DNA of 64,000 nt from Glycera tridactyla (taxonomy: Eukaryota). The notes below the pieces were generated by a model. It was not told where the DNA came from, ran no database searches, and saw only the letters and a list, made by a program, of their open reading frames with translations. Below, one piece after another: positions 1 through 64,000 of the stretch; position 1 is the stretch's first letter; each line of letters begins with the position of its first letter. The stretch spans positions 52,080,001 to 52,144,000 of the forward strand of contig OZ286459.1 in the NCBI GenBank assembly GCA_965644265.1, written 5' to 3'. Both the position numbers and the translations under genes were made by a program.

Positions 1-2088
1 TACTGTTTGAGCATTTAGCTTACGATAATCACAAACCAGCCGGTATTTTACAGGACTGGATGGAGAGATCCCTTTCTTTCTAACCAAGAACACTGGACAT
101 GACCAAGTGCTTTCAATACTTGGCTCAATAATGTGGTCTTTGAGCAATTGCTCAATTTGCCTATCCATTTCCTTTTGACCTTCCAGATTAAGACGGTAAG
201 GCCTTTGACGGTATGGTTTAGCACCAGGTAACAGTTTGATTTGATGCTGCACATGGTTGACAGTCCTCATTTCATTTGTATTAAGTGCAAAACAAGAGCG
301 GTTGTTTTCAAGCGATTGTATTAATTGCTGTTTTCTTTCCATTGTTAGATGGTCCAAAGGCAGCATGGAATTCCAATCAGGATATTGATAATTGACAGGT
401 TCTGATGGAATATCTTCCACCACCGCATGCTCAGTGAACACCCAGTCATGATCTAAAGAAGGTGAAATGGTCACATCTGTTTGAGTAGACATAGTAGTTC
501 GAGATTCTGAATTTATGTTATAGACATATGTAGGGGTGTCTTTGGGTGAGATATCTTCAGGAAAGTTTCTATTGTGAGGGAGTGGATCTAAGCAATATGC
601 CTCTCTGTGCTTTTCTGGTAAGCCTGTGACCTCCATAATGTCCTCTGTATTAAATGGTTCACAGTATGCAATTACTTCTCTATTACTGAAATACATGGGT
701 TGATCAGTGTTGTTTATTACTGTAGCTAGAGAGATGTTATCTTTGAAAATTGTTTCAAGATCAAAATCCGCTGCCAGCTCAGACTTGTGGCAATATTGTG
801 GCTTAACAAAAATTGCCACTGATTGGTGGTCTTGAGTGTCCCATTTGGTGTGTAAATACCATTTTTCATCAAATTTGTAAGCACGAATGGCTTCAAATGT
901 GCCTGAAGGTGCTTTGACTGGCACTTTTGCTATGCTGCGTGGGTTTATATTTATGCAGTCAACTGGGGCCAGAGGGAAGCGAAACTGCCAGCCTTTATTA
1001 GGTATAAGTAACGCGGCTACCAATCCATCATTCAAAATTTATTTATTTGTTGCAAAATTCAAGGATGCACTATTATTTGTTAAAAACGGCATTCCAAGGA
1101 AGATGGGAAAAGGCAAATTTTCAAGCACATGACATCCTATGACTGTATTGAATCTTTTGATTGAAATGGGAATAGTGCATTTCCCATGATGACCCAAATT
1201 CCTTCCTGAAGCATCTTCATAAGTTTGCTTATCTGCGGTGTGTAAGCGAACATCATGAGTTGCAGATATTTGATCAAAAAGATGTTTGGATATGCAGTTA
1301 ATAGCTGCGCCTGTGTCAACCAAGGCCATGATATCTTGTTTAAACAATTTGACTAGAACAGTATTTCCGGTTAGAGTGACATCATCAGAAATGTGGAAGA
1401 CTTCTGTATCTTCTTCTCGAATAGTTTCTACTAAGATTGGAGTGAGCCACTTATATTTGTGGTCACCCTTGGGGGAGTGAGAAGACAGGTTGGACTGGAT
1501 GTTCAAAGGCATAGGCGGCATATTGAAAAAGTCCAAGGACTGTAGCCAACATTCATTTATACAGAACAATACAAAATCAATGTAACTTACAATCGGTAAT
1601 TCCACACAGGTATGGTCTGGTTGTAAATTCAGGTTATTACAGTGTAATGCTGTCAATATATCCTCACTGTCAGCGAGTTTTTCTCCCGCCGGTGACCAAA
1701 AGGTGTCTTTAGTGACAGCCCATTCTCCAGGTGTGGTCAGTTTGACCTCCAGTGGAATAGTGACTGTGGTCTGAGTTGGGCCATCTATGGCTATGTTTAA
1801 CACCGGCTTTAGTGAGTTGACAGAGGGTACATTTGCATTTTCCATATTGTCATTGACCGAAAATACAGAAAATTCATCACAATGCAGTAAATCAGTTTTC
1901 CCTACATTTGAATCAGCATTGATATTTACATTCGTATCAGGCACAACAGAAATAGACATATCATCACAAATATCTTCAATAACTACATCTACAGGTTTAA
2001 CAGCTTCATCAATGGGCGGGATCTTTGGGTTTGCTTTGTTACTAACGTCTGACTTGTGTTTGCCATTCGATGGATGAGGAGCAACTTT
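1..2088 (-). pseudogene. pol: Gypsy Pol N-terminal part: aspartic protease, spacer, start of reverse transcriptase
   Basis: ALVDTGAAINCI protease motif in ORF 1039..1959. The frame is the same as gag, is open from 2088 to 1042, has TAA at 1039-1041, then is open for 346 codons to base 1 (decoded by hand), ending YRLVCDYRKLNAQTV. Confidence 0.88.
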
Positions 2089-3389
2089 CTATGTGGTCCA
2101 TTTTAACCTAGGGCATCCAGGGGCTGAATGACCATGGTTTTGACACAATTGGCATGTTATGGATGATTGATTTGATTGACTATTGGTCGTAAACCCAGAT
2201 CCAGCCCTTTGATTAAGTTCTCTTTTCAGAGTGCGGCATTCATATTTGCAGTGTCCCTTTTTACCGCAATGGTAACACAAGCCTTGAAATTTAGTTTTGG
2301 TTTGGTTGCCAGCCGATTGATTTTTGTCAGAAGTGAAATGGTCCTTACCTGACGTATCTGAAAATGACACATTTCTTTCACGACTTCTGGATCTTGGTCT
2401 TCCTCTGAAATCCTTTGTTGCTGCTGTCACGGCTGCTACGATCTTATCGTCCAATGTTTCAGTAAATTGTCTTATCGTATTCTCCATTTCATTGTTTTTG
2501 GATAGAAGAGGAAGCAGTTTTTCAGTAACTGCAAGCACTGTTTGGTCGATATTTGGCTGTATCATGCAGCTAGCATCCCCAGCTGCTACTGCAGCTGCTG
2601 TGATTTTCTCAACAGTGTCCGCACCTTGTTGCCATACTACACTCTGGATATGAGGTAATAATCCGGTACGTATAAGAGTCACCAATTGTTTGTGTTGGGC
2701 AGGCGATAGCGGTTGATTTTGTGATAGTAGATGTGCTTCTCTGAAGTTTTGTTCGACTTTTAGGATGAACTTCTTCGCTGGTTCCGAAGGATGTTGTTTC
2801 AACTTTGTGAGTTCTATTTGAGCCATTTCTTGCTCACGTGGCGATTTACCAAATTGTTTCAAGAATGCATCTTTGAGGAGCACCTTACACTGCTTAATGT
2901 CATCAGACAGGCCAGAAGCCCATTTTGCTACAAGGATGTCATCCAGGTTGTGTTTGAATAGTTTGTAGTATTCCTCGCTGGGAACATTTTCATCACGGCA
3001 AGCCTCATCGACTAGAGCCCACCATACTGCAGCGTCATTTTCCTGAGAATAGGAAGGTACTTTGACCATTTTCGAAGGTTATGCGACTGTGATGCTGTGT
3101 TTAATTTAGCTGCGTCCGTATTTAGTTGCGTGGCATTTGTGAGAGCTGCCAATATTTTGTTCAGCACTTCAGTGTCAATGTTCGCAGAAGTTGATTGAGC
3201 ATCATTGCCAGAATTAGTAGCCATGTTGGCTCCAGTGTTTTTACTAATAAGTGGTCGATGTGTAGGAGTATACATAGGTTGTATCAAAGGCAATGTTAAT
3301 GAGTTTGAGGGAATCAAAGCATTTTTCCCTGACTTTGTTCGCGAACGAGTAGCAATAGAATGTGAGGAGTTTGCCGACTCCTCTGACAT
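2089..3389 (-). pseudogene. gag: Gypsy Gag (capsid-like region plus two Zn knuckles), frameshifted near 3070
   Basis: ORF 2089..3069 has CYHCGKKGHCKYEC and CQLCQNHGHSAPGC. The N-terminal part (ATG 3389) is in the 3012..3425 frame; adding one A at CGA-AAA-ATG (~3070) joins the two. Confidence 0.8.
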
Positions 3390-3408
3390 GGAAAATAAAT
3401 GAAAAAAA

Positions 3409-3424
3409 CCCCGGATTCTCACCA
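3409..3424 (-). promoter_or_regulatory. Primer-binding site, tRNA-Ala-like
   Basis: Minus strand reads TGGTGAGAATCCGGGG 3 nt after the LTR end. It resembles the complement of tRNA-Ala 3' ends (TGGTGGAGA...CGGG) with one G missing. Confidence 0.6.
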
Positions 3425-3427
3425 ATA

Positions 3428-3821
3428 TGTCAGCATGTAAATCCTAGCTGGTCATCGGGATCATACAAACATCAATCTATAGAGGCTAGAGTGAGAAGCC
3501 AGATGAAGTAGTATCCATAGGTGAAGTGCTGGGAATACTCATAATACCTGGGATCCAATAAGATAAAAACTCCAACAATGAGTCCTGGCACCCTACTCAT
3601 TTATTGAAACATAGTACTGTGTGGTATACAATAGCTATGCCCAATACTGCTGGAGGCTGGGGGATGATGGAGAGAGACTGATGTGGATGCTCCTAGTCCC
3701 AGATCCCGAGTGTCCTGAACTCCAAAAATGCCTCTCATTTTATAGTGAGGTCCTACCCCAATCATCATCCATTGCTCACAGCAGTAATGGGCTTACCCTG
3801 ATGGATTATTATAAACTGACA
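3428..3821 (-). repeat. 5' LTR (394 bp) of the Gypsy element
   Basis: Perfect 6-bp inverted ends (tgtcag 3428-3433, ctgaca 3816-3821). On the minus strand TATAAAA (3738-3744) precedes AATAAA (3600-3605), and the PBS lies 3 nt beyond the terminal CA. Confidence 0.8.
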
Positions 3822-3896
3822 TGCTTTGATGAGTGTTGATTATAGTGGTGTCACCCCTCAGATGTCAAGTGGATGACAATGCTCACTGAGCCTATT

Positions 3897-3999
3897 AACA
3901 CCCCCCGATACAGGTGGCAGGTGAGCAGAGGTAACACCCCCCGATACAGGTGGCAGGTGAGCAGAGGTAACACCCCCGATACAGGTGGCAGGTGAGCAG
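3897..3999. repeat. 36-bp minisatellite, ~3 copies
   Basis: aacaccccccgatacaggtggcaggtgagcagaggt begins at 3897, 3933 and 3969. Confidence 0.95.
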
Positions 4000-4734
4000 C
4001 TAATTGACCCCTGATGCGGGCCAAACGTACGATAGATGTATCGGCGGTTTTTACCGATCTAACATCAACATCTTGTGTATTGTCATCCTTCTCGTTGTTG
4101 TCTCCTTGATCAACATCATTTCCCTCTCTTTCTCACTCGTTCTTATCATTATTGTGATTGCCGTTGACTTCGTTGTCATAATCGCCATCATCACGGTTGT
4201 CAACGTCGCTCGCCAGGGCACATTCATGGTTCTGTTACTAGTAATCTCACGATTATGGAGATTTTCCCCTATTTTTGCTTGCATGATTGGTTCAGTGGGT
4301 AATTAGAATTTCACAGTTTCCCGTGACCTGTGCTCAGCAACGCCCTCCCACTCACAGATTTGTTTTAAATGGCTGATGGGTATCAATATGTGCCCTGTCT
4401 GTGTGTGTGTGTGTATGTGTGTGTTTGTTTGAGGAATATTTGAAACAAGAAATGTCTTCAAAAAGAAGACTTGTCGACGATTTACAGTGGAGAGGTGGTA
4501 ATTTAAAAGGAGAAATGCATGTATGGGTCTTTCGGGCACATTGATGCAGATTTCATGTGCCATTTCGGATTTGTGGGTGCCTCAAACAATGTTATCATAT
4601 CAAAGTATGGAAAATTCCATGTGCCTTCTGGTTTGATGTGCCCTTTCAAAACTTTATGTGCCATTTGCCACAGGGCACAGGATAAAGTTATCCCTGAGGA
4701 CTGCATAAAAATGGGAGAAACCGTTCGTTGTGGT

Positions 4735-4826
4735 GATGGTGGTGGTGGTGGTGATGGTGATGGTCAAAGAGAGACGATGACGACGATGACGCCGACGGCC
4801 GCGACGACGACCGCGACGACGACGAA
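4735..4826. repeat. (GGT)n/(GAC)n trinucleotide microsatellite
   Basis: Direct reading of the sequence. Confidence 0.9.
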
Positions 4827-5859
4827 GACACAGGATGTCATTTTTTCAATTCTTTATTTCCTCTCTGAAAACGAGAGTGAAAATTAGGCTTGTCCCCATT
4901 TCTCAATGTGAGAACTGTAGGCCTCGACGAATGAGATGCCACACGTGACAAAAATGTACAGAAAACCTGGACATAGCTTCGTTTTCAGTTGATGGATCAT
5001 CTGGCCGCATTCATGTACGGTGCGCGGCTACAGTTAATAGAAACGTCAAGTAGGGTAGTTGTTTCTGATGCCCAAGTGTCATCTAGATCCCACTCACTCT
5101 TAATCTTTGTTCAACTTGTAGAAAAATGTATATTTTGTGTGTTCGTTACGAGAATAAGGCGGTTCTACCGATAGTTTCTGGAAAAATGACTTTCAAAGGC
5201 ACGAAAAGAGCATCATCGTGTGAGAAAATCAAGATGGCGGCATTTGTTCACTCCACGCTGTTATGACGTCATGGAGGGTTTTCCCCAATAAGATATTTTC
5301 TTTTTGAAAGTCACTTATCAACAATATCCAAATTTAGCAGTGTTTCACACAATGATAAATGGTTTTCACACATTTTGCTTATTTTTTATGCAGTTTTGGT
5401 TTGATTCTGATGATTTCATACCAACCGTTTACAAATGGTAGCCCACAGATCATGTGAGTCAAACGTAGTCAAATTGCTCCACAGAATGGACGATAGTGAT
5501 GTCTAGAATGAGTGGGAATCCCAAAGTGAAAACAGTACCGTCTCCGACAGAAAAATTGTCTCCCATCAGAGGGAAGTCTCTCGTCACAGGTTTCCCTGAC
5601 TGTATCGGGAGATTAACAATTACACATCTCCATCGCACCCCTCTCCGCACGCACCCACTCCCTATGAGGCGTTGAGTAGGGTACTATGCATGATCAGTGA
5701 AGCGTGTAAGACAGGACAAACTGCCATAGCCATCGCGTACCCTCCCCCCCTCCACCCATCCCACCCGCACTCTCCTTTCATCTATCGTGAAGAAGCTTTG
5801 TTTTAAGATAATGTCCGAGATCAGTGATGCGTGTCGACAGGATACAAGTAATCGCCACC

Positions 5860-6009
5860 NNNNNNNNNNNNNNNNNNNNNNNNNNNNNNNNNNNNNNNNN
5901 NNNNNNNNNNNNNNNNNNNNNNNNNNNNNNNNNNNNNNNNNNNNNNNNNNNNNNNNNNNNNNNNNNNNNNNNNNNNNNNNNNNNNNNNNNNNNNNNNNNN
6001 NNNNNNNNN
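5860..6009. other. Assembly gap (150 N)
   Basis: Run of N. Confidence 1.
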
Positions 6010-6209
6010 GTGACTGGCGAGGAATGAATCATGTATTCATTTCAATATCACAAGGATCTATCCATGATCTACTCATCAAAATTGAAAAAATGAATGCCGT
6101 TCACGAGGTACTTGAGAAATATCGGCTTAGTAGATATGTTGATCTCAGAGTTATAAGGGTCTATGCGCCAAATAAGAAGGAGCTATGTGACATCTGTTGA
6201 AGAATCATG

Positions 6210-6610
6210 TGGCGATTAGAAGGGGCTAAGCGCCATTTGGCTTGTGCTGTCGATTACGCACGAAGTGGATAAACCCTTAGCACTCAATTCGGTTGTTAGT
6301 TGATAGATAGATACACATATTCCAGAAACTTGTGTAGTTTCATTGAATATCTCGAATCACATATGCCCTTCTGAGACTGAAATGCTCCTTCTACAGCGAG
6401 GATTAGAAGGGGCTAAGCACCAAATGATATATAATTTTCTGTTTTTATCACATAATCAAATATTTCATATACCATCCAATGTGATATGATACACTACATA
6501 CTTCATATCGTTTTTATGGGTAGTCCCAGTGTTATTTTTTTTTTGCCATTTACTCAAAACTACCGTGATGGCGCTTAGACCCTTCTAATCGCCAAGGGAC
6601 GATATTGACA
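6210..6610. mobile_element. DNA-transposon terminal segment with internal inverted repeat (Academ-like end), copy A
   Basis: ggcgattagaaggggctaagcgcca (6211-6235) is inverted to tggcgcttagacccttctaatcgcc (6569-6593) with 24/25 identity. The segment is homologous to 8150-8572. Confidence 0.55.
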
Positions 6611-6639
6611 TTTATAAGCAGGGGATCTTCTTTGTTCTT

Positions 6640-8572
6640 ATCGTGTCTCACAGGAGAAGTTTAAGATGATGCATGTTGTTTTTCACTGCATTATACAGCA
6701 AAAGCTATTAAAGGGCCATGGCAATTCTGGGTTTAGCTGATCTGTGATCATGTTGGCCCTCCTAGTATCATTCCCACCAGTGAGATGATGATACTGAATA
6801 CTACTGACAACCAGATGAAAATGAGCCAGTAGAGTCATACTTCTCATAGAATATTTGTTTTCGAACAATCTGGGCTGCTCTGGCCAGATTAATTGCTCCC
6901 GAATTTTCCTGAATGGCATTGCCATACCCTGCTCGAAGATTAGCAACAACTTCCCACTCAGCTACTCTGTCCCAAAACCAAGAATGCTGCAACAACCATC
7001 CTTTGAAATATCATGTAGAATAAATTCCAATGCTGTCTGACATAGATTCCTGTAGCTCACTGAGTGGTGTAGCATACATTCCAACTGGTTCAGACAGCTT
7101 GAATAGAGGCATGATACTTTCTTTCCTCCAAGGATTCTTCAATCTAAATGACTTGTTCACCAAGCAAGTACTAAGTAGTGAATCTCTCATACCATTTACT
7201 CTGTTGTTCCATTTTGTGAGCTCTGAGCCAGTTACATAAGTCAGTGGGACATGATAGATGATACATAGTATCAATTGCCTCTATGTAACAAGGTGAGGAA
7301 TTGGCTAAGGATCAGAGTCACAGAACCTAGTTGCAAATTATCTCACACTCGAATTGATGTTTGTTTTGCAGCAGTATATCTGTATAAGATACAACGCCAC
7401 TAGGAACAGGCTTAAAGACCCCCCACCAAGTCACATGATTGGTGTGCATATAGAATTATCCAAACATAGCACTGTGGGTTGCAGTTGTACACTATACACA
7501 AAGTATGGAATTTCTCACCAAATTAAATCTGTCCCTATGTGCTCTATCATAACTTGTTCAAACAATCATCACTTCCCTATCATCTACATGGTAGATTTGG
7601 ATTTTTTGGCTTTTGAAGTGTACATTAAAATGCCAAAATAATTTTTTCTGGGTAGTGAAAATATCGCACAGTGGTAAATCAAGAAATTTGATTTTGGCCA
7701 TTTTGTTTTTTAATCCTATCCATGTTTATCGAAGAAGTAACCACTCAATCAGAATATATTTTAGGTAGCTGTAGATGATAGGAATGTTCGAAGTTATTGA
7801 TTCTATGAAGAACGTAGATAGAGAACAACTCAGTAAGTAGACTGCATCAGTGGCTTGGCGTGAGCGGCAGGGGAATCTTCCGGATTATATCATGCTAACA
7901 AAAGCTGAATAATATGAATATAAACTTGAATATTCACATTATAGCCCTACAGACGACTCTGTCCTATGGAGAAAACCAGAGATATTTTCGTTAGAAAATA
8001 TCTCCTTCGCAGTGACTTAACAGTGTCCTGTCGGTGTAATCCCAACGAATTTCGATGCGCTCCTCAGTTTTGTTGCAGTCCTATTTGCATAAGAAGGGCC
8101 TAAGCGCCAGATGATAAGGAGCCAAGCGACATCAGTTTCGGGATCTCGTGGCTATTGGAAGGAGCTAAGCGCCATTGAGCTTCTATCTTCAAGAATGAAT
8201 GAAGTGGATGATTCTAACTACTTATTCCAGTTACTTGGTGTGCAGATGAATGCATCTTGACCGAAAAGTGATGCCCAAATGAAGAATTTCTCAAATTACA
8301 TATTCCCTTCTGAGACTGAAACGTTCTCGATAGTGTAATTATTAGTAGGGTCTAAGCGCCAATTGATGTTTATTTTCATGTTTCGCCTAAAGATCCAAAT
8401 ATTTGAGATGTTATATGGTAAGTTATGCTAATTTAAATACCCCATACCCTTTTCGAGAGAATCTGAGAGTTAGCAAGAGAGATATGTACAAAAACATGTT
8501 TTTGACGATTTACTCGAAACCACCGTGATGGCGCTTAGCCCCTCCTAATCGACAAGGGATGATATCGTCCTA
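6640..8572 (-). mobile_element. Academ-like DNA transposon remnant: terminus plus decayed N-terminal transposase
   Basis: The terminus reads 5'-TAGGACGATATCATCCCTTGTCGATTAGGAGGGGCTAAGCGCC on minus from 8572. A minus-strand peptide IYST*YFKGWLLQH...AINLARAAQIVRKQIF...GSFSSGCQ (6800-7030) resembles the large Academ(X)-type transposase from recall. Confidence 0.5.
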
Positions 8573-9989
8573 TGTAGTATTCAATAGGACGGACGGATAC
8601 CATCTCATGAATATGCAAAAGGCTGCTGAAGCGCTGCGACAGTTTTCTTACGAAACCGTCCTATAGTCTGTTCGTTTGCATTTGTGAGCCTCTTGGCTAC
8701 ACGAAATATAGATAGTAGAAATGGATTCTTTGACCCTTGAAATGTATGATGTCAGAATCAACTTTCTAGGTTGGATAGAGATGAAATTATCATGAATTTT
8801 GATTTTTCATGGTAGCCATTTTGAATTTCAAGATGTTGGCTATATACCTAATAGTTTGGGATGGCTACCTCCTCTTAAATGAATTTATACATCATCAGGA
8901 ACCTACATGCCAACTTTCATACTTTTGTCACAATGTGCACAATTTTTCCCTTTAGCTGCTGGACTATTTCGCCTTCCTTCGAGTGGGAAATAATGGCTTG
9001 ATCTCGTGCACCCAACCTTGATTTTATCATATTGATTGGTTCAATCACGTTAACCAAGATGGACTTGTGCCTGAGCACTTGACACACACCATATGTATTG
9101 AGTGCCAACTAGTGTGTGTCAGCTTCTGTGTCACACATCACCATATTCATCGCCTTGATAAGCTTTTCCAGCCCCTTTGATTCATAATTGTTTATTTTTG
9201 GTAGGCTGTGAGCCTAACCTGTATGAAATCGAATAAAATACGACCACCTGCTTTCATGCTGGAGCAATAACCTAATGATGATAGCGGCCCTTGACTAAGT
9301 GTTACACTTTCCGAAATGTTTCAGTCAGAGAACAGATACTCAAGTCGTTAATGCAGTTTTAACTGATCACAGAAATGAATATTGGAGGTTCGAATAAGAG
9401 CGAGATACAATACATACCAATCAAATGAGATATGGAAAACTATATATCAATTGATAGAACACTTCATGGGCATAGATATCATATGTTTTATGGTCACCAA
9501 GGATAGCTTGGCAACCGTTGCTATGGCAACGAATGCCAGGCAGATATTCGATTTTAAGACATTTTGGCATGGCGCAATGCCGATTTACATTACAGTGGGT
9601 CATATTTGGTGTCAATTCATTCATTTATCATTGCATTCAATCAGACACCTGGCACAATTTTTGATCTGGCCTTAGAATTTCTGCAATTCACATTTTAGTG
9701 TGAAATTGAAGCTCAGATTTCTCAATTTTCACCATGAAAATAGATTTTTTCAAGGATATATTGCCTAACTCAAAATTGTGCCAATGTCAAATTGTCGACC
9801 TCAATGAGTTGCACATTTCTATACCAAACATGGATGAAATCATGCAGTATTGGCATTGCGCCAGGCCCTGATAGGGAAAAATTCATGATAAAATCTGATT
9901 TCGTTGTCATGGCAACCAGTCAAGTGTTGACAACGGCCAGTAGGATTTATCATCAGCAGTTAGCTCAGGTTCTGATCGATAAGAAAATG

Positions 9990-11497
9990 TATCATTGTTT
10001 GTACTTTCCAGGTAATGGTTGGATGATATTCAGACCATAGCTGAACCCGTTCATGAATTTTCGAGAATTGGTGAAAACAGCATTAATCACTTGAGTACCT
10101 TTCCGTCGTTCTGGAAGAATGGAGTTACCACACCTCTTCCCAAAACGAGAAAATCCACAAAAGCAAGCCATTTCAGACCAATATCAGTCCTTTCTTGCCT
10201 TGGTAGATTGGTCGAAAGTCTAAAATTATACATGATCAATGTTTAATGATCGACAACAACGTAGTGTCGAGGGCCCAGTCTAGGTTCAAGGAGTACCACT
10301 GAACCGTAACATGCCGGCCAGTTTCACAGAGAGCATCTATGATGCAATGGACACTAGCCAAATGGTAGGAATGGTCTTTTTTGACCTGGCAAAAGCCTTC
10401 GACACTGTCGATCATGACTTGCTGATGGATGATCTATATAATTTCGGCTTTAGCACACCAGCCACTCACTGGGTCAAAAGTTATCTCAGCGAGAGAATGC
10501 AAGCTACGAAACTAAATCATTCGAAGTTGTATATTAGACAGGAGAAATGCGGTGTACCCCAATGGTCGATCTTGGGTCCCCTTTTCATCTCGCTCTTAAT
10601 TAATTCCTTGCTAGATGTCTTAGAGGTCTCTGAATTTAATGTACGCAGATGACACTGCAATTTATGTCACAGGTGAAAATGTCAAATGTCAATCTACAAT
10701 GTGCTAAATTCAGATATGAATAATCTAGAACTTTCGATCGAAAATGTTGAGTTTGAACAAGTCAAAATCAAACTGCATGTTATTTGGGATGCGCCAAAGA
10801 CTTGACATGGATAAGAATCACTCGGAATAAGTGGGCAATACACTCTCCCTGGAACGAGTCAAGACCACAAAGTATTTAGGCCTCATTCTGAATCCAGCTC
10901 TGTCTTTTAGGCCCCATCTTGATAAAGTGAATAAAGATCTCTGGAATCACACTGCCCAGTTAAGAATAAATAGGAGGCTTATGAGTTTAGATTGTGCCAG
11001 AAGATTATCGTTGTCTGTGATTCTCACCCCTATGAATCATGGTAATGCTATTCATGGAGGGGCAATGGACAGTGTGTTAGAGATAGGGGCTATCGAGAAC
11101 TTCTCCGAACCATTTAATGACCGATTTTCCTTGTACATATAACGATCTCACAGATGCCTGGTCTCAATCAATCATGGTGTCACTTGTCAGATATGTCTGT
11201 ATATATGATGTGCTTTTTTGATTTGACCTACTCGTCATCTGTAATCGGGCTCATAATATATCGCTACGATAAGCCGCCATATATTGAAATTGCAAACCAG
11301 CCTCATTCCCTATACCTTTAACAGTTTTCATGCTAGTATATGTAAGTGCGTGTTGAACTCCACTGGTCAATCTACCTAGAGTCGAATTACTTGATATGTC
11401 GTTTGCTGTAAAGATCCTCGAGCCCCCATATTACAGGCAAGCTTCCGTGGCGAAAGACGTCGAATAAAATATTATGTTAGGTCATGTTATGTTATGT
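9990..11497 (+). mobile_element. 5'-truncated CR1/L2-type LINE, decayed RT and 3' tail
   Basis: FPSFWK...FRPISVL, MVFFDLAKAFDTVDH and CGVPQWSILGPL across fragmented ORFs 10019-11142. AATAAA and a (TGTTA)n tail lie at ~11463-11497. Confidence 0.85.
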
Positions 11498-13999
11498 TTC
11501 TATTTTGATTGTACAATATTCATGACATTTTGTTTTTTGACAATTTGATGGTGGCCATCTTAGATTGACCAATTTTCGCTGGACATTTTCGGAAAATAAT
11601 TCTTTCATCACATTCCATACAAGAGGAGGGGGGATATGAATGCATTTACTATCGGGTGGGTAACCAGGGTAGGCTGTGTGAATCTCTCGGTCGCCCCTGT
11701 GAAACAGGCAACTGATGATGATTAGACTGCGCTAGCGCTAGGTCTAACCTTCTATCAGATGCCTCCGAAGTAGCCCTGCTGCACATGTAAGTAGCCCTTC
11801 ACAGCCACTCCACCAGCCCTATCAACCCCCCTACCGTTCTCCATGTAATCCCTGTGATCCACCCGCATGTAATAGCTCCTTCCAACAAAGTCCAACCTTC
11901 AGACACAAGGTGTGAGAATATGGTACTTGTCGTTTGACATCTGAACCAATTCTGGCACGCTCAAGAACATGTCTCATGAGTAATGGGTTCCTATGGAGTT
12001 TTCAAGGATTTTTCTTTTCTCTGTCAATATCAAATGTCCGTCCCAGAATGAGAGACCAGCCCCATATGCTTTTCGGAATTGGACCTTTATTGTACCTTTT
12101 GGTACGTCAAATAGTCCACTGGGCATTTCATGAACCTAGAAATGTACCCTACCCAGAAGTTTTTCGATGAAATTGTACTTCCACGGGGGCATATTTAGCT
12201 TGGTTGTCCAAACGACAACCTTGAACTAATTTGCATAAATCCAAGATGGATATCTCTTTTCGCAGGTCTTTGGGGAGACAGAATCCATTTTTGGCATCGG
12301 TCAATTGATTTGGGTCATTTTTCTGGAGTCTATGTTTGTTTGTGTACTGTTTGATGTATGCATTTTGATATGGGCTCTGTCAGATCTTGATGCAATCAAA
12401 TAAAATGACTGACCAAACTGGTATGAAGCAGTTTTTAATGTTTGGATGCATCTTTCATTTACATTCAACCCAAATCAAAATCAGATGTTCTCTTCAGCAA
12501 GATGTGATTGACTTTCTGAAAACACACAAATATGTGTCTAGGCACAGGTGAGTCGGTCCAAGACTATCGCATAATTTGAGATATGGTTCAGTCAAATGGC
12601 TATTGAGACACAAAAGATCAATGTTCACGTCCCTAGGAATACGTATTTTGGTCTCCGATTTTGATGCATGGGCTAGGTCCTGTACCATGCCGGAATACGA
12701 GCAAGAAATAATGATTTCATCCTGTTGTGGGATGATGGAAGAGATACTGGGACCAGCCTTCTTCAAACGTGCCAGCTTCTTGTTGGAGGATGTGGGACTA
12801 GTCTGAAAATGTAGAATGTATGCGAAACTGACACGCGGAGGGGCAATTATAAACGAACCGGATTTCATTCACGACAAAAGTGTGAATTAATGGAGGGCCA
12901 AGGATAGGCGAAAGCGAGCTATGGTAGGCATTGAAATGAGAACATGCAGTATACCGAAGAGCCTTGGCAATTCTCAACCAGTCTCAAAAAGGTGAAGTTG
13001 AACTAGGCCTGAAGGCCCCGAAAGAATAGCAGCTATAACACCGCACAACTTCTGTGCCTGAATATAAAAGTGGCCCAAAACATCAATCTCACCAAGGAAC
13101 ACATACATTATACGAGCTAATTGGAACCTTTTCTGGTATAAGCGATGCAGGTGAAAAACCTTCAAAACTCCCCAACTGATCATCAACCAGGAATCATCTC
13201 TCTATGAAAACCACTGATGCATACATGTGGTCTCCATTCACATACCCCTCTGTATCAAAATTGCTATCAGCCTGTGCTATAATGGCAGATACTCATGGTA
13301 CTCACAGTCATACATGTGTACTTGAGAGGAAATCGTCCGGCCCCTTCCCCAACTGTTGGCAACTGCGATCACTAGGTTATGTGACAGGTGCGTTACCTCC
13401 CAAAAGATGAGGAGGTTGTGCCGGCCTTTGTCCTGGTTGAGAGTGGGTTGAATCTGTGAGATATGGATGGATTCGGCTACCCCAAGGAGGAAGCAGTTGG
13501 AATCCAGATGTAAAATTGAGACATCTTCCTTGGTCTGTCTTCAATATCACTTGAGATAAGATGGTGCAGTGAAATATGTGATGAGGGACCACCCGGAATG
13601 TCTTCTGAAAGTGATCTCTCAAAAGAGGTGGTCTCTCATCAGAGGTATATTTGACTATGTCAAAAAAAGGAGCTCCCAAAAAAAGCGGTCCTCCCTCAGA
13701 GGTGATCTATTGTCAAAGGGTCTCTCGTCACAGGTTCCATTATAAAACTATAACACATGGAGAGGGGCCAAACATAATGGGAATACCCTAGGATTTCACT
13801 GTATTCTCTTTCTCATTTTCACTTTCATGTTAGTGTCAGAAGAGTCTGAAGAATGGATTCAACAGTTTGAATGTGTCCATAGGTTGGCTAGGCTGTTGGA
13901 TATGAGATCAGGGTCTGTGTGAAACTAATCTATTTCCCTGAGAAAACACACTGAATACACACAGTTTTTGAAGAACTCGCTCGCAAATTCTCTCATGTC

Positions 14000-15400
14000 A
14001 TCATCGTCAAATCTGTTCTTCGTGAAATTGCCACCATTTGAGAGCTGTCATGAACATTTGATCAATGCGAGAGGAACTTTGTGGTATCCTCATCCAGTCT
14101 GATGTGTTGAAACTATTCCATCTGTCATGCAAGTTGAGCAAATGGGCAATTGAAGCAATTCGATCCTCTGATCATCTCATTTCTGGTGCTGATTACCAAA
14201 CAACACAGCTTTTCGAATATTATCATTGCTCTTACAAAATAGTCCCCTCATCTTTGGCAGGGTGCTAAGTAGAATATTACTCATTCTACTCAATCACTTT
14301 TCATTCCTGCTTTCATAATGAAGGTGAATCATGTCTGGGTACTTCGTCTGGGTGGAAGTAGCACTCTCGGTGTGAGCCTATCAATGACAGGCGTATGAAT
14401 ACAATGATGACATGGTGTGCACCACCAATAAGAAGTGTAAATCTCTTCATTATAAAATGGTATGAAAAAAAACACCTGTGTACGACATCTATTATGTCCA
14501 TTCATTCATAATTCTTGCTGCCTGAATTTATCATCTATTGTTTCTGCTTATAGGTTACTATTTTCCACATGTGGCTGAATGTTCCCACCATACTTCTGAA
14601 GTTTGTAATTTTGCAAATTCTGCACTGTGCGCCTTGGCCTTTCTGTTGGGCCTGCTGCCATTGCTTCTGGGTGATCACCAGCATAAAGCCTGGCAAAGCC
14701 ATTCTTAAAATGCGCCAAGTGTCGGTGTTGCGCTTCCTACATGAGATGGCGACAATCAATCTTGAGGGAACGGCGGATAAAGAGGGATTCAGTTACGAAA
14801 TGTTTTTCGCATTGTAATGTCCACATGGAAGTCTGTGGGAATGCTTATTTTGAGAGAGAAATGTTACAGATAGAACCGTCATTCACTGTCTTTCCACCCC
14901 ATGCTCGGGTGCCGTACACCGATTCCATGCTGTGATAGTAATCTGATAGTAGGTCTGCATACGACGGCCATTCATTCAATATAAGACGCTCTGAAGGTCA
15001 TCCCCACCTTCATGAAAGAATCAATTTAGAGTGAAAGCTGTGCCATGGGCTTGCAATATCAGCAATACTTCTACCTCACAGCCCTCAAAGTCAAAGGATT
15101 CAGAAAAAACCTGTATAAAAACTATATATTCAACACGTAGAAGGAATATATGCACACTATATGGCGTGATGACAATAGACAGAGGACTACCTACTGTGTC
15201 CTTTATCTGCTTGCATGCACTTATCCGAATGTGATTAATAATGCAAGGCGGTGGGGTGGGCGTTAATTGACCAACATTGCTGTGAAGTAGCACCGTTCCA
15301 TGCATCGGCAGCATCTTCCAATGTTGCTCGACATGCCAATCTTTAATTTTCTCATGTCTACTATGCCCCAAGTACTAATAGAGTTGCATCAATATCCACT
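14000..15400 (-). pseudogene. Heavily decayed transposase-like coding remnant (possibly Academ-like)
   Basis: Minus-strand peptide DCRHLM*EAQHRHLAHFKNGFARLY (~14690-14760) resembles the DLxAxEAxYH motif. There are many stops. Confidence 0.3.
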
Positions 15401-17985
15401 CAAAGGCGGTCTCAGACAGCAAAACTGTCCGACATTATTGTTGGTTGTGTACACCAAATGAGCAAGATCAGAGTTGTACCAGTTATCTGAGGTCAAAAGA
15501 TGAGTGGACGGACAGGGAAATAGATGAGAAGGCAGATGTACATATAGATTCTTAGAAAGTTAAAATGATGGAATGGGTGAATGGTTGACTGAATGGATGG
15601 ACGGACGAACGGACGGACGAACGGACGGATGGATGGTTATATAGACAGATATTTTGGGTGGTGTTTCTCTGCACTGTGACAAATGCGGATGAAAGTCAAT
15701 CCTATGGCGCCCAGGTTACCCACTAAACGAAAAATGTCTTATAGAGAACTACATGAACACTTGCTCGGCTTGCTATAACGGTGGAAGCTTCAGTGAGGTG
15801 AGATTTTCCGGATTGTCTGGCTGAGCCTTTCCGCCTGAAGAAGACTGCAGATCCGAAACTCCCAGCTTTTGAGAATTTGTTTTGTTCCCCTGACCTGTCA
15901 CTTTGTGTTCGAGGTTGTGAAGTGTTCGCCTCCCTGTTCACGCGGCTGCTGCTACTGAGAAGAATGAAGAATGAACATTGACCTGTTGAATCCAGGCACA
16001 AAGAGCTCGCTCGTCTACGCCTACCTAGTTCACTATTCATTGCTTCAAGTCGTGCGGTCCTGCTCGAAACTTTCTGTGAAACAGTCCTACCGACTGCTAG
16101 CATATTTCCAGCGGTTCAAAATCGGTCTTTCGCTGGCATACGCGGTGCCAAGTGGAAATCGATTGGTGCTGAAATACGGGGTGATTTCAAAAATGCCCGC
16201 AAACAACATGAATATGGAAACACATGGCAGAAAATCTCGAAATGCAATGACGCTCCTGACTATACAGTTTTCATTTGAGGTTCAAAGGATGTACACGATT
16301 TCGACAATAAATGCCCAAAAAATCACTAAGCACTCATCGAGTTACTAGAATATATGGATATCACATGACCCATGCGAAGCGCTCCATGCTCGAGGATTTT
16401 AGACGTGAAATCATCGCTTTGCTTGATGATCTATCACGACTTTTGCCATCAACACGTATCTGCGGTTCGCCAATCCTCCAGAGACCCTGCTGATCCTACT
16501 ATGCAGAGTTTCTTGCCTTACAAATTGATCTGATCCTACTCAAGGAGCTCAAGAGGCGTAGGCTAGCGCTTGTCAAAGGCATTTGGTCAAATAGACTATT
16601 CATCACACCCTTCTCTAGTCGCAGTAAAAAAAGGAAGCGCCAAACACGATTCGGCCCCATCATGCACAGGATGCTTAAACTAGATAGTATTCATCTCAGG
16701 AGGCAGGGCAACCTAGCCCTAACACGTGGCATTCTCGACCAGTTCCTTGGCGCATGGATCTATCAAAGCTGAAATAGCAGCTACTTCACCCGCTGTCAGA
16801 CATGCACCACAAACCCTCCCATCCAAAAGTGATATTATTCGAAGGGCTGACATAAATTCTGTGTGGTGCTCTGGTGACGCTGATACAATGGTTTTTGTTG
16901 TCAAACTACTTATTTGAGAAGTGCGATTGGAACAACCTCCAACCGTATCCATTCAAGCAAAATACACCTGTGTCCCTCGTCAAACGCGGAACTGTGAGCC
17001 CAACCACCAGCAATCACCACCAACCGACAGTCGGCATATAACAAGAGGGAAACGACTTCAACGTTGTACCTTGACATGCCACTACCACTCCCTCGAATGT
17101 TGCATCTCATGGCCATGGTGATGGTGCGCCCAGTACTGGTGACCACGATGGTTGTCTGTTACCATGGTCGTGATGTGCACATTGATGTCGGTCATGCTTC
17201 AAGCCGAATTCAGCAGAGTATCATAATCGGGTTATATCGGTCCTATATGGGTCGACTTAGCTGAAACTGAATCGTCCTGCCATTTTGACCATATGTACTT
17301 GCTGCTCAGTTCTGGTGATCACGGTGCTGGCAAGGCTGAAATCGGCCCGTGAGCATGAACATGGTTCAGCAATGTTTAGGACGATTTGTTTGCATTTGAT
17401 CTGTGACTTTCAGTCGACCTTGTCACCACAATTGAATGCCCATATGTCAACCAGGCCTTCTCACTCCTCTCATCATAGCTGACCACGTAATTAATTTGGC
17501 TGAATGTATTTTACTTGTGATATTTGATGAGCAGTGGTAAACTCTCATGTACTCACTAAACGTGCCAATTGGCTATCTCCGCATACCTGTAACGTTTTGA
17601 ATGACCACTTTTTTGTCTGAATTTATATTACTTTTGATATATGACCAGCTATTGCCATCTTCCCCTATCATCCCGACGGATTACCACACCCAGCACTACT
17701 CTCTGGACACCACCAGGATGGTTGTTTGACTGTGATGCGGGCTGCCTCCGCGATCACGAATAACTCCAAACACTTTGAGAGATGAGCAATACTATAAAGT
17801 GTTTCTCAAAATTTCAACTACTGGCTGACTTATGTTCTTCGTGCAATCACGCGATTATCTCTCCTCCCAAACCAGGTGACCAACTTCTGATGCCCTCCCC
17901 CCGACACCTCATCCTGTTTTTTCTCTATTCTCTTTCTCTGTGTCACTATTTCTTCCTTCCTATCCTCACTTGCCGACTGTTACCT

Positions 17986-19930
17986 ATGCCTAAATAACCG
18001 AAATGGTTTAGGTAAAGAAACTCTCCAAAGAAGTGACCTTCTCATCTGATGTCTAGCCCCCCCCCCCCCCCCCCAGCCTCCTTCCACCACACAACAACTT
18101 TCTTAGCTAATCTACCTGGTATTGTTTTCAGCTGCCTCAATTTGAGAAGCATTGCCAGGAAAATAGATGATATACGCTCTTCCCTATCCAGGAGCAAAGT
18201 TTACCTGCCAGGCATAACTGAAACCTTTCTAAATAGCTCCATTAGTGATAGTGAATTATCAGTAGAGAATCATAACTGCTCCCGGTAGATGGAGGCCGTC
18301 TCGTAGGTAAAAGCGGTGGTGATGGATTATGCATCTTCACCAAAGACCACCATATATTTGAACATCTGGGGACATTATATCTCCGGACATTGAAATGATA
18401 TGATGCAAGCTTCTTCTCGCCCGCAGTATGGCCACTCAAATTGGTATTATCTACCGCCCACCACATTGCAAAGTGGAAAATGCTTGAGCTAAAACTAACT
18501 GAAATCCACAGTAATAATGTCTCCGACGCACATTCATCATTAAGAGATCTTACCATAGATATCAAAGCCAAAAACTTTGTTACCACAAAATACTCCAACT
18601 TTCTTTGTACATTTCACCTGACTCAAATAATCAAAACACCTACACGAGTTACTGACCATAGTGCAACACTTATCGACCATATCGCTACAAACTGACGAGA
18701 AGTGTTCTCCACCTGTGGCGATCACAATCTCGTTTGGACGCCCATAGAAATAGATCATCAAAACATCACACTTTGATTTCATACGCAGCCTAAGAAACGT
18801 TAACGTAAATCAGATGAATATTTACACTACTAACCTTAACTGGAATGACTTTTACGAATTAATTAGCAAAGATGTGTCAAGCTTTTTCTATGACATTATC
18901 ACACCTATTTGTGACAAACATTGCCCACAAAAGCGTTTTCGTATAAGGGATAATAAACCAGGCTGGGTGAACAATGACTACTCCAGTCATATCTGAGCCA
19001 CGAAAACCATTTCCATCCAATACCTGCAAATGCCCGATTGAAAAATGATGCGCAATGTGCTGCCAACAGATTGAAAATTCAGCTACAACGAAATTTTATA
19101 GATGAAGAAGATTAAATCATGTAAGGGAGACAGTGGTAAATTATGGAAAGTTCTTTGACAATTCTGGTCTAATAACAAGAACGGATCCACTATCGATAAG
19201 ATAGAGGAAATCTCGGAACCAACCAAAATTGCAATTATTTTGAACAAATTTCTCAGTACGATTTGCCAAAATATCAACGACAGTATGGGCCATCAATCAG
19301 CGTCTGCAATTCAGCCTGGAGCACCTAATACAAATTTTGTCAATTTCAACTCGACTGATATTGAGGAAACTGAAGTGATGGAAATGTTGGGAGGATTATC
19401 GGAATCCAAAAGCAGTGGGTACGATGGTCTTCCCCGGACTATTTTAAAATGGCTTAGCCCCTCCATATCCAGACCTCCATATCCAAGTCACTCATTTTCA
19501 CTTAGCCTCTGTTCGTCTGTTTTCCCCTCTATTTGGAAAAGAGCTACGACCACCCCGCATTATAAGGAAGGCTCACCCTCTGACCCGTCCATCTACCGTC
19601 CCATATCCGTTCTGAGCCCATTCAGCATAGGTTTGGAGTGATTGGCACACAACCAATTGTACAAGCACATTGAAAACAGCAATATTGGTCGTATGGTCGG
19701 AGCAGGTTCCAGGTAGAGGTACTCCACTGCCACCTGTTTGATAAATTTCCTGGATAGAATCTATACTAGTATTGAACAGGGACGTGTCAGCGGAGTCCTC
19801 TTCCTGGACTTGGGAAAGGCCTTTGACACCGCTAACCATACCACCCTCTGTTTGAAACTATCGAAATTCAATATTGATCCTCATGCAATTAATTTGATCC
19901 GTTCATATTTAACTGACAGATTCTGCTGTA
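17986..19930 (+). mobile_element. CR1/L2-type LINE ORF2 remnant (AP endonuclease plus RT N-half), 3'-truncated
   Basis: CLNLRSI...ITETFL (APE), TRVTDHSATLIDHIATN, SKSSGYDGLP, FPSIWK...YRPISVL and GVLFLDLGKAFDTANH in fragmented ORFs 18049-19962. Confidence 0.88.
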
Positions 19931-19964
19931 AAAAGGTTACTGGAGCCGGCAGTAGTATATAGTG

Positions 19965-20350
19965 GTGGTGGAACTGCTCCACCGCTCCACCGCTCCACCG
20001 CTCCAAACCCCTTGTGTTGGAACCGCTCCACCGCTCCAGTAAATCAATGTGAACCATTCACTTTTCTCTTTGACCAAGTCATATACTAGCAAACTTTGGA
20101 TTCTTGTACATTTCCACCACATTCTTCTAGAATGTATTCTGTCGAATCCTTTCGTTATGTGACCAAGTCATCTATGCACTTTCAAATGAATTTGTCACAT
20201 TCACATTTCCAGGTTGCACGAACAGGATTTCCCCCAAACCTGTGGTGTTGGAACCGCTCCACCGCTCCAGCAAATGGATGTGATCAATTCACTATTCTCT
20301 TTGGCCAAGTTGTATACTTGCAAAATTTCGGATTCTTGAACATTTCGACT
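19965..20350. repeat. CCGCTCCA microrepeats plus ~231-bp imperfect tandem duplication
   Basis: gtgttggaaccgctccaccgctccag...ggattcttg occurs at ~20014 and ~20245. The segment starts where the preceding LINE breaks off. Confidence 0.75.
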
Positions 20351-20857
20351 AGAATGCATTCCAACGATTTCTATTTGCTATGCGACCAATCTGACACACA
20401 ACTTTCAATTTGGCACATTCGCTCTGTTAATCAAATTGGCCATTATTTATCTTGTATATTTGGAATCTGCTGCATTTGGGCTTTCCTAGAATGGTGATTG
20501 CCAATATTGCATATGAGCAAGTCAAATATCTGTTTTGGAATGAACTTTTTTTTCATGGAATTTTCTGGTTCCATCAAATCAATTCAAATCTTGTTTGATC
20601 TCTGCAGCTCTCACTTCCACAAACCTCAAACACGGGATGGTGATCTTACGTGGGTTTTCCAGGTGTTGCTTCTGTTGGCCCTCCTCCTCCTTCGATGGAC
20701 TCGCTCTCTGCCCTCCCTTTGGCTTGCACACACCCATGTAAATTGGGGATGATTTCTTGCCTCGTGGCCGCATGCGAGCCAACCATCTGCCCCCTCACTC
20801 TATCTATTTCTTGCGGAGGCAGCAGCGGCTGTATACCACCGAATGGCCTGCTTGTTT

Positions 20858-20858
20858 A

Positions 20859-20928
<70 letters not shown>
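20858..20928. repeat. (CA)n microsatellite
   Basis: Direct reading. Further (CA)n tracts lie at ~23671-23710 and ~23997-24052. Confidence 0.97.
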
Positions 20929-20974
20929 ACCCACTGTAGGAAATAAAATTTCAGATGTGTGTCATGATGAGCAC

Positions 20975-23600
20975 AAGTTGATGAATTTTGAAATTGTTTC
21001 ATGCAGCCTTTGCTTTCACAAACCCGGTACATAGCCAATAGGAAGCAAAATGTAGTATGGAGACCAAATCATGTCTATTCTCTCAGCCTAGATGAGTGTT
21101 ATGAAGTGTTCTACACCCTAAACACGAGCTGATGAATTTTGTTTCTGGTGATCGGTCATGATGATTTTACCCATGCAGTCCTCTCTCTTACAAACCTGGA
21201 GCATGCTACTGATTGATGTTGGCAGTCAGTGTGTTTTTCTGTGCGGTCCATCAACCTTTCGGGTTTTGCTTTGGTTTGTTGTGAGCCGGTGGTATTTGAG
21301 ATGGTAATATACTTGATGCTCTGCAGTCCACATTTTCACAACCCCAGGACAAGGTTTGGTATTGACTGGTCTAGGTTGCTGTTTGTCTAACACCTACTTG
21401 TCTATACTCTCACATGATTGAGCACCATGTTCCTTTTCTCCCTGTGCAGACCTCATTTTCACAAACCTCAAAAACAATTGGATGGGTGGATGCTATACAT
21501 GTGGATTGGTCTATTTCGAATTGGTCCCCATGTTCTTTCACTGTGAAGTCCTAACAAACCCTAGAAGATGAGTTGATCGCTGTGTATCACAGTGGCCAAG
21601 AATAAATGACCTAGTGAAGCTATGTGAATCAATCTCATATTCACATGGTAACACCAAGGTCAACATCTATAATAACAGAAATGACACCTCAAGTGTCTGT
21701 GAATTTCATAAATTTTCGCCTTCTGTTAGGGACCCGGAAGGAGGAGAATTGAATGATCTCACCCATGCCCATTGCAGGGGCGTCACAATATAGCACAGAT
21801 GGAGCTGACGTGACGTTAAACCCTCAACAAACAAAAAAACAACAAACTCTGTGCACTTCCTGATTTTCCATTGCCTGATGTTTCACCAATGCAGTCTTCA
21901 CACTCACAAACCTTGCACACAGCTAGTAGGATTTGTTTTGTTTTGTTGGGGTTTAACGTCACGTCAGCTCCATCTAGGCTATATTGTGACGCCCATGCGA
22001 TGGGCATGGGTGGGATCATTCAAGACTCCTCCTTCAGGATCCCTAACAGAAGGCGAAAATTTATGAAATTCACAGACACTCAAGGTGTCATTTAGCAGTC
22101 AGTCTAGATTGAAAAAAATGGTTCACAAACCCTAGAAGATGAGTTGATGGCTGGTCTGAAAACATCAAGTTGTGAGTTTTTCATGCTATTTCCAACCAGA
22201 TCTATTTTTTCAGAATGTGTGAGGATTACAGATAAAAGATTTGTAGCATATCAACTGTGTAGTTTCTGACTTTCACTGATCCAGAATTTGTTTCATGTAG
22301 CTTTCACTTTTACAAACCCTACACACAGCTGGTAGGATGCAACATTTTGGGTCAAATCTTTGGGTCCAGATGGGTGTCATGATGTTTTTCACATTCTGAG
22401 CACGAGTTGATAAATTTTGAAATTGTTTCATGCAGCCTTTACTTTCACAAACCCGGTACATAGCCAATAGGAAGCAAAATGTAGTATGGAGACCAAATCA
22501 TGTCTATTCTTTCAGCCTAGATGAGTGTTATGAAGTGTTCTACACCTTGAACACGAGCTGATGAATTTTGTTTCTGGTGATCGGTCATGATGATTTTACC
22601 CATGCAGTCCTCTCTCTTACAAACCTGGAGCATGCTACTGATTGATGTTTGCAGTCAGTGTGTTTTTCTGTGCGGTCCATCAACCTTTCAGGTTTTGCTT
22701 TGGTTTGTTGTGAGCCGGTGGTATTTGAGATGGTAATATACTTGATGCTCTGCAGTCCACATTTTCACGACCCCTGGATGAGTTGATGGGGTCTGATCTA
22801 GATTGCTGTTTGTCTAACACCACCCACTTGTCTCATACTCGCTGTTTGTCCAACACCACCCACTTGTCTCATACTCTCACAACCTTAGGTTTTGGTTGGA
22901 GTTGATGTAGGTTTAATGTCGTTTGTGCTATATTGTGATGCTCATGCAGTGGGCAAAGAGTGAGCTGATTCAGGACTCCTCCTCCTTCTGGGTTTTCACC
23001 AGAAGGTAAAAATTCATTAAATTCATAGTCACATGCCATGTCTCTGCAGTTGATACATTTGATTGAGCATCATGTTCCCTCTCTCCTTGTGCAGGCCTCA
23101 CTTTCACAAACCCCAAAAACAATTGGATGGGTGGATGCTATATATGTGGATTGGTCTATTTCGAATTGGTCCCCATGTTCTTTCACTGTGAAGTCCTCAC
23201 AAACCCTAGAAGATGAGTTGATGGATGCACTCTCTCTGCATTCCTGATTTTCCATTGCTTGGCGTTTCATCTATGCAGTCTTCACACTCACAAACCCTGC
23301 ACACAGCTAGTAGGATGCAGCATTTTGGGGGGCGATCCATATCTATTATTGAGGTTCAGATGTGTTTTATGATGTTTTCTACACTCTGAACATGAGCCGA
23401 TGAATTTCGAAATTGTTTCATGTGGTCTTTACTTTCACAAACCCGACACACAGCTGGTAGGAAACAAAATTTTGTATTGGGTCAAACTATGTCTATTCTT
23501 TCAACCTAGATGTGTGTTATGAAGTGTTTTACACCTTAAACACGAGCTGATGAATTTTGTTTTTTGTGATCAGGCATGATGTTTTCACCTATGCAGTCTG
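20975..23600. repeat. Complex duplicated, satellite-like block (motifs tgcagtc/tttcacaaaccc/gatgagttgat)
   Basis: 20975-21430 recurs at ~22405-22880, 21431-21580 at ~23050-23220, and 22280-22600 at ~23270-23590. Confidence 0.8.
21679..22093. repeat. Inverted pair of a ~160-bp interspersed repeat ending in an (AAAC)n tail (retroposon 3'-end like)
   Basis: 21679-~21845 is the reverse complement of ~21931-22093. A third copy is at ~53058-53192, with degenerate copies at ~22905-23030 and ~23880-23995. Confidence 0.8.
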
Positions 23601-23994
23601 AATGATCTATAACTCATCAGCTTTCTGTACTCTGGAATATTTCATGGGGGGGTCTACTTGTTGGAGTAACATACACACACACACATACACCCACACACAC
23701 ACACCCACACATTGTTTTCTTGAGGGTAGTCCTCACGTATATTTTTCCAGGGTATTTCTGATGTGATGTTTGATACTATGAATTTCTAGCATGGGTCGGT
23801 GGAAGTTATTTGCTTTCCTTTGTAGTCCCAGGTCCATTCTTGTAGACATAATGAAGTTCTAGAGGGGTCAGTGGAAGTTATTTGTGCTATATTGTGATGC
23901 ACATGTAGTGGGCAAGGGCGAGCTGATTCTGCGCATGTAGTGGGCAAGGGTGAGCTGATTCAAGACTCCTCCTTCTGGGATTTCAACAGAAGGT

Positions 23995-24031
<37 letters not shown>

Positions 24032-24369
24032 ACACACACACACACACACATACATGTAGCTGTGATGTTATGATAGAAATTGAAAAACAAAGAAAAAAAA
24101 TATATTTAGAATTTTTAATATCATCATATATTTTATACAATCAAATATCAAATTCTATGTCGAATATGATGATGAACTTGTTGGGACTCGTCTGCAGAAA
24201 TTGACACATACATCAGGAAAAGACGACCAAGACTGCAGAAACTGTTGGATATTATTACCACAAGACTGTCAGCGGTGCTAGAGTTGATTCGAACACATAT
24301 ATGTACGTACAAAATATTATTGAATCAAATATTAATGCTATTTGCGACAAAGCATATTTGAAATAAGTT

Positions 24370-27340
24370 ATTACCTAACGTTATGTTCTACAAGATCATG
24401 TTTTCTAGATATTGTGAAACACCGGTGAACATTTATGGATACTAGTGCCCAATATATGAGACTGATGCTAGTCTACCAGAAAGAATTTGCTTAGTTCGCA
24501 AGATCGTCGTCCGGTCCTTTTGATCAACGTCCGGTAGTTATTGAGGACCAGAGAGATTTGTGGTATTACTAGTATCTCTGAAAACAGAAGAGATTGAGGA
24601 CCAATCCTTCTGTAACATAGAGAAGGTATTTCGAACCTAGTGCTGGCAAGTGTATGCTAGTTTACAGGACCCGATACCCACTGTGCCGAAAGAGAAGAAC
24701 ACCTTAACACTTTTTGGAGAAGACCTTCTTGTATAACACAGAGATATGGAGAGAAAGAGAGGAACCTTGTCATTTCGTGAATTTATTATCCTCGAATAAT
24801 ATTTCGAATCTAGTGCCGACGAGCGAATGATGCTACAGAGTGAGAACCGCTCCCTCTGTAACAGCGAGAAGGTATTTCGAACCTAGTGTCGGATGCTAGT
24901 CTGCAGGACTTGATGAGAGATGGAGAGAAGAACCATGCCAGTGCATGAGGAATCATGACAGTACATGAACTCAATACCCTAGTGTTGGCAAGACCGACGC
25001 TGGCCCACTCAACATTGCAGACAATATTGTGAAGTACCAGTGAACATTTATGGATAGCCGCAGTACATGGATTTAATACCCTGGAACCTAGTGCACTCAA
25101 AGAGTTTCGACAACATAGCGAGAAAAGGACCCGCGACGGGAAGAAAGTATTTTATATATTATATGTATTCAAATATGGCACAAACTGTGCACAAACATGT
25201 TTTTTTACATTAGACATAACAATATTTTATCTCGAGTGGCAATATTTTATTTTCGCTAGATTGACCTATCGATCAACGCCAGGTGATTATTAAGAAGGAT
25301 GCAAAGTATTACCAGTATTTTTGAAACAGAAGAGAGATGAGACCGCTCCTTCTGTAACACAGAGAAGGTATTTTGAGCCTAGTGTTTGTGATACCGACGC
25401 TGGCCACACATGTAAAAGATTGCGAGAAGGACATGGCATTCCGCCAACACCAGCAAATGATGCTACAGAGTGAGAACCGCTCCTTCTGTAACAGCAAGTA
25501 GGTATTTCGAACCTGATGGTGGCGAAGGAATGACGCCTCTCTACAATATTTCGGATCTAGTGGTGGTGAGCGAATGATGCTACAGAGTGAGAACCGCTCC
25601 CTCTGTAACAGCGAGAAGGTATGTCGAACCTAGTGTCGGATGCTAGTCTGCAGGACCTGATGCCTATTGTGTCAAAGAGAAGGTCTACACTATCACTTTT
25701 GAGACTTCCTCTTTGTACAACACGGCAAGAGATGGAGAGAAGAACCATGCCAGTGCATGTGGAATCATGAAAGTACATGAACTCAATACCCTGGAACCTA
25801 GTGTTGACAAGACCGACGCTGGCCCACTCGACATTGCGCACAATATTGTGAAGTACCAGTGAACATTTATGGATAGACGCAGTACATGGATTTAATACCC
25901 TGGAACCTAGTGCACTCAAAGAGTTTCGACAACATAGCGAGAAAAGGACCCACGACGGGAAGAAAGTATTTTATATATCATGGGTATTCAAATATGGCAC
26001 AAACTGTGCACAAACAAGTTTTTTTACATTAGACATAATAATATTTTATCTCGAGTGGCAATATTTTATTTTCGCTAGATCGACCTATCGATCAACGCCA
26101 GGTGATTATTGAGGAGGATGCAAAGTATTACCAGTATTTTTGAAACAGAAGAGAGATGAGACCGCTCCTTCTGTAACAAAGAGAAGGTATTTCGAGCCTA
26201 GTGTTTGTGATACCGACGCTGGCCACACATGTGAAAGATTGCAAGAAGGACATGGCATTCCGCCAACACCAGCAAATGATGCTACAGAGTGAGAACTGCT
26301 CCTTCTGTAACAGCGAGAAGGTATTTCGAACCTAATGGTGGCGAAGGAATGACGCCTCTCTACAATATTTCGAATCTAGTGGCGGCGAGCGAATGATGCT
26401 ACAGAGTGAGAACCGCTCCCTCTGTAACAGCGAGAAGGTATTTCGAACCTAGTGTCGGATGCTAGTCTGCAGGACCCGATGCCTATTGTGTCAAAGAGAA
26501 GGTCTACACAAACACTTTTGAGACTTCCTCTTTGTACAACACGGCGAGAGATGGAGAGAAGAACCATGCCAGTGCATGAGGAATCATGACAGTACATGAA
26601 CTCAATACCCTGGAACCTAGTGTTGGCAAGACCGACGCTGGCCCACTCAACATTGCAGACAATATTGTGTAGTACCAGTGAACATTTAGGGATAGCCGCA
26701 GTACATGGATTTAATACCCTGGAACCTAGTGCACTCAAAGAGTTTTGACAACATAGCGAGAAAAGGACCCGTGACGGGAAGAAAGTATTTTATATATTAT
26801 ATGTATTCAAATATGGCACAAACTGAGCACAAACAAGTTTTTTTATATTAGACATAACAATATCTTATCTCGAGTGGCAATATTTTATTTTCGCTGGATT
26901 GACCTATCGATCAACGCCAGGTGATTATTAAGAAGGATGCAAAGTATTACCAGTATTTTTGAAACAGAAGAGAGATGAGACCGCTCCTTCTGTAACACAG
27001 AGAAGGTATTTCGAGCCTAGTGTTTGTGATACCGATGCTGGCCACACATGCGAAAGATTGCAAGAAGGACATGGCATTCCGCCAACACCAGCAAATGATG
27101 CTACAGAGTGAGAACCGCTCCTTCTGTAACAGTGAGAAGGTATTTCGAACCTAATGGTGGCGAAGGAATGACGCCTCTCTACAATATTTGGAATCTAGTG
27201 GTGGCGAGCGAATGATGCTACAGAGTGAGAACCGCTCCCTCTGTAACAGTGCTCGAACCTAGTGCTCGTGAGCGAGCGACTGATGCTAGTCACACACAGA
27301 GCTGGAGAGAAGAGAAGAACCATGTCAGTGCATGGATCTA
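24370..27340. repeat. Higher-order tandem array, 819-bp unit (~3.5 copies) built from shorter related subunits
   Basis: Homologous ORF starts at 25100, 25919 and 26738 and ends at 25557, 26376 and 27195 give an exact 819 period. The core ctgtaacagcgagaaggtatttcgaacctagtg recurs within each unit. Confidence 0.92.
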
Positions 27341-28078
27341 ATGCCCTCGTTGTTATGTATATGTATATGTATATATTTATGTGTGTGTTCAGGATCAATG
27401 AAAGTTAGATGTTCTGTCCTTCTGCAGACATCACTTACATGAATCTAGAACACGAGATGATGAAGGAACTTGAAAATGTTGTCGAGTGGAAGTAACTAAT
27501 AGTTTAATCGAAAACCTATCAGTTATCTACACTTGAGGACTATTTCGCTGAAGAAACAAGAATATATAGAGAGAGAGAATAGATGTGAAGAAAAAGAAAT
27601 CAAATGATAGTGTGATTTTGTAAGGAAATACCTAAAGATAGATTTATAGAGAATTTCACAGGTATGATTTTTTCATTTGGATTTCCCCACCCCCTTCTGA
27701 AAACTATTGAGAGTATAGAGAGAGAAGGGGTGATATTACAATTTAAGCTATATCACCCCTTGATGGCAACACTTGAAAGTGAATGACCCACGCCCATCGG
27801 TGGTCACCATCAATAGAAAAACCCTGGACTCCCACCACATCTCACAGACAATATGAACAGAATATAAATAAAATTACATATATATATACAATCAAACATT
27901 CCTCAAACTATATTCGTGCTATAGGAAATACAATCAATAATCAATCCTCAAAACTATATTCATGTTATAAGAAATACAATTAATAAAAAAACATTTCAGC
28001 AGAAAAGGACATTTGCTTGTGACTTACTACCTGAAGAACAATAGAACTACCGAGAAATCAGTTCCAATCATTATCCCA

Positions 28079-28537
28079 TCATTGGTGCATGGTGAGAGAT
28101 GATTGAGTTGTGTTCTTGCACCACAACTCCACCATGAATGGCTCGGGATCTTCTTCCGCGGGCAGTTTTACATCCCACCACGGAGCGTCTCGTTGCATGA
28201 GTACCACATACGGTTGCGATTTTATGCAACTAACATGACGCTCGTAATGGACGGGGATGTATTCTGGGAATAATAGCTGGATTTCCCACTTCGCACGATC
28301 GGCCACCAATTCCTCGCTAGCATTCCTTCGTTCTTCAGGTGTAAGCCACGGGTAGGTACATTCAGTGATACACCAGTCTAGGTCGCTGAGGTCGGTTGCT
28401 TCGCGGGCTTGTTAAACTTGTTCGCACGTAAACAGGGACACGTAACCGACCACTGTCTCGATCGCCGAGGAAACACATTTGGGGACGAATGGTACAAACA
28501 CTCGAGACACGTAAGCAGGAAGGAAGGCCTGAGACAT
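28079..28537 (-). pseudogene. Maverick terminal orphan ORF (152 codons, one internal TAA)
   Basis: ATG at 28537 (MSQAFLPAYV...), TAA at 28412-28414 (codon 42), then in frame with track ORF 28079..28309. It is preceded by TTGTTCTCTTTTTACAG. Confidence 0.55.
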
Positions 28538-28568
28538 TATGAGCTGTAAAAAGAGAACAAATTTTGGC

Positions 28569-29480
28569 TTACAGAACAGTATAACCACTTGTTCTGTCTT
28601 CTTCCAATGAATCCATCAAACAAATATTACGATTTCCTCTATATTCATGGAGGAAATCAAATATTTTTCGTTGATTGAATTCACAGTGAGAACATGGAAG
28701 ACAGCGACAAAGATTTATACATGACTTGCAAGAGTGAATGCAAAAATCCCCAGGCAGGTGTAAAATTCTAGCATTACAAACTAAACAGAGGTTCGTTTCT
28801 CGATTGTGAAACTGTTCAAATGGAAGATGACTGGCATAATAATTGGTATATCTAAAAATAAATTTGACTGGTACTGCACAAATCAATTTGGTTTCTTCGA
28901 AATATGGGAGGTAATGCAATGTATTCAGTGGTGGTTCTAATTTGCGATTAGACGTGCCAGTCAAAAGAATTTTATATGTTTGATTCTGATGAGAGAGTCT
29001 GATGTCTCTCATCAACACTTGCCAACATAAAAAAAAAAGACTGGCCTTCGGTAGAGGACTTTCTTCTACTATAAAATTGAAGTTAGTAGCCAGAACCAAT
29101 CCTTCGATTCTGAGTTTAAACAAGTACAAAAAATATTGGAAGTCGTGCAATTTTCGATTCAATGAAGGAGAATCCACGATGTCATACATCTTGTTCAATG
29201 TACTTAGAATTTCATATATTTGCTGATAGCTGACCCTTGCCCAATGATCAACTTCAGCAATTGATTGGCAATCGTTAACATTTTGGTAGACACAGAAATT
29301 AATGACAAAACTCACACACTGTTCCAGGTCTGTTAATCGGAATGAGAGTAATGATTTCTTCAGCTGGTGGGCGAGGAGACAGATACTGACCTTCAAACAG
29401 ATAGAAAAGTCTTTGCGGGTCGGCATCGAGTACCCGTCTTTGGAGGTAACCAAGATGATTTTGAATGCCAGACAGGTCAA
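28569..29480 (-). CDS. Maverick accessory protein, ~290-300 aa, BC-box-like motif and C-terminal Cys-rich motif (paralog A)
   Basis: Open 303-codon frame (first ATG 29426) containing SLFFLCWQVL and DFCIHSCKSCINLCRCLPCSHC. Its start overlaps the protease stop. Confidence 0.8.
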   Translation of the reverse strand: MTCLAFKIILVTSKDGYSMPTRKDFSICLKVSICLLAHQLKKSLLSFRLTDLEQCVSFVINFCVYQNVNDCQSIAEVDHWARVSYQQIYEILSTLNKMYDIVDSPSLNRKLHDFQYFLYLFKLRIEGLVLATNFNFIVEESPLPKASLFFLCWQVLMRDIRLSHQNQTYKILLTGTSNRKLEPPLNTLHYLPYFEETKLICAVPVKFIFRYTNYYASHLPFEQFHNRETNLCLVCNARILHLPGDFCIHSCKSCINLCRCLPCSHCEFNQRKIFDFLHEYRGNRNICLMDSLEEDRTSGYTVL

Positions 29481-30010
29481 GATTTATTGCCAAATTTCTG
29501 TTCATATTTTTTGTGAAAATATGATCGCAGTTGAGAAATTTGCTTTCTCACAGATAGTATATCAAATTTTTCTAAATTAACATTATAAGTTTGCGAAGTG
29601 AACAACGCCACATACACATCTACATTTTGTTTCTGAGCTAAAATTTCTAATATTTCGCTATGGCTCAATCCTCTAGCGTACTGGGTGATATGATAGACAC
29701 AATAATGTCCACAAACAGAAGAATAAAATTGTTGAAATTGATCAGTACTATAATCGTAGCTGGGTGCTAAGAAGATTTCAAACTCCTCAAATAGTGGAGG
29801 TAAACCATAACTATCAAAATAGAAATTCTGAGAACTATGATCGATGATACAGACAATCCAATGTGTACCCGAGTCACCTGTTTTATCCGTATTGAAAACA
29901 TAAGCCCCGTCCTCACATGCAAGTTCAGCGTCCCGAGGGAATACACCTTTGAAAACACGGGATACTGTACTGTTACTATTGAGCAATGCACTAATTTGTC
30001 TGTTGTTCAT
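29477..30010 (-). CDS. Adenain-type cysteine maturation protease
   Basis: FKGVFPRD, GTHW (His), FDSYG (Asp) and QQFYSSVCGHYC (Gln/Cys). The ORF is intact; likely ATG at 30010. Confidence 0.95.
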   Translation of the reverse strand: MNNRQISALLNSNSTVSRVFKGVFPRDAELACEDGAYVFNTDKTGDSGTHWIVCIIDHSSQNFYFDSYGLPPLFEEFEIFLAPSYDYSTDQFQQFYSSVCGHYCVYHITQYARGLSHSEILEILAQKQNVDVYVALFTSQTYNVNLEKFDILSVRKQISQLRSYFHKKYEQKFGNKS

Positions 30011-30015
30011 TTTTT

Positions 30016-31430
30016 TCAATCATCAATTATGACACCTGTTTTGTCCAATTCCAAAATGTCGTCCATCTCGCAGTAGGCAATCAAGGTAGCACTTGTGGTG
30101 GTGTTAGCTGCACATTTGATTTCGACTGACACGGTTCCCTCGTGGAGAAGATTGAGCGAGCTGCAATTGGGTAATCCAAGATCAAATGCATACAGACACA
30201 TGCAGACACGGTTCCCTCGTGGAGAAGATTGAGCGAGCTGCAATTGGGTAATCCAAGATCAAATGCATACAGACACATGCCGTTGGGGTAAGCACTCGGT
30301 GACATCTTGATGCCTGCATCTTTGTAGAGAATTCCCGTGCATTGCATCAGCGATAAATAAGCTTGCATATAACAGTCTTCGTCGTAATCCATGGACAGAC
30401 ACTGGAAAGGGACGGTCAGCCCATCAACTCTCAACACTAACAAGCTGACTTTGAAATGCTGAAAATTAAATGGAGAATGTTGGAACGAGCCGGAAAAAGC
30501 AGAACTTTCAACGATGCCTAGAACGATTCTTCTAGGGATGATTCCGTTGATCAAATTGGCCTCACTCAAATCACTTGTTCCGCTATTCCTACTATACCAA
30601 CGCACTCTGGTGCGCTTGATTTCTTATAGGTGGGGTTGTGTTTGAAGCTGTTTGGTGAGTGCTTCTAAAACGTGAGAAGATATTTCGCAGTGAGGTACTT
30701 TCAGTTGAGCATCGCTTATTTCTATCTTGAAATTGGTATGACTATCTGATTTGCACATCAGCGAGAAAGCGTTATCGGCACAATGGAGAACGATGAGTAT
30801 CTCTGTGTTGTTAGGTAGGAGTTTATCTTGATTGAACAATTCGTGGTGTATTTGCCCAATTGTTTCAAATGTAGTTGAATATTGAGTTTTTTTGAATCTG
30901 GCCACAGCTCCTTCCCCCGCACCCGGTGATTCCAAAGCAACATCTCTCTCGTCGAAATCGCCAGTATCTTGGTAAAACATACCGGCAGCTAGAGTGTGAT
31001 CTTTTGCATCTGCGCCGTGTGATGGTGGAGCTTCGAAATAAGCTTTGTATGGGTACATGGTTTTGCTCACCCCAATTTGTCGACCATTGACAGCAATTTA
31101 GATGTTCTTGAACTGAGTGGCATGAATGTAACATATGGGGTGAACAAGGGATTGATCTGTCAGTGTAGCATCTGCAGCAGGTGCCGCGATGTCATTTCCG
31201 TTTGTCTTTATGATTTTCATTTCGAGATACAGGACGACATGGCGTAGATCAACAAAATCTGTATCTCCAGAAATGATGCGAAATTGTATGGGGCCTCCTC
31301 TGTCGAGAGACGTCAACGGATGATAATCTCTATAGTGTACTTTCAATATGCTAGTCTGAGTTGGTGGGATGCTGAATAAATTCAACTCGGGTCGGGGACA
31401 TTCTTGCGAACATTTGTGCATGAGACTCAT
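30016..31430 (-). pseudogene. Double-jelly-roll major capsid protein (hexon-like), disrupted
   Basis: ECPRPELNLFSIPPTQTS...GPIQF, MYPYKAYFE, IPRRIVLG...PFNFQHF, YAFDL. One frame runs 31430-30281 with TAA at 31098-31100 and 30624-30626. A 77-bp tandem duplication (30128-30203/30205-30280) frameshifts the C-terminus. Confidence 0.95.
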
Positions 31431-31439
31431 GATGACGCG

Positions 31440-31845
31440 CTAATCCAAGATGTCTTCCACCACGCGTCGCCGTTTTGATCTTCTCGAAGTTTGAGACGGT
31501 TGATTTTTTGCGTTTACGAGTCTGTTGTTTCTTCGAAGTCGTTTTTTTCTTCCTGGTCTTTTGTATTAGGTTGTCCACCGTATCCAGACCTAATTCGATG
31601 GCTCGTCTCGTGATTTTACTGCGCACACCTTGGTTCAGTCCGACTTTCTTGGTGATTTGTCCGAGAAGTTTAGTTGCCTTGGGTTTTATTAGGGGACCTG
31701 CGATGTTCCACATCGTGGACAATATCCTCGACCCGAGTCCGCTTCCTCGCTGGTATAATTCCCCCTGAAAATAGGGAAGAGCATTCCCTTCAGCATAATA
31801 ATTCTGGTAAAAGTTTTTGTCTGGGGTGTAACCACATTGTCTCAT
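31440..31845 (-). pseudogene. pVII/PM-like basic core protein
   Basis: YYAEGNALPYFQGELYQRGSGLG plus a K/R-rich tail. Removing one A from the A6 run (~31504-31509) gives the end RRSKRRRVVEDILD* with its stop at 31440-31442, 9 nt before the MCP ATG. Confidence 0.75.
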
Positions 31846-32632
31846 ATTGCCGTGGGTCTTTGACGAAGGTGTAGTTTCACGATGATTTTTCCAAACTTGA
31901 ATGGGATGATGTCTCCCTGATTGTCCGCAATTTTGATTTTGATGTGTATTACGTAGCTTTGTATTAGCGGTACATAATGGGGACTGTCAAATATCATATT
32001 CTGGTATGACAAGATACCTACAGTGGAATCGAGAGTGACGGTTTTCAATAGAGGTGCATAGACCCCGCCCACCACTGAGTTTTTCACAATGTTCGAGTAG
32101 ATGTATATATTGTGAAGTGAAAGATCTAGGCAGGCCACGTGACCGGCATGGACAGTTGTGTATCGGTGATTTGCAACCCAGCGCGTACGATCAAGATCAT
32201 CATGATGTGTAAATCCAAGTTTTCGATGCAGGGCGGATTTCAACAGGATTTTTTCACCATTATAAACTTTACAACCGACTTTTCTATTGAATTCGTTGAA
32301 AACAAGCCTGCTTCATATCCCCCCCCCCATTTATTCTGATGATATCATTCATCTCGGATAACAGTTTGGGGATGGACTCATAAAATATGAGAATCTAGAG
32401 TTCTTTTCCTTACGCCACGACCTAGAGTGACTGCTATCTCATTTTCCGATTCGGTCACATTATACCAGGTGCGAGGGAAAGCAAATTCGACCAATGCACA
32501 TTCCCACAGCCCATTGGTGAAATCAAGAGTTTCTGGTATGATAGTATGATAATGCCCGATCATGTTTTCGCTGTACTCGTTTGACCTTACATTTGAAGGA
32601 AGGGTGATGTACATATGTTTCAAAGTCGCCAT
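31842..32632 (-). pseudogene. Minor capsid (penton, single jelly-roll), frameshifted
   Basis: MYITLPSN...WECALVEFAFPRTWYN (32378..32632) and IYIYSNIV...YAPLLKTV...FDSPHYVP...IPFKFGKIIVKLHLR (31842..32243). At least two frameshifts lie between ~32290 and 32390, and that interval includes a C10 run. Confidence 0.9.
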
Positions 32633-33174
32633 TTCGCCCATTTCAATCTGCCTTTGCCTGTTTGACTTTCTGATTTCTTTCGAGAACTTTTGCGGGGAAA
32701 CCAACTGGAGGGAACACCAATATCTAGTAATGCCTCCTCAATTCTTTCAGATGCTATAGGCACATCTCGTCCACTCGTGACCACTTTGGTGTTCAACAGA
32801 TATTGTAGTATATCTAAGATGTTGGTGTTCGGTAGTAATTTGTCGTTGAGAACTACTTCATAATTCTCATTCCATCTGATGGACTCTGATGGACTCTGGG
32901 TGACGATTTTGATGATGCTGTCCACCATGGGATGATGATGACTCGGTGTATGAGATAGGATGTCTTCTGCAAATGGTATGGTGTCTGTTGTGGTATGGGG
33001 CTGTTTGAGACGGTCTTCTCTCGTTCTTTTCCTCATCAGCTTTTGTTGATATAACATCATTTTTTTACTGGATGGTAATTTCTCATCGAGCAGTATGTCT
33101 TCTTCCGTTTCTTTGGTGAAATTACATTTTTCAAACACCGATAGTGGGATGATGACACTTTCGGCAAAGCTCAT
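32620..33174 (-). CDS. Conserved Maverick hypothetical protein (WNxxxEV...NIxD...L..IGVP motif, PW/PZ-type)
   Basis: Intact 184-aa ORF with IRWNENYEVVLNDKLLPNTNILDIL and ALLDIGVPSSW. Its ATG overlaps the upstream stop (ATGA). Confidence 0.75.
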   Translation of the reverse strand: MSFAESVIIPLSVFEKCNFTKETEEDILLDEKLPSSKKMMLYQQKLMRKRTREDRLKQPHTTTDTIPFAEDILSHTPSHHHPMVDSIIKIVTQSPSESIRWNENYEVVLNDKLLPNTNILDILQYLLNTKVVTSGRDVPIASERIEEALLDIGVPSSWFPRKSSRKKSESQTGKGRLKWAKWRL

Positions 33175-33470
33175 CTTCGCAATGTGTGCTTCAACATGCG
33201 TTTCACTAGGCGAATTTTTTTCTTTATCAGCAATCTCCTCATACGTGAAGAAATGTTTTCATCGATCACAGCCGGCAATGTAGTCCGAGATTGTTTGAGC
33301 TGGCGTATTAGACTCTTTGGTATGGGAACATTCCCAATTAGGATGTTATATATACACACGCACAAGGCCTCAATATGTTCTTTGGATCCACACTCGATCA
33401 AGTCTTTAGTTTTCTGTACAGATTTGGTAACGTGGACTAAAGCAACAAATGGACGTGTACACAAGTTCAT
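33171..33470 (-). CDS. Small basic pX-like protein, paralog lacking the QxGG tail
   Basis: 99 aa with LIECGSKEHIEALCVCIYNILIGNVPI, which is similar to the N-half of 35168..35512. ATGA overlaps occur at both ends. Confidence 0.7.
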   Translation of the reverse strand: MNLCTRPFVALVHVTKSVQKTKDLIECGSKEHIEALCVCIYNILIGNVPIPKSLIRQLKQSRTTLPAVIDENISSRMRRLLIKKKIRLVKRMLKHTLRR

Positions 33471-34122
33471 TGTAGGGGGCTATGAACTAACTGATACTGA
33501 GGGTTGAATATATCCGAACGAAAACGTGCCTCGGCACAATGTCTTGTGTACCATCGATAAATAACATCCCGTGTGGCTTATTGGTGGCGGCATTGTATAT
33601 ATGCATGAAAGTTTTGATGTCCTGCGGCATGATTTTCAAGCCCAGCAAATATGCCACGCTCCTATCCAGGGGGTTGTTGAAGAGAACCCAATAGTGTGCT
33701 GATTTAGTGATGGTTTTCCGCTGTTTGCCCTCCGAAAATATATTTTGCGTGATGAGAATCACTCCGACTTTTCTATGGTGTGATTGACGCGTGAATAATT
33801 TGGCAACGGCTTGGGAAGACCCCGCTTCGGCATACAAATCGTCCAGCACGATGAGTGTCCCAAAAACGCGGTATTCCTCAAAACTCGTGGGGAGACCTTT
33901 CACCGTTTCAATAAATGAACCGTAGGCTGCATGCAGGTAGACAATGTTGTCGCTCATTTCTCCATAAAACCAGACTACTTTTTTCAGAGGAGTGTCGATC
34001 AACCTCGGAGCATGTTCTATGAGCTCGCATACCCAAGTACTCTTGCCAGATTGGCTCGGTCCACCAATGACTAGAGAAAATGGGAATTTGAGTTGGGCGT
34101 CAAAGACGTTGAAATTACTCAT
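33467..34122 (-). pseudogene. A32/FtsK-family DNA packaging ATPase, frameshift near the 3' end
   Basis: Walker A GPSQSGKST, Walker B IVLDD, SHHRKVGVILITQN. ATG at 34122 overlaps the integrase stop. A frameshift near 33540 hides the ending EARFRSDIFNPQYQLVHSPLQ* whose TGA overlaps the next ATG. Confidence 0.93.
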
Positions 34123-35083
34123 CGACTCGGCTGAGTTCTGCAGCATAAAATGGCCCCACAATTGTATCACCTGTGGGATCGATCAGTTCATAGGTGAAAG
34201 GATTTGTCGGTAGAACTTTCAGAATTCGAAACACTTCTTTGGTGAATGTCTGAGTGTATCCACGAGTGAAAACATAGCGATATCTGGCAATTCTCACGCG
34301 ATCTCCGGCTTTGTACTTGGAAGTGTTTAAATCCACCAAGCGAGGATGTTTGCCGTAATGCTTTTCAAAAATCTGGTGCTGGTTCTTTTTGGTAACTTTT
34401 GCGGGGGCAATCTCAATGCTCCGATGTTTTCTGGAATTATAGGTGTCAACAATTTTATCCAGCACTCTCCAATATGATGTGGTGTCTTTGGCAGTGAAGT
34501 ATTTATACATGATATTTTTCAGTGTGCGGTTCAATCTTTCAACTAATGCAGCTTTTTCCACGTTCAAAGTTGAGTAATGTACAATGCCTTTCTTCTGAAG
34601 GAGAGACTTGAACAGTTTGTTGTAAAATTCTCGACCTCGATCCGTCTGTATTTTAACAGGTTTTTGTTTGCTTTTTGCCAAAAGTTTCTTGAATCCATGC
34701 ACTACATCACTGGCACTTTTTATTCTGAGAGGAACAACGTGAGCTAACCTTGACAAAACATCGATTTTCACGAGCAAAAATCGATAATTCCTATTGGTTT
34801 TAGCTAGCGTACTCACATCAACCAAGTCCAATTGCCACAGGTAGTTCACATGTTTAGCATAAGTTTGTCTGCGTGGGAATTTCTTGATGGCGGGTCGATG
34901 CAGGGTGTAGGAGGGTTCACTCTCTAGGAATTCTTGAATTTCCCGTCGAGTCAAGCTTTTGAAACGTTTCTTCCCCCACCGGTAAAGGCGATCTGGTGAA
35001 GAAAAAGCAGCAGCATTTCCAATTTGATGGTACAGCGTCCTCAGGTGTATCCTCTTCTTGTCGCTCAAAACCATCTGGTGCAT
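34115..35083 (-). CDS. Retroviral-like (RVE, DDE) integrase
   Basis: WQLDLVD, IQTDRGREF, VERLNRTLK and SH3-like YKAGDRVRI. The 322-aa ORF is intact with no C-terminal chromodomain. Confidence 0.97.
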   Translation of the reverse strand: MHQMVLSDKKRIHLRTLYHQIGNAAAFSSPDRLYRWGKKRFKSLTRREIQEFLESEPSYTLHRPAIKKFPRRQTYAKHVNYLWQLDLVDVSTLAKTNRNYRFLLVKIDVLSRLAHVVPLRIKSASDVVHGFKKLLAKSKQKPVKIQTDRGREFYNKLFKSLLQKKGIVHYSTLNVEKAALVERLNRTLKNIMYKYFTAKDTTSYWRVLDKIVDTYNSRKHRSIEIAPAKVTKKNQHQIFEKHYGKHPRLVDLNTSKYKAGDRVRIARYRYVFTRGYTQTFTKEVFRILKVLPTNPFTYELIDPTGDTIVGPFYAAELSRVDE

Positions 35084-35167
35084 CTAATGCAGAATTGCAA
35101 CAGGCATATTTGCAAGAAACGTTCAATTGGATAGCCTCTTTCAAACAACAACAGCAATCTTTCGCAT

Positions 35168-35512
35168 TCATTTTCGTGGCCGTTTTTTACGTTTGCGATT
35201 CTTCTTAGCAAATGCACCTGCGATGGCTTTTATGGCTAGAGGGGCTAATGCTCCCACGATTGCACCGATGAATCCACCACTCTGTAATCGAGCCTGTTTC
35301 TCTCTCAAGTTACGTGGGCACTTTCTCGTCTGCTTGAAATATTTCTTCAGTCTATTCCGATTGCGAGATATATCACCTTTGAAAATTTTTTCTGCACAGT
35401 TCCAAATAAAATTGATGAATTTATCGTCTGTTTCATTGACAAACTCCTTCATTCGTTTCGGTGAAGATTTTGATAGGGCGTGAATGACGCGGGCATTGGT
35501 GTTGAGTGACAT
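35168..35512 (-). CDS. pX/protein-VI-like virion protein with protease site and amphipathic helix
   Basis: 114 aa: LQSGG followed by FIGAIVGALAPLAIKAIAGAF and a basic tail KKNRKRKKRPRK. Confidence 0.8.
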   Translation of the reverse strand: MSLNTNARVIHALSKSSPKRMKEFVNETDDKFINFIWNCAEKIFKGDISRNRNRLKKYFKQTRKCPRNLREKQARLQSGGFIGAIVGALAPLAIKAIAGAFAKKNRKRKKRPRK

Positions 35513-36127
35513 TTACACTTTGTTGATGTCTTCAGGCCAAATGATGGGCACAAAGACGACTCGATTTTTCAGAGTGTCATTGACTGCTTGAATGATCGGG
35601 GGGATTTTCAGGCGTCGGGTATATTGGCGCTGAGCTCTCAGTTTGGCGGTGGTTGCAGCAGTAGCAGTAGCACTAGTTACTCCCGACGAAGTTGTTATAG
35701 CTGTAATTTCTGATGAAGAGGATTCCGCTGTTGCGTTGCTACTCTTTCTAGCTTCTGAAGATGTGCTTGGTTTAGGTGAAGCAGTTTTCCTCATCTTCTT
35801 TGCTGGAGGTTTTATGATTTCTTCTACTTCTTCTTCCGGCGGGGAGCTATCGCTATCGCTCAGTTCTTTCATTTCCACCACGTCTTCTTCCTCCTCTTCT
35901 TCACTGCTGGAGTGAGAACGTTTCTTGATGTTCTTGCGTTCTTTAAGGTATTTCCTATGGCAAGCATTACACCTACGCGAGTTCAGTGTATAGTACTTGC
36001 TCGGCATCAGTCTTTTACATCGAATGCATTCTTGACCTTTAGCTTGGCACTTGGTACAATAAGCCTTTCCCGACACTAGTGGGTAGTTGGGGTCGGCACA
36101 CCAGATGCAACAATAGGGTGGACTCAT
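35513..36127 (-). CDS. Zn-finger (4 x CxxC) protein with acidic tract and NLS; putative regulator
   Basis: CIWC, CTKC, CIRC, CNAC, then EEEEEED, PPAKKMRK and a Ser/Thr-rich region. ATGA overlap with dNK. Confidence 0.75.
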   Translation of the reverse strand: MSPPYCCIWCADPNYPLVSGKAYCTKCQAKGQECIRCKRLMPSKYYTLNSRRCNACHRKYLKERKNIKKRSHSSSEEEEEEDVVEMKELSDSDSSPPEEEVEEIIKPPAKKMRKTASPKPSTSSEARKSSNATAESSSSEITAITTSSGVTSATATAATTAKLRAQRQYTRRLKIPPIIQAVNDTLKNRVVFVPIIWPEDINKV

Positions 36128-36753
36128 TTTCGGGTGATGAACTGCACGACGTTCTCCAAAAGTTCTTCAAGATCTTGAAAATGATCCGATAGTTTCACAG
36201 GTGTCTCGACAGCGTCCAAGTATTCCCTGTAAGAAGTAGAAAGATTTTCAAGATATTGTCTCTTCACAAATTCTACTTCACCGGCTCGATCACGATGTTC
36301 AATGCGTTTTAGGCAAGTGTCGATGTCGGTAGACAGGTAATATATGCCATCCACATCCAAGTCGAGATTTGCGAAACACTCTTGCAATACGTCCAACAGT
36401 AAATCGCGGGCAAAAGTCGACAAATACCCTTGGCAATATAGGGTGTTGGTGAAAATAATAGGAGAAGTGTGAAACCGCTCGGTCACAATTGTCTGTTCGC
36501 TGCTCCAGAGTTCAGCTTGCACATGATAGTATTGAGCTAGAGTTCTACAAATATGCAACTGGGAACAAACAGCATACTTCTTCGGGTTTTCTTGCAGAAG
36601 GGAGAATACTTGGTGATCGCGGAAATGTTGAAAAAGGTGTGCCGGCTCTGTAATAAACCTGTACTGAGGATCGTGCTTAAGAGCGTTTTTCAAACGTGCC
36701 AGAAGGTAACTTTCGCCGGCTCCAATCAATCCTTCTATGACGTACACCTTCAT
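36124..36753 (-). CDS. Deoxynucleoside kinase (dNK family); P-loop Lys replaced by Glu
   Basis: VIEGLIGAGESY (canonical IEGxIGAGKST), TERF, YLSTDIDTCLKRIEHRDRAGE (lid) and YLENL. Confidence 0.88.
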   Translation of the reverse strand: MKVYVIEGLIGAGESYLLARLKNALKHDPQYRFITEPAHLFQHFRDHQVFSLLQENPKKYAVCSQLHICRTLAQYYHVQAELWSSEQTIVTERFHTSPIIFTNTLYCQGYLSTFARDLLLDVLQECFANLDLDVDGIYYLSTDIDTCLKRIEHRDRAGEVEFVKRQYLENLSTSYREYLDAVETPVKLSDHFQDLEELLENVVQFITRK

Positions 36754-36756
36754 TTA

Positions 36757-37174
36757 TCAGTCCAACGATCCGAATCCATCACAACCTCTTTCGCTTTTAT
36801 TCAATGACCTTTTCAATGAAAAATGAACTTTTTTCTGATAGGGTTTGATGATTAGTTGCGCAAATTTCCTACCAGCACTGACAGTAGTAATTGCCGTTGA
36901 AGACAGGTTATGTAGAATAATGCATATCTCACCTCGATAATCGGAATCTATGATTCCGCCAACAACGACCAACTGTTGCAATGCAAAACTCGATTTCAAG
37001 TTTACCATAAAATCCTTCGGAAATAGCAAGAGCAACACCAGTTCTCAAACAACGAGTTTTGTTCAGCTTTAGACTTGTGGTCTCTATACAATAAAAATCA
37101 AATCCCGCCAAATTTTCAGTCACTCGAGTTGGCACTTTAGCCTTTGGATGATTAAGTACAATGTCCACCTCCAT
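36757..37174 (-). pseudogene. dut: Trimeric dUTPase, frameshifted in motif II
   Basis: AGFDF (motif I), TGVALAISEGFYGKL, GIIDSDYRGEI (III), FAQLII (IV) and RGCDGFGS (V), split between ORFs 36929..37174 and 36757..37038 at ~36995. Confidence 0.93.
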
Positions 37175-37467
37175 TAATCGCTTTTGCTAGTGTCGGAGCT
37201 GAGGCTTGAAGCAGACGAGAAGAGTGCGGCATCGTCTTTCTTCGATTTTTTGACAGTGGATTTGGTTTTCTTGGCTTTCTTCATGAGGCGTTTACTTTGC
37301 TTCAGTACCTTGGGCATCTTCTCTTTCAATTTCAAAAGTTCCTTGTGGCTGAGCGAAATAGACTTGTTCCTAATGCTGTCTCCGAAATGGTACCATACTT
37401 GATTTCGCCACAAGGCTTGCGTCATGGTCCTATTACGCCCAAGTTTCAGCGTGTATTGGTTGGCCAT
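37174..37467 (-). CDS. PC4/Sub1-like ssDNA-binding protein
   Basis: LGRNRTMTQALWRNQVWYHF...KSISLSHKELLKLKEKM aligns by eye with the PC4 core (IGKMRYVSV...KGISL..EQW..LKE). Likely ATG 37467. Confidence 0.65.
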   Translation of the reverse strand: MANQYTLKLGRNRTMTQALWRNQVWYHFGDSIRNKSISLSHKELLKLKEKMPKVLKQSKRLMKKAKKTKSTVKKSKKDDAALFSSASSLSSDTSKSD

Positions 37468-40400
37468 GGTGTGTCCTTGTGCCAATACGGAAGCGTTGTT
37501 ACACCATCACCTAGTATGAAACGTTTATCATCATGCGGGTTGAGACATGTTTTACATGAGTAGACGGTGTAGACTTTGTGACCGTAGCTGCGAATACTAT
37601 GTATCCCGTGGGATAAATAGCGTTTGTTCACCAGACATCACCTATACCGTGCATGAGTAGTGAATGCCAGTGCATGTTTTTTAACACCTTTAGCATGTTT
37701 TTTAGCAGTTTGAGCATATTTGACTGAATACACTTTCGATTTCAATCCTACAAATTCCTCAGGAATTTTAGGGGGTGAAAACTCGTCTTGAAACAAACCA
37801 GGAACTTTAGCATTAACACCACAATAAAGTGGGTGGTCTTTGGGGAAATTTGATGTATCTAAATGAGACCAGAGATCTTTGAGATCTTTGTACATATCAG
37901 GTGTTTCAACATGATAGAGAAATGAATCAGTATCGGTGAAACAAAGTGAAACTTTGGACCCAAATTTTGGTAGTACAACTTCGTAATGAAATTTGTACAT
38001 GTGAAGTTTAGAGAGTTCTAAAATACTATAGCCTATTGCCACTGGACGATTCAACACGAGATTTTTCTGAGCAAGATGGACACCGACTAAATTCTGATTG
38101 AATACCCGAACCCTCTTCAATTCGGGTTGTCGAACTAGTTTATCAAATACTTCCGCATGACACACCAATTTGATCTTCTGCTGCTTTTTCACATTCTCGA
38201 TGAATTTTCCAAAAGTAGCATTAGTAGCAAGCTTATAATAATTTTTCTCAAACATATTTGTAGCAGCACTCCGTAGCAAAGCATTGAAATCAACAAAATC
38301 TTTCAAAAATCGACTCTGTTTCAACTTCAAAACCTTGTTGATTTTCGAGTCCCATCTTCAAATAAAATTGAAGATTGAGATAGTGTACTACATAATTCTT
38401 TTTGTCCATCACATTTGGAATCAATTTAGCCAATTTGCTGTTGCCCATTTTCAAACTCCTCGCCATTTTGAGACTGCAAGACGATTTCATATCTTTACGC
38501 ACTACAATTTTTTCGGGAGCTAGCGGATATCGAGCATGAGCATCGTGCAGATGAGTTGGATAGTGAAGGTCCACGTCGAGTATGAAACCAACTCTATCAT
38601 TTTCACTCAATATTTCAACATCGAACTCCCGAATTTCATCAGAGGATAACCAAGAAAAACCGCCGACGGGCATCGGATAGTGTGCCATGGTGTATGAATA
38701 CAACCCATTCGCATCAACAAACCACAGGTACGATTCTGGTAAATTTGGATCGAAAGTTTCTGGCAAATATCTGTTATTAGCGGTCGCCAGCCTTTTCGAA
38801 ACTACGCTGATTCCACCTCGAATGCCAGATTCTATCATGTGATATTGTTCCATGTCACTCAAACATTCTATTGCCACACCGGTGGATTTCAAACATGCGT
38901 CTAACGCCAAACCAGGAGTGCTCAGATATTTAGCCGGATCTAAACTGTACGCCTCCATGCTAACATGCCGATGATTTTCAAAAACGTCGGCTAGTAATGC
39001 CACATCGGATTTGAGATAAACATCATGAAAGTCACCTAACGTCTTACAATCAAAATGCCGGTAGATGTCCCAAGCATATGCATAATCTGCATCAGAAATG
39101 TGTTGACCAGTGAGAAGATTATATAAATCTTCTTTGGGTGGCAAACCTACTTCATCGAATTGTGAATGATGTTTGATGTAGTTATATGGATATATTCCTT
39201 TGCGTAAAACATGTTCTAGATTATTTGAACCTACCAAATTCCGAGTATGGACAAATTTGTCGACACCTCGAGTGAGCAAATTTTTCACGTGGGTGTCCAA
39301 AGAGGCCGGCAGGAACTCGAAAGTGTCTTTGAACCAAAAGTCGTTCAACACAAAGCCCATGTATCTCTCCATGTTTTTGTGGATGATCCTACAAGACTTA
39401 CTACTGTACAGAGGTGTCTTATGTAAATAAGACAATAGGAAATGCGAATCATAATTAGTGAGTGCATGAAAAAAAACAGGGATTTTTCCATAGACACTCA
39501 CCACGTTCATGTTACAATGCATGCACGCAACACCGCGATAGTTACTTTCTAACGTGGGATCGCCAAAGTGCGCATGATCTCGACATTTCTGTGAAGGATG
39601 ATCAGGGATTTTCTTGCAATACTGGCAACGAGTTTCGAACTGGAAATTTGCTTCGTCTTCCTCTCTCATTTTTAATGGTTGTGCCAGGCGCCTTTTGATG
39701 AATCTGATTTCCATCCGTTCATGCACCAGACATTCAAAGAAATGTTTCATGACATTCTTTCCGCGATAGCATACCACGGCGGTGGTATAATTGCTGTCGG
39801 TGCACACACAAATTGTGGCAAACCCCGTTGGAATGTGTTGAGAATGTAGAATGGTTTTGGGGCCTTTAGACCGATTTATGACCTTATTTCGCGTCTCCAA
39901 GTCGGCATAGATGCAAAATTCGGCAGGAATGGTATTTCCAACATTCTCAAACTGTAGTCGATAGCCCGCATCGGGAATTCGGTATGAGGACTGGGGGTTT
40001 GAGCCTGTGTTAAAATTTTTGGCAATGTGGTTGAAGTAAATTTCCAGACCACGAAATTTGGAAAGACATTTTGAACAGACATATTGTTTATTGCCAGTCG
40101 TCTGTTCAACTAGCCGAGACAAATCTCTAATACAGAAATAATGATCATCATGCAATAGCAAATTGCATATGTGTGTCACCTGATTCTCATTTCCAGAATG
40201 ATAGATTTTTCGCATTTTATCTGTGTAATCGAACACATTAATGCTCAAGTGTGGGTTGTCTTTCTCAAAATCTGGTATCGATTCGATGGCAACAGGAAAA
40301 TGAAGATTGGACACGTCAAGTTTTTGAATGGTGGCTAAGTACTTGTGGTGTCGAGAAGGATGAGCAGCTCGACAGAAATTGTTTATAGCCGCGGCAATGC

Positions 40401-40913
40401 TATACAGGAAACAGCGTTCGTCTGTATTGTTGATACTCAAAATAGCCTGCCTTCTTTTCAAACTTGGTGGTAACAGCACACCAAAACACCCACCGGAAAG
40501 TGTTTTCACAACTCTAACAACAATCAATTGTATATTGATAATTTTATCGATCATCCATCCACTACCTTCACTCACATAACTATCGAGATGAAGTTGGATT
40601 TCTTCAAATGCATCATCGACCGACTGGTTGATAGTACGATTAGTACACACATAGCGCATACTACTCAAAAATTGAGCCATTTGTTTTATGAGCTGATCCG
40701 ACTCGATGTCGAGCCTTTTCATTCTGATGGTGCATCTTACCTGGAATTTAAATGTTGAAAGTATTTTGCGTTGAATATATGTGTCAGTCTTCAAGCTATT
40801 TTTGGACCAAACACCGAACTGGAGACATCCAAATCACGATGAATTTTAGCTTTTGGTTTGAAGTTGAAGACAGCATGTCTATCTTTCATACGTAATAGCC
40901 TATCAATCTTCAT
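37446..40913 (-). pseudogene. polB: Protein-primed family B DNA polymerase
   Basis: ExoI IYADLET, ExoII FHALTNYD, ExoIII YLKSDV; PolA DANGLY, PolB KLATNATFGK, PolC TDTDS; C-terminal DDKRFIL. Frameshift at ~38343, TGA at 37638-37640, and a probable further frameshift at ~40800-40835 after ATG 40913. Confidence 0.96.
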
Positions 40914-41828
40914 CTTGATCGAATGAACACGGGTTATGCAAAGCACTATATCTGTCAGTTAAAGAAGCTAAACGAACATAATAACAGTAAGGATGAGATA
41001 ACCTACACGGGGACAGGTTGACAAATTTCTCAAGTGCTCCGATTTCAGGCAGACAGGCTTGACATGGTTTGCAATAACAAAATGCCTGACATTTTGAAGT
41101 ACAATGTAAACAAAAATCTCTATACAAAGATGTGGATCTTAATTCACAACTGAAATATTTTGGCCTACCAAAATAATCTACCAAATGGTTCTCGCTCCAT
41201 TCATCTATGATGATTTGATATGGACAGGTTGAAATGACTGAATCCAATGATATGAAAGGTACTTTTTTCAAAACAGAAATAGGTGGATCCGAATGCCGAT
41301 CAATCTCGGTTTTCAATACTACCTTCAAGAAACGGTCCGTATCGTACTCATCCAAAGTGGTCAAAAATATTTCTAAAGCACAACTTTTCAGAGACGGTAC
41401 AGTTTTACTTGGAATAGTATTCAAGGAAATATGCTCAAACGCTTTTCTCCCTACAATTCTCAAAGCTTTGTGAAACTGTTGATCACTGAGGGTGTACAGT
41501 ATTTGAGGCCACTCGGGTTCGAATCCCCAGCTAAGTAATGTGTTGATATCTGAAAAACTGATGTAACAGTCCATTTGGCCCACCCACAAGCTCCACCACT
41601 GGAGAATATCGTAAATCTAAACTGATTTTTTTGAAGTAATTCATATGAAGCGAGTGAGTGTTTCATGCAATATGCTCTTAGTGGGTTCAAATAGATACGT
41701 GCGAAACAATTGAATAGTTTTTGTTCGTCATACTCTAACACGTGCTTCAACAGGTGAGGTAATCTAGTTCTAATACTATACTGATATGTGTGCTGTTCCA
41801 TCACAAATAGAATTTCATTTGGAAGCAT
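40903..41828 (-). pseudogene. Maverick accessory protein paralog B (BC-box-like plus Cys-rich), split by frameshift and TAG
   Basis: ORFs 41460..41849 and 40903..41589 joined near an A7 run (~41626-41632), with TAG at 41617-41619. It shares motifs with 28569..29480. Confidence 0.7.
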
Positions 41829-42312
41829 TACATATTTCTGAGATGCCAAAACTGTGTGATACTTTCGAATTAGGTCAGAAACCTCGAATAAGGTTGACCT
41901 ATTTCATCACTACAAACCCTCCCCTCCCTGATTCAGAAAAAGAACATTATGTGTTTCATCTAGAAGCATATAATGTCCCTACACAAAAGTTTATAGATGA
42001 GCAGGAGACGATGTGGCGATCTGAAACAGAACATACGAATCATATAACATACCACCCTACCACTAGAATTGAAAAACCAAAAACTAACTAACAGACTGAA
42101 ATTAAATTCAATAGTCTCTCAAAAATGGAACTACAGTCAGACCTGCCCCCTCCTCACAACAGGTGTATGTTAAATCGAACTCTGGTGGAATGGATACAAT
42201 ATGGATGCTCAAGAAAAGTTCTTACTTTGAGCAGGTTTGACTGTTATACTGAATTAGCTTATGCATCATTAATTGTTTCTGTCGATGATGTCAAATTGAA
42301 TATCACATAGTG

Positions 42313-42344
<32 letters not shown>

Positions 42345-43859
42345 CATATAAGACCAACATTCATATTTCCAATCAGCAACGACTAACAGATCAAATTAAT
42401 TGTTTTACACCAAATAGGGGTATGACATGTGAACACAACATCTACAAATCACTAGCAAACTTTAGAGTGAAAATTGAAGTCCATCAACCAATGATAATCT
42501 AAAATAACATTATAGTTTCACTTTTATTGCTAAAGTCAAAAAGAGGTAAATGACACCATCCATTTTAATTGAACTGATCTGAAATGAACTACAGTATCAG
42601 ATAATTACCTCGAGTAGACACCTTTCAAATGTTGCACTGTGAGAAAACCTAGGTATGATGATGATGCTTGTTCTAGATGGGGTAGTTTACAACAACCTAA
42701 AAGATTAAATGAAGACTGGTTAGTCGTATAAACCCCTCCCCAGAGTTGAGGGGAAGTGATATTGTTGACACTCTTTTGAGCTAACTGATTTGCTTATAAT
42801 AACAGAAGGGAGGAGGCAGTGGATTTCCAGTGTAGACAAGTTGATTTTGGAATTCATCAGTCTGAGGGGGGGCCAGTCGGTACTTTTTTTCGCAACCTGA
42901 CTCGAAGACAAATTCAAACAAACACACACTCAAAATAAACTCGTCTAGTATCCAAGCAGGAACAAACATACACAGAACAGGGTATACTGGTATCAAAGAG
43001 AGCACACATGCATAAAACTTAATCCAAAAAAACTAAATGAATAGCAAGCTGACAGACTCCATAGCATTTTTGGTTAAAGATCCTTGTTAGGACCTAATTG
43101 CTAGATGCCAGAATGTCAAAGTCATCCATTGTGATGAATACTGGTTTGCAGCTGGTATTCATGATGATGTTAAACAAAATTCACACACACACACCCCTGA
43201 ATTAACACATTCGACATTGAAACAAGCTCAGAAAGAGACATACAGGGGTACACAAGCATTTGCATGGGTCAAAAACATAATCCAAAAGCAAAGCGTATAC
43301 ACAAGATGAATAAATCATTTCTTAAAAGTCAAAATGTCTGAAGCCAGAATGGCTACCTCCAAAGTTAAAGACAGAACTCTCAAGATTATATGAAGTATTC
43401 TTATTTGATGATTATCTAATCTCAAATAATTAACTCTTGATAGACAACATTTCATGAGAGTAATTGTTATAACTTACTACTTAATTTAAAACTTGCAACA
43501 GCTATGACAACCAATACCATGCAAACAAAATACATCACACTAACATCAACACCAGTTGTAAAAGGATGATGTCACTCACCATCAAATACTAATAAGCAAA
43601 CGTGCAGAGAATCTTGCAGATTCAAACCGACCTCATACTACCAAGCTCTGAAATCATAAGACCCAACAAGCGACTACCTAAATTGTCAAAATAAAATCTT
43701 CCTGAAAAAGCATCATCGGCAATCGTCACCTTCAAAACAAAATGCAACACATGTGGATGCCGACCTTGATAATATCATAATGAAATGTCAAACCTCCCAC
43801 ATTAATTGATTTTTACTGAAAGACAATCAACTGGTATTAGCATTGAAAATAAATCTCAA

Positions 43860-45200
43860 TGACATTGCTGAGCAAACATCCATCAGGCATTGGAAAACAT
43901 CAGCTGGAGCATGAAAGAGACAAGTTCATGTAGGTCATGTCAACTGGGCTCTGATGCACAAAGTCGAACTGCCTGCATAAGAAGAGCAGGCAAGGTTTTT
44001 TCGAACATTCCAAAATTGCCAATTCAATTTCAAACTCGAATCAAATTAAATTCATCATGGACAGTAACAGGCAGAAATTGACACTCTCTAATGCAGGTGA
44101 TTGACTGAAGATCACACTTCCTCCCATCAACATAGACCGGAATATCTCAACTGGTTATGCTAGTAGTGATAGGGGCAGTGTTTTCAATCAATCTCAACAG
44201 AGAGAGTACTGAAAAAATATCCATCATCAGCCGAAAAGAGCCAAGTCCATGTAGCTCCCGAGCATGTGGGCTATGATACACTAAGTCAAACCGGGCCCCG
44301 CATGAGAAGAGCAAGCAAGTGACTTCAATCAATCTCAACACAGAGAGAGTGCTGAGAAAATATCCACGAAAGAGCCAAGTTCATGTAGGTCACGAGCATG
44401 TTGGGTATGATACACTAAGTCAAACCGGGCCCGCATGAGAAGAACAAGCAAGTGACTTCAATCAATCTCAATACCGAGAGAGTGCTGAGAAAATATCCAC
44501 GAAAGAGCCAAGTCCATGTAGGTCACGAGCATGTGGGGTATGATACACTAAGTCAAACTGGGCCCGCATGAGAAGAGCAAACAAGTGACTTCAATCAATC
44601 TCAACACAGAGAGAGTGCTGAGAAAATATCCTTCGAAAGAGCCAAGTCCATGCAGGTCATGTCAACTGGGCTCTGATGCACAAAGTCAAACTGAGAAGAG
44701 AGAGCAGGCGAGGTTTTTCGAACATTTCAAAATTGCCAATTTAATTTCAAACTCGAATCAAATTAAATTCATTAAGGGTGGAAATTCATCTGAGGTGGCC
44801 TCCATGGACAGTGACAGGCAGAAATTGTCACTCTCCGATGCAGGTGATTGACTGAAGATCACACCCCCTCCCACTAATATAGACCGGAATATGCCAAGTT
44901 CCAACTGGTAGTGATCATCAGCTGGGGGCTACAAAAGAGCCGAGTCCATGTAGGCCACAAGTATGAAAAACATCAAGTCAGCTGGGCTATGATGGACTGA
45001 CCTGCATGAGGAGAGCAAGCAAGACTTTCAAACATTTAATAAAAATTGCCAATTTAATTTCAAATTTGAATCAATTTAGGAGATTTATCTGAGAGAAGTG
45101 GTCTCTATAGCCACTAACAACCAGAAGTTGACACTCACCAATGTAGGTGACTGACTGAAATCAACACCAAGTTCATCACCATGTTCAAAACCAAGTCCAC
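43860..45200. repeat. Tandem array: 133-bp unit (~3.5 copies) nested in a ~730-bp duplication
   Basis: gtgacttcaatcaatctcaa at 44319, 44452 and 44585. Segment 43915-44145 recurs at ~44635-44890, with a degenerate third copy to ~45160. Confidence 0.88.
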
Positions 45201-45999
45201 CCTACAAATTTCTCAATTCCAGTCATTCTAACATATTCAAAGTCAGGACAAATTATGAAATTCCAAGTATCATTTAGTCCAGGGATTCACAAACCCCAAA
45301 CACACAAATGCTCACAAAGTAAGACTGTGGGATAGGCCGAGTAAGCATTGTGCTAAGTTCAAAAAAAAAAACCATCATAGCGATTGAAAATAGTTGTTAA
45401 AATTCTAATTATGTATTTCATAAACAAGTGAATGAAATTCATTTCTAATCTCAAAATCATCTATGATGGGCTCAATCCAAATGGAAAACGTTCAGATATT
45501 GTAGTTGATAAGTGCTGGCTGGATCAGAATCTCAAAGTGAGGCATATCCAAAATGGCGGATGGAAATCCAAAATGGTGGATTGTTGACATGAACCAAACC
45601 AAACCAAACCAACCAGGATTCAGCAGATCTTATGTCTGATGCTAACAGCACAAACTTTTACATTTATACTCTTTATAGTTGGATAGCTACATTTTCAGAT
45701 CTACCCTGGAAAACCTACATGCAAGAAAAGCACACGATGCAAGGTTCTACACAGACATCCTAAATTGACAACTTTGGTAGTCACTATAAAATGTTTGGCA
45801 GCTGGTCAATAGATCACCAATCACGAGCTCTCAGAGAGAGGCAGCCAGCCAGCCAGCTGACTCGTGAATTTGGTAGCCATTAGCTACCCTCCAGGTAGCC
45901 TCATGGGAGTCTTGAGGTGAGGGGGGCCCCGATCTCCCTCCGACACCCCTATGGAGGATTCAACCAGATCATCAACAATATAGATTGATACTTACTACA

Positions 46000-47140
46000 T
46001 CATTTGCTAGTGAATTTCGGTTTTCTCCCTGCAGGTTTTCTCGCTGCTTTTGATGTCGCGATGATACAATGCAAGGGGCAGCATTTGCATGTGAGCAATT
46101 GGTTATTTCTTTCAGACATCACATTTTTATGAAAACCAGCATTCATATAAATACGACTCAACCAATCAAACATGACAACTGACATGTGAGTGAATGATTG
46201 TCTTAACTGAATTTCGTCTTCAACTTCCATTGACACTAATTGTTCATTTGTCAGTGGGCCAGAACAATTAAGTAATTGCTGTAGTTGATTATTGTTCAGG
46301 TGAGCAAGCAACTGATCTGTTGCTGATGAACAATTGCTACCACTTGCAATGCTATCACGATATGATGTACTACTCGCGCTGGTCGACTCATCTTCTCCCG
46401 TGTTTCTTTCACCCTTATCATCATCATCATCATCATCATGCACCTTAATACATGCGGGTGACTTTTCAGCCACTCTCATATGTAAATTTCTACTGGATTG
46501 GCCAATATAATCAGATTGCTTCCCCTCAAAGGAAATTGGTGATTCTTTGGACTTTGGACCCCCATAAAAAGAAATATTTGAGTCATGAGATGGAGTTTGC
46601 TTCTCTCCACAGAATAGAGTAGATTTTTCAGAGAAACATTCATCAAGATCACCCACTGATAATTGGGAGGAAGAGACCGTTGTGGTTGAAGTTCTGACTG
46701 GTTGATTTGAACTACACAAAATTTGTGACCCCTCATTTTGAGATTTTACCTTGCTTGGTAGTGAGCCAACATTATTTACAAAACTCAAACCATCATCAGT
46801 AGCTTGGGTGGGGGAAATATGTGACATTATATGTGACATTATCACTTGTGCCTGCTTGAACAGGAGTAGAACAGGGAACGTCACTCAATTCTCCGAGAAA
46901 GCAAAAGGAGGGATTTTCCATTGGTGGGCTACTAGGTGACACTGGTGAATAATGTGGCCTATGCATTAGTTCATCGCGTACCGTAGATCTCTCCCCCAAG
47001 ACGATACTTTTATCTGTATCATTTTTGACAATATTTACAGGTGAAAAAGATTTTGTTCTCTTCAAATATACCAAACATGGTTTCAATATATTGAAACATT
47101 CAGATGAATCTGCCCCATAATTTCCCAATCTAGTTCCCAC
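46000..47140 (-). pseudogene. Orphan low-complexity protein with C-terminal CxCCPxHC motif (two overlapping ORFs, probable frameshift)
   Basis: ORFs 46796..47140 and 46000..46884 overlap by 89 nt. The product is Ser/Thr/Pro-rich with a poly-Asp tract and ends LTCKCCPLHC...RKPAGRKPKF. Confidence 0.45.
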
Positions 47141-47149
47141 ATCCTCATC

Positions 47150-48050
47150 TATTACAATAATATGTATGTACTTGGTTTAAACACTGCTAGTATCAACTGG
47201 ATAATATCATACCTGTCATATCATACTCAATCTACAAAAGTCAATGGCTTTAAATCAAAGGCAGGAAATATCGATTGTGGTGTGCCCCAATCAATCCTTG
47301 TGGGATCAATCCTGGGGCCAGTTCTATTTACTCTATATGTCAATGATCTGCCTGCATGCTTGACCGTGGGCAAGTCCAACCTATATGCCGATGAGACGGC
47401 AAGTGTTGTAGGAAACAAAGATCCAAGACAAATAGAAGCAGACCTCAATACTAGTTTAAGGGAGGTGGCTGACTGGCTAATCCAGAACAGACTATCTCTA
47501 AATGTCAGTAAAACCAAGTACATGATGATTGGCACACATGCAATGTTGAAGAAGGGCAATGGGCATGTAGTCGAACATGGGGATTACAAAATTGATGAAA
47601 TTAACAAATTCAAATATCTTGGTATCAAGTTAGATTGCAAACTCTCTTTTGAGGATCACAGCTCATACATCAGACAAAAAACTATTGCATGTGAAAATTA
47701 TGGAGACTCCGACATGTATTAAACAAGCAAACATCCTTGATGTTATACAAGTCATTGATCCTCCCCATGTTCGACTACTGCGACATTATCTATGAGTGTC
47801 TCACTCAATATGATAGCACCAGCCTCCAAAGGGTACAAAACTATGCCTGTGGATGCATACTGGTGGCAGAAAGTCGCACTGGTACAGATGAAATGCATGG
47901 CGAACTAAACCTTGACAGGCTTGTGATGCGCAGACGGAAAAACAAAATATTCTAAATGGCAAGGCCCCAAAAACCATAGATGGTACTCTAAATACGCTGT
48001 CTATTACGACATTTCGGGAGACTGGAGCTAGCACTTGAAACGGCCTTCAT
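47150..48050 (+). mobile_element. 5'-truncated LINE RT C-terminal fragment
   Basis: CGVPQS..GSILGPVLFTLYVNDLP, LYADET, FKYLGIKLD and LILPMFDYCDIIY. A possible 3' end (AATAAA + CAAAT repeats) lies at ~48735-48767. Confidence 0.88.
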
Positions 48051-49479
48051 GTACCTTATCATAACCTCAGTAAAACAAGAAACAGATTATTTTACCGTGC
48101 TGCCACGACCTGGAACACCCTTCCTATCGATATATGTAATAGCCCTGGTGTGAATATTTTCAAGAAGCATTTATCTGAATTATCATCCACAATTTAGTGG
48201 AAATGCATCGTCAAGGCTTAGTTCACATACAGGGCTTCATCAGTCCCCTCCGATGTACATGGAATATATACATTGCTTGACAACAATAGTGGAACTAAAA
48301 ATTTCTGAATGTCTCTATTCATATCCTGCATCATACTACTGTTTATCGAACTTTATCATATATAATTCCACCCCCTGCCCTGACCCTGTCTGCTAAACCA
48401 CCAACCCCCTCCCAACTCTACCCATCTCGATCCCCCAACCCATAACACTTCTTTCACTCAAATTCTACCAATCCCACTCTCGCACATTTCAGACTCAGAG
48501 TCCTTACCCTTGCCCCAAAATCCCCCTATCCAAACCTCCCCCACTGCCCTTCCCCCTATCAACCCACCTCCACCCCGATCCCCACCTCCCTGAACTGCCT
48601 CTACAGACATCCCCTAGCCCGCCAACCTCTACCACCAATTGTAAATATGCCCTTATCAATCTGTTTGTACATATGTTATGTTCTCGTGTTCTGTGAAAAA
48701 GCCACTTCATGTGGTACTTCTGATTTATGAGTTTAAATAAAGTTTATCACATCAAATCAAATCCAAATGCAACTCGGAATAGAGGTCATGTTCTTTCCTC
48801 CATCCATCTATGAAAGCATTTGTCTTGGGTAAGTGGATATCTTCTTCTTCAATAATTCGATATTGTTATAGATGTTGGATACACAGTCAAACATACCAAA
48901 ATCTGCATTGACAACATGAGATGGACCAAAAATCAGAGGTTGGTATGAGCCACGGTATATGGATTTGACGCACATTCAGCGCAGCAATCAAAGGGAAAGT
49001 CACGAACTCCTTGTTGAAACTGCACAACTGTAGACATTCTTCCTCAATGATTGAGCCAAAGATCTGTCTACTACCATCCATGCATTAAACAGGTGACTTC
49101 CTTGTCATTAGGACTTCTGTTTAATAAATGACCAAACTTCGGTTTGATAACTTTCGACCATTGTGGAATATCTATCTGCAGCTGCATAAATGTAGCATCA
49201 ATGCATCTATACATGTACTCATGCACATGGGTGCTAATAATTTCGTGATGATATTGTCCACCAGTAGCTGATTTGAAGTTTCAGAGTATGATTTGTGAGA
49301 GGATTTGTGTATTTCAGATAGATTATTACTTCTGATCATATTACTGCTATTGACACCTTGATCAAGATGTGTGATAGTGAACTCCCTAGTGATATGATAC
49401 ACGATCATGGTGGCCTGGCCAAGTTTGGTAGTTTCTGGGGCAACCTCTTCCTCGTTTAATTTTAACCTAGTCAATAGTT

Positions 49480-49575
49480 TGAATATGCCACAAACCCCTT
49501 TGCTTCTCTCAAGATGATCACTGGTTGGTGGGTGGCTATGGTACCAACCGATGTAAATCTGACTCTCAGTCATTC
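49480..49575 (-). pseudogene. JAB/MPN+ (JAMM) motif fragment
   Basis: YIGWYHSHP in ORF 49172..49573. The flanks are degenerate. Confidence 0.3.
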
Positions 49576-50529
49576 ATGAATCTGATGTGAAATTATGACC
49601 TGTCAGCCTCTATGCAATCACCTCCTGCCTCAACATCCATGACCTATTCATTCTTGGATCTTGTAGCTAATCATCACTTTTCTTTTAATTAAGCAGGTGC
49701 TTGAGGTATGGTCACCTGGCATTACCAACTGATTATGGCTTGCAACATAGTTTCTGCGCTGTGAAGAAGACTGGATTCACACGGCTGGAGTGCCTCTCTG
49801 CCAACTGATATGATATCATCTGCAGAGGAACCCCAATTTCATTGATCGATTGTTTGAATACGGCATTGTCTGCTCAAAACTCAAACAGTGCTGCTTGCAA
49901 TAGAACATATTTCTTATTACAGTGAAAGTAGCTTTATTATATTTTATCAGCCCTAGAAGCAGATTATCGTCAGTTTCGGATGACGATGCCTTAAGGGCAG
50001 ACTCGCGTTCACGGTTTCCTCCTGTCAGGCTCTTTGAGCCTTGTCCGAAGATGAGATTGGCTCATACCATGTCTGACACATGTGATGAGTCCAACATCTG
50101 CCTTTTTCCTGAAGTGTTGTTAAGGATATCACATCTACCCGAATTTAGGCTTTCAACTACCAACTTGAGTTTTTATTTGCCGATAGGTTCTCGGGGCTTT
50201 CAAGACATCCACACATTCGGGGACATTTTTTTCAGTGAATAGCCAAGCAGAAATTCATTCCTTCGGATTTTCTAAGCCAAACACAGCATACTCACAGGCA
50301 TAAAATTGACATATTTCACTTGGATTATGCAAATTTGCATGTCAAAAATATCGTAGCCACTGGTGAGCGATCATTCCTCCTGGTTGATAGGAAATCGATT
50401 GAGGAGCTAATTTGAAACTTTTATTTATACTCACTGGGGGGGGGGGGGGGGGGGGGGGAGAGTCGGAGCCCGTTGAGTGCAAAATACGACATATACAGAT
50501 AATACAATTGCAAAAGATAATGGTCAAAG

Positions 50530-52830
50530 ACATTAAGTGTAAAAAGCATTAAACCAAAATTATATCATGTGGCAAAACACAAGAAATAACCACTCCCGCA
50601 TAATATAACATAGTGGAAGATGTACTTGGCCCCGTATACATAGGTGCTACGTGTACTGGGAGAGCCTAGATGTGCCTTCCCATGTAGAACAGCGGAGGTT
50701 GTGACATCTCTAAAAATGCTTCATAATAGCATGGATCGCGGAGGCCCAATATGAACAAAAAGATCAGGGGACTCGTAAAATTAAATGCAATGAGTTTCGA
50801 GACCCAACCAGACGGCGTATCCTCGAATGCGACTCCTTGATGAGTCTCCTCTTGTTTTTTTTCAGAATAGTATTTCAGTAGTCCCCTCTCGAAGGATCCT
50901 ACTGCAAGTACAATTTCTAATATCCAACAGGAATGAGTTCCACAACACCCCGCCGTGTATCATGAAACACCCATCTATTTTACTCAACAGTTCATGGTAT
51001 ATTCGAGAGTTGATTACCAGAGGACCTGCTGATCCTACTGCTCACACGAAAAGTGCTCGCAACTAAATCACTCTCATGGGGAGTAGGCCTGTCTCACTCA
51101 ATAATTCTATGGAAGGTGTATGGGGCTCCTTCCCAAGACAGATACGGATCCCTATATAAAACGGGAGTGCGTCCCATAACACCCTGCCGCGTATCATGAA
51201 ACATCCATCTATTCTACTCAACAGAGTTCATGGTATATTCGAGAGTTGATTACCAGAGGACCTGCTGATCCTACTGCTCACATGAAAAGTGCTCGCAAAT
51301 AAATCACTCTCATGGGGAGAGTACCACAGGCCTGTCTCACTCAGTAGTTCTATGGAAGGTGTATTTGGCTCCTTCCCAAGACAGATACGGACCCCTGTGT
51401 GCAGTAACATTTCGAGCCATTGGACTTGTTCCTTGGTGATATCTTCATAGATAGTGTCCCCATAACTGCTAATTGGTAGGATGAGAATCTTAACCGAATA
51501 AATAGCCAGACTTTTATCTACAACAGGACGAAGCCTGCATAGTAATCTGTATTTGAATTTTGATACTCTTTCAAATTCAAGTATGCTTGCTGTATCTGAT
51601 GTTGCTGAAAGTTTTTGTCGGGTTCCAAGTAGCATACATTTCGACTTTGTAACATTTAAGCTCAGCTTATTCATGGCCATCCACTTTCTGATAGAGATCA
51701 TATCAGATTCTTAATCCGAGATAATCTCCTTCTCAGTTGAAGCGGTTGATAGGAATGCAGTATCGTCTGCATACATAAAGACCTGACAATTCTTGATATG
51801 GGCTGCCAGGTCATCTATATAAAGTACAAATAGAAGTGGCCCCAGGATTGAGCCATGGGGCACACCGCAGGGAATTGATTTAAATTCTGAGGGATCGGTT
51901 ACATACTTGACGGCCTGCTGTCTCTCGTCGAGGTAGGAGCCAAACCAATTGACAGATGATCTCCAAAAACCTGACCCAAGTAATTTATTCAACAGTGTTT
52001 CATAATTCACGGTGTCAAATGCTTTTGTCAGGTCCAGGAACATCACATCACTCATCCTACCGGCATCCATATCTTCATAGATTGCTGTGGTGAAATCAAC
52101 TAGGCAGGATACAGTGGCGTGATTCCTCCTGAAGCCTGACTGGCAAGGTGAAAGTAACTCATGGGCTTGCATATATAAACTACATTGGGCATGATCTACT
52201 CATTAAGAGCTTGCCAAAGGTTGGGAGTGCACTGATGGGATGATAGTTTCGAGGGTCATTCTTTGTGCCACCCTTAAATAGAGGGGTCACAATTGCATGT
52301 TTCCATGAGTAGGGAAAACTTCTTCTCATTAAACTACTATTAAATAATAGGATGAGAAGTCTGCGAAGACTACTACCATCCGGTTTGGCAATTCTAGAAG
52401 TTACCTCATCTTCCGCAGATGACTCTGAATTACTTATCTTCTGGAGGGCGTCTTTGTAGGCCTTATCCAAGATTTCATGAAATTCGAATATTGGTGAGCA
52501 AGACGGTTGATCAGGTGGGAGGTCTGTAATACGTCCTATGATTCTATCTGCAAGGATGCTGCAAAGGATGCTGAAATGATTGCTGAAAGTATCGGCCAGT
52601 TCCTCTCAGTTTTTCTCAGCCTGTTGGTTTACCCCCTTCAGAGGACGAATTACTGGGCTAAAATTCCCTAATACTGCGCCATAGGCGCTTGGGGTCATTG
52701 GAGAATTTCTTGATCTTATTCTGTATTTAGCATCGTTTTAAGTCAACTTCCAGTTTTTCACTTCTATATGCGGCTGGGTCTGAGCAACCACTGTAACTAA
52801 ACTGATATGCGCGAGTATTGGCATTATCGA
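50530..52830 (-). mobile_element. Decayed CR1/L2-type LINE ORF2 (RT), with a 234-bp internal tandem duplication
   Basis: FPYSWKHAIVTPLFK, QSGFRRNH, FLDLTKAFDTV, GVPHGSILGPLLF and MYADDTA. 50945-51130 is duplicated at 51179-51390. Confidence 0.88.
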
Positions 52831-55800
52831 CTAAAATATGTTCACATTCATGTCCTTAAGAGGGAGAATATCGACGTTCGCTATAGTGTCGAATAGATCC
52901 AAGCTAGAAGATAGGGAGTCCAGTCGTTCAACGAGCAATCTTACGGCCGATAGAAACTACACAGGTAGGTGGGGCAAGTGTTCGGTAGATGTATCTTCAG
53001 CCAAAGGAATTCAATATGTGGTTTGGTTTGCTTTTGGTTTTGTTGGGGGGGGGGGGGGGGTCAACATCACGTCAGCTCCATCTGGGCTATATTGTGACGC
53101 CCATGCAATGGGCATGGGTGGGATCATTCAAGACTCCTCCTTCTTGATCCCCAAAAGAAGGCGAAAATTTATGACACTCGAGGTGTCATTTCTGTTATCG
53201 GGCGTAAGTGAGATATAATCATTCTCTTACACTACTCCGTGGTACTCCATTTCTTCCCAACGATAAGAGCATTTGCTTTTTTGCCCCCTGATATGGTCTG
53301 TTGTCGTCCATATATGTATCAATTCTGTCAAGAATCAATTCTGGATGGAGGGGTGTATTAGAGCTTATTTTCAGGACGCTTCAGATAAATTCGAATGAAC
53401 AAACTTTCTGCGATATAAATTGGCAGCAATTTAGGCTTTGAAGGTCAGAAATAGTTCAGATCATCAAATCAACATCAGAAAAGAAATCATTAACCCCAAA
53501 ATGCCCCAATTCCATGTATTTCTCACCAAGCCATCTAAAAACGATGATTTCGAGTATTGCTGTCGGCGGCTATTTCGCATTTTGGCCTCCCAACGAGGGA
53601 GTTCACACTTTTGCAAGTGGCATGAAATCTAAATTGCCCCATTCATCTGTCAAGAATCAATTCTGCAAGAAATATTTGTTTCAATATAGACCAAGAATCA
53701 TTACAGTATTGAAGAAGTCACAGGGTGGGATATACGTACACCAGACCTGGTAATGTGATGGCTAAAATTGAGTCTGCCTCACACTAGGCCAATATTGATT
53801 TGTAGTGTGTATCGGCAGCTGTTCCTACAGAACATTGTTTTTTTTTAAGGATTGCACTGCACACCCTGATCAGAGATAATATATACTGAACAGAATCTTC
53901 ATAGACCAAAGTACACTTTCCTGGGTAGATCTTCAACCCAGCCCCATGCATCAGCTTTAAGGCCCTCGATAGCAGTTATAGAAGGACTGCCGGATAAAAC
54001 GATCATCCGGAAAAGCTAAACAATCCTCATGAAGCATTGGTCTTAGGATGTTTTCCATGCAACGTTGGAGCATGCGGTCATACTTATATCACCCAAAAGG
54101 GGTGGGAAGAGCTATCTTCTATTAATCCCTCATCTCGATCTGCATATCATGATAACCAGATCTGATATCCATTTTGGTAAAAAAAAGAAAAGAAAAAGGG
54201 ACTGCCCGACAGATATGGCAAAATATCAAATCGAGATAGAGCATAACAGTCTCCGATGGTCTTATTTTTTGAATGCCTGAGGTCAGTTCCCCCCCCCCCC
54301 CCCCACACTGACGCGTTTGTCAGGTTTCTGTAAGAACATGAAAACATATGACCTTCACTGGCGTCTTGCACGATACGTAAGGAGATGGCCAGTGATGAAA
54401 TTGAGCATGACCTTAGAAAAATTCTCAGTGAATTCGAGGAATTCTGGGAGCCCAGACAGGGCATGAATTTCACTTCTCCCTCTCCTGTAGTTAACGCCAA
54501 CAAAAACACAGTTTTTATAGTCAGGTTCTTTATGGTAGATGGTTCCAATGGCTCAAAAAGAGCTGAGGAAGAGAACACCAGAGCCAAACACCAGCCGAAC
54601 TCCACATCAAAAATCCACGCAGGCCGAACTCCCCTTCCTGCAAGTCTCCTCAGTGCCATGTTTCTGCTTGATGCTCTCAGATCATGTGAATCTTGAAGAG
54701 GTGTTCACATGATGAACAATCGTTGCATACACTTCCCCCAACAGGAACATGGAAACATTTGTAAACTACGCATGTATGCCGAAAAAAAGATGCCTGGTAA
54801 CACACATCTCCTCTATTGGTGAGTGTGAGAGGACGGATTTCCCGCCACTCAAATGGGCCTCACATTCATCCATTCCACCTGCTGCTCTCTGTGTCGAAAT
54901 GGCCAGGATGGGGATATCTTACTCTCAAAACCCAATCATTAGACATGTGAATTTCACTCATGAATCACTAAATCATACGATCAAACATTTCAATCCCTCC
55001 CAAAATTGAAATGCTTCAATTTATACCCATAATGTGTTTAAAATGAACAGAAAAGGTGGAGAGTATTCATATCATTAGCAGTATCAAACCTGATGGAGAG
55101 CCGACATCGATCATGAACTGGCAAGACATTCCTAGACGCCGGAGCAATTTTCATGAGAAGTAGACTCATATAGAGCAAGGCAGGCACCCTTAAAAAATCC
55201 AGGAGTGCTATGTTCGGATCAAGCCGGTTGTCCCTGCAGCACTGGGTCTGGACCTCTCATCTGGCATTGTATCCCCTTGCTTGGAGCTTCTTTTAGGCCT
55301 TGTGACTCGAAGGCTCGCCTCACCTGAGTGGACTTCTTGATAAACACAAGGCATCAAGATTCAGGACCTAAGACTGTCAATGATTTCAGCATCCTCTCCT
55401 TCACCACCTGGGTCAGACTATCCCTCGAGTCGAGCAGTTAGATCGTACATGCATGATATAACGTTCATCTGCATTTTATCACAGGGTTGAGGGGCTTGAG
55501 GCTTACACCGGATATGCCTCATTTTTCGACCATATTTAATATGAACCTACTTGAAATGGAAGTCAGATCGGTTGGGAGACACCGAGATTGAGGGAATGGA
55601 TGATGCTCGTATGAGAAGCTTGGGTCATTGGCCCTGTGGCCACAACCCATCATTAGGGCGAGGGTTCGCATAGCTCTCACGCCACTCAAGGACTAGTACA
55701 CACTTTTACTGAAAAGGTGTAGGTCTGCATGTTCCTAGGATATGAATGGCTAATGTGCGGGAAGCAAATAGCCTTGATGCACACCGCAGAGTTGCTGTTG

Positions 55801-56339
55801 CTGAGAATTTTCTTCCATAACATGACATAGCATAACAGAAACTTTATTGCATATGATGATCAAGAATATACAAACTCACACGTGACCAAAGGTGGTCATG
55901 ATATATGCATATCCAAACAAATCAAACATCATCCATTACACAGAACACCATAACTACAAAAATATCTACACAAGATGACAAATTATGACTTGAATCTTTT
56001 CATACAATAACACAAAAATATTTCCGGTAGTTTTCCAGTGAATCCAGTACAACGCACACCATGGTATGGTCGCATTTTTCACATCATACAAGATGACACT
56101 TGACAACCAGTGTCTGTTCGCTACACCAACACAGAGGACTCTGGTTATATTTAGTAAGTTCAGCATTCTCATAAGGAATGCTCATCGGCCAGGTATATAC
56201 ACTCGGGGAAAATACCCTAGGACTTTGTCATATAAAGAAACGGCAGTTGTAGTATGAATGATGTGTTACAACACAGTGCAACTGTGTAGTCCGGCTAAAG
56301 GAGGTCCCTTCCACGGGAATTTTTTGAGTAATCCTAAGG

Positions 56340-58270
56340 ATTCAATTTGTCTCACTGCAGCATCCGAGACATTCAAATAGTTGACCCCCTCACTCGAATG
56401 TTCCTGTCACTAAAATGGAGTTTGGTTCCGGGCCTTTCCAGAAGGTTTGAATATGCCATGCCATACATGATTCTGATACGGGGTTCTCGCTGTCTACAAG
56501 TGGCAGACGAAAAGAGATGGCTAAGTGGTGATTCATGATTACCTTGTATAAAGTGAGCCCGATAAACCTCAATAAGGGTCTTCTTCAGATATGTAACTTC
56601 CAGTTCCTCATGTAGGCTCTGAGCTGAATAGTTCCGACCGGATTCACAAATTACACTGAGACACCTGTTCTGAGACACCTGCAACCTGTTGCTCAATGTC
56701 TCAGAACAGGCGTCTTAAATATAGTCAAGAAAGGTATACAATGGGTCGACTAGGCTTTTGAATAAGAAGAGGGTAAGTTCTCTATCTATAGAGGGACGCA
56801 GATAATACAGGGCTCTTCTTCTGAATCCACCTTGCAGATCAAGTAGTCAATATGATGCCGGAACGTTAAAGTGGGATCAAGTTTGATACCAAGGTACTTC
56901 ACTTTGTCAACTTGTACTACCTGTTGGTTATCAAACATCACTCTTGAAGCCCGACACTGTCGTAGGTGTTGTTCAGTCCGAAACATCATACAATTTGTTT
57001 TATTCAGTGTAAGCTTGCATCTTCTGAACCAATTGGAAATCTACATCAGGTGCAAGTTCAGCATACTCTCAATTTTTTGCACATATTTTCCTGTCGCGAA
57101 GAGGGCCGTATTGTCGGCGTACAAGAAGGGCATGGTGAATTCAAGTTACTCACTGATATTGTTCTTATATAATATAGAAAGTAAAGGGCCCGAAATAGAT
57201 CCCTGTGGGACACAATAGCTAATACTTCTGAAATTGGATATATCTTGGTTAATCTTGGTAGATTGGGCCCTATCCTTTGAATAAGAGGTGACCCATGCCA
57301 CACTATCTTGGCTGAAGCCTCACTGTTTAAGTTGCTCCACCAAGAGATGATGGTCGATGGTATCGGATGCCTTTTTCAGGTCCAGGAAGAGCACCCCACA
57401 AGGCCGTCCCCCATCAGCCACCTGGTAAATCGAATCCAGTAGAGTAACCCTTCTCGAACCCGAATTGGGCAGGGTTTAAAATATTATTGTCATTGACGTG
57501 AGCGGTAATTTGTTCATGGACTAAACGCTCCATCAGTTTCCCTATCAAGGATAACAAAGAGATGGGCACCCCACTAGCCCGTCCCTCATCAGCCACCTGG
57601 TAAATCGTATCCAGGAGGCTGGCGAGGCACATGCCAGTAGAGTAACCCTTCCCGAACCCGAATTGGGCAGGGTTTAATATATTATTGTCATTGACGTGAG
57701 CGGTAATTTGTTCATGGGCTAAACGCTCCATCAGTTTCCCTATCAAGGATAACAAAGAGATGGGTCTGAAATTCCCGGAGTCATCCTTTATGAATAACAG
57801 TCAAAAGTGCTTCCTTCTGACGACTAGGGAAGACTGCTTGGGCAATTGACTTATTGAAAATAATAGTTGAAATAGGACTTATTACCTGTATTGAAATTTT
57901 TAGGAAACAACTCGTAATTTCATATAAGCCAGCTGCAGACGTGTTAGGAAAGGCTTCTATACATTTATGAACGTCCGAGACAGTAACTGGGGACAGTGAA
58001 AACTGATCACGCTACTCATCTAACCAAGTTGCATCCGTACCGTTCTGCACATTGGGAAGTAGGTCACCAGAGTCCAGTGATTCGATGTCCTGTGCCAATT
58101 CAGACCCAATTTCGGTGGAGAATTTATCAATCTGATCAGCAACAGAGCCCATATCCGCAGTGTCATTATCCACTACTACTGTGGGAACCACAGGTACCTT
58201 TCGAGAGAGAGGCCAAAAGCGCTTGATTTCGTTCCATATTTCTTGGCCCTTGAAATAGAAAATGCAATCC
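56340..58270 (-). mobile_element. Decayed LINE ORF2 (tether plus RT), with a ~198-bp internal duplication
   Basis: IWNEIKRFWP, ISLLSLIGKLMER, QFGFGKGYST and KYLGIKLDPTLTF. ~57400-57580 is duplicated at ~57575-57765. Confidence 0.85.
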
Positions 58271-58572
58271 ATAATGGCCTGAGGAGTGAAGTTAAAGTCA
58301 AATGGGCTAACCTGAAGCCGTTATATTGTGGGTATGTAACCAAAAAGTTCCGCAGTAACGACGATGCCATGGTGAGGGACCTCCTCAATGGCGATGGTGT
58401 CCACCTCAATGACCTCGGCTACGAGTTTCTCGGGAAGAGCATTGCATACTCTGGCCTCAACTACATGGCTGACGAGAATGATGAACTCTTTTTTAGAGCC
58501 CCAACGAAAAAAGCCCTACACAAGGAATCACGTGAGAAAGCTAGATATCTTCACCTGCCGAAACTGCAATAA
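58243..58572 (+). pseudogene. C-terminal fragment of an SGNH-esterase LINE ORF1
   Basis: LLNGDGVHLNDLGY (SGNH block V). The N-terminal blocks are absent, and the fragment abuts an inverted LINE piece. Confidence 0.6.
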
Positions 58573-58769
58573 ACTTCTAGGAAGTCACCTACAAACATAG
58601 AGTCCAGACACATCCAAGCAATGTATATGTATCATATGTCACCATTTCCTTAACAGCGACCTAATGTCAATATAATATAGCTCAAAAGTCTACTCCGAGG
58701 TGAACGTGTCCTTGATCACGGATCCCCATCTATATCCTCCAACCGTTGTTTGGTCACCATCTCTCACCA

Positions 58770-59510
58770 GCAACTCTCTGTGCATATGTGATGTAGATCA
58801 CAGGTCACCGGGTCCTGTCTTCAATTTTATGTAAATATGTGATGTAGAATATAATCCGCTTTTCGCCGGCTAGCATATATGAGTGCACATGTGACGTGGA
58901 TCACAGGTGTTGATCCAGAGAGCATATGTGATGTGGATCATAGGTCAACATGCTCTGCGTGCAACTCTAAGTGCATTTGTGTGTTGGATCACAGGTCACC
59001 TATCCCACCAGCAACTCTATGTGCATATGTGATGTAGATCGCAGGTCAGCAGGTCCTGTCTGCAACTTTACGTATATATGTGATGTAGATCACAGTCCAA
59101 TTTTCGTCGACTCGCATGGGTGAATGCATATGTGGTGGAGAGCACAGGTGATGATACAGAGAGTACACGTGACGTGGATCTCAGGTCAACATGCTCTGCG
59201 TGCAACTCTGAGTACATTTGTTATGTAGATCATATGTCACCCCTCCCATCACTGACACTGTGTGTATATGTGATGCAGATCGCAGGTCACCAGGTCCTGT
59301 CTGCAACCTTATGTGTATATGTGATGTAGATCACAGTCCTCTATTTGCCGGCTCGCATGTGTGACTGCATATGTGATGTAGGTCACAGGTGATGATTCTC
59401 AGAGCATACGTGATGGGTTTGTCGGGACATTATGCTGTGTGTGCAACTCTGAATGCATTTGTGATGTGGATCACAGGTGCATATGAGATGTAGATCACAG
59501 GTCACAGGTA
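58770..59510. repeat. Higher-order tandem array (~241-bp unit x3, built of gtgatgtagatcacaggt subunits)
   Basis: The unit recurs at ~58776, ~59017 and ~59258. Confidence 0.85.
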
Positions 59511-60224
59511 CCCAGGCTGGTCGGCAGGTATTGACTTCAACCAGCGCCCTCGATTACACAGACCACCCTTCCCCTCTCACCGTCATAACAGCCCGTGGTA
59601 CCCGAGCTAAAATGGACTGTGTTCCTATCTATCGTCGACATTTGACTTCTACAATAACCCGCCTCTAGTAAGTTGACCCACCAGATATGCAACCCCCTTT
59701 TATGACTTTCAACGTTGAAAACTGATGTTATTATGCCAATGACATGTATGAATGTGAGTTGGACTCGGAGGAATGACCTATATGTTTGTATGTCACGGTT
59801 CAATGCACATATGCCGGTCACCTTGTATGTGTAATTCTCCTCATCTGGTCATGAAACCAACCTTCTATATATGACCACATGGCTATGCATACATGAGACA
59901 TATAAATATCTGCCATCACGACAAGCATCTTTGGTAATACAGAATTATGTGATGATGGAGACATGTCCAAGTTGATATGAGAGCACAGATTTATTGATTT
60001 ACTAATTTACTGATTCTGTTGTGGCCATGAGCACAATTGCTAAGAATTATACTTCTACCAGCATTGATAATGGTGTAACTAGATTTCTCATCTACAGATA
60101 TGTATATGTTCTCAATGTATTCTATGTTAACATTTAAGATCATAACGTCCACAATCTAAGGCATCTCCCAGCGCGTCATCCCGTTCAACTCGGCTTGCGC
60201 CGTACATGCGCCATCTATCGTCGC

Positions 60225-60414
60225 AAACTGGCCATTTATCACTACGCACCCATGCAGATGTCTCGTTTCTTGTTTCTCGGTAGAAGCCATAATGCCACCT
60301 AGCGCACGAACTTGATTCAAAAACTGGCCATTTATCACTACGCACCCATGCAGATGTCTCGTTTCTTGTTTCTCGGTAGAAGCCATAATGCCACCTAGCG
60401 CACGAACTTGATTC
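60225..60414. repeat. 96-bp near-perfect tandem duplication in a CpG-rich segment upstream of ORF1
   Basis: aaactggccatttatc... begins at 60225 and 60321. Confidence 0.95.
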
Positions 60415-60466
60415 GAAGTAAAGGTTGATCCTATCCTATGATTAACAATGGATACGGCAACTATCT

Positions 60467-61336
60467 GTGATAATTAATGTACCTCTTTCTTGTGTTTTTT
60501 CTCACGAGGAGTGTTCCAACTACGACCTGAATCTGGCTCGCAGTCGTTTGAACTATCTAGGTCCAGACCGTCTGCATAATGCGAGTGAAACATATGTTGC
60601 TTCCAGAGCACCGAAAATCCTATTCCTCGGTGACTCACATGCATTTTGCGTTGTCGATGCCATATACGGCCTCCCAACCCACAACGACGTGGAAAGATAT
60701 AGCGACGATTCGATCATGTTAGGTGTTGGTGGAGCAAAGACATTGTGGAATGATCTCCATGGTATTGGCCGGCAACGAGCTATTCAGCATGGAGACCAGC
60801 TGGGCAACTTTCTAAAAGGAACTTGGCGTCCAGATTATATTCTACTATTCATTGGGAGCAATGATGCCGACAATTATAATTCTTATATACGCAGTCAAAC
60901 AATTGGGATGGATGCCAACTTAAGATCCACCTTTGCCAACGCCGCCATGTATCAGTGGGACAAGGAACTTTTCCCCTGTACCTGGTCTCTAATAGGAAAC
61001 ATCAGCTCTACTTTTCCAAATACTCCTATTGGGCATATACCAGCATTTCCACGTTCTTGGTGGCTCCCAGAAACACGGAAGCTTCTAGACTTCATAAATT
61101 TCAAATATTACTCAACATTAAATAAGGACTTCTGGGTACGTCAGATACTGACACGGTCATTGTATTACGACACCAATAAGGCCAAATCTTCTTGCAGAAA
61201 GGCGGATAACATTATCCGAGGGTTTCTGAGAAATGATAATGTACATATCAACCACAAAGGTTACCATGTCTTGTTTCGTGATATTATTCCATCACTCATG
61301 GACTATTCGATGGGGGTATGCAGAAATCGCTATTGA
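60467..61336 (+). CDS. LINE ORF1 protein with SGNH/GDSL esterase domain
   Basis: FLGDSH (block I), LGVGGA (II), FIGSND (III) and NDNVHI (V). The 289-codon frame is open and precedes an APE-RT ORF2. Confidence 0.85.
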   Translation: MIINVPLSCVFSHEECSNYDLNLARSRLNYLGPDRLHNASETYVASRAPKILFLGDSHAFCVVDAIYGLPTHNDVERYSDDSIMLGVGGAKTLWNDLHGIGRQRAIQHGDQLGNFLKGTWRPDYILLFIGSNDADNYNSYIRSQTIGMDANLRSTFANAAMYQWDKELFPCTWSLIGNISSTFPNTPIGHIPAFPRSWWLPETRKLLDFINFKYYSTLNKDFWVRQILTRSLYYDTNKAKSSCRKADNIIRGFLRNDNVHINHKGYHVLFRDIIPSLMDYSMGVCRNRY

Positions 61337-62222
61337 TAATCATTAACTTCTCATATGAGTAAATGAATCATCCCACTGATAACCAATACTACCACCCACC
61401 ACAGTAACCCTTCACGTATTGATTACACCTCCCCAACTGGGTAACTATATATGTGCATGTTTTGAATGTGTATTTCTGCACCAACTTTATATGGTCAACT
61501 TCGACACCGAAGATTATGATCTGACTTTCATTCTGTTTGGCTCAAACTCAACCAAGGACTAAATCTATTTGATATTCCTACTTCCTTCACAATTGTATTG
61601 TTTTAGTAATGCAACGAGAAAGCCTGAGTTTTTACATTGACGTTTTCTGTTTGAAAATTCTGACCTAACTCATGAAGATTTATTTACTACGACCACACCC
61701 GAACTTTTACTAACATAACAATGTCAAGCTCGTGATTTTGTATTTTTGTATTGAACTACTTAAAACAGAAATGATGTATTATATCACATATTTGCATTTA
61801 TCTGCTATGACCATATTTGTAATCATGTCCATATGTAAACCTTAACATGTGTTCCAATTTCTGCAGTGTCAGATGTCCGGTGTGTACGAAGTACCGTTCC
61901 ATTATCACAAAATGCCGCGGCAATTCCAAACACTGACACTCAAAATGGTGCAATCACTTATATTAATCCTTTTATTATGCTCTCCCCTGATCAGTTTGCA
62001 GTTTTCTGATCAGTATTCTGAAATTTTGGATCATTCTCATAACATTATATACACTTTGTTGTTTCATTCATTGTCTCATCTTGTCCACCTTGCTTTTCAT
62101 TTGCCATATTAACGTTGTACCTTGTTAACTGTAATTGTGATAATTCTTTCTCTCTATTGTATATTGTAAATGACCTTGGTATCTGGCGAATAATTACACG
62201 AGTGTTACTTTGTTTTCCCACT

Positions 62223-64000
62223 ATGCCTATACCTAGAAAATCTAAATTCAATTTCCCAGTTCCTGAAGAAACACCTGACATAACTTATAGTGCCATGGCA
62301 CTATCGAATCAGCCAGGTATCGTCACTGGATCATTGAACATAGAAGCATCATGAGGAATTCGGACAACTTAATCTCCCTCTTATTGCAAAGTAAGATCGA
62401 CATTTTATGTTTGTCAGAAACCTTCCTCAATAGCTCTATCACGGACAACGAAATTGAAATTAAAGGATATAGATTTATTAGGTCAGACCAAACAGTCAAT
62501 AGTGGGAAGGATGGGGGAGGGGGGATCGTGGTATATCACCAATCTCAATACAACGTCGAATTACATGAGGAACTCACTAGCTGCTTGCCTGACATAGAAA
62601 TCGTCACTTTCACTCTACATCTCACAAAGGCTAGACCCACGCATTACCTCAGCATTTATCGCCCTCCTGATGGTAACGTAGGCCGTGCCATCTCTGAAGT
62701 AGAAGCCATTTTGGGCAACAATACCCTTTGAAATCCCTGTGATTTCATTGTTGTAGGAGATTAGAATATTGATCTATCGAATAAGAATAATCATAATACA
62801 ATCAAATACTCTAAATTCTGTGAATCGTCAGTTCTTACTCACCTGATCCTCTCTCCCACCAGAATCACTGGCAACAGTAGCACTTGCATTGACCACATTG
62901 CTGTCAGTCGAGCTGACTACTATTCGAGGTCAGGTGTCTTAGACCCAGGCAGCAGCGACCACGGCCTAATATATGCTTGTAGACATAGGGATAAATTAAT
63001 GGGACCCAAAGAATTCGTTGAAATACGTTCCAAATGTAACTTTCAGCTGGAGAAATTTAAAGCCGCCATAAAGGATCATGACTGGTCAACGGTATCAAAT
63101 GAAAGTGATGTTGATAAAGCCGCAAAACTTTTTACATCAGAGTTCACAGGAATATTAGATATGCATGCCCCGATCAAGAAAGTACCTTGTCGTAGCAATC
63201 AACAGCCCTGGGTAAATCAAGAATACTTGAGTAATATCGACTACTGTGGATACAGAGCTCATATCTATAATCAGGATCCTACAATCTTCAACCTAGAAAT
63301 GAAAAAAGAGAGCCTTCATATAAAGAACAGACTCAAGAAAGCACTAAAAAAGTCGTACATCTCAGACTCGATAACCAATGCAGGCGATAATCCAAAAGCT
63401 CTGTGGAAAGAAATTCGCCGTTTCTGGCCACTCTTCAATAAATCATCTGCTACTCCCACATTTGTTACTAGTAGGCAGGATCAATCAATAGTTGAAGAAG
63501 TAAATTCTTATTTCAGCACCATAGGTGCAACATTAGCAGAAGCATTCAACAACAACGACATCCATCTAGCTCCTGAAAAAGTTCATTCTATTTTTCAATT
63601 AGCTAATGTATCACCTTCTGACATAGAGCGAGCAATACATGACATGAGTAAATCTGCATCATGTGGTCCAGACAACCTGAACAATTGTTATATCAAACTG
63701 TGCGCCAAAGAAATATGTGATCTTCTATGTTCTTTATTTAATATGTCAATCGAAATGAATGTTTTCCCTGATATATGGAAACAAGCATTTATCACTGTAC
63801 TTCACAAGGGTGGCCCCACGAATGTGTTCGGAAACTTTCGTCCGATTTCCTTACTTTCTGTAGTTGGTAAGGTATTAGAGAAACTCGTTCACAAGCAGGT
63901 TTATGATTATGTATCGAACAATAACATCTTATCGAATGCCCAATTTGGATTCAGGAAGGGGATGTCCACGGGGACTTGTCTAGTCTCATTGTTGGACGTA
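62223..64000 (+). pseudogene. LINE ORF2 (AP endonuclease, RT start), disrupted; runs off the window edge
   Basis: GSLNI(RS) with a 1-nt deletion at ~62342, LCLSETFL, IYRPP, TGA at 62729, GD*N at 62762, TRITGNSSTCIDHI, SDH, and FPDIWK...FRPISLLSVVGKVLEK...QFGFRKG. Confidence 0.92.

Follow-up and report, generated by a model that had tools for sequence, protein, structure and literature searches.

This stretch of Glycera tridactyla DNA (contig OZ286459.1; the window, 64,000 nucleotides) raises the question of what kind of element carries a long row of closely packed viral genes on one strand, and how such genes are expressed and replicated. The literature searched holds no description of how the tightly packed genes of Mavericks are expressed, and the genes are called intronless. 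The initial annotation placed a near-complete Maverick/adintovirus at 27717..42325. The window copy is instead a decayed, promoter-less, one-ended fossil of a Maverick (polintovirus) family that is 31-36 kb long and was recently mobile. The RNA of this family is probably spliced through ATG-free exons, with the whole gene block likely under one promoter and a kinase and a dUTPase likely supplying dNTPs.

Comparison with sibling copies extends the window copy from 19,951 to ~47,166, so that the first limits enclosed only the middle of the element and the family is twice the size drawn. The copy starts with an AGTAGT terminus at 19,951, in the surviving terminal inverted repeat (TIR; 19951..20934, the 3' end of the element), which matches both sibling TIRs, at 97% to an older sibling. 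The 3' arm that follows (20935..27700) is mostly non-coding and has internal repeats, including three 819-bp units. At the other end, homology to the siblings stops at 47,166, cut beside a LINE fragment. About 6 kb is gone, and with it the promoter region, a gene and the other TIR; nor is this part found in the 10 kb past the window edge. These losses, with stops or frameshifts in 10 of the 19 genes present, speak against near-completeness. The copy is colinear with its siblings across the whole gene block at 91-94% identity, therefore all genes belong to one insertion, and separate insertions are ruled out. It is likewise ruled out that a larger transposon captured the Maverick, as the flanks end in Maverick termini and target duplications.

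All named genes are on the minus strand and follow the order first given. Along that strand, the 3' part of a 580-aa ORF (46000..47167; frameshifted and cut off where sibling homology ends) is followed by paralog B (40903..41801, frameshifted) and the protein-primed PolB (37446..40913). PolB is broken here and has vOTU, Exo I, an HNH-like insert and Pol A/B/C motifs in a sibling; it matches Pfam PF03175 (E 4e-19), and the Cys and His motifs of an OTU-like domain at its N-terminus lie at 164-168 and 256-261, by a pattern that we assume to be the right one. Beyond it lie an open-frame PC4-like small protein (37174..37467), a frameshifted dUTPase (36757..37174), an open-frame deoxynucleoside kinase (dNK; 36124..36753) whose P-loop is altered in the window copy, an open-frame zinc-finger protein (35513..36127) with homologues in two other lineages, and a 114-aa basic protein with a hydrophobic tail (pX-like; 35168..35512). 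The PC4 assignment depends on a homologue from another lineage (E 4e-10), its own Pfam PC4 match being weak (0.003). An 84-aa Cys-rich ORF (34917..35171), first listed as a gene, is doubtful, having no purifying signal and overlapping the integrase. The RVE integrase itself (34115..35083) is an open frame matching Pfam rve PF00665 (E 3e-11).

The remainder of the block holds mainly structural genes. The packaging ATPase (33467..34122) is frameshifted close to its end and the adenain-like protease (29477..30019) keeps an open frame; Pfam matches to an A32 ATPase and an adenain fall under curated cut-offs (Peptidase_C5, E 8e-4), but homologues at the same position in other Maverick families (E 1e-19 to 1e-46) support both. 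Between them are a 99-aa basic protein (33171..33470), a 183-aa conserved Maverick protein (PZ-like, open frame; 32620..33174), a broken minor capsid (penton-like) protein (31842..32641), a frameshifted basic pVII-like core protein (31440..31845) and the major capsid protein (MCP; 30016..31430), which is broken by 2 stops and has a 77-bp tandem duplication at 30128-30280. The 99-aa protein is a distant paralog of the 114-aa protein; the two give no direct alignment, and both match one ORF in other families. Position and homology to other Maverick families of the genome uphold these proteins, while the names pX, PW/PZ, penton and pVII are those that we presume to apply. The minor capsid protein has a homologue at the same position in four other Maverick families of the genome and no match in Pfam or PDB. 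The sibling MCP reaches an Atlas score of 0.98 to DJR-like clusters, 15-30% of whose members carry PF21738, a score of features and not of fold; a PDB sequence search, also with a 4-row profile, gave no match, a peptide-pattern search of IMG/VR gave no relatives, and the single-sequence structure model is poor (pLDDT 32). The block closes with paralog A (28569..29505), which is frameshifted and has a BC-box-like motif and a Cys-rich tail, and a 160-aa orphan (28061..28537), broken by 2 stops, with a homologue in a second lineage (E 5e-35). Three further ORFs of 580, 234 and 175 aa are found in siblings, the last with no counterpart in the window copy.

Siblings in the host assembly give the anatomy of the family. 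Both ends are present in 12 of the 17 copies examined, from which the tree was built, with AGTAGT termini, inverted repeats of ~1.2 kb and 6-bp target duplications, perfect in 10 of the 12; 10 of these two-ended copies are 31-36 kb long. TIR identity is 93-99.8%. No TIRs turned up in a search reaching 15 kb from the integrase, the ends being 17-20 kb out. Together with the PolB and integrase matches, these ends bear out the Maverick identity. Neighbouring genes overlap at 13 of 17 junctions, 6 of the overlaps being 4 nt. Insertion is by the RVE integrase, with 6-bp duplications observed, and protein-primed replication and a virion stage would be as established or proposed for the Maverick class.

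The dNK (Pfam E 2e-27) and the dUTPase, also supported by Pfam, proved to be real and are the cargo of a lineage, not separate insertions. Two distant Maverick lineages of the same genome, with PolB 34% and MCP 35-38% identical to this family by pairwise comparison within this genome, share the gene order and carry dNK at 28-31% and dUTPases at 29-31% identity; one of them spans ~34 kb and has a 6-bp duplication. Purifying selection acts on these genes: between subfamilies, dN/dS is 0.04-0.44 for dNK, dUTPase and orphan genes, and between a young copy and three older ones it is 0.12-0.20 for dNK, 0.13-0.31 for dUTPase, 0.04-0.23 for PC4 and 0.21-0.25 for the paralogs, with all upper bounds <0.8, whereas intron controls in the same test gave 0.41-1.27, every interval spanning 1. 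Two relatives of the dNK were found at E<=1e-20 among 567 candidates, and matches of the dUTPase to phages are generic, at ~40%. The kinase would salvage nucleosides and the dUTPase would remove dUTP, and together they likely supply clean dNTPs to the element's own PolB, so that PolB could replicate a large genome even when the cell is not in S phase. In this sense the lineage may have had the independence from host nucleotide pools first proposed for the accessory genes. It is rather unlikely that the two enzymes are passengers, or have another role such as a guard against uracil-based host editing or a non-enzymatic one, and do not feed replication. Small Maverick families of the same genome spread without dNK or dUTPase, and the dUTPase varies in position among the three lineages and occurs twice in one of them, so that it may have been acquired repeatedly; against this, both genes are under purifying selection with catalytic motifs present in the sibling, they are placed directly behind PolB and PC4, and no close host gene was found for either. 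Three deeply split lineages have both enzymes, which shows that the nucleotide kit known from larger DNA viruses is present in some animal Mavericks.

Transcripts were also sought, and spliced contigs were found in three probable RNA runs (X1, X2, X4) of one study, whose RNA status is guessed and not on record. Such contigs give no start site, strand or level and drop rare forms; differences in depth between genes and uncovered stretches were left out of the reasoning. On one sibling stretch, X1 gave 4 junctions, X2 gave 3 and X4 gave 2, while the DNA-like run X5 gave 0, its contigs reading through the introns; two of the X1 junctions were found on the window copy too. All five distinct introns are GT-AG, on the coding strand and with pyrimidine tracts, and canonical dinucleotides are found at 111 of 113 mapped splice sites across the 17 copies. 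Through these junctions an upstream exon and three short exons that lack ATG (42, 68 and 92 nt) are placed before 18 abutting genes, and one junction connects exon 3 with the end of the 580-aa gene. Exon 1 is part of the element, 4.1 kb in, and not of host DNA, and a TATA-like box lies 107 nt above the first donor, the exact pattern occurring in 7 of 17 copies. In the window copy, exon 3 (43580..43647; 68 nt in the sibling), exon 4 (42609..42696; 92 nt in the sibling) and the last splice acceptor seen (41991..42019, ~200 nt before paralog B) are on the minus strand, and a 133-bp tandem array (44235..44691) lies within leader intron 2. Seven short upstream ORFs separate this acceptor from paralog B, and the leader is therefore not a clean 5' UTR. 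The spliced leader, missed by the initial annotation, is more unusual than the gene set. Splice junctions joining ATG-free exons to a Maverick gene block are new here, the literature search having found no description of a spliced leader in a Maverick.

One promoter ~4 kb inside one end likely drives the whole gene block. Exon 1 would start at the TATA-like box, the 234-aa and 580-aa genes would be optional exons inside leader intron 2, like the adenovirus i-leader, and the 18 abutting downstream genes may be expressed through choice of further 3' splice sites and/or by stop-start reinitiation on long RNAs. It is unlikely that several internal promoters drive the block, with the spliced exons serving only the first genes (234-aa, 580-aa, paralog B) or a regulatory non-coding RNA, even though only one downstream acceptor was seen and no leader junction to genes beyond paralog B, strong acceptors show no enrichment before gene starts (4/21 vs 27/223, p 0.27), upstream ATGs follow the last acceptor and coral polintovirus genes fall in gene-specific expression clusters (PMC11131425 section 9). 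The genes abut or overlap and leave no room between them for promoters, AATAAA signals on the coding strand are few (10 in 36 kb), and a 9.3-kb X1 contig covers the block from PC4 to the orphan with no splice joint, although a contig across genes is not equal to a single transcript. That the RNA is cryptic or host-driven transcription from one insertion (for example read-through or piRNA-precursor-like), with splice sites of no viral role, is very improbable, since the single study, the shallow spliced contigs (depth 2-4.5) and the conservation in older copies, no better for exons 1, 3 and 4 (0.84-0.95) than for introns (0.89-0.96), are opposed by strong sites at all five coding-strand introns, three internal exons free of ATG, a first exon that lies within the element directly below the TATA-like box and the retention of nearly all mapped sites. 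With transcription from a single promoter as the preferred reading, young copies, RNA and mapped junctions make Maverick gene expression directly testable.

Paralogs A and B are related, as first proposed (alignment 24%, E 8e-17). By what we take to be the BC-box pattern, a BC-box-like motif is aligned in 9 of 9 rows of the paralog family and is helical in the structure model; the motif is loose, however, its BC part occurring somewhere in 29-69% of shuffles. Top Atlas matches are SOCS-box clusters at 0.88, a lead only. No SOCS-box/BC-box match was obtained in Pfam and no match in a PDB sequence search with the paralog profile, and the model of paralog A (pLDDT 69, pTM 0.76) has no PDB/BFVD match at E<=0.001, the best Z being 4.1 by VIA, which does not imply a new fold. 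The second motif is LxPP-like, and the Cul5 box LP-phi-P (definition PMC4812663) is absent. Both paralogs may recruit host Elongin BC-cullin ligases.

Single-strand layout and dUTPase each alone have precedents: the former in Xenopus elements (PMC8097293) and in a small Maverick family of this genome, the latter as a label in an adintovirus map (PMC8502044 Fig. S2). With animal Mavericks/Polintons (Polintoviricetes; PMC8097293) the family has in common pPolB, RVE integrase, ATPase, protease, two capsid genes, (AGT)2 termini, TIRs, a 6-bp target duplication and purifying selection. Intact vertebrate Mavericks measure 12.7-24.6 kb, their TIRs range from 46 to 1,447 bp, and they are described as intronless (PMC8097293), whereas this family is 31-36 kb and adds a non-coding leader that is spliced, as well as dNK, dUTPase, a PC4-like gene and the paralogs. 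Adintoviruses, so far as the accessible portions of two descriptions go (PMC8502044; PMC11071296), likewise have an OTU-bearing PolB, integrase, adenain, FtsK-type ATPase, hexon and penton-like genes and accessory genes upstream of PolB, with dUTPase and SSDBP labels in the Alpha maps of Fig. S2 (PMC8502044). In those portions of text and supplement no nucleoside kinase and no description of splicing was found, and the mapped genomes reach ~20 kb by figure scale. The adintovirus label itself fails one stated feature because the integrase lacks the C-terminal chromodomain called distinctive there (PMC11071296); no Chromo match was found in this family or the two related lineages, whereas the two small Maverick families of the genome have one.

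The spliced exons resemble the adenovirus tripartite leader. In the adenovirus major late unit (PMC5429599), short non-coding exons of 41, 72 and 75-90 nt, compared with a first exon plus 42, 68 and 92 nt here, are likewise spliced before a long co-oriented gene array, and the i-leader, optional and coding, lies between the second and third leader exons. Unlike that unit, the Maverick array also holds replication and integration genes and has upstream ATGs after the last acceptor. Adenovirus has alternative 3' acceptors and poly(A) families; here the contigs, which drop rare forms, gave one downstream acceptor. The comparison is of design, not of sequence homology, so that convergence is as likely as descent. 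Like the viral BC-box proteins adenovirus E4orf6 and HIV Vif (PMC4812663), the paralogs are ~300 aa, Cys-rich and have a helix fitting the BC-box pattern; unlike them, they have no Pfam, PDB or fold match and no canonical Cul5 box, the likeness being one of motif. Mavericks are proposed ancestors of adenoviruses (PMC11161782). It is a tentative and rather doubtful idea that a ~35 kb Maverick clade combines adenovirus size and logic, with one promoter, a leader of several exons and an optional coding one, nucleotide enzymes for resting cells and BC-box cullin hijack like that of E4orf6; if true, the family would be a living model of adenovirus-type late transcription arising from a polinton ancestor.

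By every feature tested the element is a Maverick. The initial annotation had labelled it Maverick/adintovirus; the first half of this label stands, and the second falls because the integrase has no chromodomain, which is given as an adintovirus feature in the accessible text of PMC11071296. The family has integrated with 6-bp target duplications, has spread recently and carries cargo under selection. Integrase searches of the 2.04-Gb host genome gave at least ~16 loci at 88–96% and more than 100 matches near 40%, and the element ends, 17–20 kb from the integrase, are inverted repeats of ~1.2 kb starting AGTAGT. The siblings that the annotation had proposed to search for are present: 17 copies were examined, the window copy included and further partial copies left out, and 12 have both ends. 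Ten of these measure 31–36 kb, one 21 kb, and one young copy reaches 53 kb through an ~18-kb insertion in its zinc-finger region (L010–L012, L093–L095). Target duplications are perfect in 10 of the 12, and the other two agree at 5 of 6 positions. The terminal inverted repeats (TIRs) are 99.2–99.8% identical in six copies, two of these six being one insertion duplicated by host or assembly. The two occurrences of this insertion share their target duplication and sit close to the end of a contig, in a large inverted duplication of 99.9% (L019–L025, L090, L091), which is either a host duplication or an assembly artefact. Intact siblings are fewer, all 21 frames reaching at least 90% length in two of the 17 copies, one of them the reference by construction.

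The gene order first proposed for the window, from paralog B and PolB through the integrase and capsid genes to paralog A and the orphan, is borne out on the minus strand at 28.0–41.8 kb. PolB, integrase, dNK and dUTPase lie above the Pfam cut-off, and ATPase and protease match below it. The proposed limits (27717..42325) and the description "near-complete" had to be abandoned, as sibling homology extends far beyond and the copy occupies 19,951 to 47,166. In tblastn searches 19 of the 21 sibling proteins were detected, nine of them with open frames. The other ten, disrupted by stops or frameshifts, are PolB, ATPase and dUTPase, the MCP, minor capsid and pVII-like genes, paralogs A and B, the 160-aa orphan and the 580-aa ORF. 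The 234-aa gene, leader exons 1–2 and the second TIR are absent. The promoter end of the window copy is gone, and the copy is likely silent. In the tree it clusters with two other older copies, with an end branch of 0.023 versus 0.001–0.003 in the youngest. Little of its 3' arm (20,935–27,700; ~10.7 kb in a sibling) is coding, and the arm contains long tandem units, which vary between subfamilies. LINE reverse-transcriptase fragments lie on both flanks (19,159–19,950 and 47,108–47,722), and the truncation falls at the latter. Elsewhere in the window, inspection by eye points to an LTR retrotransposon with Gag and protease-like ORFs (1,039–3,443, minus strand) and to two SGNH/GDSL-hydrolase-like ORFs beside a 241-bp tandem array (58,081–58,572 and 60,446–61,336). 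The host mitochondrial COX1 (L116) is read by the invertebrate code, table 5, and may be of annelid type.

For the accessory genes, one young copy was compared with three older copies, so that the three pairs share a copy and are not independent. The dN/dS values were 0.12–0.20 for dNK, 0.13–0.31 for dUTPase, 0.04–0.23 for the PC4-like gene, 0.21–0.25 for paralogs A and B, 0.18–0.19 for the 160-aa orphan, 0.29–0.44 for the 580-aa ORF and 0.12 for the 234-aa ORF. Controls from introns ranged over 0.41–1.27, with intervals spanning 1. The Cys ORF, a doubtful 84-aa frame overlapping the integrase, had no purifying signal in the same comparison. In a sibling, the P-loop, EP, ER and lid of the dNK keep the residues known from solved kinases, and the dUTPase retains what we take to be all five motifs. 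Host genome searches, which short exons may escape, found no close host gene for either. Together the two enzymes may feed PolB. The paralog family is small, with nine matches among 1.84 billion representatives, all unnamed. A BC-box-like motif, resembling those that bind Elongin C, occurs in 9/9 aligned rows (the two paralogs and seven of the nine matches), followed by LxxP in eight, and the longer rows have a Cys-rich tail. SOCS-box clusters among the Atlas features score 0.88 for the paralogs, which we treat as a lead only. It is possible, if somewhat short of an even chance, that paralogs A and B recruit Elongin; the SOCS box and E4orf6 are treated in PMC4812663 (accessible text).

One locus was sampled in each of four other Maverick families of the same genome. 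In two of these the order PolB, dNK, zinc finger, integrase, ATPase, capsids and protease recurs, with other genes interspersed; both have dNK and dUTPase, and their integrases have no chromodomain. One, a distant lineage (L058–L062, ~7,200–41,000 of the joined stretch), spans ~34 kb, has AGTAGT termini and shows a 6-bp duplication; it has one dNK and, at its far end, two dUTPases in tandem; a further ORF behind its PolB resembles, by eye, a minor capsid paralog. The other (L063–L067) has dNK and one dUTPase, an LTR retrotransposon interrupting its capsid gene, and at least six near-identical copies, judged by its dUTPase. The remaining two families (L071–L076) are small, ~14–17 kb, with chromodomain integrases, and neither dNK nor dUTPase was found at the single locus of each. 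In one of them every core gene lies on the same strand and the PolB, 1,744 aa long, bears C2H2 fingers; the other has a clear PC4 gene.

Spliced coding-strand RNA exists for the family. Five public runs cover part of the window, four from one study guessed by the tool to be RNA and one, X5, of unspecified kind from another; a sibling promoter arm was compared with X1, X2 and X4 of the former and with X5. Four splice joints were seen on this arm in X1, three in X2, two in X4 and none in X5, whose contigs are continuous through the skipped parts. On the coding strand all five distinct introns (687, 700, 887, 2,554 and 4,880 nt) have GT...AG borders and pyrimidine tracts, and canonical dinucleotides stand at 111 of 113 mapped sites over the 17 copies. 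The first exon lies 4.1 kb inside the element, with a TATA-like box 107 nt above its donor. ATG-free exons of 42, 68 and 92 nt follow, and this chain leads to the last acceptor, which lies 205 nt upstream of paralog B; in the fifth joint exon 3 is preceded by the end of the 580-aa gene. On the window X1 has two of the five joints and X2, X3 and X5 have none, and a 9.3-kb X1 contig with no joint spans the block bounded by the PC4-like gene and the last orphan. One promoter and a multi-exon leader may serve the gene array; the 234-aa and 580-aa genes would be optional segments, and downstream genes could be reached via further splicing or reinitiation. Against a simple leader model count seven short upstream ORFs after the last acceptor, the lack of acceptor enrichment before gene starts, and leader exons no better conserved than introns in the copies compared. 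Gene junctions overlap at 13 of 17.

Among the titles and abstracts listed, with Repbase and subscription journals outside the scope, none describes Maverick splicing, leader or polycistronic RNA, or the pair of kinase and dUTPase. The accessible parts of the sources cited here give the following picture. Vertebrate elements are 12.7–24.6 kb with intronless genes, whereas this family is 31–36 kb with spliced RNA; Xenopus elements use one strand (PMC8097293). Alpha adintovirus maps carry dUTPase and SSDBP labels (PMC8502044, sections 3.1 and 3.2, Fig. S2 text), and no nucleoside kinase term occurs in the readable text and supplement parts of that paper. Bidna-type parvoviruses have kinase-like and dUTPase-like genes (PMC11071296). 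Coral elements are expressed, in sections (8 and 9 of PMC11131425) that contain no dUTPase or splicing term. HNH inserts in PolB are already known (bioRxiv 2023.08.22.554363, PMC11161782, bioRxiv 2026.10.13.758929), and the readable parts of the two preprints mention no dUTPase or kinase cargo. The family may work in part like the adenovirus late unit, whose short leader exons of 41, 72 and 75–90 nt compare with the 42, 68 and 92 nt that follow the first Maverick exon, and in which a coding i-leader sits between leaders 2 and 3 (PMC5429599).

What the first reader, a model, noticed from the sequence alone, without database searches (positions are those of the whole stretch)
28569..41828. Two paralogous ~300-aa BC-box/Cys-rich proteins bracket the Maverick core: a candidate viral Cullin-adaptor (E4orf6/Vif-like) system
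Seen: the ORF at 28569..29480 and the split gene at 40903..41828 share five ordered motifs: (1) LAHQLKKSL..CV / LPHLLKHVL..CF; (2) QIYEIL / *IYDIL, where TAG is plausibly from CAG; (3) SLFFLCWQVL / SLKSCALEIF; (4) EPPLNTLHYLPYF / DPPISVLKKVPFI, exactly 36 residues after motif 3 in both; (5) DFC[IL]H-x4-C-x3-C-x-C-x-PC-x2-C with identical spacing (28683-28748 and 41053-41118). Established: SLFFLCWQVL fits the ElonginB/C BC-box consensus [APST]L-x3-C-x3-[AILV]; HIV Vif uses the variant SLQYLA; adenovirus E4orf6 combines BC-boxes with Cys/His zinc binding to hijack Cullin-RING ligases. Inference: this Maverick may carry a duplicated family of ubiquitin-ligase substrate adaptors, which I do not recognise as a standard Maverick gene.
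Basis: partly seen in the sequence, partly recalled or inferred. Interest (0 to 1): 0.85.

Follow-up and report, generated by a model that had tools for sequence, protein, structure and literature searches.

The report
Maverick's paired ubiquitin-ligase adaptor candidates
A virus-like Maverick element in an animal genome carries two related cysteine-rich genes, intact in most of its copies, whose shared helix is weakly predicted to dock onto the host protein Elongin C, so they would likely let the element send host proteins for destruction.

Summary
The paralogy is real, and stronger than claimed. Naturally open copies elsewhere in the genome give A (313 aa) and B (about 304 aa), 25% identical over 281 columns (E 1e-18). 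Both show dN/dS near 0.25. In 12 of 17 places examined they sit about 12 kb apart around the core genes.

Motif 1 is mis-paired, motif 2 lies out of frame, and both window copies are frameshifted.

The family is unnamed: 10 hits among 1.84 billion proteins, with no Pfam, PDB or fold match. The BC-box-like helix stays in register at 20-55% identity. The published consensus is met in 6 of 9 lineages and its key leucine is invariant. A complex prediction with Elongin C gave only weak support (0.38 versus best control 0.00).

Against: no cullin box, a poor score against host SOCS-type boxes, and no homology to E4orf6 or Vif.

Best reading (about 0.5): Elongin BC-recruiting ligase adaptors that work like E4orf6, Vif or ASFV MGF360/505 without belonging to those families.

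The parts
19951..47166 (.). Maverick/Polinton element as far as it can be followed in the window. The left end starts with AGTAGT; on the right the homology stops where a reverse-transcriptase ORF (47162-47722) begins, and the right terminus was not found.
   Evidence: Homology with other copies; left end shared with L059; one match to the end motif in the window; AGT-repeat ends described in PMC8097293 passages
28569..29505 (-). Gene A (313 aa in open copies), directly downstream of and overlapping the protease. The window copy is broken by a frameshift near 29373.
   Evidence: 16 of 20 fetched loci hold an open 327-codon frame
29013..29042 (-). BC-box-like helix of A (SLFFLCWQVL; residues 157-166 of P0001)
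   Evidence: helix 158-168 in the model; consensus form in 17 of 20 fetched copies
28899..28937 (-). Conserved Pro-rich block of A (R-x-L-x-x-P-[IL]-x-x-L-x-x-x-P); not a canonical cullin box
28683..28787 (-). Cys/His cluster of A: CxxC (28776-28787) plus the DFC-x-H...PCxxC block (28683-28748); up to ten ligands, zinc binding inferred
   Evidence: seven Cys/His positions invariant in 9 of 9 lineage representatives
40903..41801 (-). Gene B (304 aa from the Met shared by copies; the window also has an upstream ATG at 41828), directly upstream of the polymerase. The window copy is broken near 41557-41570.
   Evidence: 11 of 17 distinct places hold an open 325-codon frame, and one more (L035) is open with a small in-frame gap
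41365..41394 (-). BC-box-like helix of B (SLKSCALEIF)
   Evidence: helix 143-153 in the model; identical in 17 of 17 copies
41251..41289 (-). Conserved Pro-rich block of B
41053..41118 (-). Cys/His cluster of B
41602..41619 (-).
29477..30010 (-). Adenain-like cysteine protease
   Evidence: Weak Pfam Peptidase_C5 match, E 0.007, below cut-off
30081..31430 (-). Probable major capsid gene, in pieces (label recalled from Polinton capsid motifs, no Pfam match)
   Evidence: 78% identical to the gene at the same place in L051
33487..34146 (-). Packaging ATPase (A32-like)
   Evidence: Weak Pfam Pox_A32 match, E 0.002, below cut-off
34115..35083 (-). Retrovirus-like integrase
   Evidence: Pfam rve, E 3e-11
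36124..36753 (-). Deoxynucleoside kinase
   Evidence: Pfam dNK, E 2e-27
37638..40722 (-). Protein-primed type B DNA polymerase, in pieces
   Evidence: Pfam DNA_pol_B_2, E 1e-12 for 38290-40722

Best explanation
A and B are an old, selected pair of paralogous Maverick accessory genes whose proteins likely act as substrate adaptors for host Elongin BC-cullin ubiquitin ligases: the conserved helix is predicted, weakly, to bind Elongin C, the Cys/His cluster would likely bind zinc and stand in for the missing cullin box, and the divergent N-terminal domain would likely pick host proteins for degradation. Shown: paralogy, open frames, selection, gene positions, motif conservation. Predicted: helix, domain layout, Elongin C contact. 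Inferred by analogy only: zinc binding, cullin recruitment, substrate choice, a role against host defence.
For: Published BC-box consensus (PMC4878042 passage) is met in register by 6 of 9 lineage representatives, and a relaxed form by 9 of 9. The leucine is invariant, the preceding proline is kept in 7 of 9, and flanking positions vary. No other window of the alignment exceeds 2 of 9 (published) or 3 of 9 (relaxed); column shuffles reach the observed level in 15 of 5000 and 0 of 5000 (the relaxed pattern was chosen after seeing the data). The motif follows a linker of variable length and forms a helix in both models. Complex with an Elongin C that differs from the host's core by one residue: score 0.38 (runs 0.48, 0.37, 0.38), best of 3 controls 0.00, contacts agree at 48% or more, partner pLDDT 31-32. 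That mark was reached by 51 of 78 solved and 2 of 108 mismatched pairs, but at 0.60 or under by only 5 of 78 solved and all 4 mismatches that passed. dN/dS is 0.23-0.26 between subfamilies for both genes. Precedent: E4orf6 lacks a Cul5 box and Vif uses a zinc motif for Cul5 (PMC3355856 passages); ASFV MGF360/505 are duplicated BC-box adaptors (PMC13769053 passages). The host encodes Elongin C and 126 SOCS-box matches over cut-off.
Against: No conserved cullin box: a Cul2-like match 8-23 residues downstream in 1 of 9 and LP-hydrophobic-P in 0 of 9. Against a profile of 29 host SOCS-type BC boxes the viral motif scores -17 to +5, versus a leave-one-out median of 30 and minimum of 5.6; within its own protein it ranks 1 to 31 of about 180-330 windows. 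Three of 9 lineages miss the published consensus (Asn at the first position twice, Thr at the Cys position once), and a decayed copy in L052 lacks both Leu and Cys. The complex score is in the band that the tool calls more often wrong than right unless the guess was likely beforehand, the partner's fold was poor and no interface was given. pTM 0.75-0.78 suggests one packed unit, so the helix may be buried (burial could not be computed). Many positions outside the motif are equally invariant.
Confidence: 0.5

Rival explanations
1. The helix is an ordinary core helix with a Pro-Ser/Thr/Asn cap, and A and B are compact zinc proteins of another function, such as regulating the element's transcription or replication; the BC-box likeness is coincidence.
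For: pTM 0.75-0.78 for the monomers; no cullin box; low score on host SOCS-type boxes; 7-20% of shuffled A or B proteins hold a BC-like match; the N-terminal YLSP..A and Trp positions are as conserved as the motif; B sits beside the polymerase and A beside the protease.
Against: Only this one window of the alignment keeps the consensus. It starts right after a variable linker. The Elongin C model beat all three controls, weakly.
Confidence: 0.3
2. The proteins bind Elongin BC but recruit no cullin. They would act as decoys that soak up Elongin BC from the host's many SOCS-box ligases, or use it as a folding and stability cofactor.
For: BC-like helix without a cullin box; the host has 126 SOCS-box matches over cut-off that would compete for Elongin BC; weak complex support concerns Elongin C only.
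Against: A decoy would not obviously need a conserved N-terminal domain, a Cys cluster and two long-diverged paralogs. E4orf6 recruits cullins without a Cul5 box.
Confidence: 0.15
3. They are 'Oncoid'-type cell-cycle effectors that bind Rb-family pocket proteins, as proposed for Cys-rich adintovirus genes upstream of the polymerase.
For: B lies directly upstream of the polymerase and both carry CxxC pairs, matching position and one feature in PMC8502044 section 8.
Against: No conserved LxCxE: only 2 of 17 aligned rows hold an [LI]xCxE-like string, at unrelated places, and neither A nor B does.
Confidence: 0.05

Closest known systems
Adenovirus E4orf6 (CRL5/CRL2 adaptor)
   Same: Accessory protein of a linear dsDNA virus related to Mavericks (relationship recalled), about 300 aa (size recalled), BC-box without a Cul5 box (PMC3355856 passage), Cys-rich (recalled).
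   Different: E4orf6 has three BC boxes and needs E1B55K; here one conserved candidate. No Pfam match in 15 members at E up to 10 and no fold match, so analogy only.
Lentiviral Vif (CRL5, or CRL2 for BIV)
   Same: Variant BC box with Ala at the Cys position, as in B (recalled); a zinc motif that helps cullin binding; a Pro-rich stretch after the helix (abstract of PMC3843819 in search listing).
   Different: Vif's four-ligand zinc motif precedes its BC box (recalled); here a cluster of up to ten ligands follows it by about 75 residues. No sequence or fold match.
ASFV MGF360/MGF505 BC-box adaptors
   Same: Duplicated viral family with a conserved BC box and divergent partner-binding parts, recruiting CUL2/CUL5 (PMC13769053 passages).
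   Different: There the BC box is N-terminal and followed by helical repeats, with 10-15 copies per family; here it is central, followed by a Cys cluster, with two copies.
Cellular LRRC58 (CRL2/CRL5 receptor, PDB 9T7V)
   Same: Order of parts: substrate domain, BC box, then a zinc-bound element tied to the cullin-binding region (PMC13156300 passages).
   Different: LRRC58 has leucine-rich repeats and a canonical Cul2 box; no match to it in the PDB sequence searches and no host cellular homolog of the family.
Adintovirus 'Oncoid' and 'Adintoc' accessory genes
   Same: Cys-rich accessory ORF upstream of PolB (PMC8502044 section 8).
   Different: Oncoids are defined by LxCxE-type motifs, absent here; that paper's main text does not mention Elongin or cullin. 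Identity with a numbered Adintoc class could not be tested.

Membership tests
BC-box (Elongin BC-binding) proteins | Consensus (S,T,P)LxxxC/S/Axxx-hydrophobic | tested here: met
   A and B both fit; 6 of 9 lineage representatives fit in register; 17 of 20 A copies and 17 of 17 B copies
BC-box (Elongin BC-binding) proteins | Motif forms a helix | tested here: met
   Helix 158-168 in A and 143-153 in B, block pLDDT 79-86; predicted, not solved
BC-box (Elongin BC-binding) proteins | Helix is exposed and docks on Elongin C | tested here: inconclusive
   Weak support, 0.38 vs best control 0.00, partner pLDDT 31-32, no interface given
BC-box (Elongin BC-binding) proteins | Measured binding to Elongin BC | not testable with these tools
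   Needs bench work
VHL-box (CRL2) receptors | Cul2 box (hydrophobic-P-xx-hydrophobic-xxx-hydrophobic) 8-23 residues after the BC box | tested here: not met
   1 of 9 in range, not conserved; absent in A and B (definition)
SOCS-box (CRL5) receptors | Cul5 box LP-hydrophobic-P after the BC box | tested here: not met
   0 of 9; no Pfam SOCS_box match in 15 members
SOCS-box (CRL5) receptors | SOCS-type BC-box profile | tested here: not met
   Scores -17 to +5 against host leave-one-out minimum 5.6 and median 30
Adenovirus E4orf6 family | Sequence homology | tested here: not met
   No such Pfam family listed for any of 15 members at E up to 10; no named protein among 10 profile hits
Adenovirus E4orf6 family | Shared fold | tested here: inconclusive
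   No match at E 0.001 in the viral model library with medium-confidence models
Lentiviral Vif family | Sequence homology | tested here: not met
   No match in Pfam or PDB sequences
Lentiviral Vif family | Shared fold | tested here: inconclusive
   Not listed; the C-terminal halves of the models were barely tested
Adintovirus Oncoid class | LxCxE Rb-binding motif | tested here: not met
   Absent in A and B; 2 of 17 rows with unrelated chance strings
Adintovirus Oncoid class | Paired CxxC and position upstream of PolB | tested here: met
   B is upstream of the polymerase; CxxC pairs present
Maverick/Polinton elements | pPolB, integrase, ATPase, protease, capsid genes | tested here: met
   PolB and integrase over Pfam cut-off, ATPase and protease weak, capsid by recall
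Maverick/Polinton elements | Terminal inverted repeats with target-site duplication | tested here: inconclusive
   Left AGTAGT end found at 19951; right terminus not found in the window

The most novel reading that the evidence does not exclude
Animal Mavericks carry their own, independently evolved family of ubiquitin-ligase hijackers: a protein with no recognised fold that docks on Elongin C, recruits a cullin through a multi-zinc cluster instead of a cullin box, and was duplicated long ago into two adaptors with different host targets. That would show Mavericks actively disarm host defences as true viruses do, and their substrates would name the restriction factors that police these elements in an animal germline.
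Probability: 0.4. Interest if true: 0.8.

Novelty: new variant of a known kind. Interest (0 to 1): 0.55.

Why it matters
Mavericks are argued to be endogenous viruses mainly from their capsid genes. Counter-defence proteins that hijack Elongin BC-cullin ligases are known from adenoviruses, lentiviruses, rotavirus and ASFV, but my searches found no paper linking them to Mavericks. This family has many young, open, selected copies, two deep paralog clades and outside orthologs, so it is directly testable with one pull-down. If it holds, its substrates would reveal how an animal host restricts these elements. Even if the BC-box reading fails, this is an unnamed, conserved viral protein family with no fold match.

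Tried and rejected
Searches that found nothing: word-index search with the window's ORF A (0 hits among 314 candidates); viral contigs with P0001 and A2; Pfam for A, B and 15 family members; PDB sequences with two profiles (best E 7.6 and 0.83); ESM Atlas with P0001 whole and P0008 residues 150-290 (no usable hit); Foldseek on viral models (A and B) and PDB (A only).

VIA-align: the top row for both models was vaccinia RNA polymerase chain 6rfl_C (Z 5.5, rmsd 3.6, 92 aligned; Z 5.0, rmsd 5.3, 96 aligned). This is below the tool's usual chance level and was not accepted; the C-terminal halves were barely tested.

Expression: no RNA holder listed. Contigs of 4 runs cover coding and non-coding parts alike, so they say nothing on expression.

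Host cellular source of the family: none with P0003 or P0008 as query.

An F-box-like start in B (LPNEIL) lies upstream of the Met shared by copies and has no Pfam support; rejected. A likeness of the Cys cluster to NF-X1 or FCS-type fingers (recalled) has no Pfam support; left as a lead. The (AG)n inverted pair at 27562/42303 is not the terminal repeat, since homology continues past both.

Literature: 'cullin' hits in two adintovirus-mentioning papers were the word 'culling'; the third (PMC11702301) was seen as a listing only. The supplement of PMC8502044 was cut when stored, so an Adintoc class matching this family may have been missed.

Elongin B and cullins were not included in the complex model.
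Full report
SETTING. The window holds a Maverick (Polinton) core on the minus strand: type B polymerase (Pfam E 1e-12), deoxynucleoside kinase (2e-27), integrase (3e-11), a weak A32-like ATPase, a probable capsid gene in pieces (label recalled) and a weak adenain-like protease. Comparison with other copies in the 2.04 Gb host genome shows that the element starts at 19951 with AGTAGT and continues to 47166, where a reverse-transcriptase ORF begins. Genes A and B bracket the core cluster, not the whole element.

CHECKING THE OBSERVATION. Of 20 loci fetched, 16 hold an open 327-codon frame giving a 313-residue protein. The window copy has a frame break near 29373 and its start lies at 29505. For B, 11 of 17 distinct places hold an open 325-codon frame and one more is open with a small in-frame gap; the window copy is broken near 41557-41570. 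I used these natural open copies (P0001 from L006, P0002 from L028) for all further work.

They align over 281 columns at 25% identity, E 1e-18. No shuffle of 2000 reached the score, also when the Cys cluster was left out (z 17.9) or only the first 70 residues were used (z 15.8). Motif 1 is mis-paired and motif 2 is an off-frame translation. Twelve of 17 B copies lie 11.9-12.4 kb from an A copy, four lie 7-43 kb away and one has no A on its contig.

SELECTION. Pairwise dN/dS between the two subfamilies is 0.23-0.25 for A (4 pairs) and 0.23-0.26 for the last 180 codons of B (4 pairs); the six closer A pairs give 0.16-0.42 and the four closer B pairs 0.17-0.57. The pairs are not independent and no formal test was run, but both genes were clearly under purifying selection.

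THE FAMILY. A profile search of 1.84 billion representatives gave 10 hits at E up to 0.001, none named. Two metagenome loci add context: L051 has capsid, protease and an A-like gene in the same order as the window, and L052 has a protease end followed by two decayed A-like genes in tandem. In a tree of 12 rows (fragments P0009-P0012 and near-duplicates left out), A-like and B-like groups each have 100/100 support and each includes outside sequences; the deep branching is unresolved. The duplication therefore predates these lineages. The A ortholog in L051 is 50% identical while its capsid piece is 78% identical. Two pairs of hits share a longest-contig length, which hints at paired genes elsewhere but was not verified. 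No cellular homolog was found in the host.

ANATOMY. Both AlphaFold2 models (mean pLDDT 66.6 and 70.2; pTM 0.75 and 0.78) show an N-terminal mixed domain of about 135 residues, a low-confidence linker, the BC-like helix, a second helix, a Pro-rich extended stretch, a strand and a low-confidence Cys/His region. Seven Cys/His positions are invariant in 9 of 9 lineage representatives; zinc binding is inferred. No fold match was found, with the caveat that the C-terminal halves were barely tested.

THE BC-BOX QUESTION. For: the published consensus (PMC4878042, passages) is met in register by 6 of 9 lineages and a relaxed form by 9 of 9; the leucine is invariant; the next best window reaches 2 of 9; column shuffles reach 6 of 9 in 15 of 5000 trials. 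This null ignores helical periodicity. The host has Elongin C, and database protein P0024 matches its core but for one residue. Folding that core with P0001 residues 8-292 gave 0.38 against 0.00 for the best of three controls, with contacts agreeing at 48% or more and partner pLDDT 31-32. The tool rates this as weak: the mark was reached by 51 of 78 solved and 2 of 108 mismatched pairs, but at 0.60 or under by only 5 of 78 solved pairs and all 4 passing mismatches. It gave no interface, so it is not shown that the helix is the contact.

Against: no conserved Cul2 or Cul5 box (definitions from PMC3355856, passages). The motif scores -17 to +5 on a profile of 29 host SOCS-type BC boxes, drawn from the best 30 of 129 matches, whose own median is 30. 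That profile rewards arginines typical of SOCS boxes, so it excludes the SOCS type rather than all BC boxes; I had no set of Cul2-type boxes to test. Three of 20 A copies in the host deviate from the consensus. A capped core helix could give the same pattern.

MECHANISM. The most likely reading (0.5) is a viral substrate adaptor: helix to Elongin C, zinc cluster and Pro-rich block to a cullin, N-terminal domain to a host target, with A and B covering different targets. Only the first contact has any computational support; the rest is analogy with E4orf6 and Vif, and with ASFV MGF360/505 and rotavirus NSP1 (PMC13769053, passages). Rivals are a non-ubiquitin zinc protein (0.3), an Elongin BC decoy (0.15) and an Oncoid-type effector (0.05).

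RELATION TO WHAT IS KNOWN. It may work like E4orf6 or Vif but fails membership of both by sequence, and it is neither a VHL-box nor a SOCS-box protein. LRRC58 (PMC13156300, passages; lead from earlier scan notes) shares only the order of parts. B occupies the Oncoid position but lacks LxCxE (PMC8502044, passages, section 8 and a supplement search of a cut file). PMC11071296 (passages) names an E4orf6-like gene in a tailtomavirus and does not mention Elongin or cullin. PMC8097293 (passages) describes accessory regions flanking vertebrate Maverick cores. Searches for a published Maverick-cullin or Maverick-Elongin link found none: none of the 20 listed of 228 papers held 'BC-box', none of 15 listed of 30 held 'polinton', 0 papers, and 3 papers of which two were 'culling'. 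Subscription papers are not covered.

VERDICT. A real, selected, unnamed paralog pair with a conserved BC-box-like helix. The ligase-adaptor reading is plausible and testable but unproven. Interest 0.55; a new variant of a known kind.

Noticed in passing
window 36124-36753 (-): The element carries an open deoxynucleoside kinase gene (Pfam dNK, E 2e-27) between integrase and polymerase; not a core Maverick gene as far as I recall.
   Followed up: no
window about 20000-27300 and 43900-45200: Long arrays of tandem repeats (819, 117/134 and 133 bp units) lie inside both arms of the element and are shared with other copies.
   Followed up: partly
window 46000-46839 (-); L055 3932-5671: Remnant of a 580-aa Ser-rich ORF with a C-terminal Cys/His motif, open in other copies and cut in the window at 47166; a 234-aa ORF lies beyond it in other copies. 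No Pfam match.
   Followed up: partly
window about 28020-28560 (-); L056 178-657; P0011: A conserved 160-aa ORF follows gene A in other copies (no Pfam match). By eye the first half of P0011 resembles it while the second half is A-like, which may mean a repeated two-gene unit or a mis-called frame.
   Followed up: no
L052 5499-8292: Two decayed A-like genes in tandem after the protease in another organism's element, so further duplications occur in this family.
   Followed up: partly
G000, 129 places (L061-L090 fetched): The host has 126 SOCS-box matches over the Pfam cut-off, many in open frames of 300-800 codons, suggesting an expanded family of Elongin BC-Cul5 receptors.
   Followed up: partly
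window 35513-36127 (-): Another Cys-rich ORF (several CxxC pairs, acidic and Ser/Thr-rich tail) between integrase and kinase; only sub-threshold Pfam zinc-ribbon rows.
   Followed up: partly
window 1039-3389 (-): Gag-like ORF with zinc knuckles and a protease-like ORF, by eye an LTR retrotransposon remnant unrelated to the Maverick.
   Followed up: no
L055 2-2714 (-): ORFs beside another Maverick copy that look by eye like a cleaved viral envelope or fusion protein with a C-terminal membrane stretch; no Pfam match for the one tested.
   Followed up: partly
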